From assembly GCA_965223505.1 (NCBI GenBank), contig CBDCWP010000040.1, forward strand, positions 160,001 through 224,000: a stretch of 64,000 nt of DNA, in the 5' to 3' direction. Of the stretch, positions 1 through 64,000 are shown piece after piece (within the stretch, counting starts at the first letter, position 1; each line of letters starts with the position of its first letter). The stretch is from Planctomycetota bacterium (GTDB lineage Bacteria > Planctomycetota > PLA2 > JAEUHO01). The notes below the pieces were generated by a model, which was not told the origin of the DNA, searched no databases, and saw nothing but the letters and a program-made list of their open reading frames with translations. Both the position numbers and the translations under genes were made by a program.

Positions 1-3428
<3,428 letters not shown>

Positions 3429-3606
3429 GGACTCTCCGACGGAGAAAGGCGCCGAGTGATGAAGGGTGCCGGAAACCCTCGTGATACCGACGTGATTGTG
3501 CCTTGACCGACCGCCAAAGGAAGAACTGCTCCCGGGTCCTGTTCGTGAAGCGGCGAACGGATCCTTACGATCGGCGTTCCCGTACGACACCCCGTGGAGT
3601 GAAGAC

Positions 3607-4122
3607 ATGGCGACCGCAACCCTCAAGGGCAACCCGTTTCAGACGTCCGGCGATCTGCCGGCCGTCGGTTCGTCGGCGCCCGACTTCGAGCTCGTCCGCC
3701 AGGACCTCTCGACGGCGACGCTCGAGACGTTCGCCGGCATGCGCAAGATCGTGAGCATCTTTCCCAGCATCGACACGCCGACCTGCGCGGCCTCCGTTCG
3801 GGCCTTCAACGAGAAGGCCGCATCCCGTGAGGACGTCGTGGTGTTGAACGTCTCGGCCGACCTGCCGTTCGCGTTCAAGCGCTTCTGCGCCGCCGAGGGC
3901 ATCGACGGCGCGGAGTGCCTTTCGACCTTCCGCGGCCCGTCGTTCGCCGACGACTACGGCGTGCGGATCGTGGACGGTCCCTTGAAGGGTCTTTGCGCCC
4001 GTTCGATCGTGGTGCTGGACGAGGGCAACAGCGTCCTGCACACGGAGCTGGTGGGCGAGACGGCCGACGAGCCGAACTACGACGCCGCGCTGTCGGCGCT
4101 CGACTCGGCCACGACGGCATAG
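3607..4122 (+). CDS. tpx: Thiol peroxidase (atypical 2-Cys peroxiredoxin)
   Basis: [33 protein letters not shown] and EPNYDAAL motifs; start taken at MATATLKGN. Confidence 0.95.
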
Positions 4123-4214
4123 GGTCGCCCAAACCCATCCGCGCACCGGGGCGACCCTCGTCGTCGCCCATCGCATGCAGCTCGGAACGCCAACCACGCG
4201 CGTAGAACGGAGGC

Positions 4215-5090
4215 ATGTCGATGGCCAACGCCGGAGGCTGGATCCTACTGCTCGTCGCGCTGGGCGTCGCGGGCGGCGTCGCGTACATCGTCATGTCCGA
4301 CGATCCGTCGGCGCCGGCGACGCCCTCCGGCGAGGACGCCCGCCGGGCCCCCTTCGAGCCCGGCAACGGCGCCGAGCCCGAGGTCGAGACCGGTTCGGCC
4401 TCCGGCCATCCCATTCGTCTCGAGCTCGAGACCAACTGCCCCGGCTACGTCGTGGTCAACGAGCCCTTCGAGGTGCTCCTGCGCGTGCACAACGTCAGCC
4501 GGCACGCCCTGCCGAAGGTCGTCTTCGGCGTGCAAGCACACGGCAAGCTCGAACCCGCGCCGGGTTCCAAGGAACCCGAGCGCTGGATCGACCGCATGCC
4601 CGGCGACTACTGGCGCACCCTGAAGGCGAACTACGTCGCGACCGAGGAGGGGATCTTCCGGCTCATCGCGTCCGCGCGCGACGAGACCGGCTGGGCCGCG
4701 GCGGGTCTTTGGATCGACGTGAAGGCCGGTACGTCGCCGTCGACGAACACGATCGCCAACTACGACCGGCTGTCGCTGAAGGTCGAGCTCACGGGGCCGG
4801 AGGTCGTCACCGCCGGCGCGCCGTTTCGCATGACCGCGACGGTGACGAACGTCGGCACCCAGCCCCTGCGCGGCGTCGAGCTGGCACTTTCAGGGGAGGG
4901 CGTGGAGGTCGTCGAAGGCGAGAAGCCACGAACGAGGATCGACGAGCTCGGCGCCCGGCACACGCAGACGCTGGCGGCGATGTTCGTCTCGACCGCTCGG
5001 GGCAAGCAGCGGGTCAACGCTTCGGCGCGCGACGAAAAGGGGTGGGCGGCCGCGGGCGCCGTCCTCGACGTGAACGTCGAGGACGAGTGA
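4215..5090 (+). CDS. Membrane-anchored protein with two tandem Ig-like (CARDB/DUF11-like) repeats
   Basis: GGAGG RBS; N-terminal TM helix; two repeats ending ASARDETGWAAAG and ASARDEKGWAAAG. Confidence 0.75.
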   Translation: MSMANAGGWILLLVALGVAGGVAYIVMSDDPSAPATPSGEDARRAPFEPGNGAEPEVETGSASGHPIRLELETNCPGYVVVNEPFEVLLRVHNVSRHALPKVVFGVQAHGKLEPAPGSKEPERWIDRMPGDYWRTLKANYVATEEGIFRLIASARDETGWAAAGLWIDVKAGTSPSTNTIANYDRLSLKVELTGPEVVTAGAPFRMTATVTNVGTQPLRGVELALSGEGVEVVEGEKPRTRIDELGARHTQTLAAMFVSTARGKQRVNASARDEKGWAAAGAVLDVNVEDE

Positions 5091-5708
5091 TCAGCCGCGC
5101 AGCTTGCGGCGAAAGCGCAGATCCTCGACGCCGTTGAACGTCATCAGCAACGCGCCGGGCGAGGCGTACTCTTCGAACAGATCGTGAACGAGCCGCTCCT
5201 CGCCGGGCCAGGGATAGGCGAACACGACGTCGAAGTCGTCGGGATCGAGCCCGAGCAGTCCGTACCCGTCCATGCCGCCGCTCTCGATCCAGGTGAAGTC
5301 CTCGAGCTCGTCGACCAGGTCCTCGCCCCCGACGGGAACGTAGCTGCCGCAGACGAACTCGACGGAGACGCCGTGGTCCTCGGCCAGGCGCTCGGACTGG
5401 TCCACCAGCGCCGCGTTGATCTCGATGCCGCAGGCGTGAAAGTCGAGCTCGGCGGCCATGCATGCGACGACACCGAAGCCGCTCCCCCATTCGAGGAACG
5501 ACGGCCCGGGCGCCAGGTGCTGCTCCGAGAGCGCGCGCAACCCCTCGAAGACGCGCCGGAAGTCGCAGGGGACGAAGCCGGGGATGGGCTCGTCGAGTCG
5601 TCCGTGCACGAACTGCTCGATCCGGCGGTTCGCGTCGCGGATGAACATCTCGACGTCGTCCGGCAGCGGATCTTCGCGAACTTCGACATCCAGCTGCTCG
5701 ATGGGCAT
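5091..5708 (-). CDS. Class I SAM-dependent methyltransferase
   Basis: FLEWGSGFG motif I, GIEIN, DVVFAYPWP; ATG overlaps the upstream TAA (TAATG). Confidence 0.8.
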   Translation of the reverse strand: MPIEQLDVEVREDPLPDDVEMFIRDANRRIEQFVHGRLDEPIPGFVPCDFRRVFEGLRALSEQHLAPGPSFLEWGSGFGVVACMAAELDFHACGIEINAALVDQSERLAEDHGVSVEFVCGSYVPVGGEDLVDELEDFTWIESGGMDGYGLLGLDPDDFDVVFAYPWPGEERLVHDLFEEYASPGALLMTFNGVEDLRFRRKLRG

Positions 5709-7045
5709 TACCAATCCTTCACCTTGTTGGCGTTCCACCACGAACGGATCCGGTCGACCGCCTTGGCACGTACGGCCTGCGAAGCGCTCGTGCTGTAGCC
5801 CGTGGACGCGAGATCGAGGCGGCGGTAGGGAAACAGCGCGCGCAGGACCGTGCCGAGGCCGGAGTAGGCGTTGGCGCGGACGGTGATGTTGGCGTCCATC
5901 AACGCGTCGATCAGCGGCTCCACGACCGACGCCTGACGAAATCCACCGAGCACCTTGATCGCGTCGGCGCGCTGCGCCGCGTCGTTCTTCGCGATCTCGA
6001 GCACGACCGGCAAGCCCGAGACGTCGTCCTGGCGGCGCAACGCATCGGCGGCCTTCAGACGCCGCGAAGCGTCGTCGGACGCGAGCAGCTCACGCAGGTC
6101 GTCGGCGTCGAGCGCGCCGGGGAACCCGGCCAGCGCGTCGAACGCGGCCTTGCTGACGACGGTGTTCGAATCGTCGATCAGCTTCTTGAGCTGCGGCAGC
6201 GCGGGGCGATAGCCCGCCTTGGCGAGCAGCCGAATCATCGTCGAGAGGTAGCTCGACTCGGTCTCCGTCTCGAGCAGCTTGGTGATCGCTTGCAACACGC
6301 GCGCCGGGATCGAGGGCATCGAGTACAGGAACGTGTTGACGCGCGAGAACGCGCTGTACTCGACCTCGCCCGACGCCAGCGCATCGGCCAGGTCCTGGGC
6401 GCGTTGCGGCTGCCCGAAGCGAAGGAGATACGCCGCCGCCAGTGCGCGCACGCTCGCCGGCGTGTCGACGAGCAGCTTCTCGGCTTCGGCGCGCGCGAGC
6501 CCGTCCTGCACGGTGTAGAGGCAGTACAGGGCGGCGCCGAGTACGGTGTAGGACCGCTTGGGATCGAGTAGGGCGCGGATGCGCGCCTGGAGCGTTTCGT
6601 CGCGAATGCTGTAGAGACGCGAGAGCAGCGTCGAGAGCGCGGCGTCGTCCTGCGGCTCGTCGAGCGCCGCCAGGATGATCTTCAAAACGTCGTTCTCGCC
6701 CTTGCGCAACAGCTCGGCGGCCGCGTGCACGCGCAGGGTGGCGGGCTCCATCTTGACGAGCGGCCGAAGCGCCTTGATCGCGACGTCGGCAGGATAGGAC
6801 CGCAGGATGTAGACGGTGTAGCTCTGCGCGGTGACGTCGAAGCCCCCGACCGCCTCGTGCAGCAACGGAATCGCCTTCGGGTCCTTGCGCGACATCAGCG
6901 TCGTGTAAGCGGCGTTGCGCACAGTCGAGTCGGACGAGCCGAGGTTGACGACGAGCTGCGGCGTGTCGGAGTCCGCGTGCGTCGTCGTCGCCGTCGCGAC
7001 GAGGCAGAGCACGAGCACCGCGGCGACGCGCCGAAGGCTAGCCAC
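5708..7045 (-). CDS. Secreted HEAT-repeat protein
   Basis: Signal peptide (..TTHA-DS); repeated helical units such as VRALAAAYLL, RRLKAADAL, VRANAYSGL. Confidence 0.8.
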   Translation of the reverse strand: MASLRRVAAVLVLCLVATATTTHADSDTPQLVVNLGSSDSTVRNAAYTTLMSRKDPKAIPLLHEAVGGFDVTAQSYTVYILRSYPADVAIKALRPLVKMEPATLRVHAAAELLRKGENDVLKIILAALDEPQDDAALSTLLSRLYSIRDETLQARIRALLDPKRSYTVLGAALYCLYTVQDGLARAEAEKLLVDTPASVRALAAAYLLRFGQPQRAQDLADALASGEVEYSAFSRVNTFLYSMPSIPARVLQAITKLLETETESSYLSTMIRLLAKAGYRPALPQLKKLIDDSNTVVSKAAFDALAGFPGALDADDLRELLASDDASRRLKAADALRRQDDVSGLPVVLEIAKNDAAQRADAIKVLGGFRQASVVEPLIDALMDANITVRANAYSGLGTVLRALFPYRRLDLASTGYSTSASQAVRAKAVDRIRSWWNANKVKDW

Positions 7046-8735
7046 CGGTGGTCGCTCCGCCGCCGCCGCTCGATCCGCCGCCGGGTCCGCGCGACGGTCG
7101 GCCGGTCGTGGTCGTCGTGCTGTCCGAGGACGAGCTGGGCTTCTCGCGCGGGGGCGGCGTCGTCGTCTTGCCGCGGAACGTCGGATAGAAGCGCGCGATG
7201 CCGGCGCGGCGAATCGCGATGCCGAACGGCCCGTGGTCGTAACGCGAGGTGAACTCGGCGAAGACCTTCCCGAACGAGCGAATCGCGAGCTTGAACGCTT
7301 CCCCGCCGGGAAGGTGCACCTGCTGGAACGGCGCGACGCCGTGGCAGAGGCACATGTTCGAGTAGCCGATGCCGACCGGGGTCATGTCGCTGCCGTACCA
7401 GGGCCGCTCGGGCGGTTCGATCGGCCGGTCGATCTTGCCGATCATCGTCGGACCCGCCTCTTTGCACCACGCGGAGTACGCCATGAGGTTCAGACGCGTC
7501 AGGTGCAGCATCACGCGCGTGTACTCGGCCTGCGCCTCGAAGCGCGGCAGGCCGCGGCTCGACCGCGCGCGTTCGATGTCCGCCTCGAACGACGTGATCA
7601 GCTGACTGCACGCCTTCACGGCTTTGTCCGCGCGGTTGGCGTTGCGCTTGAAGGAGAGACTCGTCGTGAGCGGCAGCCACGCGGCCGAGCGCCGCTGCTC
7701 GAGCTTGAGCGAGCCGCCCGCGAGTTTCACGGACGGCTTGCTGCGTACGAGACCCTGCTTCGACGCCTGGCCCCAGAGCTTGAGCGTCGCGCGAAAGAAG
7801 GGATCGCCGGCCGCCGCCGCGTAGGCGTGTTTGCGCGAGTCGGTGATCGGCGCCGTCGCCTTGACGCGGTGGGTTTGATAGCTCTCCCCCGGCGGCGTGT
7901 GGTCGTTCGTGCAGAACGGGCAGCCGTCGTAGAAGGCGCACTGGTGCGCGCTGTCCGGGGTGGAATAGAGGAACACGCGGCCTTCGGTGGCGCGCGCCAG
8001 TCGACTCAGGCCATAGAAGGCGAAGCCGGCGGGGGCGACCTCGTTGCCCTGGACCTTTTGGAAGATCCACCCCCACGGGATCTGCTCGAACGCGCCGTCG
8101 CCGCCGGTGAGCCGCGTGCCGCGCGGCGGCTTGGTCGCGGTGGACGCGTGGCTCGAGTAGTAGCTGTCGGCGAGCAGCGCCTCCCGCGCGATGACGTGCA
8201 GCCGGATCTTGGCGCGTCGAAGCGCGGCGACGGTCGCCTCGAGGTCGTCTTCGGCGTCGCCGTTCTCGAGCGTGACGAGGACGAGCTCGCGGGCCCCCGA
8301 CTTGCCCGAGAGCGCGCCGGCGACCCGTCGCAGGTCGGCGTAGACGTTCTGGAACGACGCGTCGGGCTTGGCGAGGACGTCGGTCACCGTCTGCAGGACC
8401 GCGCCGAGGTCGGCGGTCGGCTTGAGGGCGACGCCCTTCTTCGCGCCGGTGCGCGCGACACCGATCGTGGTCGTGCCCATGCGGTCGGCGTTGCGCGTGA
8501 ACGCAGCGGTGAGGCGGTCGGCGAACGCGGCCGTCTGCAACGACGCGGTGGGATCGACGAGGAAGAAGAGGGTGCGTTCCTGCGAATCGCGCCCGCGCAT
8601 GTCGAGGATGACGTCGAGGGCGCGGTCGAGCGAGCGACCGGGTTCGGTGACGCCGGCGGCGGTGGCGGACTCGTCGGCCTGCACGTTGGGCGTTCCAGCG
8701 AGCACGAGCAGGAGAACGAAGAGCAGGCGGCGCAT
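7038..8735 (-). CDS. Secreted hypothetical protein with a VWA-like N-terminal domain and Gly/Ser/Thr-rich tail
   Basis: Signal peptide; degenerate MIDAS-like LFFLVDPTAS and ELVLVTLENGD; overlaps the next gene by 8 bp. Confidence 0.65.
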   Translation of the reverse strand: MRRLLFVLLLVLAGTPNVQADESATAAGVTEPGRSLDRALDVILDMRGRDSQERTLFFLVDPTASLQTAAFADRLTAAFTRNADRMGTTTIGVARTGAKKGVALKPTADLGAVLQTVTDVLAKPDASFQNVYADLRRVAGALSGKSGARELVLVTLENGDAEDDLEATVAALRRAKIRLHVIAREALLADSYYSSHASTATKPPRGTRLTGGDGAFEQIPWGWIFQKVQGNEVAPAGFAFYGLSRLARATEGRVFLYSTPDSAHQCAFYDGCPFCTNDHTPPGESYQTHRVKATAPITDSRKHAYAAAAGDPFFRATLKLWGQASKQGLVRSKPSVKLAGGSLKLEQRRSAAWLPLTTSLSFKRNANRADKAVKACSQLITSFEADIERARSSRGLPRFEAQAEYTRVMLHLTRLNLMAYSAWCKEAGPTMIGKIDRPIEPPERPWYGSDMTPVGIGYSNMCLCHGVAPFQQVHLPGGEAFKLAIRSFGKVFAEFTSRYDHGPFGIAIRRAGIARFYPTFRGKTTTPPPREKPSSSSDSTTTTTGRPSRGPGGGSSGGGGATTGG

Positions 8736-8800
8736 CGCGTACAGGGTACCGCGATCGGACCCGATGAACCCACCCCGCCGATGAGGTAGGGTGCGCGTCG

Positions 8801-9442
8801 ATGAAGCCGCGTGAGGACCCGCTCGAGATCTTCCGGGACATCGACATCTACCTGCTCGATCAGCTCTTGAAGGGGCGGTTCGAGCCGTCGATGAAGATCC
8901 TGGATGCGGGTTGCGGCGGCGGGCGGAACCTGCGCTACTTCATGCGCGAAGGCTACGACGTCTACGGGGTGGATCCGTCCCCGGGGTCGATCAAGCGGGT
9001 GCGGGAGATGGCCGAGACGTTGGCCCCGACGACGGTGCCGACGAATTTCCGTGTGGCGCACGTGGAGGACAGCGCGTTCGAACCCGGGACGTTCGACGTG
9101 GTGATCTGCAACGCGGTGCTGCACTTCGCGCGGGATCGCGCGCACTTCGAGACGATGCTGCGTGCGATGTGGCAGTTGCTGAAGAAGGGCGGGATCTTCT
9201 TCTGCAGGTTGGCGTCGAGCATCGGGATCGAGAACCAGATCGAGCCGACAAAGAGCGGCCGGTACCGTTTGGGCGACGGAAGCGAGCGCTTTCTGGTGGA
9301 CCTGCCGATGTTGGAGGCGTACACGCAGGAGCTGGGCGGCACGTTGCTGGAGCCGATCAAGAGCGTGAACGTCCAGGGACTGCGCTGCATGACGACGTGG
9401 TGTTTGCGTAGGGGCGGGCCCGAGGGGCCACCCGCCCCGTGA
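8801..9442 (+). CDS. Class I SAM-dependent methyltransferase
   Basis: ILDAGCGGGRN, FDVVICNAVLHFA. Confidence 0.88.
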   Translation: MKPREDPLEIFRDIDIYLLDQLLKGRFEPSMKILDAGCGGGRNLRYFMREGYDVYGVDPSPGSIKRVREMAETLAPTTVPTNFRVAHVEDSAFEPGTFDVVICNAVLHFARDRAHFETMLRAMWQLLKKGGIFFCRLASSIGIENQIEPTKSGRYRLGDGSERFLVDLPMLEAYTQELGGTLLEPIKSVNVQGLRCMTTWCLRRGGPEGPPAP

Positions 9443-9512
9443 ACAGCTCGGCACGTCGACGTCGCGTCGCCGCCGGCTGCGTCCATGACGATCGCCGGCC
9501 GGGTTTCCGTGC

Positions 9513-9856
9513 CTACCTGAAGGCGCAGGCCGCGTGTTCCAACACCTGTTCGCCGCCGCGCACCTGGCTCCGCTTCGGCGTCCAACCGCGCTGGAGTCGC
9601 TCCGCCAAGAGCTCGTTGGCGGTCGGACGCCGGTCCCACACGGAGACACCTTTCACCGCGCCGAGTCAGGTCACGTCGTAGACGACGTACACGTTCTCGA
9701 ACCGCATGATCACGTCGTGCGTGAACTCGTCTGTGTGACGACGTCAGCCGGCTTCCCGAGCGAGGGAACGTCGCCCAGGTTGCGGTGTACCGAAACGACG
9801 CGAGTGAGGCGCCGCAATACGTCGTCCGCGATCGTGCCGTGGGCTGGCTCCGTCAT
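9513..9856 (-). pseudogene. Frameshifted small gene with in-frame UGA; candidate selenoprotein or pseudogene
   Basis: MTEPAHG...PADVVTQ / one-base shift at ~9731 / DEFTHDVIMRFENVYVVYDVT-TGA(9668-9666)-LGAVKGVSVWDRRPTANELL...HAACAFR-TAG. Confidence 0.5.
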
Positions 9857-9952
9857 GCACGGCATCCGAGTTCGCGGCCGAGCACCCCTCCACCGGTTCC
9901 CTCACCGGGTCTTGACCCGCCACACAACGGCACGTGCGGATGGATGCCCGCG

Positions 9953-10942
9953 CTACCGACCGCGACGCGAGGACAAGTCGGCTGCTTCTCGGGCATATGG
10001 CGCCGCGCCCTCCGTTTCACCCAATTGCCTCAGAACCTCGGCGAGGCCTTCCAACGCATGCTGCAGCGAGTGTTGAAAGGTACAGACGTCCGGCGCGCCG
10101 GCGATCGAGCTCCGGCCCAGCTCGACCGCCACCAGCAAGTGCCGCTTCGCGGACTCGAAGTCTCCACTGCGGGCTGCCGCCTTGCCGGCGCGTCGATGAG
10201 CGACCGCCAAGTGATCGAGCTCGAATGGCTGTCGCGGTACGTTGCCGAACGCGCGGCCATACTCGGTGACGGCCTGGTCGAGGACGCGCTTGGCTTCCCT
10301 CAGTCTTTCGAGTGCGATCAGGACGCGCCCCATCGACGACAGACTCGAAGCGAGGAACTTGTGACCTCCGACACTGTCGTGTACGAGGCCCCTCGCCAGG
10401 GCAACCTGCTCTTGTTGCACCTTCAACGCCCCGTCGAGATCACCCTGGTCATCGAACGCCCAGGCCAGGTACTCCAGTGATCCGGCCAGGTCGTGCCGGC
10501 GCTCGGACTGACTCCGGCCGGCGTCGCGCGCCAGCTGTCGCGCGATGTACACGCCGCGCCGCAGGACCGGGGTGGCGTCTCCGGCGCGCCCCATCCTCAT
10601 CAGCACGCGCCCGACGAGGTCGCACGAGAGGTTCACATCTCGCTTCAGCTCGGAATCCGTCGGGGTGGCGTCGCTCAAGCGTTCGCAGGTCTCGAGGGCC
10701 CGAGCCGCAACGGAGAGCGCTTCATCGAAACGGCCCATGGATACGCAAGCATCTGCAATCCGACGATCGGCCAAGGCGACAAAGCGGGGGGCCTTTGCGT
10801 CGTCCGGGTAACGAACGACGCGCTCCTGTACCCGCTCTCGCATCCGCGTGAACCTCTCGAGCGCCGCGGGAAGGTCCCCCGCCGTCCGGAACGCTTTGCC
10901 CTCTGTCTCGAGCCTCGCAGCCTCTTCGAAGAGCGCGTCCAT
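9953..10942 (-). CDS. Tetratricopeptide-repeat protein
   Basis: Repeated TPR-like units (GRFDEAL, GDLDGAL, GDFESAK, GETEGAA). Confidence 0.75.
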   Translation of the reverse strand: MDALFEEAARLETEGKAFRTAGDLPAALERFTRMRERVQERVVRYPDDAKAPRFVALADRRIADACVSMGRFDEALSVAARALETCERLSDATPTDSELKRDVNLSCDLVGRVLMRMGRAGDATPVLRRGVYIARQLARDAGRSQSERRHDLAGSLEYLAWAFDDQGDLDGALKVQQEQVALARGLVHDSVGGHKFLASSLSSMGRVLIALERLREAKRVLDQAVTEYGRAFGNVPRQPFELDHLAVAHRRAGKAAARSGDFESAKRHLLVAVELGRSSIAGAPDVCTFQHSLQHALEGLAEVLRQLGETEGAAPYAREAADLSSRRGR

Positions 10943-12250
10943 CTACGTATCCCGTGCACCGACCCGCCGGGCGCGAGCCTTCCCCAACATCACCGCCAGC
11001 GCGAACCAGAACAACGACAGCGGCACCGCGATCGACGACATGATCGCCAGACCCGGTCCGATCGCTTTCGTCGTGAGCGCGGCAACGGCGTCCCCGCCCC
11101 GAATCACGAACGTGTCCACCAGAGCTTTCGCCTTGTACTTCTCCGCTCGACTTACGACCGAGAACAGAGTCTCTCGTGCCGGTCGCGCCACCGCGTACGA
11201 CGTGCCCTTCCGCGTGATCTGCACGATCACCAGCAACACCAGAACCGGCGCGAAGCTCAAGGCCAATAGCCCAACGACTGTCAACACCGGCAGCACGCCG
11301 AGCGTGATCCCGACACCCGCGCGCTGCAACAAGCGGCTCGTCAAGAACAGCTGTAGAAGCAGAGTAAGCCCCTGAGACCCGAAGTTGAGCCACGCGAACA
11401 CCTCGGTGCGCGCCGCCTCGCCCTTCACCTGCGCGTCGATGATCTCACCTTGGAGGAAGTAGAGGACCGTGGAGGTGAACGCGTAGCAGAACAAGTACAG
11501 GCAAAGCCCGAGCAAGTACGGCGACCGGGCAAGCTGGGTCACGCCGTCGATGAACGTCCCGCCCAGCGCCTCCTTCTCATGCGCCTCGTGATGGCGTTCC
11601 GTCGACTCCACCGACTGCGAGAACTTCCGAACACACCGAACGGCGACTTCTAGCAACACCGCCGACCCGATCATCAGGTACGGCACCGCCCCGTCGGCGT
11701 CGAAGCCCTCGATCGACTGCAGCCAGCTCATGAGGGAGGCCGTGCCGAACGACCCCAGGAACGCGCCGATCGTCCCCCCGACGCCGATGTACGCGTACAG
11801 CCGCTTGCCCTGATCCTCGCGGAAGCTGTCCGCCATCAGCTGCCAGAACACCGACACCGCGAACAGGTTGAAGACGCTCACCCACACGTAGAAGACGCGC
11901 CCCACCCAGACGCGCTGCCCCGCGTCCAGCACGAGCAGCAGCGCGAAGAACACGAACAAATTGAGGATGAAGAAGCGGTACACCCACGGGATGAACCGAA
12001 CGCGCGGGAAGCGCGACACGATCGCGCCGTAGATCGGATTCGCCACGAACATCGCGCCGAGCGTGATCAGGAACAACCACGGCAGATTGCGTACGCCGCC
12101 GGCCAGGCCCATCTGCTCGCGCATCGGCCGCAACAGGAAGTAGCCCGACAGGAGAAAGAAGAAGTACGCCGCTGCCCAGAGGACGGCCTTCGTCTCCTTC
12201 TTCTCGACGCGCCCCGTCCGGAGCAACGCCTTCTCGAGCAGACCGATCAC
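10943..12250 (-). CDS. Npt/TLC-family (ATP:ADP antiporter-like) MFS transporter
   Basis: YFLLRPMRE, FYVWVSVFNLF, PARETLF..EKYKAKALVDTFVIRGGD; about 12 TM segments. Confidence 0.88.
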   Translation of the reverse strand: MIGLLEKALLRTGRVEKKETKAVLWAAAYFFFLLSGYFLLRPMREQMGLAGGVRNLPWLFLITLGAMFVANPIYGAIVSRFPRVRFIPWVYRFFILNLFVFFALLLVLDAGQRVWVGRVFYVWVSVFNLFAVSVFWQLMADSFREDQGKRLYAYIGVGGTIGAFLGSFGTASLMSWLQSIEGFDADGAVPYLMIGSAVLLEVAVRCVRKFSQSVESTERHHEAHEKEALGGTFIDGVTQLARSPYLLGLCLYLFCYAFTSTVLYFLQGEIIDAQVKGEAARTEVFAWLNFGSQGLTLLLQLFLTSRLLQRAGVGITLGVLPVLTVVGLLALSFAPVLVLLVIVQITRKGTSYAVARPARETLFSVVSRAEKYKAKALVDTFVIRGGDAVAALTTKAIGPGLAIMSSIAVPLSLFWFALAVMLGKARARRVGARDT

Positions 12251-13389
12251 TTGGACTTCGACGTCTCGTGGAACATGCCGAGCAGCTCCTTCTCACGCGC
12301 GGCCTTCAAACCACGCCAGGGCTTCTGCTTCGGACGCTCGTCCCGGATCCAGGCGGCCGTGTCCGCCGCGGTCTGCGCGATCGGACGGAAGGTGAGGCCT
12401 TTCTCGATCGCGCGTTCCGGACTCACGTACGGCAGCTTGTCGCTCGGAATCCAGAAAGGCACGGACACCTTGTTCTCTTCCATGAACTTCTCGCCCACCC
12501 ACGTGAACTCGCACTGGTGGTTGACGGCGCACTTGCACCCGTGCAGGAACTCCATCAGCGAGACTTCGCCGTCGAAGCCCACGGCGTTGTAGACCCCGGC
12601 CACCTTCTGCTCGATGACGTGGATCATCCATTCGCCGAGGTCACGGACGTCGATCACCTGGAACGGCGTATCGCCGGTGCCGGGCGCGAGAATCTCGCCG
12701 CCGCGCATGACGCGGTTGGGCCAGTAGCTGAAGCGATCGGTCGGATCGCGGGGACCGACGATGAGACCCGGCCGCGGCACGCACACGCGGCCCGGCATCG
12801 CCGCCATCGCCGCGTTCTCGCACAGCACCTTCAGCGGACCGTAGCTCTCTCCGGTGACCTTTTCCGTCGTCTCGTCTTCGATCGTTCCGGTCGGCGAGCT
12901 CTCGTCGATCGGATGGTTGTCTCGCCCGAACCCGGGATAGACGGAGATCGTCGAGATCAGCTCGTAGAAGTCGACGTTGTCCTTCAGGATGTCGGTGGCC
13001 TCGCGAACCACGCGCGGGTAGTACGCGGACGTGTCGATGACCGCGTCCCATTTGCGGCCCTTCAGCGCGTCGAGGTCCCCCTTCTTGCGGTCGCCGCGCA
13101 GCTTCTCCAGATTCGGGAACAGGTGCGGATTGGTCTTGCCGCGATTGAAGAGGGTCATCGAGTGGCCGCGCGCCAGCGCTGCGTTGACGGCGGCAGGCCC
13201 CAGGAACCCCGTGCCGCCCAGAATGAGCAGGTCGAGCTTCTTGGGGGCCGGATCGGGCGTATCGGGTGCCTTCTCGTCGTCCGCGCGGGCGCGCCGCGCC
13301 CCGGCCAGTGTCAGCCCCACGCCGGCCGCCACCGTCATCCCCAGCAGCTCCCGCCGCGTCGCGCCGCGGCTCTTCGACTCGTCCTGCAT
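12247..13389 (-). CDS. Tat-signal NAD-dependent epimerase/dehydratase (isoflavone reductase-like SDR)
   Basis: TRRELLG twin-arginine signal; ILGGTGFLG; YGPLK; start taken at MQDESK. Confidence 0.88.
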   Translation of the reverse strand: MQDESKSRGATRRELLGMTVAAGVGLTLAGARRARADDEKAPDTPDPAPKKLDLLILGGTGFLGPAAVNAALARGHSMTLFNRGKTNPHLFPNLEKLRGDRKKGDLDALKGRKWDAVIDTSAYYPRVVREATDILKDNVDFYELISTISVYPGFGRDNHPIDESSPTGTIEDETTEKVTGESYGPLKVLCENAAMAAMPGRVCVPRPGLIVGPRDPTDRFSYWPNRVMRGGEILAPGTGDTPFQVIDVRDLGEWMIHVIEQKVAGVYNAVGFDGEVSLMEFLHGCKCAVNHQCEFTWVGEKFMEENKVSVPFWIPSDKLPYVSPERAIEKGLTFRPIAQTAADTAAWIRDERPKQKPWRGLKAAREKELLGMFHETSKSK

Positions 13390-13502
13390 CGCTCGACCTC
13401 CCTGGCCGGCGCAGCGTACCCCGGATCGAAGGAGGTAGGGGGTTCGCCGTCGGGCGCACGGACGGTACAACGGGCGGCTTGCAATTCGGGGGTGAGGATC
13501 AG

Positions 13503-16061
13503 ATGACGTACGAGTACGAGACCGCGGCGAGCCACTGCTGCGCACGGCACGCGGGTGACTTCACCCTGCCGGGCGCCAAGGCACACTACCCGCCGGACAT
13601 CCAGCTCGAGCCGGTGCATCTCGACATCGCCCTGCGCTTCGACATCCCCGCCGCGGCGGCCGAGGGTGTCGCGACCCACATCATTCGCGCGCGGCGGTCG
13701 GGCCACACCCATCTGCGGCTGCACGCGGTCGACCTCGACGTGCAGAGCGTCACCGACGTCGACGGACGGGACGTTTCGCACCGCTACGACGGGCGCGAGA
13801 TCCACATCGACTGGGCCGACGCGTTCGACGCGGGCGAGGAGCGCAGGCTCGCTGTCGCTTACCGGGTCCAGGGTCCCTCCACGGGCATGTACTTCTCGTC
13901 CCCCGACGACGCCTACCCGGAGCGGCCCTTCTACGTCGCAACCGACAACGAGACTGAACGCGCTCGGCACTGGCTGCCGACCGTCGATCTGCCCACCGTG
14001 CGACCGACGCTCGAATTCCACCTCACCGCCGATGCGGCCTACGAGATCCTCGCCAACGGCGCGCTCGTCGAAGAGACCGCCAACGACGACGGGACCAAGA
14101 CCGCCCATTGGAAGCTCGAGCAGCCGTGTCCGAGCTACCTCACCTGCATCTCGATCGGCGACTACGTCCGGTTCGACGACGAGCCGTACAACGGCATCCC
14201 GGTCGCGTACTTCACCAGCAAGGACTTCACGCCTGACGACCTACAGCGTTCGTTCGGCCGAACGCGCGACATGCTCGCGTGGATCTCGGAGAAGCTCGAC
14301 TTTCCCTTTCCGTACCCGAAGTACTTCCAGTTCGGCCTGCCCTACTACGGCGGCGCCATGGAGAACATCTCGCTCGTCGCGTGGGACGACGTGTTCGTCC
14401 TCGACGAGAACCTGGCGAAGGAGTGGACCTGGTTGGTGGACCAGATCAACATCCACGAGATGGCGCACAGCTACTTCGGCGACCTGATCGTGTGCCGCGA
14501 CTTCGCGCATGCCTGGTTGAAGGAAAGCTGGGCTACCTACATCGAGACGCTCTGGCTGGAGCACTCCAAGGGCGTCGACGAGCGCGATTACGACTTCTAC
14601 ACCAACGTCATGGCGTACGCGCACGAAGCCGACGAGGTCTACCAGCGACCGATCGTCACGCGGGAGTTCAACCACTCCTGGCAGATGTACGACCGACACC
14701 TGTATCCGGGCGGCGCCGCGCGCATGCACATGCTGCGCAAGGAGCTGGGCGACGACACGTTCTTCGCCGGCGTGCGCGAATACGTGAAGCGCTTCGCGTA
14801 CAAGGTCGTCGAGACCGCCGACTACCGGCGCACGCTCGAAGAGGTCTCGGGACGCTCGCTCGTGAAGTGGTTCGACCAGTGGATCCACGGCAAGGGGTAC
14901 CCGAAGCTCAAGGCCTCGTTCTCCTTCGACAAGAAGAAGGGCGAGGGCACGTTCTCCATCGAGCAGACCCAGGTCGACGAGAAGCAGGGCGTCGGCGCCT
15001 TCGACATGCCGCTCGACATCGGCTGGGTCGTCGGAGGCAAGCTCGAGACGCGCACCGTTCAGCTGGAGAAGGCGAAGCACACGTTCGTGATCCGCAGCGA
15101 AGCGGAACCGGAACAGGTCCGCATCGATCCGCACAACCGGTCGGTCTTCACGCTCGAGTTCGATCCCGGCCGCGACAAGCTCGCGAAGCAGATCACCGAC
15201 GCGCCGGACGTGATCGGACGCATTCGCGCCGGCAGCGAGCTGGCGAAGGACGGCAGCGCCAAGAACGTGGCGACCGTGAAGGACGCGTACATGCGCGAGC
15301 CGTTCTGGGGCGTGCGTGTTCGTTTCGCCGAGGCGCTGGCGAAGGCGGGCTCGCAAGCCGCCCTCGACGCGCTGGCGGAGATCATCGGGCACGAGCAGGA
15401 TGGTCTGGTGCTCGAGCCGCTGCTGCGCCACGTGGCGAAGCACCGCGATGAAGGCATCGCGAAGGCGATCGAAGCGCGCCTCGACGCCGGGTTCGGCATG
15501 TACCGCGCGACCCAGGCCGCGTACGAGGCCTTGGGTGCGCAGCGCGAGAACGCGCCGATGCAGCGGCTGATCGGCGCCGCGACGCAGTGCGATCCGTACG
15601 GCTTCGATCAGACGGGGGCGTTTCGCGGCCTCGCGGCCTCGCGGAACGAGGAGGCGGCAAAGCACCTGCTGGCACGGATTCCGTACGGCGCGACGTCGAA
15701 CCGCTCGCGGCCGTTCGCGCTGCACGCCCTCGGGGGTCTGGGTCGGCTACAGGAGAAGCGCGTGCGCGAGCAGATCGTCGAGCAGCTCGTGGACGGACTG
15801 CGCGATCCCGTGGATCGCGTTCGCGACGCGGCGGTCACGGCGCTGAAGTTCGCCGGGGCGCCGGAGGCGATCGCGGCGCTCGAGGCGTACGGCAAGAGCG
15901 TGTCGGACCAGGATCGCGTCGCGGTCGATCGCGCGGTCGGGGCGATTCGCGCGGCGCAGAAGCCGAGTGCGGCGTCGCAGGAGAAGGCGCTGGAGGAGCT
16001 CCGCGACAAGTTGCGCAAGCTCGAGGAAACGGTCGGCAAGCTCGAGGCGAAGATGCAGTAG
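13503..16061 (+). CDS. M1-family aminopeptidase with C-terminal HEAT repeats and coiled coil
   Basis: GGAMEN and HEMAH(x18)E zinc motif; start taken at MTYEYE. Confidence 0.93.
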   Translation: MTYEYETAASHCCARHAGDFTLPGAKAHYPPDIQLEPVHLDIALRFDIPAAAAEGVATHIIRARRSGHTHLRLHAVDLDVQSVTDVDGRDVSHRYDGREIHIDWADAFDAGEERRLAVAYRVQGPSTGMYFSSPDDAYPERPFYVATDNETERARHWLPTVDLPTVRPTLEFHLTADAAYEILANGALVEETANDDGTKTAHWKLEQPCPSYLTCISIGDYVRFDDEPYNGIPVAYFTSKDFTPDDLQRSFGRTRDMLAWISEKLDFPFPYPKYFQFGLPYYGGAMENISLVAWDDVFVLDENLAKEWTWLVDQINIHEMAHSYFGDLIVCRDFAHAWLKESWATYIETLWLEHSKGVDERDYDFYTNVMAYAHEADEVYQRPIVTREFNHSWQMYDRHLYPGGAARMHMLRKELGDDTFFAGVREYVKRFAYKVVETADYRRTLEEVSGRSLVKWFDQWIHGKGYPKLKASFSFDKKKGEGTFSIEQTQVDEKQGVGAFDMPLDIGWVVGGKLETRTVQLEKAKHTFVIRSEAEPEQVRIDPHNRSVFTLEFDPGRDKLAKQITDAPDVIGRIRAGSELAKDGSAKNVATVKDAYMREPFWGVRVRFAEALAKAGSQAALDALAEIIGHEQDGLVLEPLLRHVAKHRDEGIAKAIEARLDAGFGMYRATQAAYEALGAQRENAPMQRLIGAATQCDPYGFDQTGAFRGLAASRNEEAAKHLLARIPYGATSNRSRPFALHALGGLGRLQEKRVREQIVEQLVDGLRDPVDRVRDAAVTALKFAGAPEAIAALEAYGKSVSDQDRVAVDRAVGAIRAAQKPSAASQEKALEELRDKLRKLEETVGKLEAKMQ

Positions 16062-16294
16062 GGGCGACCCTCGTGGTCGCCCAATGGCGTGTGTCTTGGC
16101 GCTACGGGTTGGGCAGCCACAAGGGCGCCCCTACGGGGAATCGTCACGTGGACGTGAACGTGCACCTGAACGTGCACGACACCCCTGACCGCAAGGCGGT
16201 GAACGCAGGTGCGGAGGTAGGGGCGACCCTCGTGGTCGCCCAATGGCGTGTGTCTTGGCGTTACGGGTTGGGCAGCCACAAGGGCTGCCCCTAC
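16058..16294. repeat. Two GTAG-type REP doublets (16058-16134 and 16217-16294)
   Basis: Near-identical GTAGGGGCGACCCTCGTGGTCGCCC...GGGCAGCCACAAGGGC(T)GCCCCTAC units between convergent genes. Confidence 0.88.
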
Positions 16295-16306
16295 AGGGTC
16301 GCGCAA

Positions 16307-17575
16307 CTAGTTCCCGGTGACCACCGGCGGACGCTCGTCCGGATCGTCGAACAGCTCCGGATGGCGCAGCTTCTCCGTCTTCCACCAGTCGTGCCACTTG
16401 CGCTTGTGCGTGCCCATCGTCTCGCCCGTGATCTTACGCAGTGTCCACGAGATCCAAATGCCCGCCGCGCGGTCGTTGAGACGGTTGATCAGCTCGGGAA
16501 CGGCGTAGTAGCCCATCTTGAGCAGGGCTTTGTGCGCCGGCATCTGCGCGCGGTACTCGAACTTGAAGCGGTTCATCTTGAAGACCAGCGGCGGCACCGC
16601 GCGGCTGCTCTTCTTGTTCGACAGCAGCTCGATCACGTGATTGTGGTAGCCGAAGTCCTTGACGTAGATGACCTCCCCGAGCGCCGCGATCCCCGGCCCC
16701 CCCATCTCGTCGAGATGCGTGATGATCTTCAACGAGAGCTTGCGGATCTTCAACTCGTGAAACTCGCGAATGGCCCGCATGAAGGGCTTCTCGGGCTCTT
16801 CCTTCTCCGGCTTCTCGAGGCAGCGGTAGATGACGTCGAGCGCGTTCTCCCAGTGCTTCTCCTTGCTCGTGCTCGCGTAACGGCCCATCTCGCGCGCGAC
16901 CCGGCTCGTCCCGACGATCGCGAGCGCTTCGTGAACGCCGTCGCGCGCGTTCTCGTCCTGCTCCTTCTTGAACAGGTCGAACAGCTGCGGTAACGCGAGG
17001 ACGCCGCCCTTCTTGGCCATCTGCCGCGCGAGGGAAGCTCGCCCCGTCGGCGAGTCGGTCTCGTCGTAGAGCTTGCGGATGCGCTTGCACCAGGGACCGA
17101 TGCGTTCGCCGTCCGTCGGCGGCGGCGCATGGATCTCCGGCTCCTCCTCCTCGGGCTTCTTCTCGCCGGGCTGCTCGGGGTCGATCGGATCGCCCCACGG
17201 AGCTTCCCCGTCGGCGCCCTTCTTCTTCGCCGCGTCCTCGTCCTTGCCGACCTCGACGTGCTCGAGCACGCGCTTGGCGAACGTCTCGCCGTCTTCGATC
17301 TCCTCGAGGTTGCGCTCGATGCGGCTCTTCAACCCGGCGGAGATGGGGTCGGCCTTGGCCGCCTCCTCGAAGATCCGGCGGGCCTCCTTCAGGTTCAGCA
17401 GGCCCTTCTTGATGCGCTTCGGGTCGTCCATCGCGCTGCCGGCGTCGATCTGGGAGAACCCCAGCTCCTTGAGCGTGGTGGCCCGCTCGAGCGGATCCTC
17501 GTCGCTCGCCGCGGCCGGAGCCGCCAGCAGGGCCACGCCAACCAGCGCCCAGAGCAGGAGTTGCGGTCGGCTCAT
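16307..17575 (-). CDS. Secreted hypothetical protein with C-terminal HEAT-like repeats
   Basis: Signal peptide (APAAA-S); helical repeats; C-terminal LRKITGETMG..KWHDWWK. Confidence 0.75.
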   Translation of the reverse strand: MSRPQLLLWALVGVALLAAPAAASDEDPLERATTLKELGFSQIDAGSAMDDPKRIKKGLLNLKEARRIFEEAAKADPISAGLKSRIERNLEEIEDGETFAKRVLEHVEVGKDEDAAKKKGADGEAPWGDPIDPEQPGEKKPEEEEPEIHAPPPTDGERIGPWCKRIRKLYDETDSPTGRASLARQMAKKGGVLALPQLFDLFKKEQDENARDGVHEALAIVGTSRVAREMGRYASTSKEKHWENALDVIYRCLEKPEKEEPEKPFMRAIREFHELKIRKLSLKIITHLDEMGGPGIAALGEVIYVKDFGYHNHVIELLSNKKSSRAVPPLVFKMNRFKFEYRAQMPAHKALLKMGYYAVPELINRLNDRAAGIWISWTLRKITGETMGTHKRKWHDWWKTEKLRHPELFDDPDERPPVVTGN

Positions 17576-17757
17576 GTCGTCCACGCTACCACCTCGGCCC
17601 CCGCGCACAATCCGGACACCCGAAACCGTGGGTTCAAACGTCCGATCGAGGCCCTTTGCGCAGGCTGGGCGGGCGGGCCCCGCGCAGGCCTTCCATGCGT
17701 CGGAACCGGGCGGCAGAATCCCGGCGCCGGGCGGGTCCCGGCGGCTGAAGGAGCACG

Positions 17758-19341
17758 ATGAGCACCTATCGGATTCTGGTCGCGGACGAGCTGGCGCCGG
17801 AAGGCATGGCGATCCTCGAAGAAGCGGCCGACGTGACGATTCGCACGGGCATGGACGAGGACGCGTTGCGCGAAGCGTTGCCGCCCTACCACGCGCTCGT
17901 CGTGCGCTCCGCCACCAAGCCGACGGCGCGCAGCCTCGAGCTCGCAGAGAACCTCACGGTGATCGGACGGGCCGGCATCGGCATCGACAACATCGACCTG
18001 AAGGCGGCGACGGAGCGCGGCATCGTCGTGATGAACACGCCGGAGGCGAACGCCGTCACGACCGGCGAGCTGGCGCTCTCGTTGATGATGAGCCTCGCGC
18101 GCAACATCGCCGCGGCGGACGCGTCGATGAAGGCCGGCCGCTGGGACAAGAAGCAGCTCATCGGCACGGAGCTTCGCGGACAGCGCCTGGGCGTGCTCGG
18201 CCTGGGGAAGATCGGCACCGTGGTCGCCACGCGCGCGCTCGGCCTCAAGATGCACGTCGGCGCCTTCGACCCGAACGTCTCGCAGGAGGACGCGCCGGAA
18301 GGCGTGCGCATGGTGACCTTGGACGAGCTGCTCGAGCGCAGCGACTTCCTCACCGTCCACGTGCCACTCAACGATCACACACGCCACCTGCTGAACGCGG
18401 AGCGGTTGGCGAAGATGAAGAAGGGCGCGCGCTTGATCCACGCCGCGCGCGGCGGCGTCGTCGACGACAACGCCCTCATCGAGGCGCTCGAGTCGGGTCA
18501 TCTGTCCGGCGCCGCGCTCGACGTGTACGAGACGGAGCCGCTGCCGGAAGACCACCCTTTCCGATCGATGGCCAACGTCGTGTTGACGCCGCACCTCGGC
18601 GCGAGCACCAACGAAGCGAAGCGCAACGTCTCCATCGAGATGGCGCGCCAAATCGTGACGTGCCTGCAGACCGGCGTGGCGTTGAACGGCGTCAATGTGC
18701 CGCGCATCCCGCCGAGCGAGGTGAACCGCCTTGCGCCGTTCCTGGCGCTGTCGCGCAACCTGGCATCGTTCCTCGTGCAGATCTTCCCCGGCAAGCTCGA
18801 GTCGCTGCGACTCACCTGCCAGGGCGAGCTGCCGGAGATGGCGACACAGGCGCTGAGCCTGGAGATGCTGGGCGGGGCGCTCAACGTCCTTGCGGACCGG
18901 CCGGTGACACCCGTGAACGCCGAGGCGATCGCCGAGTCGATGGGCGTTCGCGTGCACAGCGAGTCGTCGACGCTCAAACGCGACTTCCTCAACCTCATTC
19001 GGATCGAGGCGCTGGTCGACGGTGAGCGCCACTTCATCACCGGCACGGTCCTGGGTAACCGACACGGTCGGATGGTGCAGCTCGACAAGTTCCTGCTCGA
19101 CGCGATTCCCGAGGGCCCGCTCCTGGTGATCTTCCATCACGACAAGCCGGGCGTGATCGGCGCGATCGGCTCGATCCTGGGCGACGAGAACGTGAACATC
19201 TCGCGCCTGCAGCTGGGCGCGCCGCCCAACGGCGGTCCGGCGCTGGGCATCCTCAATCTGTCGACGCCGGTCGAAGACGGCGTCCTGCAGCGCATCCGCG
19301 ACCTGGCGAGCATCGACAGCGCGTACGCGGTCGTCGCGTAG
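17758..19341 (+). CDS. serA: D-3-phosphoglycerate dehydrogenase
   Basis: GRAGIGIDNID, GLGKIG, TPHLGAST, C-terminal ACT domain (DKPGVIG). Confidence 0.97.
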   Translation: MSTYRILVADELAPEGMAILEEAADVTIRTGMDEDALREALPPYHALVVRSATKPTARSLELAENLTVIGRAGIGIDNIDLKAATERGIVVMNTPEANAVTTGELALSLMMSLARNIAAADASMKAGRWDKKQLIGTELRGQRLGVLGLGKIGTVVATRALGLKMHVGAFDPNVSQEDAPEGVRMVTLDELLERSDFLTVHVPLNDHTRHLLNAERLAKMKKGARLIHAARGGVVDDNALIEALESGHLSGAALDVYETEPLPEDHPFRSMANVVLTPHLGASTNEAKRNVSIEMARQIVTCLQTGVALNGVNVPRIPPSEVNRLAPFLALSRNLASFLVQIFPGKLESLRLTCQGELPEMATQALSLEMLGGALNVLADRPVTPVNAEAIAESMGVRVHSESSTLKRDFLNLIRIEALVDGERHFITGTVLGNRHGRMVQLDKFLLDAIPEGPLLVIFHHDKPGVIGAIGSILGDENVNISRLQLGAPPNGGPALGILNLSTPVEDGVLQRIRDLASIDSAYAVVA

Positions 19342-19412
19342 GGGCGACCGCCCGCGAATGACCTGGTGCGTTCGTCCCTGACCGCGGCGCGAGCGGTGTC
19401 CAGTCCCACCCC

Positions 19413-20492
19413 CTACGCGTTGCGGCGCTCGAAGTCTTCCATGAACGCGGCGAGGCGCTCCACGCCGTCCGGCTCCATCGCGTTGTAGATCGACGCGCGC
19501 ATGCCGCCGATCGTGCGGTAGCCCTTGAGCCCCACCATGCCGTTCGCCTCCGCCTCCTGCAGGAACGCGCCGTCGAGGCTGTCGTCCTTCAGCGTGAAAG
19601 GCACGTTCATGTTCGAACGGTCCTCGCGCGCGGCCGGGCCGCTGTAGAAGTCGGAGCTGTCGATCACGCCGTACAAGCGATCGGCCTTCGCCTTGTTGCG
19701 GACCTCCATCGCCGCCAGTCCGCCGTTGCTCTCGATCCAGCGCGCCACCAGCCCCACCACGTAGATTGCGAACGCGGGCGGCGTGTTGTAGAGCGAGCCC
19801 TTCGAAGCGTGCGTGTTGTAGTTGAGCATCGTCGGCAGGCTGTCGGGCGAGCGCTCGAGCAGCTCGTTGCGGATCAAGACCAACGTGACGCCTGCCGGTC
19901 CGAGGTTCTTCTGCGCGCCGGCGTAGATGACACCGAAGCGGCTCAGGTCCATCGGCCGCGAGAGGATGTCCGATGACGCGTCGCAAACGAGCGGCGCGTC
20001 CGTGGACGGGAACGCGTGGAGCTGGGTCCCGAAGATCGTGTTGTTCGACGTGACGTGGACGTAGTCCGCGTCCGGGCGCAGGTCGAGGTCCTTGGGGATG
20101 TGGTCGAAGTTCGTGTCCGCGCTGCTGGCCGCGACATGTCCGTGGCCCATGCGCTCCGCCTCGGCGTGGGCCTTCTTGCCCCAGTTGCCTGCGACGAGGT
20201 AGTCGCCCTTCGGTCCGAGGTTGTACGGAACCATGAAGAACTGCGACGACGCCCCGCCTTGCAGGAACAGCACGGACCAGTCGTCACCCGCACCGAGCAG
20301 ATTCCGAATCGACGCCTCGGCGCCTTCGTGAACGGCCGTGTATTCCGGCGAGCGATGACTCACCTCGGCGACGCCCACGCCGCATCCGCCGAGCGAGATG
20401 AGGTTCTCGGCGGCCTCCTCGAGCACGGCGAGCGGCAGCGTCGCGGGCCCCGCGCTGAAGTTCAACATGCGATCGGTCATGGTGCTGCTCAT
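19413..20492 (-). CDS. serC: Phosphoserine aminotransferase
   Basis: NFSAGPATLP, LFLQGGAS, AGAQKNLGPAG (PLP lysine), YNTPP, GGMRASIYNA. Confidence 0.97.
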   Translation of the reverse strand: MSSTMTDRMLNFSAGPATLPLAVLEEAAENLISLGGCGVGVAEVSHRSPEYTAVHEGAEASIRNLLGAGDDWSVLFLQGGASSQFFMVPYNLGPKGDYLVAGNWGKKAHAEAERMGHGHVAASSADTNFDHIPKDLDLRPDADYVHVTSNNTIFGTQLHAFPSTDAPLVCDASSDILSRPMDLSRFGVIYAGAQKNLGPAGVTLVLIRNELLERSPDSLPTMLNYNTHASKGSLYNTPPAFAIYVVGLVARWIESNGGLAAMEVRNKAKADRLYGVIDSSDFYSGPAAREDRSNMNVPFTLKDDSLDGAFLQEAEANGMVGLKGYRTIGGMRASIYNAMEPDGVERLAAFMEDFERRNA

Positions 20493-20590
20493 GGCGCCTC
20501 CTGCGATGGCGCGGATGGTACGACCGTCTGCTTCCCGGCTGGCGTTCCGCGCGACCGGGAGGAAGATCGGAGCGTTCGCTGGAGACAGCC

Positions 20591-21304
20591 ATGGCCGTCC
20601 ACGAGCTCGAGATCGCCGAGGTCATCCAAGAGACCCCGATGGACCGCACGTTCGTCCTGCCGATCCCGGCCGGGCTCGCCGAAGAGATGCGCTTCACCGC
20701 GGGGCAGTTCGTGATCGTCGTGGACCCGGACGCGGAGAAGCCGCTCCGGCGCGCGTACTCCATCTCCTGCGGCCCGGACGATGCCGAGGCCATCACGCTC
20801 ACCGTCCGTGACATGGGCGGCTTCGGACACGACTTCTACGGCTTCGAGCCCGGCAAGCGGCTCCAGGTCGCGACGCCGCAAGGCAAGTTCACGCTCGACG
20901 AAGAGGCGGCGGGCGACATCGTGATGGTGTCGGGCGGATCGGGCGTCACGCCGTTCCGTTCGTTCGTCCAGCACCTGCGCGCGGTGGGCACGGACCGCGC
21001 CGTGACGCTCTTTCAGAGCGCGCAGCAGGCGAACGAGCTGATCTTCCGCGAGGAGTTCGAAGCGCACGCCGCTGCGGGCGACTGGTTCACCTACGTGCCG
21101 ACGGTCACCCGGGCCGCCGACGACGACCCGTGGCCGGGCCGCCGCGGCCGCATCGACCTCGCGCTGGTGCGCAGCGCCGTGACGTCGCCGGAGACGGTCC
21201 GTTACTACGCGTGCGGTCCGGGCGCCTTCGTGCGGTCGATGTTCGAGATTGCGGAGGAGATCGGCGTCCCGAAGGAGCACCGCCGCAAGGAGCAGTGGGG
21301 GTAG
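20591..21304 (+). CDS. FAD/NAD(P)-binding oxidoreductase (ferredoxin-NADP reductase-like)
   Basis: RAYSIS, GGSGVTPF, YACGP. Confidence 0.9.
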   Translation: MAVHELEIAEVIQETPMDRTFVLPIPAGLAEEMRFTAGQFVIVVDPDAEKPLRRAYSISCGPDDAEAITLTVRDMGGFGHDFYGFEPGKRLQVATPQGKFTLDEEAAGDIVMVSGGSGVTPFRSFVQHLRAVGTDRAVTLFQSAQQANELIFREEFEAHAAAGDWFTYVPTVTRAADDDPWPGRRGRIDLALVRSAVTSPETVRYYACGPGAFVRSMFEIAEEIGVPKEHRRKEQWG

Positions 21305-21519
21305 GGGCAGCCCTCGTGAAATTGGGTGACCTGTAGGGGCAGCCCTCGTGGCTGCCCAATTGGGCGACCAGTAGAGTAGGGGCAGCCCTTGTGGCTGCCC
21401 AATTGGGCGACCAGTAGGGGCAGCCCTTGTGGCTGCCCAATTGGGCGACCACGAGGGTCGCCCCTACGTGAATTGGGCGACCACGAGGGTCGCCCCGACA
21501 GCAAGAGGGTCGCCCCTAC
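21301..21519. repeat. Tandem REP cluster (~7 full or partial GTAG palindromes)
   Basis: Repeated GTAGGGGCAGCCCT(C/T)GTGGCTGCCCAATTGGGCGACCA and GAGGGTCGCCCCTAC units between convergent genes. Confidence 0.9.
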
Positions 21520-22718
21520 AGCAGATGCGTGAACAACCCCGAGCGCAGCTTCGGCTCGAACCACGTCGACTTCGGCGGCATCGTCATCCCCGCATCCGCC
21601 ACGTCGAGCAGCTCGTCCACCGACACCGGATACAACGAGAACGCCACCGCCGCTTCGCCCGCATCCACACGGCGCTCGAGCTCCGTAGTTCCGCGTGAGC
21701 CCCCCACGAACGCGATCCGCTGATCGTTGCGCGGATCGTCAATGCCCAGCAGCGGCGCGAGCACGCGGTCCTGCAGCACCTGCACGTCGAGACGCGCAAC
21801 CGCATCGCCGTCCACCGACCCCCAACGGAGTCGGCGCCACGCACCGCCCAGGTACATCCGTGCTTCGCCGCGCGCCGCAGGCGTGCCGTCGTCGGCGTCA
21901 TGCACCTGCATGACCTGCGAGAGCGCCTCGAGGAAGGCCGACTCGGACTGCCCGTGAAGATTCCGCACCAATCGGTTGTACGCCAAGATGCGCACTTGAT
22001 CGGAAGGGATGGCGACCCCCAGAAAGAACGCACTCTCCGCATCGGCTCCGTCGCCGCGCTCGCGATGCGCGTTCATGGCGGACGCGGAACGATGATGGCC
22101 GTCGGCGATGTACAGCGCGGGTACGGACGCCATGGCGTCGATCCACGGGCCGCAGTCGCCCACGCGCCACACCCGGTGCCGCACGCCGTCGTCCGCCGTG
22201 AAGTCGATCTCCGGCGCTTCGGCGACCGTGTCGGCGACGAGCGCGTCGAGCTCGGCGTTCGGACGGTACGTCAAGAACACGGGACCGGTCTGCGCCTCCA
22301 ACGTGAGCACGTGCTGCGTGCGCTCGGACTCCTTGTCGGAGCGGGTGTGCTCGTGCTTGCGAATCGTGCCGTCGACGTACTCCTCGACGGCGAACGTCCC
22401 GACGAGCCCGACCTGCGCGTGCTCGCCGTCCTGCTGCGCGTACAGATACAGCGACGGCGCGTCGTCGCGCGCGAGCAGGCCCCTCGTCTCGAGCGACGCA
22501 AGCTGTTCGCGCCCGCGCGCGTGCGCTCGCGCCACGTCCTTCGCCTCGTCGTGGGGTAGACCGATCTCCGGGCGTACGACGTGCAGGAAGTTGTCCGGAA
22601 GCGCTGCGGCCAGCTCCCTGGCTTCCGCGGTGCTCACGACGTCATAGGGAACGGAGGCGACACGCGCGGCGGCCTCGGCGGTCGGGCGCAACGCACGGAA
22701 GGGTCGAATGGTGCTCAC
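21516..22718 (-). CDS. DUF1015 family protein
   Basis: IRPFRALRP, PYDV, IRKHEHT, LYIADGHHR, MPPKSTWFEPKLRSG. Confidence 0.93.
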   Translation of the reverse strand: MSTIRPFRALRPTAEAAARVASVPYDVVSTAEARELAAALPDNFLHVVRPEIGLPHDEAKDVARAHARGREQLASLETRGLLARDDAPSLYLYAQQDGEHAQVGLVGTFAVEEYVDGTIRKHEHTRSDKESERTQHVLTLEAQTGPVFLTYRPNAELDALVADTVAEAPEIDFTADDGVRHRVWRVGDCGPWIDAMASVPALYIADGHHRSASAMNAHRERGDGADAESAFFLGVAIPSDQVRILAYNRLVRNLHGQSESAFLEALSQVMQVHDADDGTPAARGEARMYLGGAWRRLRWGSVDGDAVARLDVQVLQDRVLAPLLGIDDPRNDQRIAFVGGSRGTTELERRVDAGEAAVAFSLYPVSVDELLDVADAGMTMPPKSTWFEPKLRSGLFTHLL

Positions 22719-22801
22719 GCGCGCAGCGTACCGACGGATCGCGCCCCCGATTCACTTCCAACGAGCGTTCGAGTCGGCCACCGGCCGACGCGCGGTCAGC
22801 G

Positions 22802-23632
<831 letters not shown>

Positions 23633-24017
23633 CAACTCTCCCTAAGAGCCCCGCCCAAGGGCTGAGCCCAAAACGTACCCAGGGCACGACTGCAAATGAA
23701 CAAGCAGTCGCTGGAAATCAGGGCTCCCTGCCCTGATTCACCCTCCAAAAAGCCTTCCGTAGAAGTGCCTCGTACACAGGACGTCGGCTGTTGACCCAGA
23801 AATTCCAGCGATTTCTGAGATTTGCATTTGGGCATGAGTTCGCATCGCGCTCGTAACCCACTGACAGGCAGCCGGTTACCGTCGACAGAATTTCGCCGCA
23901 CGCGCAGGAATCGCGCGCGCGCCGGTGGCGGAAGGCCCGTCGCCACCGCTGTCGAATGCAAGGTGTCCCGCGCGCAGGACCGGGGAAGATGAGCGACCGC
24001 AACCTGCCGGAGACGCA

Positions 24018-24593
24018 ATGACGCCCGACCGATCCAAGCACGTTTCGTTCGACGACGAACCGCTGATCGTCGTAGACGAAGACGACAACGTGTTGGCGCA
24101 CCGGACAAAGGCGGACTGCCACGCGGGCGACGGCCTCCTGCATCGCGCGCTCTCGGTGTTCGTCTTCGACGCCGAGGGGCGCGTCCTCCTCCAGCAGCGA
24201 AGCGCGCGCAAGCCGTTGTGGCCACTTTACTGGTCGAACAGTTGCTGCAGCCATCCGCGACGCGGCGAATCGGAGGCAACCGCGGCGGTCCGTCGCCTGT
24301 ACGAAGAGCTCGGGCTCGAGGCCGAGCCGACGTTCCTCTACCGCTTCCAGTACCACGCGCCATTCGAGGACAAGGGCTCGGAGCGCGAGCTGTGCTCGGT
24401 GTTCATCGCCCGCGCCAACGGCTCCGTCGCGGCCAACGAGCACGAGATCGCCGACTGGCGCTGGCTCGAACCCGCGGCGCTCGACCGCGCGCTTCGCGAC
24501 GAACCCGACGCGTACACACCTTGGCTTCGCATGGAGTGGGCGCGCATCCGCGAAGACCACTGGCCGCAGATCGAGGCCATGCTCGAGGCCTGA
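24018..24593 (+). CDS. idi: Isopentenyl-diphosphate delta-isomerase, type 1
   Basis: LHRALSVFVF, WSNSCCSHP, RRLYEELG, ERELCSVF, YTPW. Confidence 0.93.
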   Translation: MTPDRSKHVSFDDEPLIVVDEDDNVLAHRTKADCHAGDGLLHRALSVFVFDAEGRVLLQQRSARKPLWPLYWSNSCCSHPRRGESEATAAVRRLYEELGLEAEPTFLYRFQYHAPFEDKGSERELCSVFIARANGSVAANEHEIADWRWLEPAALDRALRDEPDAYTPWLRMEWARIREDHWPQIEAMLEA

Positions 24594-24637
24594 TTTCTCT
24601 ATAGTCGCCCGCCGCCGCAACGCGCCAGGAGCCGCAG

Positions 24638-25708
24638 GTGACCACAGCGCACGCCGAAGGAAGCACCCGCCGCCTGCTCCAGCTCTGCGTGGGCTACTAC
24701 GTCTTCTATGTGATCACCGGCGTCGCGGTGAAGTACTTCCTGAAGACCGATCCCGACTTCCCGGGAATGAGCGGCATCGAGTTCCTGGTGAACAGCACGA
24801 TCGCCGCGAACGTCTCCGTGCTGATCGTCATCGTCGCGCTGGGCTGGATCAAGCTGCGCTCGAACCGGCTCGTGCAGGTCGGTCCGCTGCGTGTTCCGTC
24901 CGAGCTGGCCTACATCATTCCGTCGGGCGTGTGCACAGGGATCATCATCCCGACGACGACGCTGATGTACACGCTGCCGATCTCCGTGATGGTCGCGATG
25001 GTCATCATGCGCGGCAGCGTGATCGTCATCAGCCGCGTCGTGGACGCAATTCAGATCTGCCAGGGGATCCTGAAGAAGCGCGTCTACGCGGAAGAGAACA
25101 TCGCGGTGCTGTTCGCGCTGGGGGCGGTCGCGACGAACGTGTTCGGCAGCGGCGGCAACGCCTTCGATTTCGCGAGCAACACGGCGGCGCTGGCGATCTT
25201 GATCTCGTACGTCACGGCGTACGCCTTCCGCATCTACATCATGAACTACTACAAGAACACCCGCGGGAAGGACGTTCCCCACGACAGCAAGGGCTTCTTC
25301 GCCCTCGAGCAGCTCGCGGCCTCGGGCACGCTGCTGCTGATGGGCGTGATCGTGTTCAACGCGCGCTCGTGGTTCGGATGGGACGACTTCCGGCTGGACC
25401 AGTTCGACGGCGCGATCCGTGACCTGAACGGCTTTGCGCTGCTGGCCGGGGTGCCGTTCGGCATCGTCGCGTTCTTCTCGGTGTTCATCTTCCTGTTCAA
25501 GGGACGTACGGCGACGTTCGCCGGCCTGGTGAACCGGCTGACGTCGCTGCTCGCGGGTGTCACCGCGACGCTCGTGTTCGCGGTCGTGCATGGCGGCAGG
25601 TACCCGACGCTCAAGCACTGGGCCTCGGTCGCCCTGATCGTCGTCGCCGTGTACTTCCTGACGCGCGCGGAGAAACGCCGCGCCGCGGAGCTCGCCGCGC
25701 AGGCGTAG
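24638..25708 (+). CDS. Integral membrane protein (~10 TM, DMT-like)
   Basis: Alternating hydrophobic helices along the whole ORF. Confidence 0.75.
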   Translation: MTTAHAEGSTRRLLQLCVGYYVFYVITGVAVKYFLKTDPDFPGMSGIEFLVNSTIAANVSVLIVIVALGWIKLRSNRLVQVGPLRVPSELAYIIPSGVCTGIIIPTTTLMYTLPISVMVAMVIMRGSVIVISRVVDAIQICQGILKKRVYAEENIAVLFALGAVATNVFGSGGNAFDFASNTAALAILISYVTAYAFRIYIMNYYKNTRGKDVPHDSKGFFALEQLAASGTLLLMGVIVFNARSWFGWDDFRLDQFDGAIRDLNGFALLAGVPFGIVAFFSVFIFLFKGRTATFAGLVNRLTSLLAGVTATLVFAVVHGGRYPTLKHWASVALIVVAVYFLTRAEKRRAAELAAQA

Positions 25709-25711
25709 GCG

Positions 25712-26143
25712 TCAGACCGTCGCCAGCTCGAGCAGCCCGTGACCGCCGTCGCGCAGCTTGCCCTGCTTGATCAGGAAGTCCCACACCTCGGGCGGATACT
25801 GCTCCGGCGGCTTCACGCCGAGAATGCGCGAGCTCTCCCCCTTGCTGAGCGGGTTGCGACTCGCGGACGACTCGTCGTCGAGACGCACCAGCTTGAGACG
25901 CTTGCGGTACGCCTTGAGCGCGCGCTTGAGCACCGCCTTGTCCCACTCGCTGAGCGGCATCGTGCCGGCCTCCCAGCCTTCGACGACCGCACGCACGTCG
26001 GCCAGGCTGCGTTCGAGGACCGGCAGCGCGACGTCGGCATCCTCCTCGGCGCCGGCGGACTCGAGTAGCTGTTCCGCTTCGAGCCACAGCGCATCGGCGT
26101 CGGCGTCCGCGGCGGCGGCGATGGCATCGACCAGTCCGTTCAT
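25712..26143 (-). CDS. Hypothetical protein
   Basis: 3' part of the 655-aa ORF from MNGLVD; protein-like KRALKAYRKRLKLVRLDDES...PPEQYPPEVW. Confidence 0.7.
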   Translation of the reverse strand: MNGLVDAIAAAADADADALWLEAEQLLESAGAEEDADVALPVLERSLADVRAVVEGWEAGTMPLSEWDKAVLKRALKAYRKRLKLVRLDDESSASRNPLSKGESSRILGVKPPEQYPPEVWDFLIKQGKLRDGGHGLLELATV

Positions 26144-26272
26144 TCGATGCAGCAGAAGCCAGTTCTCGACGGGTGCCACACCGTGAAGATACCCGGCCGG
26201 CGCGCGACGCGCGGGCGCGACAGCAAACGCCGCGGAATCTAGAATGCGCGGCGCTCTCTGGAGGGTGCCGCC

Positions 26273-27607
26273 GTGTCGAGACTCGAAACGCTCTTGCGCC
26301 AACAGCTGGGCGGTACCCGCTTGCGCCATCTCAGCAGCCGTGTCGGGGAGGATGAGCAGGCTGTCGGGTCGGCCGCGCAGTCCGCGATTCCGCTGCTGAT
26401 CGCCGCGCTCGCGCGCAACACCCAGCGGCGCGGCGGCGCGCAGTCCCTGTACGGCGCGCTCGAGCGCGACCACGACGGTAGCGTCGTCGACGCGTTCGGG
26501 GACGGCGGCGCGGACCTCGCCGGCATGGGCGACGCGATCCTCGGGCACATCCTCGGCGGCCGGCGGCGCGACGTCGAGCGGCACGTGAGCAAACAGAGCG
26601 GTCTGGGAGGCGACGCCACCGGACGTCTGATGGCGAACCTGGCGCCCTTGATCATGGGCGCGCTCGGCCGGCAGCAGCGCGAGCGACGGATGAGCCCGCG
26701 GGGCCTCACGAACTACCTGCGCCGCGAGCGGCGCGGCATCGAGCGCGGCAACCCGGGCGCGCAACAGCTGATGAACGGGTTCTTCGGCCGCAACAGGGGT
26801 GGCGGAAAGGCCAAGCTGGTCGTCGCGCTGGTGATCGCCGGCATCTCGGTGTTCGGGTACCTCAAGTCGTGCGACGTGAACCCGACGACCGGTGAGACGC
26901 AGTTCGTCGCGCTCACGACCGAGCAAGAGATCGCGCTCGGCGTCCAGTCGGCGCCGCAGATGAAAGACCGCCACGGCGGCCTCTATCACGACGCGCGCGA
27001 CCGCGAGCGGTTCAGCCGCATCGGACAGCGCATCGTTCGCAGTACGGACGCCGGCAAGACGCCGTACCAGTACGAGTTCCACTTGCTGGCCGATCCCGAG
27101 GTCGTGAACGCCTTCGCGCTTCCGGGCGGTCAGATCTTCATGACGTACGCGCTCTACAGCCGCCTCGACACGGACGGCAAGATCGCGGGCGTGCTCGGGC
27201 ACGAGATCGGGCACGTGGTCGCGCGGCACAGCGCGCAGCACATCGCGAAGGCCAAGCTGGCCCAGGGGCTGCAGGGCGCGGCCGTTCTGGCGACGTACGA
27301 CCCGGACAAGCCGTCGACCACGAAGACCGCGGCGGTCGCCGCGATCATCTCGAAACTCGTGACGATGAAGTTCGGCCGCGACGACGAGCTCGAGTCCGAC
27401 AAGCTGGGCGTCAAGTACATGGCCGAGGCCGGCTACGACCCGCGCTCGATGATCAGCGTGATGGAGGTGCTCGCCGAGGCCGGCGGAGGGGGCCGGCAGC
27501 CCGAGTTCTTCAGCACCCACCCCAACCCCGAAAACCGCATCGAGAAGATCAAGGCGGCCATCGACGCGGTCTTCCCCAAAGGGGTGCCGGAAGGCCTGAC
27601 GCGCTAG
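26273..27607 (+). CDS. DUF937-like domain fused to an M48 zinc metallopeptidase
   Basis: N-terminal ALERDHDGS..GDAILGHILG; central TM helix; NAFALPGG, HEIGH, ELESD, FFSTHP. Confidence 0.88.
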   Translation: MSRLETLLRQQLGGTRLRHLSSRVGEDEQAVGSAAQSAIPLLIAALARNTQRRGGAQSLYGALERDHDGSVVDAFGDGGADLAGMGDAILGHILGGRRRDVERHVSKQSGLGGDATGRLMANLAPLIMGALGRQQRERRMSPRGLTNYLRRERRGIERGNPGAQQLMNGFFGRNRGGGKAKLVVALVIAGISVFGYLKSCDVNPTTGETQFVALTTEQEIALGVQSAPQMKDRHGGLYHDARDRERFSRIGQRIVRSTDAGKTPYQYEFHLLADPEVVNAFALPGGQIFMTYALYSRLDTDGKIAGVLGHEIGHVVARHSAQHIAKAKLAQGLQGAAVLATYDPDKPSTTKTAAVAAIISKLVTMKFGRDDELESDKLGVKYMAEAGYDPRSMISVMEVLAEAGGGGRQPEFFSTHPNPENRIEKIKAAIDAVFPKGVPEGLTR

Positions 27608-27653
27608 GCCTTGCGTGATACCGTCGTACGGGATACGAGGCGCGGAGGCGTGC

Positions 27654-28247
27654 ATGAAGCCCGAACAAGACGAGCCCACGGTGAGCAGCAGCCCATGTGA
27701 GACGAGCGGGTACGGCCTGTACCCGGACGTTCATCCCGTCGTCGAGCAGTTCGCGCGCGACATCGCGCAGATCATCGAGAGCAACGAGCCCGAGGACGTG
27801 CCCGCGCAGGTCTCCGAGAAGCTCGAGGCGGTCCTCGCGACCGACGATCTGCTGGCCGAATGCCATCGAGAGACCGGCGACGAGACGTACCGCCGGCACA
27901 TCCTCTACGCCGATCCCGATCGTCGCTTCACGATCCTGGCGCTGGTCTGGAAGCCGGGCCAGCGAACGACGGTCCACGGTCACACTGCGTGGGGCTCCGT
28001 CGGCGTCTACGAGGGCCGGCCGAACGTGACCTGCTACGACTGCACGGAAGACGAGGACGGCGCCGTCACGCCGCACGAGACCCAGGACATCTGCTGCGAG
28101 CCGAAACAGACGACGCACGTCCAGCCCGGGCTCTGCGGCACGCATCGCATCTACAACGACACCGACGACGTGGTCATCACCATCCACACGTACGGAAGGG
28201 ACCTCGTCCAAGACCCCGAGTCGATCAACATGGTCTTGTCCAACTAG
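27654..28247 (+). CDS. Cysteine dioxygenase-family cupin
   Basis: LVWKPGQRTTVHGH..W, THRIYN, TIHTYG. Confidence 0.85.
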   Translation: MKPEQDEPTVSSSPCETSGYGLYPDVHPVVEQFARDIAQIIESNEPEDVPAQVSEKLEAVLATDDLLAECHRETGDETYRRHILYADPDRRFTILALVWKPGQRTTVHGHTAWGSVGVYEGRPNVTCYDCTEDEDGAVTPHETQDICCEPKQTTHVQPGLCGTHRIYNDTDDVVITIHTYGRDLVQDPESINMVLSN

Positions 28248-28314
28248 CGATCGACTGGAGCAGATGCTCAAGAACGCGTAGTCCGCTTGCTACCGTCTGC
28301 GGCGGAGGTACGCC

Positions 28315-28743
28315 GTGGAAGAGCAGCACGACGATCCGGCCGCGCAGCGGCCCGAGAGCAAGGCGGGTTGGCGGGAGAAGCTCGAGAGCGCGAAGGAGTG
28401 GTTCGGCAGCCTGAAGGACAGGCTTCCGAACGTGGACCCGCGTGTGGTCGAGGCGCTACGGCTGAAGCTGGCGACGACGTTGCTGGCCCCGGTGCGCGAG
28501 AAGGTGCGGTTCCACACGTCCGACATTCGAAAGAAGCTGCTCTGGATCTTCGGTGCGGTCGCGGTCGCGTTGGTGGCGACCGGCTACTTCACGAAGATGG
28601 AGGTCTTTTACTGGTCGGCCTATTCGTTCGTGCTGAGCCTGGTGATCCTGCTGGTGGTCGTATCGATGGTGCAGACGCGCGTCCTGAAGGTGATCGAGGA
28701 CGTGCACGACCGCGTCGTAGGCAGCCACCCGGCGGAGGGTTAG
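28315..28743 (+). CDS. Hypothetical membrane protein (2 TM)
   Basis: GGAGG RBS before GTG; two C-terminal hydrophobic helices. Confidence 0.65.
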   Translation: MEEQHDDPAAQRPESKAGWREKLESAKEWFGSLKDRLPNVDPRVVEALRLKLATTLLAPVREKVRFHTSDIRKKLLWIFGAVAVALVATGYFTKMEVFYWSAYSFVLSLVILLVVVSMVQTRVLKVIEDVHDRVVGSHPAEG

Positions 28744-29007
28744 CTACAGCACCGTGCTCGAGACTTCCGTCGTCTGGGGCGGATCGCTGCTGTCCAGGAC
28801 GCGGATCTTGACTTGGGTGCCGGAGGGCGTGTGCGGCGGCACCATGACGTGCGCCGTGTTCGTGCCCGGCGTGATGGTCACGCCCGGCGGGTTGTCCGGC
28901 GGCGGCGGCGCCACGAACTGGTACGGCGGCGTGCCGCCGTCCGCGGTCACGGTGAACCCGGCGTGCGGGTCAAACGGATTCGGGTTGGCTTGCGCGGTGA
29001 GCGGCAT
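28744..29007 (-). CDS. Small Pro-rich Ig-like protein
   Basis: GGGAGA RBS; ADGGTPPYQF and IRVLDSS Ig-like motifs. Confidence 0.65.
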   Translation of the reverse strand: MPLTAQANPNPFDPHAGFTVTADGGTPPYQFVAPPPPDNPPGVTITPGTNTAHVMVPPHTPSGTQVKIRVLDSSDPPQTTEVSSTVL

Positions 29008-29056
29008 GGCGTTCTCCCCTGGGTGCTCTAGGAATCTAGAGTCGGTGGGTCGAACG

Positions 29057-30490
29057 CTAGTCTTCACCCTCGAGCGATCTGATCAGCTCGTCCGCGGCGG
29101 CCCTGAGCTTCTCCGGAAGGGCGTCCCGCAACCGGCGCAGGTTCGGAAGCAGCGCCTTGTCGTCGAGCTCACGCGCCAATTCGAGCAGTTCCGTGAGTCG
29201 GCGCTCGTCGTCGGACTCGATGTCCCATCCGACCAAACGTCCGAACAGGATCTGGCGCTTCGTGCCCGACGCCGACTTGGCGGCATCGACGAGAGTGAAG
29301 CGACACTCGGTCCAGTTGCCTTCGACGGCCATCTTGGCCGCGGCGCCGACCAGCGTAGTGTCCGACGAGTCGAGCGCCGCACGCCAGCGTTTGCGCGCCT
29401 CGCTCTCGTCGCCGCCACGCAGCATGTGCAGCGCATAGAGCAGGGAACGAGCGTCGTCCAGCGTGTCGTTCGCGAGCCGCTCGCGAGCGAACGCGACGGT
29501 CTCCTCGGAGGGCTCGACCGAGACGATCAAGACGCGCTCGACCTCGGCGGAGACGCCCGCCTCGATGGCGTCCATCGCAAACTCTGCGAAGTCCTCGGGC
29601 GGGAGCTGGCTCTTGAGGCAACCAAGTGCCGATTGCTTGACGTTGGCCGCGGCGTCGCCGGTCACGATCTTCGCGACGGCATCCCTGTGCTCGAAGTCCG
29701 GCGCGTAGCCTAGGCCCTTCAGAGCCGAGAATCGAATCGTGTCATCGGCGTCGTTGATGTACGGCGCGAACACCGCAGCGCAGACCGACCCCTCATGGGC
29801 CGCCGCCTGCATCGAAAGCCCGCCCAGCACCTTCTGCAGCGTCGCGACGCGGCGCTTCTCCCGCGCCTCGAACAACACGCGCGCGACGTCGCCGTCGGAC
29901 GCCGTCTCGATGACCGAGTCGATGTCCTCGTCCCACCCCTGGGCCAGCAGGCGCTCGGCGACCGTGGTCTCCACCGGGATTCCGCTGTACGTCAGACACT
30001 CGAAGGCGGTCTTGCGAACGAGCGTGGACGGATGCTCGAGCGCTTGCTCGAACTCGCTCCGAAGCGCCGGGTCGTTCTTCAGCCGCTCGTAGTCCGGCTT
30101 CGAGGCGCCGAACTCACCGAACACGAGCTCGTTGAGGTACGCGGCGTACTCCACCGAGCTTCGAACGGCGCCGGTCTCCGGCGTCGGCTTGAAGTACGCG
30201 AACAGCGCGAACGCGACGACGAGCACAGCGGCCGCCGCATAGGCGAAGCCACGCCGGCGCATCGCAACCCGTCGCTGCGCGCGCCCGAAGATGGCCTCCG
30301 CGCGCGCTTCCGAGATCGGCTCCACGACGGAGGCCGCGCCGCGACGCATGTCCTGGATGGACCGCCGTGCGGACTCGCAGTGCGCACAATCCGAGAGGTG
30401 CGCGAGGCTCTTCGCGTCGAGCTCCGCTTCGTCGATCAGACGGCGGAACACGATGTCGCATTGCTGGGACACGTCATGCGTCATCGCCAT
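29057..30490 (-). CDS. Anti-sigma factor (ZAS-like HxxxCxxC, TM helix, HEAT repeats)
   Basis: AHLSDCAHC; TM AAAAVLVVAFALFAYF; overlaps the ECF gene. Confidence 0.8.
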   Translation of the reverse strand: MAMTHDVSQQCDIVFRRLIDEAELDAKSLAHLSDCAHCESARRSIQDMRRGAASVVEPISEARAEAIFGRAQRRVAMRRRGFAYAAAAVLVVAFALFAYFKPTPETGAVRSSVEYAAYLNELVFGEFGASKPDYERLKNDPALRSEFEQALEHPSTLVRKTAFECLTYSGIPVETTVAERLLAQGWDEDIDSVIETASDGDVARVLFEAREKRRVATLQKVLGGLSMQAAAHEGSVCAAVFAPYINDADDTIRFSALKGLGYAPDFEHRDAVAKIVTGDAAANVKQSALGCLKSQLPPEDFAEFAMDAIEAGVSAEVERVLIVSVEPSEETVAFARERLANDTLDDARSLLYALHMLRGGDESEARKRWRAALDSSDTTLVGAAAKMAVEGNWTECRFTLVDAAKSASGTKRQILFGRLVGWDIESDDERRLTELLELARELDDKALLPNLRRLRDALPEKLRAAADELIRSLEGED

Positions 30491-31130
30491 CCCCTTTCCG
30501 CATGTCGCGCAGTCGGCGAAGGCCCCGGCTCAATCGCTGATACACGGCGGCCGCGGAGACCGAGTGCAGCTTGGCGATCTCCGCGGGCGATACGCCGTAG
30601 GCGAAGTGCAGAACGACGGTCTGTCGTTCCGCGTCGGGCAGCTTCTCCACACCCTTCCAGGCGTTCGGCGCCTCGGCGGGCGAAGTCCACGCGCCTTTGC
30701 CATGTTGCGTCTCGCCGAGCAGCTCCGGACGGCGCTTGCGAAACTGATCGCGGCCGACGTTCTTGCAGATCACGACGAGCCACGGTGTGACGGCTCGGGC
30801 CGCGTCCAGCTTCCTGTGAGCACGGAACGCCCGGAACCAGGTCTCGCCGACCACCTCGTCGATCTGCGCACCGCGCGCCCCGGCCGCGAGCGTGATGTAC
30901 TCGAGCAAGGGTTGCAGGCATCGGACGAGCAAGGTCCAAGCTGGTGGTTCTCCTTTACGCAGGCGGTGCCGAAACGCGGGGGTTTCGATTTGGCTGCAAT
31001 CGGACCTACCTCCGCCACCCGTTGGGGCAGCGGAATCGGTCAGCGGTTGCCCGGCGTTTCCTTCGCTTCCTTCGCGCTTTCCCAGCGCATCTCCGTCGGA
31101 AGTACGATTCTGGCCCCCGGGCTCTGACAT
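30474..31130 (-). CDS. ECF RNA polymerase sigma factor
   Basis: WLVVICKN..RD.FRKR (region 2); LPDAERQTV..SPAEIA..VYQRLSRG (region 4); start uncertain. Confidence 0.85.
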   Translation of the reverse strand: MSEPGGQNRTSDGDALGKREGSEGNAGQPLTDSAAPTGGGGRSDCSQIETPAFRHRLRKGEPPAWTLLVRCLQPLLEYITLAAGARGAQIDEVVGETWFRAFRAHRKLDAARAVTPWLVVICKNVGRDQFRKRRPELLGETQHGKGAWTSPAEAPNAWKGVEKLPDAERQTVVLHFAYGVSPAEIAKLHSVSAAAVYQRLSRGLRRLRDMRKGDGDDA

Positions 31131-31173
31131 GGATTGTGAGACTAATGTGCGGCGGGCTGCAGAGCCCTAGTTT

Positions 31174-31248
31174 TGGCTGCTCCGAGAGGGTTCGAACCCC
31201 CACCCGCCGGTTCAGAGCCGGCGATGCTACCGGTTACACCACAGAGCA
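31174..31248 (-). tRNA. tRNA-Gln(CTG)
   Basis: Cloverleaf; GCCGG-CTCTGAA-CCGGC; encoded CCA. Confidence 0.9.
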
Positions 31249-31256
31249 GCGGCGGC

Positions 31257-31331
31257 TGGTGCTCCGAGAGGGAGTTGCACCCCCATCGCGGGATTCGTAG
31301 TCCCGAATGCTGTCTGTTACACCATCGGAGC
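31257..31331 (-). tRNA. tRNA-Arg(ACG)
   Basis: CGGGA-CTACGAA-TCCCG; T-loop TGCAACT; CCA. Confidence 0.85.
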
Positions 31332-31335
31332 TTGT

Positions 31336-31413
31336 TGGGGTGAGCGACGGGACTCGCACCCGCTTGCCCCGGCGTCACGGGCCGGGTCCTCGACGACTTC
31401 GGAATCGCTCACC
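31336..31413 (-). tRNA. tRNA-His(GTG), atypical
   Basis: G-1:C73 pair; CCGGC-CCGTGAC-GCCGG; T-loop TGCGAGT; CCA. Confidence 0.8.
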
Positions 31414-31420
31414 AGGAAAC

Positions 31421-31497
31421 TGGTAATCCCGGCAGGAGTCGAACCTGCAACTTCCGGTTTCTGAAACCGGCGCCTCTGCCAGTTGGGCTACGGGATC
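31421..31497 (-). tRNA. tRNA-Leu(CAG) with short variable loop
   Basis: CCGGT-TTCAGAA-ACCGG; 5-nt variable region; CCA. Confidence 0.85.
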
Positions 31498-31506
31498 TCG
31501 AGAAAA

Positions 31507-31576
31507 TGGGGCCCACGGGAAGACTCGAACTTCCGTCCGCTCTTTACGAGAGAGCATCTGCGCCTTGCGCGCGGGC
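31507..31576 (-). tRNA. tRNA-Thr(CGT) with truncated D-arm (possibly pseudo)
   Basis: GCTCT-CTCGTAA-AGAGC; T-arm GGAAG-TTCGAGT-CTTCC; only 70 nt; CCA. Confidence 0.65.
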
Positions 31577-31584
31577 TCGTTGAA

Positions 31585-31660
31585 TGGCTGGCGCGGTCGG
31601 ATTCGAACCAACATGGTCCCGGTCAACAGCCGGGCGCCTTACCAGATCGGCCACACGCCA
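31585..31660 (-). tRNA. tRNA-Asn(GTT)
   Basis: CCCGG-CTGTTGA-CCGGG; U1:A72; CCA. Confidence 0.88.
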
Positions 31661-31661
31661 T

Positions 31662-31735
31662 TGGTACCGGGCCACGGAGTCGAACCGCGTAGGTCGGGGT
31701 CATGAGCCCCGCCGGAGACCGTCTCCACGCCCGGG
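31662..31735 (-). tRNA. tRNA-Met(CAT), initiator-like
   Basis: C1xU72 mismatch; CGGGG-CTCATGA-CCCCG with consecutive G:C pairs; unusual D-arm; CCA. Confidence 0.78.
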
Positions 31736-31736
31736 T

Positions 31737-31813
31737 TGGTGTCTCGAGGAGGCCACGATCCTCCATCTCACGGGGTAAGAACCCGGCGCTCTGCCCACTT
31801 GAGCTATCGAGAC
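31737..31813 (-). tRNA. tRNA-Lys(CTT)
   Basis: CGGG-TTCTTAC-CCCG; normal D-arm; T-loop ATCGTGG; CCA. Confidence 0.8.
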
Positions 31814-31821
31814 GTGTTGTT

Positions 31822-31898
31822 TGGCGCGAACGACGAGACTTGCACTCGCTTCCTTCGGCTCGACAGGCCGACGTCTCGTCTCCTTCGACTTCGTTCGC
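31822..31898 (-). tRNA. tRNA-Asp(GTC), atypical
   Basis: TCGGC-CTGTCGA-GCCGA; G73; T-loop TGCAAGT; CCA. Confidence 0.8.
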
Positions 31899-31900
31899 AT

Positions 31901-31977
31901 TGGTACGGACGACGAGACTCGCACTCGCTTACTCCGGGTTGAGGGCCCGGCGCCTCGGCTTCTTCGGCTTCGTCCGC
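31901..31977 (-). tRNA. tRNA-Glu(CTC), atypical
   Basis: CCGGG-CCCTCAA-CCCGG; T-loop TGCGAGT; CCA. Confidence 0.8.
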
Positions 31978-31987
31978 AAAGGTTCGC

Positions 31988-32062
31988 TGGTCAGGGTGGG
32001 AGGACTCGAACCTCCGTCTGCCTGCCTCCGAAGCAGGCTGTCTGCCGCTGACGTACACCCTG
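31988..32062 (-). tRNA. tRNA-Pro(CGG)
   Basis: C1:G72, A73; CCTGC-TTCGGAG-GCAGG; CCA. Confidence 0.88.
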
Positions 32063-32074
32063 AAAGTTGATTGT

Positions 32075-32149
32075 TGGACCACTCGGTGGGATTCGAACCC
32101 ACGCCTCCACGATGGCACCGTGGTGTGCTGCCGCTGACACCACGAGTGG
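32075..32149 (-). tRNA. tRNA-Gly(GCC)
   Basis: CCACG-GTGCCAT-CGTGG; U73; CCA. Confidence 0.86.
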
Positions 32150-32150
32150 T

Positions 32151-32224
32151 TGGTTCCGCGAGACGGAGTCGAACCGTCGTCCACCGGATTTCACCCGGTC
32201 GCTCTGCCGTTGAGCTATCGCGAC
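32151..32224 (-). tRNA. tRNA-Phe(GAA)
   Basis: ACCGG-GTGAAAT-CCGGT; 1:72 mismatch; CCA. Confidence 0.85.
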
Positions 32225-32226
32225 GT

Positions 32227-32297
32227 TGGCACGCGCCCACGGAGTCGAACCGCGCCTCCGGGGGTTGGAGCCCCGTGCGCCCCAAGGCGTAGCGCGT
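32227..32297 (-). tRNA. tRNA-Trp(CCA) with minimal D-loop
   Basis: CGGGG-CTCCAAC-CCCCG; G73; 71 nt; CCA. Confidence 0.78.
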
Positions 32298-32411
32298 GCG
32301 TGTCTAGTGTCTGACTTGGAGATACCAAAGAGCGGAGCGCTCGAAGGCACGGCGGTCTTCGGTCGCGAAATGGGGATCGGACGAGACGATTGGCGACGCC
32401 AAATCGAGTCC

Positions 32412-32518
32412 GAAGGGGGCGTCCCCCTCTTCAAAGAGACGGGACGCGTCTAGGCGAACAGATTGAGATTCGCGAGACCGCGCGGTTCACCGAACCGACG
32501 TGCGCAGCCTCGCCACAT
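32412..32518 (-). promoter_or_regulatory. Candidate leader peptide and alternative hairpins upstream of the tRNA array
   Basis: GAGGG-N4-ATG, 22-aa ORF (32518-32450) followed by overlapping hairpins at 32446-32412. Confidence 0.35.
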
Positions 32519-32690
32519 ACCGCCCTCGAGGACGATCGCGGGCTCCGGCAAATGGCGGCGCAGACAGATCACGAGAGCTACGACGCGCGCCACGTCCGAC
32601 GGGTTCCGTCGAACCGAACCCAAAAAGCGGTTCGCCCTCCGGATCACCGTACCGCTACCATGTCGCGCCGCACCGCTGCGAGGTCGCGTC

Positions 32691-33962
32691 TTGGAATGGA
32701 AACTGACATTGGACGTTCGATCGGGACCCGATGAGGGCCTGCGGTTCCAATACGTCATCAGGAGTGAGATCGTCTTCGGGCGCGAGGGCGAGAAGGACGC
32801 CGAGGGACTGCGCCCCTCCGACCTGCGCGTCAGTCGCAAGCACCTCACCCTCGCGCCCGACGAGGCCGGTGTGAAGGCCGCAATGCTCAGCTCCCAGCGC
32901 AGATTTCTTCACAACGACCGCAAGGTGGGGGAAGCAACGCTCGTCGACGGCGATCGCATCCGCTTGGGCGCCAGCACCTATGCCGTCGCTCTGCGACGCA
33001 TGGGCCGCGACGACGAGGAAGGACCCGACCCGACGGCACTCGCCGCCGAAACGACAACCGACAACATCACGGTCAACGCGCTGAGCGATCTCGAGCTGCT
33101 GGATGAGATCGGCCGCGGGGCCATGGGCCGGGTGTTGCGAGCGCGCGACAAGGCAGGGCGAAACCTGTGCGTCAAGCTCGTTCGTCAAGACTTCAGCGAT
33201 CCCAAGTCCACGGATGCCATCGTCCCCTTCTTTCTGCGCGAAATGGACCTGCTCGGCGCGCTCGTCCATCCCAACATCGTGCGCACGCTCTACGCCGGCC
33301 CTGCGGAGGGCGAGATGTACCTGGGGATGGAGTGGGTCGACGGGCGTAACCTGGAGCAGGAAGTGACGGTCGCCGGCAAGCTCCCGCTGCTGGACGGGTG
33401 CGCCGTCGGACGACAGCTCCTGAGCGCGCTGGTGTGTGCCCACGAGCACGACGTCGTTCACCGCGACGTGAAGCCCGACAACGTCATGATTCGCGGCGAA
33501 CGGGGCGCATTACACGCGATCCTGATCGATTTCGGCCTCGCTCGCATCGTCGGCGAGGCCGGTGACGAGGGTCTCACGGCGACGGGCGAGGCGCGTGGGT
33601 CCTACGCGTACTCACCGCTCGAGTGTCTGGCTGACGCCAAGCGTGCGAAACCACCTGCGGATCTGTTCGGCGCCGCGGCAACGCTCTACTTCGCGCTGAC
33701 GGGCTCGCCCTACTACGACGAAGAGCTCGCCGCGCAGGGGATGCCCAACGTGTTCGGCGGGAAGAGCATCGTCCCGCTTCGCGAGCGCCGCGACGACGCG
33801 CCCGAGAGTCTCGCAAGGGTGATCGAGAAAGGGCTCGCGATCGAGCCTGAAGATCGGTGGTCGTCAGCGGCGGAGATGCTCGAGCGCCTGGTCGTTGCGG
33901 AAGGGGAAGTGCTGCGCGCCTCCGCCAATACCAGTGAAGCTGCGAAGGGCGTTCAGCGATAG
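32691..33962 (+). CDS. FHA-domain Ser/Thr protein kinase
   Basis: FGR..VSRKH (FHA); GRGAMGRV, VKL, HRDVKPDN, DFG; TTG start uncertain. Confidence 0.88.
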   Translation: MEWKLTLDVRSGPDEGLRFQYVIRSEIVFGREGEKDAEGLRPSDLRVSRKHLTLAPDEAGVKAAMLSSQRRFLHNDRKVGEATLVDGDRIRLGASTYAVALRRMGRDDEEGPDPTALAAETTTDNITVNALSDLELLDEIGRGAMGRVLRARDKAGRNLCVKLVRQDFSDPKSTDAIVPFFLREMDLLGALVHPNIVRTLYAGPAEGEMYLGMEWVDGRNLEQEVTVAGKLPLLDGCAVGRQLLSALVCAHEHDVVHRDVKPDNVMIRGERGALHAILIDFGLARIVGEAGDEGLTATGEARGSYAYSPLECLADAKRAKPPADLFGAAATLYFALTGSPYYDEELAAQGMPNVFGGKSIVPLRERRDDAPESLARVIEKGLAIEPEDRWSSAAEMLERLVVAEGEVLRASANTSEAAKGVQR

Positions 33963-35794
33963 CCGCGAAGGAACCGCAGCACCACGTCCGACCGGATTGC
34001 CATGCCGAAGGTCTCCGCGCCGCCTCCCCCACCGGTGACCGGCGACCGGGAGTGAACACCGACGACCTCGCCGTCCATCGACAGGAGCGGGCCCCCGCTG
34101 TTGCCGCCGAAGGAAGACGCCGTGTGCTTCACGTCACCCGTCACGAAGCGAATCGTGCCGAGAGACGCGGAGAGGTCCGATCGGCCGGAGTCGATGACAC
34201 GGGCACCGAGGGGGAAGCCGAGCAACATGACCGCGTCGAGGTTCTTCATGGTGGTCGGATCACGCTTGATCGGAATCGGCGTGAACCCGGATCCGCTGAG
34301 CCGCAACACGGCGAGGTCGCCGTCCGAAACGACCTTGTGGGTGCGGATGCGCACAGTCCGTCCGCCGAAATCCTTGTCGAAGCGTCCGGTCCAGTCGTCG
34401 GTCGCGACGCCTAGCAAGCGCAGGTTGCCGCGACGCGCGGTGTTGAACCCCGTTTGGGTGTTCGGCGGTAGGTTGCTCGAGTCCAGAAACGAGGTGTCTG
34501 CGGGCCACGCGTAGATCTCGGTGTCGGGTCGTGCGTTCGGGAACCGCGCCAGCAGCGCCTGTGCGTTCTCGTCGAATTTCCAATCCTCGACCACGTGCTT
34601 GTTCGTCACAAGCAGGCCGCTGGAGGTTGCGAGCCAGCCAGTGCCCCACCCCGCTGTTCGTACCGGTGAACCATCGCGATTCTGAACGCCGTTGAACGTC
34701 GTGACGGTGTAGATCAGGAATACCGAGCGCTTGTAGCGCTCGAGCAGCTCCGCGAACCTCTCTCGCTCGCTCGCGTTGGCCTCGGCGAGCGCCCTCTTCA
34801 ACTCGGCTTGCTGCGCCTCGAGCGCCCGCTGGAAGCGCTCGCGTTCTCTCTCGAAGCTATTGCTGAAGCTCGCTCTCATTTCGTCGAGCTGAGCCATCAA
34901 CTTCTCGCGCTCGGCTTTGTCCTTCGCGCGATCCTCGGCATGGCGCCGCTCGACCTCGGAGAGCTCTCCGGAAACCTCCGAGACCTCGCCGGACACGTCG
35001 GCGATTTCGGCGCGATCCTGCTCCCGTTCCTCTGCAAGCATGTCCAACACGGAGTACCCAGCGACGATCAGACCGGCGCAGGCCAGGCCGACAAGGGCAA
35101 GAGTAAGCGCCTGGTTCTTCCGGCCGCTCTTGATGACCTCACGCTTGAGGGTTTGTTGGCCCACACCGACCTTGGGCACCTCTTTCGGCGGCGCTCCGCG
35201 TGCGCCCAGAACGCGTACGGGCAGTTGCTGATCGCCCACCTCCAGGATGTGTCCGGTCGCGATATCGTCTTGCCGAACGGTCGCGTCACCGCCGGCAGGC
35301 TCGGCGACGATGGGATTGCGGTCGAGGTGAACGGCGAGGCCCGTGCGGCCTTCCCGGGCCTGGGCGCCCTCGAGCAAGAGTCCGTCGCGATCTAGCGCGA
35401 TGCGGACCTCGTCCCGGTCCGCGGCCGCGAGGAAGCGGCCGGGGTAGGCCTTGGGCTCGACCACGAGCCACGTGCGTGGCGGAGAGTCGATGCTCGCCTG
35501 CAGAAGCGCGGCGGGTCCGCTGGCGCCGAACATGATCCAGTCACCCTTGTGGACGGCCGTCGTGGTGTTGGGCTGGATGCGGCGACCGTTGACGAAGGTG
35601 CCGGTCGTGGAGCGTTCGTCGCGCACGAACCAGGCGCCATCGACCTGTTCGAGGGTCGCGTGTGTGCCCGACGAGGTCGTGTCCTTGGGCGTGAGGCGAA
35701 TGTCGTTCTTCGACGCCCGCCCCACGAGCATCTTTTCGGAGCGTAGCTGAACACGGTTCCCGGCGAGACCACCGGAGCAAAAGGCCAGGTACAT
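33953..35794 (-). CDS. FHA + TM + coiled coil + trypsin-like (S1) serine protease
   Basis: VGR..H..STTGTFVNG (FHA); TM helix; catalytic triad TNKHVV / GDLAVL / GGNSGGP. Confidence 0.88.
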   Translation of the reverse strand: MYLAFCSGGLAGNRVQLRSEKMLVGRASKNDIRLTPKDTTSSGTHATLEQVDGAWFVRDERSTTGTFVNGRRIQPNTTTAVHKGDWIMFGASGPAALLQASIDSPPRTWLVVEPKAYPGRFLAAADRDEVRIALDRDGLLLEGAQAREGRTGLAVHLDRNPIVAEPAGGDATVRQDDIATGHILEVGDQQLPVRVLGARGAPPKEVPKVGVGQQTLKREVIKSGRKNQALTLALVGLACAGLIVAGYSVLDMLAEEREQDRAEIADVSGEVSEVSGELSEVERRHAEDRAKDKAEREKLMAQLDEMRASFSNSFERERERFQRALEAQQAELKRALAEANASERERFAELLERYKRSVFLIYTVTTFNGVQNRDGSPVRTAGWGTGWLATSSGLLVTNKHVVEDWKFDENAQALLARFPNARPDTEIYAWPADTSFLDSSNLPPNTQTGFNTARRGNLRLLGVATDDWTGRFDKDFGGRTVRIRTHKVVSDGDLAVLRLSGSGFTPIPIKRDPTTMKNLDAVMLLGFPLGARVIDSGRSDLSASLGTIRFVTGDVKHTASSFGGNSGGPLLSMDGEVVGVHSRSPVTGGGGGAETFGMAIRSDVVLRFLRGYR

Positions 35795-36039
35795 GGGTGG
35801 GATCCTAGGAGAGTGGACGTCGGCGGCCAAGCGCGCCGTCGTCGACTGCGGTCGTCTTGGTGCCTGCATCCCTGAATTGGGAAGGCCGGAAGGGAGAATC
35901 ACCCCAGTATTGGGAGCAGACGACTACTCTGCCGGCACGTCGACGACGAGGCGGGTACCGACCGTGGCTGCGTGAACGTCGGCATCCATGGCACGGACTT
36001 CGAGGCCGCTCCAAAGTGGATCCCGACAGTGAGCACGAG

Positions 36040-39000
36040 TCACTCGTCCTTGACGACCACTCCCAGGTACGCGCCAGCCGCGGCCCATCCCCGCGATTCC
36101 CTGGCCGAGGCGACGAGCAGGCCGTCGCCACTCTTCGCCGCAATCATCTGAACTCGCAGGAATCTCGTCTCGCCGGCCGCAAGGCGATCGATGATCCGCT
36201 TGTGTTCCGCATCGCCGACACCTTCCAACCCCGCATCACCTCGGACGGAATAGACCACGTCTCGCAACTCCAGCGTGCCCGTGTTCTTCACGGCCAGCAA
36301 GGCCGCGAACATCTCGCCCTTCTTGACCGCCCCCGGAGCCTCGATGTAGGTCTGCAGTTGTAGCGTCTTGGGACGACCGCGCGTGACGAGATGTTCAGCC
36401 TTCTTGGCCACTACGTCCATGTACACGCCGGCCGCGGCCCAACCTCGCTCTTCACGTGCCGAGCCATTCACGCGCCAAGTGCCCTCCTCCTTTGCTACGA
36501 ATGAGACTTTCAGAGTGCCACGGCCTTTGAATTCCTCGAATCGTGTAACTGCATCCGATGGATCAGTCACGAGTTCGAGTCCCGTCCCTCGCGCTGCGAG
36601 GGTCACGCTGGAGAGAGGATAGAGTTTGTTTCTCACAGTGAACACCACCTCGAACGGTCTCCCGACGACGACCGTCGCAGGACCATCGGCTTCCATCTCC
36701 ATGGCCCACGTGACGCCCCGCGCCGTGTCTGAGGGCGGACCCGGATTGCTTGGCAACGAAACGACAGGGCGAAAACCACCCCCACCACTGGACGTATCGG
36801 GGGTGTACCTCCCGCGAACCGCCGCACGAACGCTCCAGGGACCATAGCCGAACGAACCTCCACGCATGACGCGCAGCGTGCCCGTGGGCGGCCCGCCGGG
36901 ATCGACCAGATTCGAGCTCGCGTAGTAGGTCTCTGAAAACCAGTCGGAGCACCACTCGTACAAGTTCCCCAGCATGTCGTGAAGACCAAAGCCGTTGGGG
37001 AGGTGGGACCCCACGGGCGCCGTGTCGCGGAAGCCGTCGTCTCCCGGAAACGCCAGTCCGGGAGTGTCGGGACTCTCCTCCTTCGTCTTTGCGTCGAGTC
37101 CATTCGCATACAGATGGGCCTGCTCGTCACTCGCACCCCAAAAGCACTTCGTCGTCGTTCCTGCACGACACGCATACTCCCATTCGGCCTCCGTGGGCAG
37201 GCGGTAGGTGGCGCCCCTTGGTCTGTCCCAGGGGTTCTGAGAGTTGAGCCACGCAAGGTAGCAGTCACCCTCTCCGTCTCCTTGTGGACCGGCGATGTCT
37301 TCATGGCTCACTCTGGCGACCGGATGATCGGCTCCACTCCGGCTGTCGTTCTTGTCGTGATCCGGCCTCCACGCCCGATACTGAGCATTCGTCGTCTCCG
37401 TGGTCTGCATGTAGAACGCCCTCGTGATCGTCACGTCATGGGCGGGATCCTCGGCCGTGAGCCACTCGGCCTCGACGTACGCATCTTCCGCCATGATCTT
37501 CTGACGCTCCGCGTCCGAAGAGCCCATCGTGAACTTGCCCGGCGGGATCAGGACGAAGCACATCCCCAAGTCGTTCCCCCACGCGACCGGCACACCCAAC
37601 CACGCAGCCACTCTCTGCTGCTCCACACTGACCTTCGCCCATTCGGGCACACTCGACGTATCGCGGATCGGCAGCGAGACGACGAGGCGAAACCCCTTCT
37701 CCGAGTCAGCGTACGCGTCGCCAAGAAACCCCAGTCGCGCTGCGGCCGACATGTAGCGCGGCGGATCTCCGTAGCTCGCGCCGCGAACGAGCCGCCCCCC
37801 TTCGGCAGGTCCGCGAGGGTCCCCTGCGGGCGACGCGGCGTAGTACGCTGGGTCGTACCGGTCAGCACACCACTCGGACGCATTGCCGAGCATGTCGTAC
37901 AGGCCCCAGGGGTTCGGTAGAAACGATCCCACAGGTGCAGTCACGACGTGTCCGTCCTCCTTCGGAAACACCGGGCCGGCGACGAGCTGTGACTTCGTGC
38001 TCTCGATCCACCTCTTCGTCTCGGGGTCGAGGCCGTTGGCGTAGCGGTGAGCGTCTTCGTCGCGGTCACCCCAGAAGTACTTCGTCGTCGTCCCGGCGCG
38101 GCAAGCGTACTCCCACTCGGCCTCGGTCGGCAGGCGGTAGGTCACACCCTCCGGCCCGCTCGTCCACGCTTGCTCGTTCAACCAACGCAGGTAGAAGGAC
38201 TCACGACTACCGTCGGCACTACCGGCAATGTCTTGGTAACTGACCCGCACGGCGGGCTGGTTGTCGCCGTTCAGGCTGTATCGCCCGTCGGACCCGCTGT
38301 CATGAGCGCCGTTCCAAGTGCGGTACTGTGCATTCGTCGTCTCGGCCATCTGCAGGTAGAACGCGCGGGTGATGGTCACCTCGTGCTGCGGCCGCTCGTC
38401 CTTTTGGCTCCCCGGTTCCGACACCGGTGCGCCCATCTTGAAGCTCCCCGGCGGAATCAGGACGAACCGCATCCCGATGGCGTTTTCCCAGGCCACCGGA
38501 ACGCCGAGTCGCTTCGCTTCGTCCTTCTGCTCGTCGCTGACCTTTGCCCACGTGGGTGTCTGGTCATTCTTCGAAAGCGTCACGCGGACCACCAATTCGC
38601 CTCTCAACTCATCCCCGTCCTTGACCTCTAGCTTGATCGCAACTTCGCCTTCATTCTCGTACGTGTGCTTCCATGTGAAGGGACCTGCTCCCTCACGAAC
38701 GCGCTCGCCGTCGATGAACAAGACGTCGGTCCTCCGGCCCGTCGAGACCGTTCCTCGCACTTCGACCGCCATGGTCTCGACCCGACTCCCGTCCACCGGG
38801 CTCGTCACCTCGACTGCCGGAGGCGACTTCCATTTGGCAATCGCACCGGACAGCGCTTGGGGAATGTCACCTGCCGCAACCCCCTGCTTCCGTGCTTCGG
38901 TCAGCTGAGCCTCGGCCTCTTCGATGTCGCCGGTCTCCAGCGCCGTCAGCGCCGCTGCCAGCGGCGCCTCCCACGGTTTCGACGCGGGCGCGTAGGTGAC

Positions 39001-40284
39001 CGTACGTTCGACGACCTCTGAACGATTCCCAGCCGCGTCCACCGCTTCCAGACGTACCACGACAGTCTCGCCGTCTCTCAGCGTCCGCCGGACCGCGAAC
39101 GCGCCGTCCATGAGCGCTTCGATCTGCTCTACACCGTCCACGAGGAAGCTCGCGAGGTGCTCGTCGACGACGGTTCCCGAAATCACGACGTCCGGACCGT
39201 CGACCGTGACGGCGGGCCCCTTCGGATTGGTCAGGGTGATGACCGGCGCCGTCGTGTCCGACACTGGATCCGGGGATTCAGGTCCCGGTTTCTCCATCAC
39301 GGTGCCAATGGGTTTCTCGGAGGTGGCACTGTCGAACACGCCGCCGAAGTGGAGCCCCGCGCCGATGAGCATGGCCAGCGCCGCGATGAGCAGCGGCCAC
39401 CGCCGTCGGCCCCCGGCGGACGTCCCGACGCTCGATGGCGGGGCCGGTCGACGCGCGCCTTCCCCGAAGGCCTTCGCGAACGACGCGCAGTCTTCGTAGC
39501 GCTCGTCGCGGTCGAGGCTCAGCGCCTTCTCGATCGCGTCGGCGCACCCTTGTGGAACTGAGTCGACACGGTCTCGTACCGAGGGCGGCGGTTGCACCAG
39601 CTTGAGGTTCGCGGTCTTGAACGGGGTGCGTCCCGCCAGCGCCGCGTAGACGGTGCACGCCAACGCGTACTGATCGGCGCGGGCGTCGATGGTATCGGCG
39701 CCGGCACCCTCGACGATCTGCTCCGGGGCCGCATACCCGGGCGTGAACATCTTCATCTGGGTCGCAGTCATGCCGGCTGTGGTGCCGCTGAGCGCCTTGA
39801 CGATGCCGAAGTCGGACAGCACGGGACGGCCATCCGCGTCGAAGAGGATGTTGCCCGGCTTCACATCGCGATGGATCACGTCCACTTTGGCAACAGAGTC
39901 CAATGCCTCGGCAACGGGGAGCAGCCACTCGAGCACCTGCTCCGGCGTCTGTGTGCCGCGCTTCAGGCGCTCATCGAGGGTGCCGCCCGGCAGGTACGCC
40001 ATCACGAAGAACGGCATCCCTTCGTGCTCTCCCTGATCGGAGATGTAGACGACTCCGGGTAGGTGGCGCAGGCGGATCTGCTGCTTGATCTCGCGCTCGA
40101 ACTTCTTCTTGAGCGCGGGCGTTACGAGCAACTCGTCCTTCGGGACCTTGATCGCGACGGAGTCGTCGTCCATGCGGTGATCGACGGCTCGGTAGACGTC
40201 GGCCATACCGCCGCCGCCGAGGCGTTCCATTACCTCGTAGCGGTCGAGCAGTGTCGCTCCAATGAACTCAACCGAGTCGCTCAT
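36040..40284 (-). CDS. Ser/Thr kinase - TM - Ig-like - two FGE-sulfatase domains - two Ig-like repeats (paralogue 1)
   Basis: GGGGMADVY, HRDVKPGN, DFG, APEQ; two RLPTEAEWEYACRAG and two GFR-type ends; start taken at MSDSVEF. Confidence 0.93.
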   Translation of the reverse strand: MSDSVEFIGATLLDRYEVMERLGGGGMADVYRAVDHRMDDDSVAIKVPKDELLVTPALKKKFEREIKQQIRLRHLPGVVYISDQGEHEGMPFFVMAYLPGGTLDERLKRGTQTPEQVLEWLLPVAEALDSVAKVDVIHRDVKPGNILFDADGRPVLSDFGIVKALSGTTAGMTATQMKMFTPGYAAPEQIVEGAGADTIDARADQYALACTVYAALAGRTPFKTANLKLVQPPPSVRDRVDSVPQGCADAIEKALSLDRDERYEDCASFAKAFGEGARRPAPPSSVGTSAGGRRRWPLLIAALAMLIGAGLHFGGVFDSATSEKPIGTVMEKPGPESPDPVSDTTAPVITLTNPKGPAVTVDGPDVVISGTVVDEHLASFLVDGVEQIEALMDGAFAVRRTLRDGETVVVRLEAVDAAGNRSEVVERTVTYAPASKPWEAPLAAALTALETGDIEEAEAQLTEARKQGVAAGDIPQALSGAIAKWKSPPAVEVTSPVDGSRVETMAVEVRGTVSTGRRTDVLFIDGERVREGAGPFTWKHTYENEGEVAIKLEVKDGDELRGELVVRVTLSKNDQTPTWAKVSDEQKDEAKRLGVPVAWENAIGMRFVLIPPGSFKMGAPVSEPGSQKDERPQHEVTITRAFYLQMAETTNAQYRTWNGAHDSGSDGRYSLNGDNQPAVRVSYQDIAGSADGSRESFYLRWLNEQAWTSGPEGVTYRLPTEAEWEYACRAGTTTKYFWGDRDEDAHRYANGLDPETKRWIESTKSQLVAGPVFPKEDGHVVTAPVGSFLPNPWGLYDMLGNASEWCADRYDPAYYAASPAGDPRGPAEGGRLVRGASYGDPPRYMSAAARLGFLGDAYADSEKGFRLVVSLPIRDTSSVPEWAKVSVEQQRVAAWLGVPVAWGNDLGMCFVLIPPGKFTMGSSDAERQKIMAEDAYVEAEWLTAEDPAHDVTITRAFYMQTTETTNAQYRAWRPDHDKNDSRSGADHPVARVSHEDIAGPQGDGEGDCYLAWLNSQNPWDRPRGATYRLPTEAEWEYACRAGTTTKCFWGASDEQAHLYANGLDAKTKEESPDTPGLAFPGDDGFRDTAPVGSHLPNGFGLHDMLGNLYEWCSDWFSETYYASSNLVDPGGPPTGTLRVMRGGSFGYGPWSVRAAVRGRYTPDTSSGGGGFRPVVSLPSNPGPPSDTARGVTWAMEMEADGPATVVVGRPFEVVFTVRNKLYPLSSVTLAARGTGLELVTDPSDAVTRFEEFKGRGTLKVSFVAKEEGTWRVNGSAREERGWAAAGVYMDVVAKKAEHLVTRGRPKTLQLQTYIEAPGAVKKGEMFAALLAVKNTGTLELRDVVYSVRGDAGLEGVGDAEHKRIIDRLAAGETRFLRVQMIAAKSGDGLLVASARESRGWAAAGAYLGVVVKDE

Positions 40285-40335
40285 TCGACGCACAGGGTAA
40301 GGAACACGACGCCCCGCCACCACCGCCAACAGCCA

Positions 40336-41127
40336 CTACTGCTCCGGCAGCCTACCGAAGAACGACGGCGCGCGTCTGATGTCCATGTAAGGCGAAAGTG
40401 CGGGAAACAGCGCCCGGCGTTCGTCCTCGCGCTCGTCCGGATCGGCCACCGTCTCCTTCAACTCCTCCCAAACGGCCTCTGCGAACATGCTGCGCGCGCG
40501 AAGGACGATCATGGCCATCTTCTTCGGCGCGATGGCAAGCCGCTCGCCGAGCTGGGCGTTCGAGATCTCCGGGTCCTTCATCCGCAACTCGAGCACTTGC
40601 GCGTTGGTCTCGCTGCGCTCGCGTACGCGCCCGAGCGCCGCCCCGGCCATGCAGTCCGCCCATTCTTCGCGCAGGCGCTCGCCGACCTGGGATTCCGCTT
40701 CGTCGCCCAGCACGTCGGCGAGCGGCTCGATCGGGACCGGCTGCCCGCCACTGGGTGCGCGCTTCTTCGCACGGCGCATGGCGATGTAGTCGCGGGTGTG
40801 TCGGGCCAGAAGCACGCGCACGAAGCCCCGGAAGCGGCCGTGCTCGGGCGCGGCGCGGGCCAGCCAGTCCTTGTCGAGGCATTGGAGGAGGAAGCTCTGG
40901 ACGACGTCCTCCGCCTCGTCGGGCGTGCAGACGCCGCCGCCACCTCGCCGAAGGAGAAACCGGGCGTAGCGGACCATGGCCGGACGATAGCGAAGCTGCA
41001 GATGGCGCCAGGCGTCGCGCCAGATCGTCTTTCGGGCGGGGTCGGCCAAGGCGCGCACCTGTCCCCACTGGGTGGCGGTCGGGTCCAAGGAATCGGGCTT
41101 CGCGGGCATCGCGTCGGTTTTCTCCAT
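40336..41127 (-). CDS. ECF sigma factor, kinase-associated type
   Basis: TQWGQV N-terminal motif, EAEDVVQSF, GRFRGF; lies 51 bp upstream of the kinase gene. Confidence 0.82.
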   Translation of the reverse strand: MEKTDAMPAKPDSLDPTATQWGQVRALADPARKTIWRDAWRHLQLRYRPAMVRYARFLLRRGGGGVCTPDEAEDVVQSFLLQCLDKDWLARAAPEHGRFRGFVRVLLARHTRDYIAMRRAKKRAPSGGQPVPIEPLADVLGDEAESQVGERLREEWADCMAGAALGRVRERSETNAQVLELRMKDPEISNAQLGERLAIAPKKMAMIVLRARSMFAEAVWEELKETVADPDEREDERRALFPALSPYMDIRRAPSFFGRLPEQ

Positions 41128-41214
41128 GATTCTGGCGAGCTCGCGTGATTTCCCGAGTCGGCCTCCCATCAAGGGGGTGAGGGCGATCAAGCCCTCCCTA
41201 CCAAGGAGCACGCC

Positions 41215-41439
41215 GTGACGACAGCAACCATCTTCGCAGAGAGCATCGACCCCGCGCAGTCTCTGATTCCCGGCATCGCCGCGACGCCGCGTTCGGCGCC
41301 GAAGCAGGGGATCGAGAACCTGCTGGGCAAGACCCTGTTCGTGCTGTCGGCACTGCCCGTTCTGCCTGGCGCGCTTCTGTTGATCGGGGCGGCCGTTGGG
41401 GTCGAGCGCCTCGCGAAGTGGATCCGCTCGGAATCATGA
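41215..41439 (+). CDS. Small hypothetical membrane protein
   Basis: AAGGAG RBS; one hydrophobic segment. Confidence 0.5.
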   Translation: MTTATIFAESIDPAQSLIPGIAATPRSAPKQGIENLLGKTLFVLSALPVLPGALLLIGAAVGVERLAKWIRSES

Positions 41440-41496
41440 TCGACCGGCCCGCGCCGTCGCCTCATCCCAAAGACTGTCTGCGCGTAGAGTAGGCCC

Positions 41497-41973
41497 ATGC
41501 CGCAAGAGAACGACATCCTGCGTCCGATGCCCGAGACCCTCGAGCAGTGGAGGGCGTTCGTCGATGCCGAGGTGTCGGCGGTGTGCGAGCGGAGGGGTTG
41601 GGGCCGGCAGGTCCGCAGGAAGTGGGCTGTTCGCGAGAAGCCTGTCGCCGAGTCGCCGATCGACGACTACGAGTGGAAGTTGATCCCCGACGCCGACGGG
41701 CTGCTCCCGCCCTTCGACGTTTCGAAGTTCATCGACGGCGTGGACGAGGGCCGGTACTTCGTCCTCGGTGTCGACACGCAAGACGGCGCCTTCGTCTTGC
41801 AGCACGACACGCTACACAACGTATTTCGGGGACGACAGAACGACACGTCGACGTTCACCCGGATTCCGTTCGAGGCCCTCCGGCACGCCCACCTGAGTGG
41901 AAACGGCGACCTCCGCGACTACGTGCTCGACCTCGTCGAGAAGTTCGAGCCCAACGAGTTCCTCTTGCTGTGA
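41497..41973 (+). CDS. Hypothetical protein
   Basis: 158-aa ORF with globular composition and coding-like codon bias. Confidence 0.65.
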   Translation: MPQENDILRPMPETLEQWRAFVDAEVSAVCERRGWGRQVRRKWAVREKPVAESPIDDYEWKLIPDADGLLPPFDVSKFIDGVDEGRYFVLGVDTQDGAFVLQHDTLHNVFRGRQNDTSTFTRIPFEALRHAHLSGNGDLRDYVLDLVEKFEPNEFLLL

Positions 41974-41995
41974 TCAGGTTTCCCGGACTGAGATC

Positions 41996-42352
41996 ATGAC
42001 CTACCCGCCCACTGGCATCGTCCAAGGGACCCCGCCCGACATCGCGTTGGAGTGGAAGGGCAACACGCTCCACATCCGTGGCATGCTGACGATCAACGAG
42101 ACGTATTGGGTCGAGAAGGACATCGAGGAAACGACCGGTGACGTCGACTTCGACCTGTCCGAGCTGACGTTCATCGACGACCTCGGACTGGCGTCGCTGA
42201 TCAAGTGGCAGCGGCACCTGGCGGAGCACGGTGCGAAGCTGCGTCTGCTGCGTACGCTGCCGCGGATCTGGAGAGTGCTGAAGATCCTCGGCATGCTCGA
42301 ACTGTTCGATGAGGTCGAGGTGGTTGATCCGGAGCAAACGCATGAGCCCTGA
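41996..42352 (+). CDS. STAS-domain anti-sigma factor antagonist-like protein
   Basis: FDLSELTFIDDLGLASL; RVLKILGM. Confidence 0.8.
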   Translation: MTYPPTGIVQGTPPDIALEWKGNTLHIRGMLTINETYWVEKDIEETTGDVDFDLSELTFIDDLGLASLIKWQRHLAEHGAKLRLLRTLPRIWRVLKILGMLELFDEVEVVDPEQTHEP

Positions 42353-42659
42353 CACACACTCGTCGTCTGAGGAAAGGGACAAGACTCGCACGCTCGTGGT
42401 CGGGACCTTCCCCGAGCTCGACTACGGGCAGGTGGACTGGGCGAGAGGTCCGATCAGCGTCGGCACGCTGGACATCGATGACGGGAGAGATCCGCTCGAG
42501 TTGACAGTGGCGAGAGGCGTGCCCAAGGACGCGGTGCTTGGCTTCCTGCGGAAGGTGATCCAGATGATCGAACTCTCCGACCGCATGCCGGCGCCTCACA
42601 ACCCCTGGGTGAAGTGGTTCCGAGAGGAAGAAGGCGACGGGCGAAAAGCATCGGACTGA
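42342..42659 (+). CDS. Hypothetical protein
   Basis: Overlaps the STAS gene stop; GGAG RBS. Confidence 0.55.
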   Translation: MSPDTHSSSEERDKTRTLVVGTFPELDYGQVDWARGPISVGTLDIDDGRDPLELTVARGVPKDAVLGFLRKVIQMIELSDRMPAPHNPWVKWFREEEGDGRKASD

Positions 42660-42740
42660 TCGCGAGACCCTCTGATCTCGGCATCGAGTGGATCTCGCTC
42701 GTCGATGAGCGCTCGATCGAGCATCGCGAGGTTGATTGTC

Positions 42741-45700
42741 CTACTTCGACGGCAGTGAAACGACGAGGCGGAAGCCGACCGTCCAGTCGACATCACCGTC
42801 AGGTGGCAACCCGCGGCGGCTCGCACATCGGACTTCCCTGGGCGGCGACTTCGACGATCCGCCGCGACACACACGAAGGCTCCCCGAGGATGGTCCCGCC
42901 GGATCCGACAGTGGCGACTTGCTGTAGTAGTCGTGCGCGAACCAGTCCGAACACCACTCGCTCACATTCCCAAGCATGTCGTAGAGACCGAATCGGTTCG
43001 GGCGGTAGGAACCGACGCTCGCATTGACGATGGCACCGTCGTCCTTCGAGAGCGTCGACCACTCCCAACCGGTCGAGAGCCTTGCCTCTTCGTCGGCTGC
43101 ATTCGCATGGAGAGCCGCATCGGCGAGGCCATCGCCCCAGTAGTAGAGCGAGGAGGCACCTGCGCGGCAGGCGTACTCCCATTCGGCTTCCGTCGGCAGG
43201 CGGTAGCTGGAACTTTCGGGCGCGCGTCCGTCCTCTCGCGCGTTGAGCCAAGCAAGATAGCAATCACCCTTGCCGTCGCCACGATCGCCGGCGATGTCCC
43301 GGTAGTTGATCCCAGGCGCCGGCTGCCCGAGATAGAAGAGTTGATAAAGCAATTCGGACTTCGGACCGGGAAGCACGTAGCCGGGGTCATGATCCGACTT
43401 CCACACTCGATACTGGCGGTTGGTCGTCTCCGCGACCTGCATGTAGAACGCGCGCGTGATCCGCACCGTATGTTGCGGGCCCTCATGATCGAGCGGGCTA
43501 CCTGCATCGCCGTCGCTGAAGCGCTTACGCTCCTCAGGCGTGGATCCCATCTTGAACGTGCCGGGCGGAATCAGGACGAATCTCATCCCAATGCCGTTCT
43601 CCCAGGCAACCGGCACACCCCTGCGCTCCGCCTCCGCCGTTTGCTCGTCACTGACGCGGGCCCACTTGGGAGTGCGCGGCTCGTGCGCGGCGAGTGACAC
43701 GGCGAGCCGGAACCCTCCCATCCAACTTGTGGGGTTCACGTCGCTGCGGGTGCTCCTTGCGCCGCAGCGGGTCCGAAAGACCTGGTCCTGGGCGGAAAAA
43801 CCTCGCCGAACCCAGAAGGTGCCACCGATCGGCCCCTGAGGATCGATCGCGTGAGAGACTTCGTAGTATCTGCGGTGGTACCAGTCCGAGCACGTCTCAC
43901 TGACGTTTCCGAGCATGTCGTAGAGACCCCAGCCGTTGGGTCGATACGACCCCACCGGGGCGGCCACGCGATGACCGTCGTCGGCCATCAGGTAGGCACC
44001 CTCAATATCCTCCCCCAACTCAGGCAACAGCTTCCTGGTCTCGACATCGAGCCCGTTCATGTACTGGTGCGCGTCTTCCCCACGATCGCCCCAGAAGTAG
44101 CGTGTCGTAGTTCCGGCTCGGCATGCGAACTCCCACTCTGCCTCCGTAGGAAGCCGGTACCTGACGCGTCGGGGCCCCTTGCTCCACTTCCTGGAATTCA
44201 ACCAGGCAACGAAGCAATCTCCGTCTCCTAGAAGGTGTTCCCCCAAGATCTCGAAGTGGTCGACGCCACAGACCGGCTGCGTATCGCCGTTGAGTGAGTG
44301 CCCCAGGCAGTCCTCGCTGTCGTGGTCTGGCCGCCACTCCCTGTACTGCGCATTTGTGGTCTCCGTAATTTGCAGATAGAAGGCGTGCGAAACCTGCACT
44401 CGATGCTGAGGTGCTTCTTCGGAGTACGCGTCGGTCCACCACTCAATCGACCTCTCCCGCCGCACTTGCTCTCGCTCAGCCTCAGACGTCCCCATCGTGT
44501 AGGTCCCTGGGGGGATCAAGACGAAACGCATTCCGATGTCGTTCTCCCAAGCGACAGGGACTCCCAACCGCTCCGCTTCCGACCTCTGTTCCGCACTGAC
44601 CCCCGCCCAGGCAGGTACCGATCGGCTCTCTCTCTCCCAGGTTTCCAGTTGTGTGCGCGCGCCTTCGTCGATTCTCGCAGTGGGCACGCCCGCATCGACC
44701 GCCGCGTCCAGCTGCTTGCGCGCCTCCGGCCAATCCTTCTCTGTGACTGCCGCGATGAACGCTGCCAGCGGCGCCTCCCACGGTTCAGGCGGTCGTTCGT
44801 AGGTCACGGTTCGCTCGACGACCTCGGAGCGGTTGCCCGCCTCGTCCACCGCCTCGAGTTGAACGGTGATCGCCTCTCCGTCCTTCAAGCCCGTCCGTCG
44901 GATGGTGAACTTCGTCCTGTCCGTCAACGTCTCGATCTGCTCGACGCCGTCCACCAGGAAGCTCGCAAGGTGCTCCTCGATGATCGAGCCTTCGATGACG
45001 AACTCGGGCTGATCGACCGTGTGCGTCGCCTCCGCTGGACTCATGACCGTGATGGCGGGCGCAACCGTGTCGAGAGCTACGGAAGGCTTGCTCGGCCCGC
45101 GCTCGGGTTTCGCGACTTCGATCGGGTCGGTCTTGGACGAGCGATCGAAGACACCACCGAAGTAGAGCGCGGCACCGAGAGCGAGAACGAGCAGTAGCGC
45201 GGTTGCGGGCATCCGCCACCCGCCGCGCACCGCTTCCTCGTCGACGAGGGTCGTGGACTTCGAGATCGGCGGCGCTGCCGGTGTCTCGGCCGCGCCGACC
45301 TTGAACGCCGCGGCAAACGCCCTGCAGTCCGCGAAGCGCTCGTTGCGATCCAGACTGAGCGCTCGCTCGAGAGCGTCCGCGCACCCCTCCGGCACCGTGT
45401 CCACCAGCTCCCGCACCGACGGCGCGGGCTTCACGAGCTTCAGGTTCGCCGTGTCGAACGGCGTCCGGCCCGCCAGCGCCGCAAAGACCGTGCAGGCCAG
45501 CCCGTATTGGTCCGCCCGGGCGTCGATGGTGTCCGCCCCCGCTCCCTCGACAATCTGCTCGGGCGCCGCGTAGCCCGGCGTAAACATTTTGAGCTGCGTT
45601 GCGGTCATCCCAGCGGTTGTGCCGCTGAGCGCCTTCACGATGCCGAAGTCCGAGAGCAACGGCCGACCTTCGGCATTGAACATGATGTTGGCCGGCTTCA

Positions 45701-46121
45701 CGTCGCGGTGAATGACGCCCACACTCGCCACGGAGTCCAGCGCGTCTGCGACCGGCGCGAGCCAACGCAGCACCTCCGCGGGGGTCTGCAGCCGGTCACT
45801 CAGGCGCTCCTCGAGCGTACCGCCGCTCAGATAGGCCATGACGAAGAAAGGGAGGCCCCGGTGTTCGCCTTGGTCGTAGATGTGGACGACGCCCTGCAGG
45901 TGTCGCAGTCGGATCTGCTGCGTGATCTCCTTCTCGAACTTGCGCTTCATCGCCGGCGTAACGAGCAGCTCCGCCTTGGGCACCTTGATGGCGACCGAGT
46001 CATCGTCCATGCGGTGGTCGATCGCCCGGTAGACGTCCGCCATGCCGCCGCCGCCTAGGCGTTCCACCACCTCGTAGCGGTCGAGCAGCGTCGCTCCGAG
46101 AAACTCCGTCGACTCACCCAT
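42741..46121 (-). CDS. Ser/Thr kinase - TM - Ig-like - two FGE-sulfatase domains (paralogue 2)
   Basis: Same kinase motifs as paralogue 1; two RLPTEAEWE(F/Y)ACRAG; ends GFRLVVSLPSK. Confidence 0.93.
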   Translation of the reverse strand: MGESTEFLGATLLDRYEVVERLGGGGMADVYRAIDHRMDDDSVAIKVPKAELLVTPAMKRKFEKEITQQIRLRHLQGVVHIYDQGEHRGLPFFVMAYLSGGTLEERLSDRLQTPAEVLRWLAPVADALDSVASVGVIHRDVKPANIMFNAEGRPLLSDFGIVKALSGTTAGMTATQLKMFTPGYAAPEQIVEGAGADTIDARADQYGLACTVFAALAGRTPFDTANLKLVKPAPSVRELVDTVPEGCADALERALSLDRNERFADCRAFAAAFKVGAAETPAAPPISKSTTLVDEEAVRGGWRMPATALLLVLALGAALYFGGVFDRSSKTDPIEVAKPERGPSKPSVALDTVAPAITVMSPAEATHTVDQPEFVIEGSIIEEHLASFLVDGVEQIETLTDRTKFTIRRTGLKDGEAITVQLEAVDEAGNRSEVVERTVTYERPPEPWEAPLAAFIAAVTEKDWPEARKQLDAAVDAGVPTARIDEGARTQLETWERESRSVPAWAGVSAEQRSEAERLGVPVAWENDIGMRFVLIPPGTYTMGTSEAEREQVRRERSIEWWTDAYSEEAPQHRVQVSHAFYLQITETTNAQYREWRPDHDSEDCLGHSLNGDTQPVCGVDHFEILGEHLLGDGDCFVAWLNSRKWSKGPRRVRYRLPTEAEWEFACRAGTTTRYFWGDRGEDAHQYMNGLDVETRKLLPELGEDIEGAYLMADDGHRVAAPVGSYRPNGWGLYDMLGNVSETCSDWYHRRYYEVSHAIDPQGPIGGTFWVRRGFSAQDQVFRTRCGARSTRSDVNPTSWMGGFRLAVSLAAHEPRTPKWARVSDEQTAEAERRGVPVAWENGIGMRFVLIPPGTFKMGSTPEERKRFSDGDAGSPLDHEGPQHTVRITRAFYMQVAETTNRQYRVWKSDHDPGYVLPGPKSELLYQLFYLGQPAPGINYRDIAGDRGDGKGDCYLAWLNAREDGRAPESSSYRLPTEAEWEYACRAGASSLYYWGDGLADAALHANAADEEARLSTGWEWSTLSKDDGAIVNASVGSYRPNRFGLYDMLGNVSEWCSDWFAHDYYSKSPLSDPAGPSSGSLRVCRGGSSKSPPREVRCASRRGLPPDGDVDWTVGFRLVVSLPSK

Positions 46122-46293
46122 TCGTCATCCAAGTCAGAACGGCCGTGAGTATAGCGACCTCCTAGCAATGGCGCCCGTCGCAGAGTCGTCGCCTGAGTGC
46201 GCACTACTCCTCACAGAGTCGTCTCGGCCCTTTCCGCGCACCGGCGCGCATCGCGCTGTACAGAGCGAGGTGCAAGGCCGCTATAGTTCGAGG

Positions 46294-46725
46294 ATGAAGA
46301 TCTGGCTGAATTGTAGCTGTGGGAAGCTGTATCGCGTCGGTTCGGCGAAAGCGGGAACGTCAATACGCTGTCACGCCTGTGGCAACGAGCTCGCGGTTCC
46401 CGACCCGCGCAAGATCGCCGTGGGAGACGAGCCGCCGGACACCGGCGCCGTTCTTCGTTGGCTGGAGACCCAGTACGAGCTCGGCGCCTCGCGTGAGGAG
46501 TTGATCGAGCAGTTCAGCGAGATCACGAGCGCTCCGTCGGGAGCTGCGTACCTGGTGGACGACTTGATCGCCGCAATGGAGGCAAGGGAGGCGGCGAGTC
46601 GGGAGCCCATCGTCGTGCGAAGACGCAGCAATGGAGGCGGAATGCAGTGGGTCGTCTGGCTGTCGATTCTCGTTGGAATCAACCTGCTTAGCGCTATCTT
46701 CGACTGGGGTTTCTGGTTGTACTGA
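46294..46725 (+). CDS. Zinc-ribbon protein with C-terminal TM helix
   Basis: CSCG..CHACG; C-terminal hydrophobic helix. Confidence 0.7.
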   Translation: MKIWLNCSCGKLYRVGSAKAGTSIRCHACGNELAVPDPRKIAVGDEPPDTGAVLRWLETQYELGASREELIEQFSEITSAPSGAAYLVDDLIAAMEAREAASREPIVVRRRSNGGGMQWVVWLSILVGINLLSAIFDWGFWLY

Positions 46726-46727
46726 CG

Positions 46728-47318
46728 GTGTCGTTCGATCGCGCCCGCGTCCTGGACCTTTTGCTCGCAGCCTCCGTCGTGGGGTGGTCGATCAACGCTG
46801 TCGTGGACCGCAGCGGGAGTCTTTGGATTTGGACGTTCGTTGTGCACGCGACCGTGGCCGGCCTGATCGCGTTCCGCCGAAGATCAACTCAGTTCGCGGG
46901 GCTATCCGATGTGCTTGTTTGTCTACCGTCCCTCACGGTGGGCGCGGCCGTCGTCTTCCTCGGCGACCGATTGCAGTTGAGCCCTCCGCTTCGCGCCGCC
47001 ACCGTGGTTGCGGCGCTTTGGATACTCGCCAGCTACCTTTCGCTTGGGCGTTCGTTCGGCGTGCTGCCGGCGGACCGCGGGCTGGTTCGAGCCGGCCCGT
47101 ATCGACTGGTCCGCCACCCTGCGTACCTGGGTCACGTGCTGATGGCCGGATGCCTTGGCGCGGCGGTGTCCCCCGTGATCGGTCTCGTCGCGGCCGCAGG
47201 TCTCGCGCTATGCGTCGTCCCGAGGTTGAAGGCGGAGGAGGCGCGACTCGGACGGAGGCACGACTACGCGGGCTACGTCAGGACCGTCCGGTTTCGCCTG
47301 ATTCCGGGCGTCTGGTAG
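46728..47318 (+). CDS. Isoprenylcysteine carboxyl methyltransferase (ICMT/PEMT)-family membrane protein
   Basis: LGRSFG..LVRAGPYRLVRHPAYLG, AEEARL, RFRLIPGVW. Confidence 0.85.
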   Translation: MSFDRARVLDLLLAASVVGWSINAVVDRSGSLWIWTFVVHATVAGLIAFRRRSTQFAGLSDVLVCLPSLTVGAAVVFLGDRLQLSPPLRAATVVAALWILASYLSLGRSFGVLPADRGLVRAGPYRLVRHPAYLGHVLMAGCLGAAVSPVIGLVAAAGLALCVVPRLKAEEARLGRRHDYAGYVRTVRFRLIPGVW

Positions 47319-47346
47319 GGGTCTCTCCGGCAGCGGCAGCCACTGA

Positions 47347-47571
47347 TCACAACCGCGTGGCGAGTATCAGAGCGACGATTCCGGCTATGAGACCGACCAC
47401 ACCGCCAATGCGATACCCGAGCACCTGCGACCTCGACGGCTCGCGGCCGTCATTGTGATGCCGCCACCAGAATTCCGGCCAGACAATGAGCGTGACGCTG
47501 AGCGCGATGATGAGGATCACGACCACGTACGAGAGGATGACGACACCGTTCGCGCCGAGAGTGAAGCTCAT
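47347..47571 (-). CDS. Small 2-TM membrane protein
   Basis: Two hydrophobic helices flanking WPEFWW..EPS. Confidence 0.6.
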   Translation of the reverse strand: MSFTLGANGVVILSYVVVILIIALSVTLIVWPEFWWRHHNDGREPSRSQVLGYRIGGVVGLIAGIVALILATRL

Positions 47572-47587
47572 TATGAAATGCTCCCGG

Positions 47588-50500
47588 TCATTTGGACGCC
47601 CCCAGACTCGCGAGCCAGTTCAGGTCGCCCAAGTCGGTGATCTCGTACGCACTCTCAAGACGATCGACCTTCTCCTTCCCAATCGCCTCTTCCAACTTCT
47701 TCTGATGCTCGAGCCGTAGCGGGATCATCTCTCCGAGCTTCTCGATGATCAGAGGGAAGTACTTGGCGGCCGCGGCGGGCCGCTTCGACTCATCCTGACG
47801 GGCCTCTTCGAGCTCACGGCGTACGTCATCGGCCGACGTGCTCCCATCGGCAAGAAGCTCATAGACGGCGGACATCGTCTCGCGAGTGATGCGGCGAACG
47901 GATTCTTGCTCCTCGGCTGTGAGACCGAGATCCGCAGCCGCGTGTGCGAGCGTGACCTTCTTTCTGGGATGCTCGATGGTGACTGCAAGACGGAAGCCCA
48001 ATGTGCCTTCCGAGAGCGGCAAACTGCGTTCAGCGGGTTTGGCGCTTGCGCGGTTCGAAGACCGCAAGACGTACCATGAAGCACGCCAACTTCCGCCGCG
48101 GAGCGCGCGCACCGGAGTCTCGGTTCCGGGGGTCGCGACCCTCGGGTCGGCCTTGGGCGAGGACTTGTAGTAGGAGGGGTCGTACCAATCAGCGACCCAC
48201 TCCCAAACGTTGCCCAGCATGTCGTAAATGCCGAAGCCGTTCGGAAGATAGGACGCAACAGGCGCACTCACGGCATGCCCGTCATCTTCGGGGAATCCCT
48301 GCGACCATCCGGCGTTGGCGTATCGATGCCCGATTTCATGGCTTTCTCCCCAGAAGAACGGCTTCGAAGACCCGGCACGGCACGCGTACTCCCACTCGGC
48401 TTCGGAGGGAAGGCGGTATGCCATGCGGTCCGGCGTCCCGGGCTCGAACCGGTTGTTCAACCAGTCGAGAAAACAGTCGCCATCGCCGTCGCCCTTCGTT
48501 CCGGCGATGTCATGGTGGCTCACGTGGACGGCGGGCTGTTCGTCTCGATTCAGGCTCTGGCTATGGCTGGTGCCGCTGTCGTGACCGGACTTCCAATGCC
48601 TGAACTGCGCATTACTGACTTCCGTGGTCTGCAGGTAGAACGCGCGGGTGATCTGCACCTCGTGCCGGGGAAACTCCTGGCGGTACCAGTCCCTCTGCTG
48701 GCTTGGCTCCGCCTCGATGATGTCTTCGATCTCCTCGTCCGTGGCTCCCATCATGAACGTACCCGGCGGAATCAGGACGAACCGCATTCCGAGGTCGTTC
48801 TCCCACGCCACAGGAACGCCGAGCCGTCTCGCCTCGCGCTTCTGCTCGTCGTTGACCATTGCCCAGGAAGGAACTCCCTGATTCGCCTCCCAGTCTTCGA
48901 GCCTCTTTCGCAACTCGGACGGGATCTGCGACTCCGGAACGCCTGCCTTGATCGCGGCGTCCAGTTGCTTGCGAGCCTCCGGCCAATTCTCCTGCTCGGC
49001 CGCTCCACGAAACGCCGCGAGCGGTAACTCCCAGGCGGCGCGCTGCCGCGCTGCCGGCGTTGGCAGTGACGCCACAAGGCGAAAGCCCAAGCAGCCGTGC
49101 CCCGGGGGCTTCTGGCCATCGCGCCGCGCGTGTCGATACTCGCGGCTGTGGCTACAGGCTCCCTTGGTCACACGCACAGCACCCGTCGCGGGCCCCATCG
49201 GATCGATCGACGAACCCGGCCGGAAAGGCGCAAACCAGTCACTACACATCTCGTTCACGCTCGCGACCTGATCGTAGATGCCCCATGGACTCGGCCGGTA
49301 GCTGCCGACATTCCCTTGCGAAAACGACCCCGAGCTTGGGTCGATCTCGTCCCCGCCGTACGGACGCGCGCCCGCACCGTCATCGCCCCAAAAGTAGATC
49401 GTGTCGGTTCCCGCTCGAGCCGCGTGCTCCCACTCCGCCTCCGTTGGGAGGCGGTACCTCGTCGCCCCGTCGGCACGCTCAGTCAGCCATGTGGCGAACT
49501 CCATCGCCTCGACATGCGTGATGCAAGTTGCCGGCTGCTCGTCTCCGTTGATCTCATACGCGTTCTCGATGCGATCGCGTTCCACGTCCTTGAACGCGCT
49601 GACGTGCTCCGGCCGCCAGCGACGATACTCACGATTCGTGACTTCCGTGATCTGCAGGTAATACGCTTTCGTCAGCGTCACGCGATGGATCTGCTCATCG
49701 CTCGCCTTGTGATCCTCTGTTGCGACAGCGCCAGGACGCCGGCCCATGCGAAACGTCCCCGACGGAATCAGGACGAAGCGCATGCCAATCTCGTTTTCGA
49801 AGGCGACGGGGACGCCGAGCCTCTCGGCCGCGACCTTCTGTTCGTCGGAGACCTTCGCCCACGCCAACTCTGGAGAGGCCTTGGCCGGTGACGCTTCTCG
49901 AGGACGCTTCAATGGCAGCGGAAACCGATCTCTCATGTCACGCGCAACGTCCGCAAGCTCATCGCGCAGCTTCCTAAGCCGACGTTCGTCGCTGCTCGTC
50001 AGCTTCCCTTTGCGGGTCCACTTCTCCTCGGACATGCGCAGGGCATTGGCCAACTTCGTGACTTCCGACAAGTCCTTGAGGTGACGCTTGACTTCACGAT
50101 CGAGACTCTTGTCGTAGACCCTGTTCGCGTACTTCTTTAACGCGCCATAGAGACTCGACACCTTCACCCTCGTCAGAGCGTAGACGTGGTCTCCTCCGTC
50201 ACCTGGTAGCAGTGCCGCCGGGGTCACGAACACCAGCCGGGGAACGTCCCTCTTGTAGTCGCCTGACAAGAGAGGATCCAGGTTGGCGTCCTCGGGTGTC
50301 ATCCGAAGGGTCCGAAACGCCTGCAGGCCCAAGCTGACCTTGTGGTCCGGGAACACGATTAGCTCGATCTTCTCCGAGTCGCTGTCGTCCTTCTCGTTCC
50401 GCACGTAGATCAGTAGCGGCTTGTCGACCGGTGTCGCAAGAACCACCTTCCCGTCGGAATCCACCTTGGCGATCCGCGTGACCCGCTCCCAGGCGACTGT

Positions 50501-52384
50501 TGTTGTCTCTTGGCCTGGAACGCGGGCCACGACAACCGACGACCCATGGACCCAGGCCGGCAGCGGGGGCTCCAAGGTGACGTTGACGGCGCGGGCAATA
50601 CGCTGTTCGTTCACCTCGATGTCGCGAACGACGCATTCGATGCTGACGGGACCGTAGGCCTCGAACGCGAGCTCGACGGAGAACTTGCCGTCCTCCACGG
50701 CGGCCACCTTGCCACCGACTGTGAGTTGATCTGAGGGGCGCGGCGTGTCGAGCGTGCCCGTGACGGTCAGGGAGAGTCCCTCGACCAGATCGCTGCTTGC
50801 GGGGGAGTTGATCGTCAGAGCGGGCGGAAGCGCCTCCCATGTTTCGATGCCGCGTTCCAACCACGCAGGAAGCGCCACAAGTGGTGCGCCCGCACTCACG
50901 GCTGCCTTCAGGTGCTTGCGGGCGGCGTACCAGTCCTCCGTCTCCCCCTCGGCAATCGCCTCCGCCAACGGCGCCTCCCAGGGCTTTGCCGGACGCACGT
51001 AGGTCGCGGTTCGGCCGGCTGTGGCGCGATTGCCGGCCTCGTCCACAGCAACGATCTGAATCGTCGTTGCCTTGCCCTCCTCGAGCGTTCGCCGAATCGT
51101 GAAGCGGGCGCCGTCCTGAAGCGTCTCGATCTGCTCCACGTCATCGACGAGGAAGCTCGCGAGATGCTCGTCGACAACCGTTCCGACGATCACGAGCTCA
51201 GGACGATCTACGGTCTGAACGAGGTCTTCGGGACTCGTGATCGTGATCACCGGCGTCGTCGTGTCGGGTGGAGGCGCAGGGGGAATCGGATCAGGCCCCG
51301 GTTCAGGGTCGGGTTCCGTCTGCGGCTCCGGATCGGGTTCCGTAGCCGGTCCTTCGTCGCTGACAGTGACCGGTTCGCCCTTCGGTTCCTGGTGCGCGAA
51401 GAGGTAGCCGTAGCCGACGTAGATCCCGGCGGCGATCACCGCTCCGAGGAGCAGCGCAAAGACGACACGGGATCTCGGTTTCGCCTCGGGCCCGACCGCC
51501 GCGGTCGTCCGGGCCGTCTTCGCGGGCTTCTTGCGCTTCGGAGGAGACGCCTTCACGAGCCCGGCCTCGAACGCCTTCGCGAACGCCGTGCAGTTCTCGA
51601 AGCGCTCGTCCGGATCGCGCTTCAGTGTCTTGCCGATCGCGTCAGCGCACGCCATCGGAACGGTGCCGACGAGCTCGCGCACCGACGGCGCCGGCTTCAT
51701 GAGCTTGAGGTTCGCCGTCTTGAACGGCGTTCGGCCTGCCAGAGCCGCGAACACCGTGCAGCCGAGCGCGTATTGGTCGGCGCGACCGTCGATCGTGTCG
51801 GCACCCGCACCCTCGACGATCTGTTCCGGCGACGCGTAGCCCGGCGTGAACATCTTGAGCTGCGTCGCCGTCATTCCGGCCGTCGTGCCGCTCAAGGCCT
51901 TGACGATGCCAAAGTCCGAGAGCATCGGGCGGCCGTCCGCGTCGAACAGGATGTTCGCCGGCTTCACGTCGCGATGGACGACCCCGATCTTGGCGACGGC
52001 GTCGAGCGCCTCGGCGACCGGCAGGAGCCACGCGCAGACCTCTTCCGGGGTCTGCAAGTTGCTGCCAAGCCGGTCTTCGAGGGCGCCGCCGCCGAGATAG
52101 GCCATGACGAAAAAGGGCATGCCCTCGTGCTCGCCCTGGTCGTAGATGTGGACGACGCCGGGCAGATGGCGCAGTCGAATCTGCTGCTTGATCTCCTTCT
52201 CGAACTTTCGCTTGAGCGCCGGCGTGACGAGCAACTCTTCCTTGGGAACCTTGATGGCAACCGAATCATCGTCCATGCGGTGGTCGATCGCGCGATAGAC
52301 GTCCGCCATGCCCCCGCCACCAAGGCGTTCCACGACCTCGTAGCGGTCGAGCAGCGTCGCACCGATGAATACCGACTCGCTCAT
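47588..52384 (-). CDS. Ser/Thr kinase - TM - Ig-like - inserted domain - two FGE-sulfatase domains - helical tail (paralogue 3)
   Basis: Same kinase motifs; RLPTEAEWEHAARAG and RLPSEAEWEYACRAG. Confidence 0.93.
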   Translation of the reverse strand: MSESVFIGATLLDRYEVVERLGGGGMADVYRAIDHRMDDDSVAIKVPKEELLVTPALKRKFEKEIKQQIRLRHLPGVVHIYDQGEHEGMPFFVMAYLGGGALEDRLGSNLQTPEEVCAWLLPVAEALDAVAKIGVVHRDVKPANILFDADGRPMLSDFGIVKALSGTTAGMTATQLKMFTPGYASPEQIVEGAGADTIDGRADQYALGCTVFAALAGRTPFKTANLKLMKPAPSVRELVGTVPMACADAIGKTLKRDPDERFENCTAFAKAFEAGLVKASPPKRKKPAKTARTTAAVGPEAKPRSRVVFALLLGAVIAAGIYVGYGYLFAHQEPKGEPVTVSDEGPATEPDPEPQTEPDPEPGPDPIPPAPPPDTTTPVITITSPEDLVQTVDRPELVIVGTVVDEHLASFLVDDVEQIETLQDGARFTIRRTLEEGKATTIQIVAVDEAGNRATAGRTATYVRPAKPWEAPLAEAIAEGETEDWYAARKHLKAAVSAGAPLVALPAWLERGIETWEALPPALTINSPASSDLVEGLSLTVTGTLDTPRPSDQLTVGGKVAAVEDGKFSVELAFEAYGPVSIECVVRDIEVNEQRIARAVNVTLEPPLPAWVHGSSVVVARVPGQETTTVAWERVTRIAKVDSDGKVVLATPVDKPLLIYVRNEKDDSDSEKIELIVFPDHKVSLGLQAFRTLRMTPEDANLDPLLSGDYKRDVPRLVFVTPAALLPGDGGDHVYALTRVKVSSLYGALKKYANRVYDKSLDREVKRHLKDLSEVTKLANALRMSEEKWTRKGKLTSSDERRLRKLRDELADVARDMRDRFPLPLKRPREASPAKASPELAWAKVSDEQKVAAERLGVPVAFENEIGMRFVLIPSGTFRMGRRPGAVATEDHKASDEQIHRVTLTKAYYLQITEVTNREYRRWRPEHVSAFKDVERDRIENAYEINGDEQPATCITHVEAMEFATWLTERADGATRYRLPTEAEWEHAARAGTDTIYFWGDDGAGARPYGGDEIDPSSGSFSQGNVGSYRPSPWGIYDQVASVNEMCSDWFAPFRPGSSIDPMGPATGAVRVTKGACSHSREYRHARRDGQKPPGHGCLGFRLVASLPTPAARQRAAWELPLAAFRGAAEQENWPEARKQLDAAIKAGVPESQIPSELRKRLEDWEANQGVPSWAMVNDEQKREARRLGVPVAWENDLGMRFVLIPPGTFMMGATDEEIEDIIEAEPSQQRDWYRQEFPRHEVQITRAFYLQTTEVSNAQFRHWKSGHDSGTSHSQSLNRDEQPAVHVSHHDIAGTKGDGDGDCFLDWLNNRFEPGTPDRMAYRLPSEAEWEYACRAGSSKPFFWGESHEIGHRYANAGWSQGFPEDDGHAVSAPVASYLPNGFGIYDMLGNVWEWVADWYDPSYYKSSPKADPRVATPGTETPVRALRGGSWRASWYVLRSSNRASAKPAERSLPLSEGTLGFRLAVTIEHPRKKVTLAHAAADLGLTAEEQESVRRITRETMSAVYELLADGSTSADDVRRELEEARQDESKRPAAAAKYFPLIIEKLGEMIPLRLEHQKKLEEAIGKEKVDRLESAYEITDLGDLNWLASLGASK

Positions 52385-52626
52385 TCGTCATCCAGCTTGC
52401 TAGCCGCAAGAGAATACGAAAGCGACGCCACGATCCAAGCGTCGGGAGTCGGTGCGTGAAATGACCCGGCAATTCGACGGTCGATTCGAAGTTTCGTGAC
52501 GACGGCGACCCATTGGCGTCCCGCGGCTCAGGCACCCGCTGACCGAGGCGCTTCGGCCGAGGCTCAGGAGACTCGAGTCGGCGAACTGCACAACGCGGCG
52601 GCGTCCTCGGGGCCACCGAAGTGTGG

Positions 52627-52698
52627 AAAAAGAGCCGGGCAACGGACCCGGAGCGGTGGGAGTACGCTCCGGTGGAGATCAGCGATGGGGCGTTGCCC
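52627..52698 (-). terminator. Putative intrinsic terminator downstream of 52748-55540
   Basis: Nested stems GGGCAACG/CGTTGCCC and CCGGAGCG/CGCTCCGG followed by CTCTTTTT on the minus strand. Confidence 0.45.
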
Positions 52699-52747
52699 AA
52701 TCGACTTCGAGGGTGTCAGAGGTTCGGTATCCGGTGCCCGGCGTCAG

Positions 52748-55540
52748 TCATCGGTCGGCGCGGAAGCGAATGTCCCACCGGTCCACGAACGGACCGGGAT
52801 CGAACGCCCCCACGCTCTCGGGTAGGAAGAATGTGAATCGGACCTGAAGGAACTCTCGCCCGCTCAGGTTGTGGATCCCGAACCCCGCATTGTCCTTCGG
52901 CAACGGCACGCTCGGTTGATCCAAGTGCCAGGTCGGCTGTGTCACGACACCGCTGTCGGTGAAGTGCCCGACGGTGAAGTAGTCCGTCGCGCTCCCGAGA
53001 TCCGGCGTGCCGTCCGCGCGCATCTCGAAGGCGCGCGCTTCGACGAGGATCGCCGTCTGCCCGATGCCGGGACTGCCGAGCTTCGGAACGCCGGCGGCGA
53101 AGTCCGTCCGCCCCGCGTAGTCCTGGACAGGCGCTTCGTACAACGGATCGAGCCGGCCGACCCAGAACAGGTCCGTCAGCGCGCGCGGCGTCCTGCCGCC
53201 GCCCTTGAACCGGTTCGAGTCGAAGGGCCCGGTGAAGAGACCGTCCGCCGGCGCGCCGGGCGTCACGCTCGCCGCTGCCAATCCCGTGATGACGGAATCT
53301 CCGTCCTCCATCACGATACGCCCGTTCGCGCCCGCCCCGCCGTCGTTGGTCGGGTTCGTTTGGTTCCCCGCGCCGCCTTGGCCACCGGCCGCGGTGATGG
53401 TCGTCGTGTTGCCCAGGATGATGTCCTGTGGCGTCAGGAGCCGTACGGCGCCTCCCGCGCCGCCGCCGCCGCCGCCGGAGTGGGATCGGCCCAGCCAGCC
53501 GTTGCCGTCGCCGCCTCGGCCGCCCGCCGCGTCGATCGTCCCCAGGATGCTGATCGACGTGGACGACGTGATGTCGATGAAGCCGCCCCCGGCGCCTCCG
53601 CCCCCACCCGTCGCCTGCCACGCGGTCGTCGTGCTCCAGGGACGTCCGTTCATGAAGCCGGCCGACCCGCCACCCGATCCCGCCTCCGGCGTCGGAAGCC
53701 GAACATCGCCGTAGGACGCGCCTCCGTCACTGCGAGGCTGCAGCTGCAACATGAACTGAGCGCCGCTCAGGCGACTGCCGGTCGCGCCCGCGGAACGATG
53801 CCCGCCGCCGCCGCCACCGGCCGAGCTTCCGTTCCAGGGATTGGGCGGATTGACCGACGTTCCCGCAGGTTGTCCCGCAAGCCCCGCACCGAGCCCGCCG
53901 AGGCCTTCGCCTTCGGGATCCATCAACGGATCGTGATCCGGGCTACCGAAACCGGCATAGCCGTCCTCTCCGTACACGGCCGCCTGATTGGCGCGCACGC
54001 CATCACCACCGTCGCCCCCGCCCGCGACGCCCACGCCGCCACGGACCGCGATGTTGGTGTTGCCGCTGTTCTGGGCCGCACCGTTGGCGCCGTCGCCGTT
54101 GGGGCTTCCGCCGAGTCCGTCGCCGCGCACGCGCAAGACACCGCCGGGCTCGACGAGCACGTCGCCCTTGACGAGAAGAATGGCCGGGTTCACGCCGACG
54201 ATCCGAACGGTGACGCCGGAACGAATGCGCAGAGAGTTGAACTCCCATACGACGGCGGTCGACTCGTCGGTGCCGTTCAGGCACACGTTCGGCGATGCGC
54301 CCGTGTCCAGCAGCACGTCCGTGGACGGATCGAAGACGTCGTCCTTGCCGTCATTGGCCTGGCGATCGAAGGCGCACTCGGGATCCGACTGCGGCAGAGA
54401 CGGCCGCAGCAGATCGAAGCCGTTGTCGCCGTCGCCCGCGAACGCCAGGAACGCCTGCACGGCGCCCGGCGCGCGCGCGGTGTTTACGTCGGCCGTCGTG
54501 CCCTCGTCGAGATAGGGCGTCTCGCCCTCGTTGTCGATGGTCCGCGCCACCGTCTGCTCGGTGAGGTTCTCGGTCGTGAACGAGAAGCCGAAGGGAGTCA
54601 GCGGATTGCCGCCGAAGTCTTCCATCCCGAACGTGAGCTCGACGACGAGCAACGCGTTCTCCGGGAACTGGCCCGCTTCGGGCGTGATCAGCAGCCGGGT
54701 GCTGCCGAAGTCCTGCTGCAGCGTGAACGTGGCGCGAACGCGCTGAGGGGGCAAGAGCGCGTTCGTACCGTCCGCCCCCCAGGAGAACAGCGACGGGTCC
54801 TGATCGGACGTTCGGCCCGCGAGGTCGAATCCGGAAAGCCCGCCGCCGAGCGACGGGGTGAACGTGTCCCTCGTGCCTTCTTCGTAGATGTGGAAGCGGA
54901 CCGTGTCCTCGCTGATCGAGCAGGGATCCAGGTTCTCGCTCAGCCTGATGACGACCTGGTTTTCGGGTCCCACACGGACGGCCTCGCTACCGTTCAGTGG
55001 CGACACGGAGGCCACGAACGGCATCTCACCGGGCACCTCGTCCAGGAAGCCCCCCTCCTCGACGCGTGTCGAGAAGCTGAAGGACTCCGTACGCGACAGC
55101 GGCTGCCCGCGTGTGTTGCGAATCGTGAATTGCTCCGGGAACCCGATGACCTGCACGCGGTAGGTCGTCGCGGGCTGAAGGCCGCCGTCGGAGAGATCGC
55201 AGTGCGTCGGCAACGCGGGCTCGAAGATCACTTGCTCGCCTTGCACGATGTAGCGCCCCGGGATGGAGCGTCCGAAGGAGGGCCCTTCTCGAATCTGTAT
55301 CGACGCCGGCGTGATGGTCGACGCATCGAGAGGTTCGCTGAACACGAACACGAGACGTTCGTTCAACGCGACGGTATCGAGCGCGCCCTGGATGAAGCTC
55401 ACGAGCATCAGCCCTTGTCCGTCGCCTTCCGGACCGGGCCCTCCGGTTCCACCGCCGCAGCTCCCTGCAATGACGGTGACCAGGAGTGCTCCGAAGAAGT
55501 AGCCGGCGTTTCGCCGTCCGGCGGTCTTGAAGTTCGCCAT
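52748..55540 (-). CDS. Lipoprotein with Ig-like (Big_5-like) domains and a glycine-rich region
   Basis: IAGSC lipobox-like; FSEPLD and LSENLD Ig motifs; GGGGG/GGAGG repeats; GAGGAG RBS. Confidence 0.85.
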   Translation of the reverse strand: MANFKTAGRRNAGYFFGALLVTVIAGSCGGGTGGPGPEGDGQGLMLVSFIQGALDTVALNERLVFVFSEPLDASTITPASIQIREGPSFGRSIPGRYIVQGEQVIFEPALPTHCDLSDGGLQPATTYRVQVIGFPEQFTIRNTRGQPLSRTESFSFSTRVEEGGFLDEVPGEMPFVASVSPLNGSEAVRVGPENQVVIRLSENLDPCSISEDTVRFHIYEEGTRDTFTPSLGGGLSGFDLAGRTSDQDPSLFSWGADGTNALLPPQRVRATFTLQQDFGSTRLLITPEAGQFPENALLVVELTFGMEDFGGNPLTPFGFSFTTENLTEQTVARTIDNEGETPYLDEGTTADVNTARAPGAVQAFLAFAGDGDNGFDLLRPSLPQSDPECAFDRQANDGKDDVFDPSTDVLLDTGASPNVCLNGTDESTAVVWEFNSLRIRSGVTVRIVGVNPAILLVKGDVLVEPGGVLRVRGDGLGGSPNGDGANGAAQNSGNTNIAVRGGVGVAGGGDGGDGVRANQAAVYGEDGYAGFGSPDHDPLMDPEGEGLGGLGAGLAGQPAGTSVNPPNPWNGSSAGGGGGGHRSAGATGSRLSGAQFMLQLQPRSDGGASYGDVRLPTPEAGSGGGSAGFMNGRPWSTTTAWQATGGGGGAGGGFIDITSSTSISILGTIDAAGGRGGDGNGWLGRSHSGGGGGGAGGAVRLLTPQDIILGNTTTITAAGGQGGAGNQTNPTNDGGAGANGRIVMEDGDSVITGLAAASVTPGAPADGLFTGPFDSNRFKGGGRTPRALTDLFWVGRLDPLYEAPVQDYAGRTDFAAGVPKLGSPGIGQTAILVEARAFEMRADGTPDLGSATDYFTVGHFTDSGVVTQPTWHLDQPSVPLPKDNAGFGIHNLSGREFLQVRFTFFLPESVGAFDPGPFVDRWDIRFRADR

Positions 55541-55810
55541 GATGCGGCTCCTCTTGGACCCGCCTCATCCGCAGCCGCGCCGTACACGCATTAGACGCGC
55601 ACACCGGCAACCAGGTTTCAAAACGCACGAGGTAACCAGGACCTTTGCCGCGCGACCCGGGGCCTGAGTCTTGCATATGCAATAGCAAGAGCACGAACGT
55701 CAGATGGAGTTACACTGAATCGCGGCGGCTGAACGGGGACGGCTACCGTTGCACGCACGAGTGAGGACCATCTTCACGGTCCTCGCTCGTCGAGCGCACT
55801 TCGGCGCGGT

Positions 55811-57640
55811 TCAGTTCACGGTATAGGTGCCTGCGTCGGCGACCTCCTCCTCGTCGCTGCCCGGATCGCGAATCACCTTTACGTGGTAGGTTCCGACCGG
55901 AAGTCCTTCCAGCCCACCCGGCGGCAGACACAAGATGCGGCGATCGTCGTGAAAGATGACGATCCCGTTTTGCGGACCGGTCGCGTCTCCGTCGTCGAGG
56001 TCCCACGTCACCGCGAGATCGTCGAACTCGAGCAGGGTCCCCGCCGGCAAGCCGATGTTCGGCAGATCAGCGAAGAAGCCGACGCCGAACCCACGACCCT
56101 CGATCATGACGGGCTCGACGGGCTCGCCCGCCTCGTGAACCGTCGGCTTCATGCTGGTGACCTCCGGCGGAACGTCCTTCACCGTGAACGCGACGGCGTT
56201 GGAGGTCTTGTCACCGACCTTGACCGTGACGTCGTAGAGCCCGTCCGCGAGCTCGAACGGAACGAGGACCTGGATCGCCTCGCCGTCGACTTCCGGCCTG
56301 CAGTCCCAGCAGAACAGGTTCGTGTAGGCCTCGACGGAAGGACCGCCCGCTGACGGCGTGAAACAGACGACGCCGCCGAGCAGGCCCTCGCCCTTCAGAG
56401 CGAGCAGGCTTCCGGCGGGACCCTCGGTCGGATCCAGCGCGGCGATCGTCGGGTCGGGCGGCGTGCCCACCTCGTACGCAACCGCGTTCGTGCGGGAGAT
56501 CGTGCCCCAGTCGTACAGCTCGACGGTGACGTCGTACGACGTGCCCGGCGTGGCCTGGTTCGGAACGAACGTCTCGACCAGGTCGAATCCGTTTGCCATG
56601 CCGTGACCGAAGAGGGTCTTGCCGTCGGCATCCGTCCACTCGACGGACACGATCCCTTGGGGCCCCAGACCCGCGCCTTCGATCGTCACGCGCCGGCCCG
56701 GCGGCTGGAGGGCAGGGGTGATCGTCTCGATCTTCGCGTCCGACGCCTCGACGACCTCGATGCTGCGAGCGCACGGACCCGTGTCGAGCTCGAGCTCGTT
56801 GGTGACACGCAGCTCGTACGAGCCCGTCGCGAGATCTTCGGGAATCTCGAAGAACGCGCAGTGCTTCCCGCCGTCGAGGGTCGCTTCCGCCACGACGGTT
56901 TCGTCTTCGGCGAGGAACGCCACGACGCCCGGATGCAGGCGTCGGCCGATGAGGAACACCACGGATCCGGCGGTCGCTCGCGACGCGCTCATGTAGTGAA
57001 TCACGGGCGCCCCTTCACTCAGCACGTGAAGCGTCCGTTCGTGGCCGTCCACGTCGATCACGGCTTCCCCGGCCGGCAGGCCTTCGGGGACTCGCAGCAC
57101 GAGGATGTCTTCGTGCCGGAACACGATCTCGGCGGCCACGCCGCCGATGGTGGCGACGGGATCCGCCGACAAGGACGGAACGTGGATCAGAACGGGATCC
57201 CCGGGCGCCGCACAGCCGGGATGAACGTCGGCCTCCTCGTCACCGAGCACGCCGCTGAAGACCCGAATCTTGTTGCCGCGGAGTCCCGCGATCTCGAGCT
57301 CGGCCGGCCCGGTGGTCCACTGATCGCCGTTTGCGTATTCGGTCAGCACGCGCGAGAGCTCGGGTACGAGGCTCTGCCCCACGAGCTCGGGCGCCGCGCG
57401 TGCCGCGCCGCCGAAGCCGCCAAGGACGGCCTCCATGATCGGAGACGCGACGCGGGCCGTGTCCACGGTGATGTAGTCGACGTTCTGGTCGCCGTCGTGA
57501 TCGTAGCGAACGACGACGGGCTGAACCGCCTGCGGCGACGCGACCGGTGTTGGCGGTGTACCGGAGCGCCCTCCGCCGCAGGCGGCCAGGAAAATGCTGG
57601 ATGCGACCAGCAGCAGGACAGTGGGGATTCGGGTGCGCAT
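55811..57640 (-). CDS. Lipoprotein with IPT/TIG repeats
   Basis: FLAAC lipobox; repeated I..(L/I).P..G..G..V.I.G.GL units; start taken at MRTRIP. Confidence 0.82.
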   Translation of the reverse strand: MRTRIPTVLLLVASSIFLAACGGGRSGTPPTPVASPQAVQPVVVRYDHDGDQNVDYITVDTARVASPIMEAVLGGFGGAARAAPELVGQSLVPELSRVLTEYANGDQWTTGPAELEIAGLRGNKIRVFSGVLGDEEADVHPGCAAPGDPVLIHVPSLSADPVATIGGVAAEIVFRHEDILVLRVPEGLPAGEAVIDVDGHERTLHVLSEGAPVIHYMSASRATAGSVVFLIGRRLHPGVVAFLAEDETVVAEATLDGGKHCAFFEIPEDLATGSYELRVTNELELDTGPCARSIEVVEASDAKIETITPALQPPGRRVTIEGAGLGPQGIVSVEWTDADGKTLFGHGMANGFDLVETFVPNQATPGTSYDVTVELYDWGTISRTNAVAYEVGTPPDPTIAALDPTEGPAGSLLALKGEGLLGGVVCFTPSAGGPSVEAYTNLFCWDCRPEVDGEAIQVLVPFELADGLYDVTVKVGDKTSNAVAFTVKDVPPEVTSMKPTVHEAGEPVEPVMIEGRGFGVGFFADLPNIGLPAGTLLEFDDLAVTWDLDDGDATGPQNGIVIFHDDRRILCLPPGGLEGLPVGTYHVKVIRDPGSDEEEVADAGTYTVN

Positions 57641-57902
57641 GACGTCTCTCTCTTCTTCGAAAGGTCGTTGCCCACCACTACTCACTGCCCGCCGGGAGCG
57701 CGGGCGTCCCACGTGTCCGGGACCGCGCTCATCCGCCATCGAAGGGCGGGACTCTCCATGGGGGGCTTCCCGCGGGTTCGGTCTGCGTCTCAGCATTTCC
57801 CTCGAAATGGCAATCCGTCCCGCGCCGAGACTCGTTGGTCCCACGATCCGCCCGGTCGGCTAGACTCGAAGGGGGCTACGAGGCACGAGAGCGTCGATGC
57901 GC

Positions 57903-60002
57903 ATGTCTGCCTCACGAATTGACGACTACCTCGAGCACACGGAAGCGCTCGAGCGATTGGCCCTGGTACTCGTGCGCGATGCGACCGAGGCCCAGGAGCT
58001 CGTCCAAGAGACGTGGTTGGTCGCGCTCATGCATCCGAACGGGCCGCAGGGCAGCTCCCGGCGGTGGTTGGGCGGCGTGCTTCGCAATCTCGTGCTTCGA
58101 TCGAGGCGAACGCGTACACGCCGGCTGCGACGTGAGCGCCGCGCCGCGCGCGCGGAGTCCGTGCCGCCCGGGCAGCGCTACGTAGACGAAGCGGATCTTC
58201 ACCGCTATCTCGCAACGTGCATCCGCAAGCTCCCGGCGGACTACCGCCACTTCCTGGAACTTCGGTACTTCAAGGGACTCGCGCCGAAGGAGATCGGCAT
58301 GCGTCTCGGCGTACCCGCGTCCACCGTACGAACGCGGGTGCAAAGAGGACTCGAACGCCTGCGCGTCGCGCTCGGAGAGCGGCCGCGCACCAACCTGATC
58401 TCGCTGATGCCGTTGCTTCTTGCGATGAAGCCGAAGCGTGCCTCCACCGCGAGCGCCAACCACGGATACGGTCTCGGCGCGGCGGCCGCGGTTCTGCTCG
58501 GTGTCGTGCTCGTGTGCGGGAACGCCGTTCGAAACGCCTTGGAAGACACGACCGACTCGGTGAGTGTGGGGTCCGTCGATGCCGTCGATCGCTTGCACGG
58601 TGCGGCGCCGCTCGCCGATGCAGCGGCAGCGGCCGCCGAGGCGACGACCTCGTCCGCTCGCACGGTGTCCACGGCGGATTGGTTCGAAGACGCGCCGGAC
58701 GGCGCAACGAGCCGGCAACGCCCAGGTGCGCCGGCGGTGCGAGAGACGGCACCGCGACGGGTCGCCGGACTCGTGGTGAACGAGGACGGCGTCGCAATCC
58801 GAGGCGCGACCGTCGCGCTGTTCGGGTGCGGCGACGACGGTCCGGCCAAACGACCGCTTGCGATCACGCGCAGCGGGCCGGACGGCCGCTACGAGCTGAC
58901 GTTCAAGGCCGGCTCGACGATCCTCGTCGTCGCGATCCCTGGATACGTCCCGACGGCCAGGCCTCTGACCGCCGGCTCGACCGTGGAACGGCAAATGCTC
59001 GTTCGTGGACGTCGGCTCGAGCTATCGCGCGCGTACCGCCGAGCGGCCGTTCGGCTCGAAGCGAAGGGACTCGTTCTCGAGCTCGATCGGGAGGAAGCGC
59101 AGCTCGCGTGGATCGACGGACGCCCGGCATGGACGACTTCGACGCTGGAGCGGGATGCGAGCGGCGCACTCTACGTATCGGGATTGGAGGCGCGCCGGTA
59201 CGCGGTCGCCGCTGAGCACGAGCACGCGCCTGCGGTGTTTTGGACGGTCGACCTCGGTGTCGAGACCGTTCCGGCGGTCGCGCAAGAGCCGGTCGCGACG
59301 CCGGACCGCGGCGAGGTCGTCGCCGAGCGTTCCGAGGTGAAGCGCGGCGATGATCGAGCACGTGATGACTGGCGCCGGCCGGCCACACGACGTAGCGAGC
59401 CGACGGCGCGCGAAGAACGAACGCGTCGCGACAAGACACCGCGGCGCCGCGGGCGGAAGCGAGCACCGACGGCGAGTGGCGCCCGACGTGACGACTCCGC
59501 CCGAGGGACCCGTGGCGGCAAGGCAGGCGCACCGGATCGACGTGGGCCGTCGTTCGTTGTGTCGAAGCCCACGCACGGCGGAACGGCGTCGCTGGCGCCT
59601 TCGCCGCAGCAGCACGAACCGAACCTGTCCACACCAGCGCCCGTCCACGACGTGGACGATTCGTTCGGGACGGTCATCACCAAGGGCCCCGCGGCGGTCG
59701 TTCCCGTGGCGACGCCTTCTCCGGCGGCTTTCGAGACGCCGGGGCCGGCGGAGGGCTGGCCGGCGGATCCCGGCGTCCTCGAGCCGACGGAGATGAGTGT
59801 CGCGCCGATGGTGATGGAGGTTCAGCCGCTGTCCGCGGATGCGTACATTCACAAGCCGATCGGCCTCGCGTTGACGGAGAGCGCGCTGCTCTCGCTACCG
59901 CCCGGCACGTACCTGGTTCGCGTCTTCACGGCCGAGCTTCCGCCGCAGGAATACATCGTCGACGTCGGTGTGGAGCACGGCCTGCTGATTCACACCCGCT
60001 GA
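57903..60002 (+). CDS. ECF sigma factor with long C-terminal extension (TM + carboxypeptidase-regulatory-like domain)
   Basis: AQELVQETWL, WLGGVLRN, LPADYR..PKEIG..STVRTRVQRG; VAGLVVNEDGVAIRGATV..SGPDGRY. Confidence 0.82.
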   Translation: MSASRIDDYLEHTEALERLALVLVRDATEAQELVQETWLVALMHPNGPQGSSRRWLGGVLRNLVLRSRRTRTRRLRRERRAARAESVPPGQRYVDEADLHRYLATCIRKLPADYRHFLELRYFKGLAPKEIGMRLGVPASTVRTRVQRGLERLRVALGERPRTNLISLMPLLLAMKPKRASTASANHGYGLGAAAAVLLGVVLVCGNAVRNALEDTTDSVSVGSVDAVDRLHGAAPLADAAAAAAEATTSSARTVSTADWFEDAPDGATSRQRPGAPAVRETAPRRVAGLVVNEDGVAIRGATVALFGCGDDGPAKRPLAITRSGPDGRYELTFKAGSTILVVAIPGYVPTARPLTAGSTVERQMLVRGRRLELSRAYRRAAVRLEAKGLVLELDREEAQLAWIDGRPAWTTSTLERDASGALYVSGLEARRYAVAAEHEHAPAVFWTVDLGVETVPAVAQEPVATPDRGEVVAERSEVKRGDDRARDDWRRPATRRSEPTAREERTRRDKTPRRRGRKRAPTASGARRDDSARGTRGGKAGAPDRRGPSFVVSKPTHGGTASLAPSPQQHEPNLSTPAPVHDVDDSFGTVITKGPAAVVPVATPSPAAFETPGPAEGWPADPGVLEPTEMSVAPMVMEVQPLSADAYIHKPIGLALTESALLSLPPGTYLVRVFTAELPPQEYIVDVGVEHGLLIHTR

Positions 60003-60022
60003 CGGACGAACGGGTGGAGAGA

Positions 60023-60112
60023 TGGCGGAGAGACAGGGATTCGAACCCTGGGTACGGTTGCCCGTACACCGGTTTTCGAAACCGGCCCGTTCGACCACTC
60101 CGGCATCTCTCC
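60023..60112 (-). tRNA. tRNA-Ser(CGA)
   Basis: Canonical 90-nt cloverleaf with long variable arm; CCGGT-TTCGAAA-ACCGG; CCA. Confidence 0.97.
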
Positions 60113-60157
60113 GCGCTTTGAGTGGGGAGGGAACGGTAGGCCCGCCCCCTTGGACCG

Positions 60158-60637
60158 TCAAGCAGTGCCACGCCCCCTGCGCGCCGCGCGGAAGAACGCC
60201 TTCAGAATCCCGCCGCACTCCTCGGATAGCACCCCCGAGACGACCTCCGGACGGTGATTCAACCGCGCATCCGCCAACACGTTCGCGAGACTGCCCGCCG
60301 CGCCGGCCTTCGGGTCCAGCGCGCCGAAGACGACCGTGCTCAAGCGCGCGTTCACGATCGCGCCCGCGCACATGAAGCAAGGCTCCAGCGTCACGTACAG
60401 CGTGCAGCCGATCAGACGCCAGTCCTTCAGCAGCGTCGCCGCGTGCTTGATGGCGAGCATCTCGGCGTGCCCCGTGGGGTCCTTCTCGATCTCGCGCGTG
60501 TTGTGCGCCCGCGCGATCACCTGGCCGTTGCGCACGATCACCGCCCCCACCGGCACCTCGCCGATGTCGGCTGCTTGGCGCGCTTCTTCCAGCGCCTCGC
60601 GCATGTAGCGCTCGTGACCGTTCAAGGAAGGGGTCAT
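60158..60637 (-). CDS. tadA: tRNA adenosine(34) deaminase
   Basis: EVPVGAV, HAE, LYVTLEPCFMC, DPKAGA, LNHR. Confidence 0.95.
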   Translation of the reverse strand: MTPSLNGHERYMREALEEARQAADIGEVPVGAVIVRNGQVIARAHNTREIEKDPTGHAEMLAIKHAATLLKDWRLIGCTLYVTLEPCFMCAGAIVNARLSTVVFGALDPKAGAAGSLANVLADARLNHRPEVVSGVLSEECGGILKAFFRAARRGRGTA

Positions 60638-60642
60638 GCCGG

Positions 60643-61149
60643 CTATTTCGCGCGCTCTTTCGCACGCTCCAGATGGCGATCGCGCCGATCGCACTGCTGC
60701 TTCTCACGCCACGTGTCGCACTTCACGAACAACGTCAGCGAGTGATCCTTCATCGTGAAGCCGTGATCGCGCACGACCTCCTCCTGGAGCCGCTCGATCT
60801 CGTCGTTCGTGAACTCCACGACCGCCTTGCAGTCGACACAAATCATGTGGTCGTGGTGCTCGCGATCCAGCGCCCTCTCGTAGCGACGCTGGCCGTCGGC
60901 GAAGTCGTGCCCGTCGAGCATCTCCGCTTCTTCGAGCAGCGCGAGCCCACGGTACACCGTCGCCATCGAAACCGACTCGCCTTCGCTGTTGAGGCGCCGG
61001 TACAGGTCCTCCGCGGAGAAGTGCCCGCGTTGATCGAGCGCGGTGCGGATCATGGTCCGCCGCTGCTCGGTCATCTTGAGACGCTTCTCGCGCAGGAAGT
61101 CCTCGAAGGACTTCAGGGCATCTTCGACGGCGGCCGCGCTCAAGCTCAC
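60643..61149 (-). CDS. Fur-family transcriptional regulator
   Basis: MTEQRR, HFSAEDL, ATVYR, HHDHMICVDC. Confidence 0.93.
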   Translation of the reverse strand: MSLSAAAVEDALKSFEDFLREKRLKMTEQRRTMIRTALDQRGHFSAEDLYRRLNSEGESVSMATVYRGLALLEEAEMLDGHDFADGQRRYERALDREHHDHMICVDCKAVVEFTNDEIERLQEEVVRDHGFTMKDHSLTLFVKCDTWREKQQCDRRDRHLERAKERAK

Positions 61150-61204
61150 ACCGAGATGATACCCGGCGAACGCCCGACCTGGCGACGGATCGAGGCGAGC
61201 GCCC

Positions 61205-61900
61205 CTACTTCATCGACGAGATCTTGTCGAGCACGCCCGGAATGCACTTGTGGATCGACTTCGGCGCCTTGATGACCATGTACTGGTCCGTCGCCGTGAT
61301 GCTCCACTCGTCGTTCTCGTCCCAGCCGGGTATCAGCTCCTTGACGAGTTCCGCGACGGCGTCGCCGTTGTTGAGCGGGTCGTCCTCGACCTCGACCTCG
61401 GGCGTGTATTCCTCGCCGACGTCGTCCGGATGCGTCAGGTTCATCTCCGGCGCGATGAAGTCGATCTTCGTCCACGTGATGTGAGAGATGCCGTAGAGGC
61501 GCGTGATGGGCTTGCCGTACGAGTCCTTCTTGGTCGTGAGGTACACGACGTTGCCCTTCACGACCGCGGCCAGCTCGTGCGGCTCGAGGATCAGCTTGAG
61601 GAACGTGGCGACGGTGACGTCCTTGAGCGTCGCCGTGACGACGATGTCCTCCAGGTCGATGCCCGCCTTCTCGAGCGCGGCTTTCTTGATGTGGAAGTTC
61701 TCGCCGGTCGCCGTGCGCAGCCACACGACCACCTTTTCGAGCGCCTCCTCCTCGAACTTCACGTTCGACAGGCGCTGCTTCTTGAGCTTCGCAATCAGCC
61801 CGGCGGTCTTCTTGGCGGTCGACGGCCCGGCATCCGCGGGGCCGGCCGCGAACGGCACGATCAGGGTGACAACGAGCAGGGCAGCGAGAGCGAGACGCAT
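61205..61900 (-). CDS. Secreted hypothetical protein (secretin/STN N-domain-like)
   Basis: GGAGG RBS; signal peptide; VKFEEEALEKVV..VTATLKDV..LKLIL. Confidence 0.72.
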   Translation of the reverse strand: MRLALAALLVVTLIVPFAAGPADAGPSTAKKTAGLIAKLKKQRLSNVKFEEEALEKVVVWLRTATGENFHIKKAALEKAGIDLEDIVVTATLKDVTVATFLKLILEPHELAAVVKGNVVYLTTKKDSYGKPITRLYGISHITWTKIDFIAPEMNLTHPDDVGEEYTPEVEVEDDPLNNGDAVAELVKELIPGWDENDEWSITATDQYMVIKAPKSIHKCIPGVLDKISSMK

Positions 61901-62010
61901 GGCATCCTCCGGCGATCGACTGCGGGACCACCGATAGTAACGACGGCCCGCAGCGGGTTGCCGCGCCGGATTCGGGATTCGTGCCTGATTCCTGCCCCCG
62001 GGAGCCTGTT

Positions 62011-63291
62011 CTAGGCCTTCACGCCCCTGGCGCCGATGTCGCGGCGGTGGAAAGCCCCTTCGAAGTCGATCTTGTCGACCGCCGCGTACGCGCGGTCGCG
62101 CGCGCCGTCGAAGCTGTCGCCCAGGGCCGTCACGCACAGCACGCGCCCGCCCGCCGTGGTCACGACGCCGTCCTTCTCGCGCGTCCCGGCGTGATAGACG
62201 ATCACGTCGTCCATCGCGTCGGCGGCGTCCAGACCGCGGATCTCCTTGCCCGCCTGGTACCCGCCCGGGTAGCCGGCCGACGCCACGACCACCCCCACCG
62301 CGGAGCGCTCGTCGATCTCTACGTCGGCGACGTCCCTGAGCTTGCCGTCCGCGGCCGCCATCAGCAGCGCCCCCAGATCGCTCTTGATGCGCGGGAGCAC
62401 GACCTGCGTCTCCGGATCGCCGAAGCGCGCGTTGTACTCGAGCACCCGAGGGCCTCCGCGCGTGATCATCAGCCCGGCGAAGAGCGTTCCCCGGTACTCG
62501 ACGCCCTCGCGCTTCAGGCCGTGAAGCGTCGGGACGAGGATCGTCTTGATGATCTTGTCGAGCATCGCACCTTCGGCGACGGGCGCCGGGCTGTAGGCAC
62601 CCATGCCGCCGGTGTTGGGCCCCGTGTCGCCTTCGCCGACACGCTTGTGGTCCTGTGCGGTCGGCAATACGACCAACGTCTCGCCGTCGGTGATCGCGTG
62701 CACCGAGGCCTCTTCGCCGCGCAAGAAGTCCTCGATCACGACCTTGTCGCCGGCATCACCGAACCGCTTGTTGACCATCGCGTCTTCGAGGGCCGCGACG
62801 GCATCCTCGACGCTCTCGCAGATCGTCACGCCCTTGCCGGCTGCCAGGCCGTCGGCCTTCACGACGATCGGGAGATGGTCCCTCTGCTCGACATGCTCCT
62901 TCGCTTCGGCGAAGTCCGTGAACACGTGCGCGCCCGCGCACGGAACGTTGTTGCGGCTCATCAGATCGTGAAAGAAGGACTTGCTGCCTTCGAGCTGCGC
63001 AGCCTCCTTCGTCGGTCCGTAGATCTTCAGCCCTTGCTCGTTGAAGTAGTCCACGATGCCCGCGACGAGCGGCACCTCGGGACCGACCACCGTCAGGTCG
63101 ATGGCTTCGTCCTTCGCGAAGCGGGCCAACCCCTCGAAGTCGCTCACGAGGAGGTGCGGAACGCAATGCGCGTCGGCGGCGATCCCTCCGTTTCCGGGCG
63201 CGCAATAGACGCGTTCGACGCTCTTGCTTCGAGCCAGGGCAACACAAAGCGCGTGCTCGCGGCCACCGCCGCCGACAACCAGGACCTTCAC
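62011..63291 (-). CDS. purD: Phosphoribosylamine--glycine ligase
   Basis: VLVVGGGGREHAL, VVKADGLAAGKGV, QDHKR..GPNTGGMG, EYNARFGDPE; AAGGAG RBS before GTG. Confidence 0.97.
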   Translation of the reverse strand: MKVLVVGGGGREHALCVALARSKSVERVYCAPGNGGIAADAHCVPHLLVSDFEGLARFAKDEAIDLTVVGPEVPLVAGIVDYFNEQGLKIYGPTKEAAQLEGSKSFFHDLMSRNNVPCAGAHVFTDFAEAKEHVEQRDHLPIVVKADGLAAGKGVTICESVEDAVAALEDAMVNKRFGDAGDKVVIEDFLRGEEASVHAITDGETLVVLPTAQDHKRVGEGDTGPNTGGMGAYSPAPVAEGAMLDKIIKTILVPTLHGLKREGVEYRGTLFAGLMITRGGPRVLEYNARFGDPETQVVLPRIKSDLGALLMAAADGKLRDVADVEIDERSAVGVVVASAGYPGGYQAGKEIRGLDAADAMDDVIVYHAGTREKDGVVTTAGGRVLCVTALGDSFDGARDRAYAAVDKIDFEGAFHRRDIGARGVKA

Positions 63292-63694
63292 GTCGGATCT
63301 CCTTTGATTCGGTGCTGCTCTACCACACTGCCGCCGTCGCACGCACGCGCAAACAAGGGGCTGACAGGTTCCGGCCGAGCCGCGCCGGTCGCGGCTCTCG
63401 CGACGCGCCTCGAACCGCCCCGAATCAGGCCCTTCAACGGCCCTGTGATGAAACGGTGACACTCCGAACCGCTTTCCCAGGTGCCCCTGGAGAGGCCGTC
63501 TAGGGCTCCTAGAGCCCCAATTCAGGGCCCAGGGCGGGATTCGAGAGGTTGTGGACGGGGACCTGGGGATTCGTCCGGGCTGCCTTGGCCCGAATGAGTG
63601 CTCAGGTTAGTCTCCCGAAGGCCGACGAATTTCGACGGCAAACAGTTTCGACCCGGCGCCGCGGGTGCGGGTCCATAGGGAGGATATCGATCTC

Positions 63695-63919
63695 ATGAAG
63701 AAGATCGTTGCGATCGTCGCGCTCGTGGGCTTCTGCAGCCTGCTCGGCGCTTGTTCGAACTTGCTGGGTTGCGGCTGCGAGCCGGATCCGTGCTGCGAGC
63801 CCGTCTACCAGAGCCCCTGCTGCCCCGCTCCGAGCGGTGGTATCGCGGGCACGCCCGCCAGCGGTGGCGGCGGTGGTGGCGGCGGCAGCTGCGGCGGCGG
63901 CAGCGGCTGCGGCGGCTAG
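63695..63919 (+). CDS. Small Cys/Gly-rich lipoprotein
   Basis: GGAGG RBS; MKK signal with LLGAC lipobox; CGC, CC, CC and GGSCGGGSGCGG. Confidence 0.75.
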   Translation: MKKIVAIVALVGFCSLLGACSNLLGCGCEPDPCCEPVYQSPCCPAPSGGIAGTPASGGGGGGGGSCGGGSGCGG

Positions 63920-64000
63920 CCAACTCTGCCGGTTCGGTTGAGCCGGCCTACAGCCGACCGTGAAGGCCCCGGCAGGGGGGCCTGACAGTCAGCAGGGCGT

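Follow-up and report, generated by a model that had tools for sequence, protein, structure and literature searches.

The DNA analysed here is a stretch of 64,000 nt (the window) from a Planctomycetota MAG of 5.15 Mb, in which positions 31174-32297 are filled by 14 head-to-tail tRNA genes on the minus strand (1,124 nt, 12.5 genes per kb). All 14 genes have an encoded CCA, the spacers between them measure 1-12 nt and the gene order is Trp(CCA), Phe(GAA), Gly(GCC), Pro(CGG), Glu(CTC), Asp(GTC), Lys(CTT), fMet(CAT), Asn(GTT), Thr(CGT), Leu(CAG), His(GTG), Arg(ACG), Gln(CTG). The units are listed below with their diagnostic bases and gene calls:

32227..32297, minus strand: tRNA-Trp(CCA), 71 nt, short D arm, A8, G73; called by ARAGORN, no Rfam match
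32151..32224, minus strand: tRNA-Phe(GAA), A73, G1xA72 mismatch; ARAGORN and Rfam (49.4 bits)
32075..32149, minus strand: tRNA-Gly(GCC), U73, C1-G72; ARAGORN and Rfam (50.8 bits)
31988..32062, minus strand: tRNA-Pro(CGG), C1-G72, A73; ARAGORN and Rfam (51.5 bits)
31901..31977, minus strand: tRNA-Glu(CUC), A8, C33, T loop UGCGAGU; Rfam (44.3 bits), no ARAGORN call
31822..31898, minus strand: tRNA-Asp(GUC), A8, T loop UGCAAGU, G73; Rfam (50.5 bits), ARAGORN at lowered threshold
31737..31813, minus strand: tRNA-Lys(CUU), T loop AUCGUGG, A73; ARAGORN and Rfam (49.0 bits)
31662..31735, minus strand: initiator-like tRNA-Met(CAU), C1xU72 mismatch, three G-C pairs beside the anticodon loop, A73, G8, small D loop; ARAGORN, no Rfam match
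31585..31660, minus strand: tRNA-Asn(GUU), U1-A72, G73; ARAGORN and Rfam (56.0 bits)
31507..31576, minus strand: tRNA-Thr(CGU), 70 nt, short D region, C8, C73; read by hand
31421..31497, minus strand: type I (short variable loop) tRNA-Leu(CAG), A73, D arm GUAGCCCAACUGGCAGAGGC; ARAGORN and Rfam (59.6 bits)
31336..31413, minus strand: tRNA-His(GUG), encoded G-1, C73, A8, C33, T loop UGCGAGU; ARAGORN
31257..31331, minus strand: tRNA-Arg(ACG), T loop UGCAACU, A73; ARAGORN and Rfam (52.5 bits)
31174..31248, minus strand: tRNA-Gln(CUG), U1-A72, G73; ARAGORN and Rfam (50.0 bits)

With default settings, ARAGORN called all units except Glu, Asp and Thr (11 of 14), and the Rfam model RF00005 at its gathering score accepted all but Trp, Met, Thr and His (10 units, 44.3-59.6 bits), so that most units were not rejected by the covariance model and 13 were recognized by the two tools combined. 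When Rfam was run at E<=10 on 1.8 kb, there was still no tRNA match for Trp, Met and Thr, and the His unit matched tRNA-Sec only, at 28.7 bits, which is under the threshold of that model. The 14th unit, Thr(CGU) at 31507-31576, was identified by manual reading of the sequence, which gave an acceptor stem of 7 bp, an anticodon stem of 5 bp with loop CUCGUAA, a T stem of 5 bp with loop UUCGAGU and a D region of 14 nt; its homologues in four related arrays were called Thr(CGU) by default ARAGORN. An earlier sequence-only reading had described 14 tandem minus-strand tRNA genes with this order, strand, anticodons, CCA ends and spacers, and all of this agrees with our analysis, as does its observation that no amino acid is repeated and that position 34 is C, G or A, which is true of all 14 units. 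The array stretch was also contiguous, and identical, when checked against contigs assembled independently from a public run (a 13,890-nt record with 0 differences over 30400-33000), a run that may be the MAG's own source. A look-up of sequencing runs that contain the stretch listed no RNA run, and the four runs used were contig sets.

We compared the array with the housekeeping tRNAs of the genome. Whole-genome ARAGORN yielded 66 calls, of which 55 lay outside the array and included all 14 array anticodons on dispersed genes, and for every array anticodon such a gene scores higher against the covariance model. Since all 14 anticodons are duplicated elsewhere, the array is accessory, as had been proposed from the sequence, and it is not the sole copy of any isoacceptor. 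The units share 43-75% identity with their housekeeping cognates and score 44-60 bits where the type I housekeeping genes mostly score 60-75, from which it follows that they are not recent duplicates. Every anticodon reads the top or co-top codon of its own amino acid (for Leu, CUG at 0.41 and CUC at 0.42), which bears out the suggested match to G/C-ending codons. The accompanying idea of a set that needs no U34 modification fails as a design rule, as related arrays contain U34 units, Gln(UUG) in the case of G001 and Ala(UGC) in that of G003; the bias towards C34 and G34 and the lack of U34 are explained by the choice of top codons in a genome of 66% G+C. Ala and Val, the two most abundant uncovered amino acids, are absent from the array, which is unexpected for a simple boost of supply.

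The units depart strongly from the canonical tRNA build and have builds in common with phage tRNAs, two features overlooked in the sequence-only reading. Leu(CAG) lacks the long variable arm, three units have short D arms and Asp, Glu and His have an odd build of the D and T loops. Rules that are near-universal among tRNAs are broken, with U8 absent in 6 of the 14 units, C33 in place of U33 in Glu and His, and G in place of U55 in four T loops; non-canonical elbow (D/T-loop) features were found in 5 units, and the anticodon loops are mostly ordinary. The predicted helices carry compensatory changes in 6 of 24 pairs for Leu, 8 of 18 for Thr (4 sequences), 10 of 21 for Trp, 9 of 21 for Gly and 6 of 21 for Gln. 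Array and housekeeping genes were compared in 13 type I pairs, and the discriminator base agreed in 12, Thr being the exception; in this comparison His, which had been misparsed, was taken from its sequence, and the type I Leu was left out, but its A73 is as in housekeeping Leu. Other identity marks are also kept, namely U1-A72 in Gln, C1-G72 in Pro, G-1 and C73 in His, and C1xU72 with three G-C pairs in Met, whose 1x72 mismatch is the same as that of the housekeeping initiator-like gene C8:25992. The compensatory changes and the retained identity elements argue that the array tRNAs are likely to work. The missing U8, the C33, the G at position 55 and a changed Pro anticodon in the related genome G017 are consistent with some decay. 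This G017 Pro unit carries the anticodon CGC, and a near-identical metagenome copy carries CGG.

In the Leu(CAG) unit, manual reading located A73, A14-A15, the D-loop GG and U48, whereas the long variable arm of bacterial tRNA-Leu is lacking. The set described for E. coli tRNA-Leu comprises A73, A14, A15-U48 and the G18G19 elbow contacts, and in one published test, as described, most of the bacterial LeuRS enzymes tried did not charge a type I tRNA-Leu (PMC6614811). The open-access literature yielded the term 'type I tRNALeu' only in this Streptomyces paper. By its description, the type I tRNA-Leu(CAA) of Streptomyces coelicolor (Fan et al. 2019, PMC6614811) resembles the array unit in having a Leu anticodon, a short variable loop and an ordinary type II tRNA-Leu and LeuRS alongside. 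It is an essential housekeeping tRNA with A73 unused by its LeuRS, whereas the unit studied here is an accessory copy of a phage-spread build in which A73 is kept.

The type I Leu build was found to recur in phage tRNA-Leu genes and in other planctomycete genomes. Five different Leu anticodons occurred in 79 of 86 viral matches and a Leu anticodon in 9 of 9 planctomycete matches, and A73 was present in 68 of 68 distinct viral sequences. The array Leu(CAG) is 81% identical to a phage type I tRNA-Leu, with which it has an exact 20-nt D arm in common. We also considered an origin of this unit from tRNA-Arg(CCU), DNA matches to which exist in many genomes and whose copy in the same genome is 77% identical, but the D arm differs and the phage Leu family is closer. 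The build of Asp and His with T loop UGCRAGU likewise recurs in viral contigs, and the viral contigs that carry either build often hold clusters of 14-22 tRNA genes. No viral match was obtained with exact patterns of the Asn and Pro units, and none of the other array units exceeded 79% identity with the 432 viral tRNAs in the comparison. The unusual builds in common with phage tRNA clusters point to a probable mobile or phage ancestry.

Homologous arrays were present in 6 of the 29 genomes of the family, distributed over 4 of 16 genera, and in two metagenome contigs, while a third contig has only the Asn unit in common; Asn is the best conserved unit between arrays (83-89% identity). The related arrays vary in content, with truncated duplicate 3' halves and one decayed unit, and each has different neighbouring genes (tblastn; Pfam of neighbours), none of the window's 11 flanking proteins having a match beside them in tblastn at E<=1e-5. 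An array of 23 tRNA genes in G051, a genome of the same phylum, proved to be of a different kind, with U34 tRNAs, no ECF motif and, by eye, TTGACA-N17-TAGAGT.

The neighbourhood of the array contains two genes in the same orientation:

30474..31130, minus strand: divergent ECF-type sigma factor gene (Sigma70_r2, r4_2; TIGR02937 at 46.7 bits, cut-off 42.9)
29057..30490, minus strand: HEAT-repeat protein gene, overlapping the end of the sigma gene by 17 nt

The sigma gene starts 43 nt past the last array tRNA, with no terminator-like site between them on that strand, and it is possibly co-transcribed with the array. No orthologue was detected in 60 relatives at E<=1e-15; in five array-bearing relatives the best matches were just 27-35% identical, and G026 had none at E<=1e-6. 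The gene raises the question of autoregulation, as it follows the array on the same strand, yet it has no orthologue in related genomes and is therefore not the conserved regulator of the motif that these arrays share upstream. The proteins of relatives closest to the HEAT-repeat protein were at most 31% identical, and an anti-sigma role for it is only a guess. As neither gene has close orthologues in relatives, the insertion site is not reconstructable. The 12-13 flanking ORFs (Pfam, PHROGs) contained no RtcB, TROVE or phage structural genes, in line with the sequence-only reading, and no homing endonuclease genes; phage structural, integrase and lysis genes were absent from the flanking ORFs at E<=1e-5. 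The G+C content of the array is similar to that of the rest of the window.

Upstream of the array, the following elements make up a putative control region:

32603..32607, minus strand: GGAAC, the -35-like part of an ECF-sigma-type motif, the sole such motif on this strand in 31100-32750
32583..32585, minus strand: CGT, -10-like, 17 nt past GGAAC, with the same spacing ahead of the arrays in G001, G017/L024, G026, G028 and L026
32567..32573, minus strand: conserved CGTGAYC box close to where transcription is expected to start; the leader ORF opens with its GTG
32450..32572, minus strand: possible leaderless leader ORF with GTG start, 40 codons and TAG stop; weak coding signature
32419..32447, minus strand: GC-rich hairpin directly past the leader ORF stop, followed by CCCCUUC

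The hallmarks described for ECF promoters are AAC at -35 and CGT at -10 (PMC8103513), and the minus strand at 32607-32583 has an AAC-containing -35 and a CGT -10 at the spacing of about 16-17 nt; the GGAAC is intergenic if the kinase gene starts at 32691. Of 8 independent array heads, 6 have GGAAC-N17-CGT at a distance of 179-310 nt upstream of their first tRNA, against a background of 0.036-0.039 matches per 450 nt and a single occurrence ahead of 52 housekeeping tRNA genes. Together with the CGTGAY box, the motif lies ahead of arrays at six loci (TGTGA in M3) and of a second tRNA locus of G001, and it is conserved while the leader sequence around it has diverged. This conservation lends indirect support to the earlier claim that the array is inducible. 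A seventh match (G003a, N16) falls within a gene and probably arose by chance, and neither of the two G003 arrays has a convincing motif. A scan for sigma-70-type sites gave 0 promoter-like sites and 2 terminator-like sites with 1.8 expected, and hence nothing usable. In the open-access literature searched, no ECF-type promoter motif ahead of a tRNA array is on record, and we regard it as new.

When the CGTGA box is included, the composite motif has only 10 occurrences on the two strands of the present genome (G000) and 24 in five relatives, where 5 of the 24 are directly ahead of accessory tRNA genes; through it a previously unrecognised locus with Ile(GAU) and Asp(GUC) was located (G001:C98). 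Twelve other strict or looser composite matches were examined for a regulon in G000, of which 11 look like chance, lying inside or antisense to genes, and the remaining one lies ahead of a secreted-looking protein of 679 aa; no ECF gene follows any of them. The motif was also absent within 450 nt upstream of all 86 other ECF sigma genes of G000, for which reason its action as an ECF promoter there remains putative.

An ORF of 36-46 codons that starts at the CGTGAY box occupies the same place at 7 of 7 promoters, and the leader ORF is rich in codons read by the array tRNAs. Similar post-stop hairpins exist in G017, G026 and G028, where compensating changes were noted by eye, and the hairpin at 32419..32447 is a possible candidate for an attenuator or a processing element. 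Leader-peptide transcription attenuators control amino-acid operons, and the arrangement resembles them in having a short upstream ORF enriched in codons served by the operon products and then a hairpin. Unlike in such attenuators, the leader region showed neither an alternative antiterminator pairing nor a U-tract terminator, and the ORF would be leaderless, with a GTG start and a weak coding signature.

Among known systems, the locus comes closest in description to the L-arrays, which are reported as supernumerary, horizontally spread and stress-induced in Anabaena, as poorly transcribed elsewhere, and as present in several phyla including the Planctomycetes (PMC8421152). It has one orientation with short spacers, supernumerary genes and a patchy occurrence with unshared flanks and builds common to viral contigs. 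Judged by these features, the locus belongs to the known L-array kind, as an accessory array restricted to a few genera of one Planctomycetota family. With the trn operon that Anabaena PCC 7120 carries, as described (Santamaria-Gomez et al. 2021, PMC8421152), it has in common the dense, same-strand, supernumerary genes that are isodecoders rather than new anticodons, a patchy distribution suggesting horizontal transfer and a likely conditional use. It differs in size, its 14 genes comparing with 23-26 for Anabaena and as many as 43 elsewhere, and in its anticodons, which match top codons, whereas the Anabaena study as reported found no link to codon usage (PMC8421152). The co-regulated RtcB and homing endonuclease genes of the Anabaena type are both missing beside this array, and its control would rest on an ECF-sigma-like promoter rather than on a repressor, TrcR being the repressor described for the trn operon (PMC10272220). 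The tRNA array units, defined as at least 20 tRNA genes at a density of at least 2 per kb and reported in a few Planctomycetes (Tran et al. 2016, PMC4758250), are alike in density and redundant isoacceptors, but 14 genes are fewer than 20; tRNA arrays have been described in Mycobacterium as well (PMC5966550). Phage tRNA clusters have like builds, but this array is without phage structural, integrase or lysis genes nearby.

We consider it probable that the locus is a chromosomal accessory L-array of mobile or phage ancestry, which would provide a conditionally expressed second supply of translating tRNAs under an alternative sigma factor. The 14 genes would probably be transcribed as a single precursor, driven by the ECF-sigma-dependent-looking promoter about 285 nt upstream and perhaps continuing into the ECF sigma gene 43 nt past the last tRNA, and RNase P with 3' trimming would release the tRNAs. 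The array would be switched on when the alternative sigma factor is active, as may happen under stress, and its tRNAs, with their identity marks kept, would be charged with amino acids and would read the commonest codons in translation. It is unlikely, in our estimate, that the locus works beyond this as a self-sensing emergency circuit, in which translation of the leader ORF would gauge the supply of array tRNAs and set the output of the spare set, coupled to the alternative sigma factor. The ECF-type promoter would then start a leaderless transcript whose first 36-46 codons are largely those read by array tRNAs, and the hairpin past the leader stop would set how much of the structurally divergent, perhaps toxin-proof, tRNAs is made.

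A rather unlikely alternative is that the array supplies toxin-proof spares, or decoys, against tRNA-cutting or tRNA-modifying toxins of competitors, toxin-antitoxin systems or defence; the altered bodies of its tRNAs would evade or soak up the enzymes under an envelope-stress sigma switch. It would account for bodies only 43-75% identical to the housekeeping cognates with identity marks kept and for the builds in common with phage clusters, since phage tRNAs have been proposed to evade host tRNA-targeting defences (PMC10264068); mycobacterial arrays have been termed putative anti-defence systems (PMC12803027), a sponge role has been proposed for the Anabaena operon (PMC8421152) and the ECF-type motif would link expression to stress. 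However, no tRNase, toxin or defence gene occurs in the ORFs beside this or the related arrays, the anticodon loops are mostly ordinary, and decoys would not need a perfect match to the top codons. A silent, slowly decaying remnant of a phage or mobile-element tRNA cluster with no present function is, in our view, distinctly unlikely: compensatory changes maintain the helices across genera, the oddest units included, anticodons and identity marks are retained, many phage contigs likewise conserve the odd builds, and the promoter-like motif persists amid a diverged leader. Such a remnant would agree with the low covariance scores (4 of 14 units under the Rfam threshold), the loss of U8 in 6 of 14 units and C33 for U33 in 2, the variable content, truncated 3' halves, decayed unit and G017 anticodon change of related arrays, the patchy presence in 6 of 29 genomes and the poor transcription reported for L-arrays elsewhere (PMC8421152). 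Donation of amino acids outside the ribosome, for example in cell-envelope, lipid or peptide natural-product synthesis, appears highly improbable; the non-canonical elbows of 5 units could reduce ribosome use and non-translational roles have been raised for arrays (PMC8421152), but the coverage of 14 amino acids including an initiator-type Met with top-codon anticodons points to decoding, and no transferase, cyclodipeptide synthase or similar gene lies beside any array. A housekeeping cluster with the sole isoacceptor copies is refuted by the dispersed, higher-scoring genes for all 14 anticodons, and 23 of 29 family genomes lack such an array.

The non-standard builds, i.e. the Leu without a long variable arm, the Trp and Thr with shrunken D arms and the Asp, Glu and His with altered elbows, would represent conserved mobile designs common with phages and not products of decay, and they bear on which features are truly needed by synthetases and the ribosome. 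Several of the odd units escape default gene finders, which bears on the annotation of tRNAs in metagenomes. Accessory arrays are known, but Anabaena is essentially the sole organism in which their control has been elucidated. The array family in uncultured Planctomycetota, with its shared control region, makes it testable that an alternative sigma factor, and perhaps a leader ORF, turns on a second tRNA set; the sensing circuit, if true, would mean that tRNA genes are feedback-controlled by their own decoding capacity and tied to an alternative sigma factor. A planctomycete may thus keep a second, conditionally used set of tRNAs under an apparent stress-type promoter.

The array exists as the sequence-only reading had described it: the order of the 14 tRNA genes, their anticodons, the encoded CCA ends and the spacers of 1-12 nt were as listed there, 13 of the units being called by ARAGORN and Rfam combined and the remaining one, Thr(CGU), being read manually. 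The features concerned are the following.

31174-32297, minus strand: array of 14 tRNA genes
31507-31576, minus strand: Thr(CGU), by manual reading of the sequence
30474-31130, minus strand: divergent ECF-type sigma gene, starting 43 nt after the last tRNA
32607-32583, minus strand: GGAAC-N17-CGT motif, by motif search

ARAGORN at default settings called 11 tRNA genes on the minus strand and left Glu, Asp and Thr uncalled, and the Rfam tRNA model placed 10 units above its gathering score (44.3-59.6 bits) with Trp, Met, Thr and His uncalled. In a permissive Rfam scan of 1.8 kb, Trp, Met and Thr still gave no tRNA match and the sole match of the His unit was a sub-threshold tRNA-Sec (28.7 bits), while lowering the ARAGORN threshold gained Asp and misread the Thr region. 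The manual reading of Thr(CGU) shows a regular T arm, an acceptor stem of 7 bp and the loop CUCGUAA on the anticodon stem, and its homologues in four related arrays were called by ARAGORN at default settings. A public run contains a contig of 13,890 nt in which the array stretch is unbroken and identical; this run may be the source of the MAG itself.

Of the 66 ARAGORN calls in G000, the Planctomycetota MAG that carries the window (5.15 Mb in 44 contigs, 92% complete), 55 lie away from the array, and all 14 array anticodons were found among these dispersed genes. The array units share only 43-75% identity with their housekeeping cognates, and in the whole-genome Rfam scan the 10 scoring units reached 44-60 bits against mostly 60-75 for housekeeping genes of type I (short variable loop). 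As every anticodon occurs elsewhere and both identity and bit scores are low, the array is redundant and not a recent copy of host genes, in agreement with its earlier description as accessory. Encoded CCA is not specific to the array: most of the housekeeping Leu and Arg genes inspected carry it as well, and the 16 housekeeping cognates that were parsed had been picked for this ending. Outside the window G000 also encodes odd, low-scoring tRNA-like genes with no encoded CCA (C14:20044-20181, C32:21514-21587 and C32:29178-29250). The first is an adjacent pair, one member having a shortened anticodon loop; the others are a unit of 74 nt that lacks the long arm despite its Ser GGA anticodon, and a second Ala(UGC).

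Several units depart from the canonical tRNA build. U8 is absent in six of the 14 (A8 in Trp, Glu, Asp and His, G8 in Met and C8 in Thr), the acceptor-to-anticodon stem distance of Thr(CGU) is only 14 nt, and Trp, Thr and Met have 14-17 nt versus the usual 18-20. The T loop reads UGCRA instead of UUCRA in Glu, Asp, His and Arg and AUCGUGG in Lys, and C33 occurs in Glu and His. Leu(CAG) of the array has 77 nt with a variable loop of 5 nt, and the housekeeping Leu(CAG) of G000 has 87 nt. More than 124 viral contigs contain the 20-nt sequence that forms the D arm of the Leu unit (GTAGCCCAACYGGCAGAGGC); in the 80 viral loci taken, 79 of 86 matches lay in tRNAs of 74-78 nt with one of five Leu anticodons, the other seven being one TTA and six uncalled, and A73 was found in all 68 distinct viral type I Leu sequences. 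The pattern occurred in 11 of 401 sampled Planctomycetota genomes (reversed control 0), and outside the array family all nine planctomycete D-arm matches were in short tRNAs with Leu anticodons. As the anticodons of the two Leu codon boxes have only the amino acid in common, these matches are good indirect evidence that the build would be leucine-specific.

The viral loci L034-L113 and the Planctomycetota loci L158-L169 form a widespread family of type I tRNAs of 74-78 nt with an invariant D arm and A73, and in phage clusters with short Leu tRNAs the Ser and Tyr genes retain long arms. G163, another genome of the phylum, has a 16-tRNA array in which a unit with a CTA anticodon by ARAGORN (L167:637-712, amber-reading 'Pyl' label) sits among four short Leu-type tRNAs. 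A bacterial precedent for type I tRNA-Leu is described in Streptomyces coelicolor, and the other bacterial LeuRS enzymes tested are reported to have left it uncharged (PMC6614811). A search of the open literature for 'type I tRNALeu' yielded nothing beyond the Streptomyces case.

The T arm of the Asp/Glu/His build matched 25 viral loci, of which ~18, by manual reading of contexts, were of Asp(GUC) or His(GUG) type with the same D arm; ARAGORN called five of the 25 by default and six more at a lowered threshold. The Asp/His(/Glu) build (window 31336-31413 and 31822-31977; viral L170-L194) combines A8, the D arm CGAAG...GUCGAG and the T loop UGCRAGU. The remaining array units reached at most 79% identity to the 432 viral tRNAs compared. 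As judged from sequence, the odd builds are conserved designs and not decay.

Compensatory changes in the array units
Leu: 6/24 pairs
Thr: 8/18 predicted pairs (4 sequences)
Trp: 10/21 pairs
Gly: 9/21 pairs
Gln: 6/21 pairs

These two-sided changes show selection on the array genes that maintains their helices. The marks by which synthetases would be expected to recognise the tRNAs are kept as well. Array unit and housekeeping cognate have the same discriminator base in 12 of 13 type I pairs, where His, misparsed in the comparison, was taken from its sequence and the type I Leu stands outside the 13; the exception is Thr (C vs U). The type I Leu has A73 as in housekeeping Leu. Gln carries U1-A72 and G73, Pro C1-G72 and A73, His an encoded G-1 opposite C73 and Thr G1-C72 and C2-G71, and Met has a C1xU72 mismatch, as in the initiator-like gene of the genome, and three G-C pairs adjoining the anticodon loop.

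When 60 relatives, and subsequently every one of the 29 family genomes, were searched at the DNA level, homologous arrays were found in five further genomes (G001, G003, G017, G026 and G028), which with G000 makes 6/29 family genomes and 4/16 genera; the same search gave no array in several nearly closed genomes of the family. The exact pattern of the Asn unit matched the same five relatives among 185,579 species genomes, three metagenome contigs and no viral contig. The gene order, whose recurrence in relatives had been proposed as a check, was retained in part: the core Gly-Pro-Lys-Asn...Arg...Gln recurs but the content overlaps and varies, with Gln(UUG) present in G001, Ala(UGC) in G003 and Ile(GAU) in G028. 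By tblastn at E<=1e-5, 11 flanking proteins of the window were without any match next to the other arrays, the neighbours of which are unrelated enzymes. The 12-13 ORFs on either side of the array in the window include no member of the RtcB, TROVE, integrase or phage structural families, as the earlier reading had remarked for RtcB, TROVE and phage genes; several FHA- and kinase-domain genes lie around it. An ABC-F type ATPase gene (L013:7770-9659, minus strand; two ABC_tran domains, ABC_tran_Xtn and ABC_tran_CTD) adjoins one array only, that of G001, with which it is convergent, ending 1 nt from the last tRNA. ABC-F proteins work on stalled ribosomes.

Long gaps inside related arrays (L016:1843-1985, L016:2062-2202, L017:2850-2987 and L026:950-1072) contain a conserved GC-rich hairpin (GCGCGCGAGCCGGYGAGCGCGC-like) and then a second copy of the 3' half of the tRNA before the gap (Asn or His), a pattern that resembles insertion of a small element into the tRNA 3' half or recombination there. 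The array of G017 and its metagenome copy are near-identical (97.8% identity over 450 nt upstream) with unlike anticodons in a Pro-type tRNA (L015:578-654 vs L024:1331-1407), the metagenome copy having CGG and G017 having CGC, which puts an Ala codon reader on a Pro body and is either an anticodon shift or an error. G051, of another family of the phylum, has a different array of at least 23 tRNAs (L018:3745-8362), preceded by TTGACA-N17-TAGAGT; its genes include U34 tRNAs, Leu and Ser tRNAs of type II and one unit whose anticodon is a Tyr ATA.

Using codon usage from 2,011 long, high-GC3 ORFs, each array anticodon was matched to the top codon of its amino acid, CUG of Leu (0.41) being co-top with CUC (0.42) and ACG of Arg, read as inosine, covering CGC at 0.56, which upholds the proposed match to G/C-ending codons. 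The further proposal of a set that needs no U34 modification was not supported, since U34 units are present in the arrays of relatives and, at 66% genomic G+C, top-codon choice by itself restricts the set to C34, G34 and A34. The array leaves unserved Ala, which makes up 11.6% of residues, and Val, with 8.0%, so that a pure supply boost is a poor fit.

No sigma-70-like promoter was found for the array. As GGAAC-N17-CGT was seen upstream of two related arrays, it was sought before the others; G000, G001, G017, G026, G028 and the metagenome locus L026 have it 179-310 nt upstream of their first tRNA, as does the metagenome contig that is nearly identical to G017. Of the two array heads of G003, G003b has no match upstream and G003a has an N16 variant inside a gene, probably by chance. 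Against a background of 0.036-0.039 matches per 450 nt, five of six heads with the motif give a binomial P of ~5e-7 by hand, a value which relatedness inflates and which leaves out the two pattern-suggesting arrays and includes the probably chance match of G003a. The leader sequences around the motif are no longer alignable among arrays. The motif precedes one of 52 housekeeping tRNA genes and is missing before the unrelated 23-tRNA array of G051. According to PMC8103513, ECF sigma promoters are characterised by AAC at -35 and CGT at -10. The motif of the window falls between genes provided that the start of the FHA-kinase gene is 32691 and not 32463; in the longer frame, the initial 79 codons have a non-coding look. 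The CGT is followed, 9-10 nt on, by another conserved box, CGTGAY. Together they form a composite motif with 10 occurrences in G000 (both strands) and 24 in five relatives; five of these 24 directly precede accessory tRNA genes, one of them a previously unsuspected locus, G001:C98, with Ile(GAU) and Asp(GUC) of odd build.

The GTG within the CGTGAY box starts an ORF of 36-46 codons ending in TAG in all seven promoters, four of whose leaders are mutually related; for CGTGA sites drawn at random from the genome, the probability that four draws agree in length to within 10 codons is ~0.001. The tRNAs of the following array read 130 of 271 leader codons (48%), against 29% for G000 genes and 21% (113/527) for the other two frames of the same DNA, and all seven leaders exceed both controls, that of G000 only slightly. 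At the amino-acid level the share is ~57% (hand-corrected, G026 Thr gene removed) vs 37% and 35%. The pooled GC by codon position (0.66/0.59/0.70) is far from that of the genome's genes and counts against coding, and no attenuator-type alternative pairing was found in the leader; a GC-rich hairpin lies 3' of the stop codon. A leader ORF is possible on these grounds.

The end of the neighbouring sigma gene is overlapped by a HEAT-repeat gene, and, on mixed evidence, the arrangement resembles an ECF operon under its own control whose leader contains the array, with read-through from the array into the sigma gene being possible. As no orthologue was found in 60 relatives and the best matches in the five array-bearing genomes have 27-35% identity (none in G026 at E<=1e-6), a conserved factor that reads the shared motif cannot be this sigma. 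The motif was found upstream of none of 86 other ECF genes of G000. By the TIGR02937 cut-off the genome encodes ~87 ECF-type sigma genes, many of which are part of very long fused ORFs.

Arrays in Planctomycetes are on record in two papers (PMC4758250, PMC8421152), and the present one is a real accessory array of this known kind, the function of which we infer from sequence. What it adds are non-canonical tRNAs of phage type, a control region of ECF type that is conserved, and possibly a leader ORF.

Follow-up and report, generated by a model that had tools for sequence, protein, structure and literature searches.

What does a bacterium gain from a second, tightly packed set of tRNA genes whose anticodon loops depart from those of its own housekeeping tRNAs? 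This question is raised by a locus in an uncultured Planctomycetota MAG (G000). At 32297-31174 of the window, by which we mean the whole 64,000-nucleotide stretch of DNA that was analysed, the minus strand carries 14 close-packed tRNA genes with encoded CCA ends. Our best explanation, to which we give about an even chance, is an accessory operon of the L-array/phage-type class whose 14 tRNAs are genuine and would supply a second pool of decoders, with loops that evade factors reading host-type loops.

Gene content and surroundings of the array

The array is dense and redundant with the housekeeping tRNAs. The 14 genes, a count that comes from a uniform cloverleaf parse, occupy 1124 bases on the minus strand with spacers of 1-12 nt (Table 1). 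ARAGORN, run with default settings, called 11 tRNAs. The Rfam model RF00005 matched 10 of the 14 genes at 44.3-59.6 bits (gathering score 29), including Glu(CUC) and Asp(GUC), both missed by ARAGORN. Trp, Met and Thr had no Rfam tRNA match at E<=1, and Trp and Met were nonetheless called by ARAGORN. His was matched in Rfam by tRNA-Sec alone, with 28.7 bits, which is under the cut-off for that family. The Thr(CGU) gene (31576-31507) had neither an ARAGORN nor an Rfam call and is assigned from the cloverleaf parse together with ARAGORN Thr calls in three homologous arrays. With this gene and those for Trp, Arg and Gln, the array reaches beyond what the preliminary description had covered (31336..32224). 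Each array anticodon is also supplied by a housekeeping gene in G000, and the array tRNAs jointly read the most-used codon of the host for 13 of the 14 amino acids.

Contigs from a second sample of the same study reproduced 31146-31497 and 31915-32400 at low depth with zero differing letters. The four runs that we compared are contigs from one study, so the agreement is a confirmation of the sequence only.

Table 1. Features of the array and its borders in the order of transcription, with loop positions 32-38 of each array tRNA and, where given, of the housekeeping (HK) tRNA with the same anticodon in G000.
Feature	Position	Strand	Array loop	HK loop	Other marks	Evidence
Upstream intergenic region, expected promoter site	32298..32462	-			divergent FHA-kinase gene starts at 32463	
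tRNA-Trp(CCA), 71 nt	32227..32297	-	CUCCAAC		reduced D arm; A1-U72; G73; CCA encoded	ARAGORN, parse; 71-nt orthologues in G001, G003
tRNA-Phe(GAA)	32151..32224	-	GUGAAAU (G32, U38)	CUGAAAA	G1-A72 mismatch; A73	ARAGORN, Rfam 49.4 bits, parse
tRNA-Gly(GCC)	32075..32149	-	GUGCCAU (G32, U38)	UUGCCAA	U73	ARAGORN, Rfam 50.8 bits, parse
tRNA-Pro(CGG)	31988..32062	-	UUCGGAG (A37)	UUCGGGA	C1-G72; A73	ARAGORN, Rfam 51.5 bits, parse
tRNA-Glu(CUC)	31901..31977	-	CCCUCAA (C32, C33)	CUCUCAA	T loop UGCGAGU (G55); D loop without GG	Rfam 44.3 bits, parse
tRNA-Asp(GUC)	31822..31898	-	CUGUCGA (G37)	CUGUCAA	T loop UGCAAGU (G55); G73	Rfam 50.5 bits, ARAGORN at lowered threshold only, parse
tRNA-Lys(CUU)	31737..31813	-	UUCUUAC (C38)		T loop AUCGUGG (A54...U58)	ARAGORN, Rfam 49 bits, parse
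Initiator-type tRNA-Met(CAU)	31662..31735	-	CUCAUGA (G37)	CUCAUAA	C1xU72 mismatch; GGG/CCC in anticodon stem; short D arm	ARAGORN, parse
tRNA-Asn(GUU)	31585..31660	-	CUGUUGA (G37)	CUGUUAA	U1-A72; G73	ARAGORN, Rfam 56 bits, parse
Probable tRNA-Thr(CGU), 70 nt	31507..31576	-	CUCGUAA		reduced D arm; C73	parse only: 7/7 acceptor, 5/5 T, 5/5 anticodon-stem pairs; ARAGORN Thr orthologues in G003, G017, G042
Type-I (short variable arm) tRNA, anticodon CAG (Leu by anticodon)	31421..31497	-	UUCAGAA (A37)	UUCAGGU	G1-U72; A73	ARAGORN, Rfam 59.6 bits, parse
tRNA-His(GUG)	31336..31413	-	CCGUGAC (C33, A37)	UUGUGGU	encoded G-1; C73; T loop UGCGAGU (G55)	ARAGORN, parse
tRNA-Arg(ACG)	31257..31331	-	CUACGAA (A37)	G37	T loop UGCAACU (G55); D loop AG replacing GG	ARAGORN, Rfam 52.5 bits, parse
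tRNA-Gln(CUG)	31174..31248	-	CUCUGAA (A37)	G37	U1-A72; G73	ARAGORN, Rfam 50 bits, parse
ECF-type sigma factor gene, 43 nt downstream of array	30474..31130	-			same strand as array	Pfam Sigma70_r2 and r4_2

The array is possibly co-transcribed with the downstream gene for an ECF-type sigma factor. The minus strand between the two holds one hairpin, which is without a U tract, and terminator-like hairpins were no commoner than in shuffled sequence. A scan of 30300-32800 for the sigma-70 consensus gave no sites. The linkage to an ECF sigma gene is not conserved in the other arrays, and flanking genes differ between genera. Two candidates for conserved synteny were rejected: the HEAT-repeat proteins that neighbour the arrays of G000 and G003 are not related to each other (E = 1.2), and the sigma factors near arrays share just the generic similarity of the ECF type. 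The composition profile had no island-like shift in GC; the only departure was that the tRNA genes themselves are slightly poorer in GC. We searched the flanks of five arrays with Pfam and PHROGs and saw no genes for phage proteins, integrases or homing endonucleases next to them (PHROGs matched 0 of 13 flanking proteins), and no transferase or biosynthetic genes adjoin the arrays.

Loops of array and housekeeping tRNAs

The array loops differ from those of the host while the anticodons do not. Each of the 14 array tRNAs departs from its housekeeping partner in G000 somewhere among positions 32, 33, 37 and 38 (22 of 56 positions compared), in contrast to 0 of 42 anticodon positions. The preliminary description had listed A37 in Pro(CGG) and Leu(CAG), G37 in Asn, Asp and initiator-type Met, C33 in His and Glu, and G32 with U38 in Gly and Phe. 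We found every one of these features in the array and none in the housekeeping tRNA of G000 with the same anticodon. Housekeeping genes of the host family have G37 in 30 of 30 cases for Pro(CGG) and 23 of 25 for Leu(CAG), and those of array-bearing genomes have A37 in Asn (4/4) and Asp (4/4) and U33 in Glu (5/5) and His (5/5). In two relatives, both without arrays, what looks like the sole housekeeping Leu(CAG) gene has A37, indicating that A37 is tolerated there without an array. The two sets also evolve at different rates: housekeeping Pro(CGG) is 100% identical across five genomes, and the array tRNAs are widely divergent, that is, fast evolving.

Distribution of the arrays and conservation of their loops

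Arrays were found in six of the 29 host-family genomes (G000 and five others), representing 4 of 16 genera of MAGs that are incomplete, and in 0 of 11 sister-family genomes; among the 401 genomes of the phylum that were sampled, they were confined to the host family. Homologous arrays are thus available from five other MAGs and, in addition, from two metagenome contigs, and these related arrays hold 7-14 genes. A search with the array-Asn pattern recovered the same five MAGs in GTDB genomes and two metagenome contigs, and it had 0 matches in IMG/VR viral contigs. One metagenome array, L027 (M027), differs from that of G017 by 1 of 770 bases, an anticodon mutation from CGG to CGC. We counted L027 in the figures given below as "of 8" and in the 31 tRNAs with G36, and left it out when counting for variability, for covariation and for the Fisher test. 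The Thr gene of G042, which is without CCA and was not parsed, was excluded from the counts.

The "systematic rewiring" of the preliminary description, taken as conservation in homologous arrays, held for some loop traits and failed for others. G37 was absent after G36 in all 31 array tRNAs concerned (Pro, Leu, Arg, Gln and His), with A37 in 5 of 5 array Pro(CGG) and 3 of 3 array Leu(CAG) tRNAs. Also kept across arrays were G37 in Asp (2/2, the homologue being G001:C98), U38 in Gly (7/7) and C32-C33 in Glu (2/2); the Glu loop CCCUCAA recurs in G003 on a different scaffold. In contrast, G37 in Asn (2/8), C33 in His (1/8) and G32 in Gly (3/7) were lineage-specific, G37 in Met was present in one of two arrays (the G003 orthologue has A37), and G32/U38 in Phe in one of three. 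G37 in Lys was found in 2 of 8 arrays. After U36, five of 23 array tRNAs had G37 and 18 retained A37. Among independent tRNAs, a change from A to G at position 37 was seen in 4 of 20 after U36, compared to G37 in 0 of 27 after G36 (Fisher p = 0.027, for lineages that are not independent of each other).

The loop positions were not equally variable. U33 was retained in 61 of 64 array tRNAs and anticodon positions 35-36 were invariant. The mean pairwise difference was 0.03 at position 33 and 0.13 at 37, compared to 0.2-0.5 in stems, and positions 32 and 38 (0.30 and 0.40) were as variable as stems. Arg(ACG) was replaced by Arg(GCG) in G017 and L027, with A34 kept in 6 of 8 Arg tRNAs; in array His, position 37 alternates between A and C, and U-1 replaces G-1 in 4 of 8. 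Judged from these comparisons, the array loops are in part conserved across the lineage and common to actinophage tRNAs (see below), and in part the product of recent lineage-specific change.

Constraint on the fold and marks for charging

The array tRNAs are genuine, structurally constrained genes. Across 10 orthologue groups from seven arrays, stem positions were paired in 905 of 918 cells (98.6%; the mean of the shuffles was 0.859 and the maximum of 1000 shuffles was 0.882), and 78 of 170 stem pairs had compensatory double changes. The tertiary pairs 18:55 and 54:58 covary across arrays. G55, present in 11 of 64 tRNAs, accompanies loss of the D-loop GG (10 cases, with one exception each way), and U54-A58 is swapped to A54-U58 in four of seven array Lys tRNAs, the four of 64 with A54; most tRNAs retain U54-U55.

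Marks read by synthetases were also kept. The discriminator base equals that of the housekeeping partner in 13 of the 14 array tRNAs of G000. Identity marks are in place in Pro (C1-G72), Asn and Gln (U1-A72), Trp (A1-U72) and His (G-1:C73), and array Met has the initiator marks C1xU72 and GGG/CCC, with C1xU72 likewise present in the housekeeping initiator-type gene. Compensatory changes that preserve the stems, covariation of the tertiary pairs and retention of the identity elements together give the earlier argument against random decay good support. As the cloverleaf has been preserved together with the tertiary elbow and the marks for synthetase identity, we believe that charging of the array tRNAs and their use in translation are most likely.

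Relation to known tRNA arrays and phage tRNA clusters

The locus resembles the L-arrays described by Santamaria-Gomez et al. 2021 (PMC8421152) and the tRNA array units of Tran et al. 2015/16 (PMC4758250), in which Planctomycetes are listed among the phyla with arrays. It shares with them a dense run on one strand and redundant isoacceptors on top of a complete housekeeping set. L-arrays have a scattered distribution that suggests horizontal spread; the patchy presence of the planctomycete arrays, with unrelated flanks but within a single family, may be a further likeness. It has at least 2 genes per kb, as in the definition of a unit given by Tran et al., and 14 genes compared to their cut-off of at least 20. 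It differs from both descriptions in having no neighbouring homing endonuclease or plasmid context and in belonging to a lineage found in one planctomycete family only. L-arrays are described as silent until translational stress induces them, which was shown in Anabaena (PMC8421152); among the public runs listed for 30400-33000 at the planctomycete locus, none was of RNA.

The loops resemble those of phage tRNA clusters. For phage tRNAs with anticodon-loop mutations, escape from host anticodon nucleases has been proposed (van den Berg et al. 2023, PMC10264068); in these tRNAs, as in the planctomycete array, loop positions 32, 37 and 38 diverge from those of the host and the anticodon does not. 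The Gordonia phage Boopy (MK894436.1) has loops identical to array variants in Asp (CUGUCGA), Phe (UUGAAGC) and Gln (CUCUGAC), and is also like the arrays in having a short-arm type-I Leu with A37. Lys with C38 and His with A37 are further variants common to arrays and phage clusters. The tRNA table of mycobacteriophage C1 (supplement of PMC10264068, compared by eye) holds the same kind of loops, including G37 in Met and a Trp tRNA of 71 nt. Unlike the phage clusters, the planctomycete array is part of a chromosome and has no phage genes around it, and its Pro tRNA has A37 where the phage Pro tRNAs that we compared have G37.

We rejected a phage origin on the basis of sequence: the whole array compared with 50,697 phage records gave matches to single tRNAs only, mostly to the Leu scaffold (25 records), and blastn against phages gave none for Trp, none for Gln and one weak match for Asn. 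Apart from Leu, array tRNAs are 51-70% identical to phage tRNAs and 60-74% to their own housekeeping tRNAs. Being no closer to phage than to host, they may have come by the shared loops through convergence, or such loops may simply be tolerated. The array CAG tRNA is 54-59% identical to housekeeping type-II Leu(CAG), 68-81% to housekeeping Arg(CCU) and 76% to the type-I Leu(UAG) of a Gordonia phage. We considered and dropped a derivation from Arg(CCU), to which the G000 copy is 77-81% identical and the G001 and G003 copies 68-71%, with the phage type-I Leu at 76%. The Leu scaffold also has single matches in five further genomes of planctomycetes, and in three genomes of the family matches of this kind are housekeeping Arg(CCU).

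Array units on mycobacterial plasmids and chromosomes are "considered a putative antidefense system" (Yano et al. 2026, PMC12803027, citing Morgado and Vicente 2018). They are like the planctomycete array in their bacterial, non-phage site, in being redundant clusters whose D and anticodon arms differ from those of chromosomal tRNAs, and in a function that is putative in both; the likeness is to a larger set in a different phylum, and the planctomycete locus does not lie on a recognisable plasmid. Evasion of nucleases or bypass of modification is thus a published hypothesis for phage tRNAs (PMC10264068), extended to bacterial array units (PMC12803027). Based on the conserved loop traits and the variants common to actinophage clusters, we conclude that the locus is a new member of the known supernumerary L-array/phage-type tRNA class.

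Possible functions of the array

Our description of the locus is solid, and we offer the function of the array as a proposal. We propose that the operon acts as a second pool of decoders beside the housekeeping tRNAs. Its loops obey rules of the array type rather than those of the host (never G37 after G36, G37 in Asp, altered 32 and 38, and an occasional change of U33 to C) and would escape tRNA-cleaving or -modifying toxins that read host-type loops and, incidentally, some modification enzymes too. Core codons could then still be translated once the housekeeping pool is damaged or limiting. Counting against the proposal are the lineage-variable substitutions, the missing neighbouring mobile genes, the A37 of housekeeping Leu(CAG) in genomes without arrays, and signs of erosion in some arrays (U-1 in His, one anticodon point mutation, and acceptor mismatches in Phe). 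VapC, suggested earlier as a candidate nuclease, was set aside as the selecting agent: no PIN/VapC domain was found in G000, a genome that is 92% complete, so that non-detection is no proof of absence.

Tolerated drift could also account for the odd loops, and we regard this as possible, at a tentative level. The array would be a little-used, horizontally inherited spare set in which fold, anticodon and chargeability are selected and positions 32, 37 and 38 (rarely 33) are weakly constrained, making the odd loops inherited or neutral states without adaptive purpose. The many lineage-specific changes (in Asn, Met, His and Lys) are consistent with drift, as are the stem-like variability of positions 32 and 38, the alternation at position 37 and the loss of G-1 in His, the fall of the single difference between G017 and its metagenome copy in an anticodon, and the lack of arrays in 23 of 29 family genomes. 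Drift does not readily explain the exclusion of G37 after G36 compared to its appearance after U36, the persistence of Pro A37, Asp G37, Gly U38 and Glu C32-C33 amid turnover of the stems, or the recurrence of the same loop variants in unrelated phage clusters. Decaying pseudogenes or an assembly artefact, which the three genes without an Rfam tRNA match, the sub-threshold His and some acceptor mismatches might suggest, are extremely improbable. Both are contradicted by the stem pairing, the compensatory pairs and the tertiary covariation, by the identical contigs of the second sample, and by the homologous arrays in five MAGs and two metagenome contigs.

The preliminary description had also raised selection for bypass of modification. 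TrmD makes m1G37, the t6A37 machinery acts on A37, TruB makes pseudouridine 55 and TrmA makes m5U54; a set that works without these enzymes and TadA might be favoured where, for example, enzymes or cofactors are limiting. The lack of G36-G37, the G37 that follows U36 in some tRNAs, the G55 and A54 elbows, and the use of Arg(GCG) for Arg(ACG) in G017 and L027 all fit such selection. We nevertheless think it decidedly unlikely. G000 encodes TrmD (183.6 bits), on which its housekeeping tRNAs depend, most array tRNAs keep A37 after U36, U54-U55 and, in Arg, A34, and we saw no regulatory link to modification genes. In addition, many bacteria normally have A37 in their Arg, Gln and His tRNAs. A use outside translation, in which the array tRNAs donate aminoacyl groups to the synthesis of peptides, the cell envelope or natural products, or act as regulatory RNAs, would leave the decoding-related loop positions free to vary, and the acceptor-end identity marks are indeed better kept than positions 32, 37 and 38. 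We consider it very unlikely, given anticodons that are invariant and match host-preferred codons, the retention of U33, the coverage of 14 different amino acids with an initiator type included, and the lack of adjoining transferase or biosynthetic genes.

The second decoder pool that we favour can be put in a stronger form, which we think unlikely. The array would be an emergency decoder, complete in itself, for the 14 codon families in heaviest use. Its loops would be under positive selection to go unseen by a toxin or defence enzyme that targets tRNAs and is specific to the lineage, and the complete exclusion of G36-G37, which extends to Pro and Leu, would mean that this enzyme reads G36-(m1)G37; further marks of escape would be G37 in Asp, C32-C33 in Glu and the G55/A54 elbows. 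If so, decoding without TrmD, t6A, pseudouridine 55 and m5U54 would make the array a natural minimal-modification tRNA set.

The locus extends the phage-type cluster of loop-altered tRNAs to a chromosomal operon in uncultured Planctomycetota. It provides an unusually clean contrast between a slow-evolving housekeeping set and a fast-evolving spare set in the same genomes, from which it can be seen which tRNA positions must stay (the anticodon, U33, the stems, the elbow pairs and the discriminator) and which are open to change (32, 37 and 38, and even such elbow positions as 54, 55 and 58). Should the spare tRNAs be active, the A37 tRNA-Pro(CGG) and the short-arm tRNA-Leu(CAG) would be natural test cases for decoding without m1G37, and the arrays would also test the idea that such clusters are countermeasures to tRNA-cleaving toxins.

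The array is a redundant, structurally constrained tRNA operon

The array comprises 14 tRNA genes with spacers of 1-12 nt, all 14 encoding CCA, in a 5.15 Mb MAG (68% GC, 92% complete). The order is Trp(CCA), Phe(GAA), Gly(GCC), Pro(CGG), Glu(CUC), Asp(GUC), Lys(CUU), initiator-type Met(CAU), Asn(GUU), Thr(CGU), a short-arm CAG tRNA ("Leu"), His(GUG), Arg(ACG), and Gln(CUG). The preliminary description covered 11 of these genes; the array extends further. ARAGORN called 11 of the 14 and the Rfam tRNA model matched 10 (44-60 bits). Glu and Asp were found by Rfam only, His scored under the Rfam cut-off, and support for Thr(CGU) comes from a cloverleaf parse, together with Thr genes that ARAGORN called in homologous arrays. 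Trp, Met, and Thr measure 70-74 nt; their D regions span 14-17 nt, have no normal D loop, and are kept in this form in the orthologues. The Rfam model missed all three. Contigs of a second sample were identical to the window over the parts covered (zero differences).

The set is accessory, and a housekeeping gene duplicates every array anticodon. For 13 of the 14 amino acids, the array anticodon reads the codon that the host uses most; for Leu it does not (CUG 0.40, below CUC 0.42).

The stems of the array tRNAs are under selection to pair. Five further MAGs of the family (G001, G003, G017, G042, G044) have homologous arrays, as do two metagenome contigs, one of which (L027) matches the array of G017 at all but 1 of 770 bases. 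Seven arrays, sorted into ten orthologue groups, gave 918 stem cells, of which 905 were paired (98.6%), compared with a mean of 85.9% and a maximum of 88.2% in 1000 shuffles. Among 170 stem pairs, both partners had changed in 78 and a single partner in 13; the other 79 were invariant. Tertiary contacts also covaried: in 64 tRNAs, U55 occurred with a GG D loop in 52 and G55 without GG in 10, with one exception each way, and A54-U58 replaced U54-A58 in four array Lys tRNAs. The earlier argument that paired stems speak against random decay thus held. U54-G55-C56 T loops go with AG-for-GG D loops in Arg, His, Gly, and Glu, and covary across arrays.

The discriminator base equalled that of the housekeeping partner in 13 of 14 tRNAs (Thr is the odd one), as did C1-G72 in Pro, U1-A72 in Asn and Gln, A1-U72 in Trp, and G-1:C73 in His; initiator-type Met shares the C1xU72 mismatch and GGG/CCC with its partner. 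These positions are synthetase determinants. Judged from sequence, the array tRNAs are constrained and probably chargeable, not decaying.

Coordinates of features in the window and related loci
Feature	Location	Strand	Remark
tRNA array	window 32297-31174	minus	14 genes
Trp, reduced D region	window 32227-32297	minus	70-74-nt class
Met, reduced D region	window 31662-31735	minus	70-74-nt class
Thr, reduced D region	window 31507-31576	minus	70-74-nt class
Non-canonical elbows	window 31257-31413, 31822-31977, 31737-31813		also in orthologues in other arrays
ECF sigma factor gene	window 30474-31130	minus	downstream of array
HEAT-repeat gene	window 29057-30490	minus	downstream of array
Three very large proteins	window 36040-40329, 42741-46121, 47588-52384		N-terminal Ser/Thr kinase, C-terminal FGE-sulfatase-type domain
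Inserts	L016 (G042) ~2850-2987, ~3228-3350		directly after array tRNAs
Inserts	L017 (G044) ~1843-1985, ~2147-2202		directly after array tRNAs
Insert	L028 ~950-1072
Inserts	L013 (G003)		between array tRNAs
Pro-scaffold tRNA	L015 (G017:C112) 578-654; L027 1831-1907		differ at anticodon position 36
3'-half tRNA copies	G000:C39:237640-237681; G001:C41:2972-3020; G001:C10:5067-5113		first is in the window's genome, outside the window
Second mini-cluster	L018 (G001:C98) ~3241-3526 of reverse complement	minus	array-type Ile(GAU), Asp(GUC)
Housekeeping Leu(CAG), A37	L086 (G022:C368); L087 (G043:C35)		array-less relatives

Distribution and neighbourhood

Of the 29 family genomes, 6 have an array, and these fall in 4 of 16 genera; in the sister family the count is 0 of 11. 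None was found outside the family among 401 phylum genomes sampled, with two candidates scored per genome. The locus matches a supernumerary "L-array"-type set, in agreement with the published picture: L-arrays are described from seven phyla including Planctomycetes, and that of Anabaena is induced under translational stress (PMC8421152, PMC4758250). Array tRNAs evolve far faster than housekeeping ones; housekeeping Pro(CGG) is 100% identical in five genomes (G000, G001, G008, G042, G044). Array tRNAs are 59-74% identical to their own housekeeping partners and 51-76% to those of a Gordonia phage, and the CAG tRNA alone is clearly closer to that phage's short-arm Leu (76%, versus 59% to housekeeping).

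Genes flanking the arrays vary between genera, and no integrase, phage, or homing-endonuclease gene was found among them. In the window, 43 nt separate the array from the sigma factor gene, no U-tract terminator was found in this gap, and the array may lie on one transcript with this stress sigma factor; the linkage was not seen in other array genomes. The three kinase/FGE-sulfatase-type genes adjoin FHA-domain kinase and FHA-trypsin genes. In the G001 mini-cluster, the Asp loop is UUGUCGA and both tRNAs have G55 T loops.

Inserts of ~55-165 nt lie directly 3' of some tRNAs in other arrays. They contain one or two strong hairpins, and most close with a second copy of the 3' part of an upstream tRNA (T loop, 3' acceptor strand, CCA). 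They resemble what a small element targeting tRNA 3' ends would leave behind; the hairpin core had no match in the window's genome at up to 5 mismatches. Housekeeping tRNA-Pro(CGG) and housekeeping tRNA-Asn are also present as copies of the 3' half only (exact or 96%), the Pro copy lying 13.7 kb from its gene; these copies look like attachment-site duplications from integrated elements.

Anticodon loops differ from housekeeping loops and are partly conserved

Every loop feature named in the preliminary description is present in the array, and dispersed housekeeping genes of the same genome with the same anticodons have canonical loops. All 14 tRNAs differ from their partners at one or more of positions 32, 33, 37, and 38 (22 of 56 positions), with no anticodon differences. 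The housekeeping Pro(CGG) loop is UUCGGGA in 30 of 30 family genes, and 23 of 25 housekeeping Leu(CAG) genes have G37. In the five other array-bearing genomes, housekeeping loops are canonical for Asn (4/4), Asp (4/4), and Glu (5/5), with G37 in Gln (5/5) and, for His, U33 (5/5) and G37 (4/5).

The rewiring had been called systematic, which homologous arrays supported for some traits and not for others. Conserved were A37 in Pro(CGG) and short-arm Leu(CAG), G37 in both array-type Asp copies, U38 in Gly (7/7), and C32-C33 in Glu (2/2, on two different scaffolds). Lineage-variable were G37 in Asn (2/8), Met (1/2), and Lys (2/8), C33 in His (1/8), and G32 in Gly (3/7) and Phe (1/3).

G37 never followed G36 in arrays (0 of 31: Pro 5, Leu 3, Arg 8, Gln 7, His 8; 27 of 27 lacked G37 without the near-duplicate L027), and position 37 of His was A in four and C in four. 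G37 followed U36 in 4 of 20 versus 0 of 27 after G36 (Fisher p = 0.027, the lineages being non-independent), which hints that G36-G37 is avoided rather than never sampled. Mean pairwise difference per site was 0.30 at 32, 0.03 at 33, 0-0.06 in the anticodon, 0.13 at 37, and 0.40 at 38 (stems, 0.2-0.5), indicating purifying selection on U33 and less on 37, with 32 and 38 nearly free. The 32-38 pair tunes ribosome binding.

Similar loops occur outside arrays and so are not unique to them. Gordonia phage Boopy carries a tRNA cluster in which the loops read CUGUCGA (Asp), UUGAAGC (Phe), CUCUGAC (Gln), CUCUUAC (Lys), and UUGUGAU (His); it also has Leu tRNAs of 75-76 nt with A37. Mycobacteriophage C1 tRNAs, compared by eye in the supplement of PMC10264068, have G37 in Asp and Met, A37 in Gln and His, a short Leu(CAG) with A37, and a 71-nt Trp. 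The housekeeping type-II Leu(CAG) of two array-less relatives has the loop CUCAGAA, with A37 replacing G37, and the listed matches in either genome included no second Leu(CAG) gene; this A37 speaks against an array-specific meaning of Leu A37.

What the loop changes might do

The preliminary description argued against random decay and proposed that the tRNAs were selected to bypass modification enzymes or to resist anticodon nucleases. Support for this interpretation is partial: the tRNAs are constrained and some of the loop changes are conserved, and bypass and resistance are candidate purposes. TrmD requires G36-G37, the combination missing from the arrays. TrmD is encoded in the window's genome, so bypass is not forced, and we consider modification bypass as the selected trait improbable. 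A more serious, though still doubtful, alternative is that the set is an inherited spare, seldom used, in which drift is tolerated. Signs of erosion fit weak selection: U-1 replaces G-1 in His of 4 of 8 arrays, each time with C37, and one array has an anticodon change from CGG to CGC. That change is the sole difference between G017 (CGC) and L027 (CGG); the G017 copy retains C1-G72 and G3-C70, so that a Pro body bears an Ala anticodon. This tRNA might be inactive, or it might mistranslate. Similar tRNA-Pro species bearing Ala anticodons are present in Streptomyces.

The array would supply a second decoder pool, which would escape whatever recognises host-type anticodon loops; we give this reading about an even chance. 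PMC10264068 proposes that such loops make phage tRNAs resistant to anticodon nucleases of the VapC, PrrC, and colicin types, and a 2026 paper (PMC12803027) describes bacterial tRNA array units as a putative antidefence system with a function still to be determined. No PIN-domain match was found in the 92%-complete genome, and the antagonist of such an escape would be a putative one. The array is a redundant, constrained operon with array-type loops, matched to host codon usage. It is valuable as a clean comparison of spare with housekeeping tRNAs and for the A37 conserved in both tRNA-Pro(CGG) and the short-arm Leu(CAG) tRNA.
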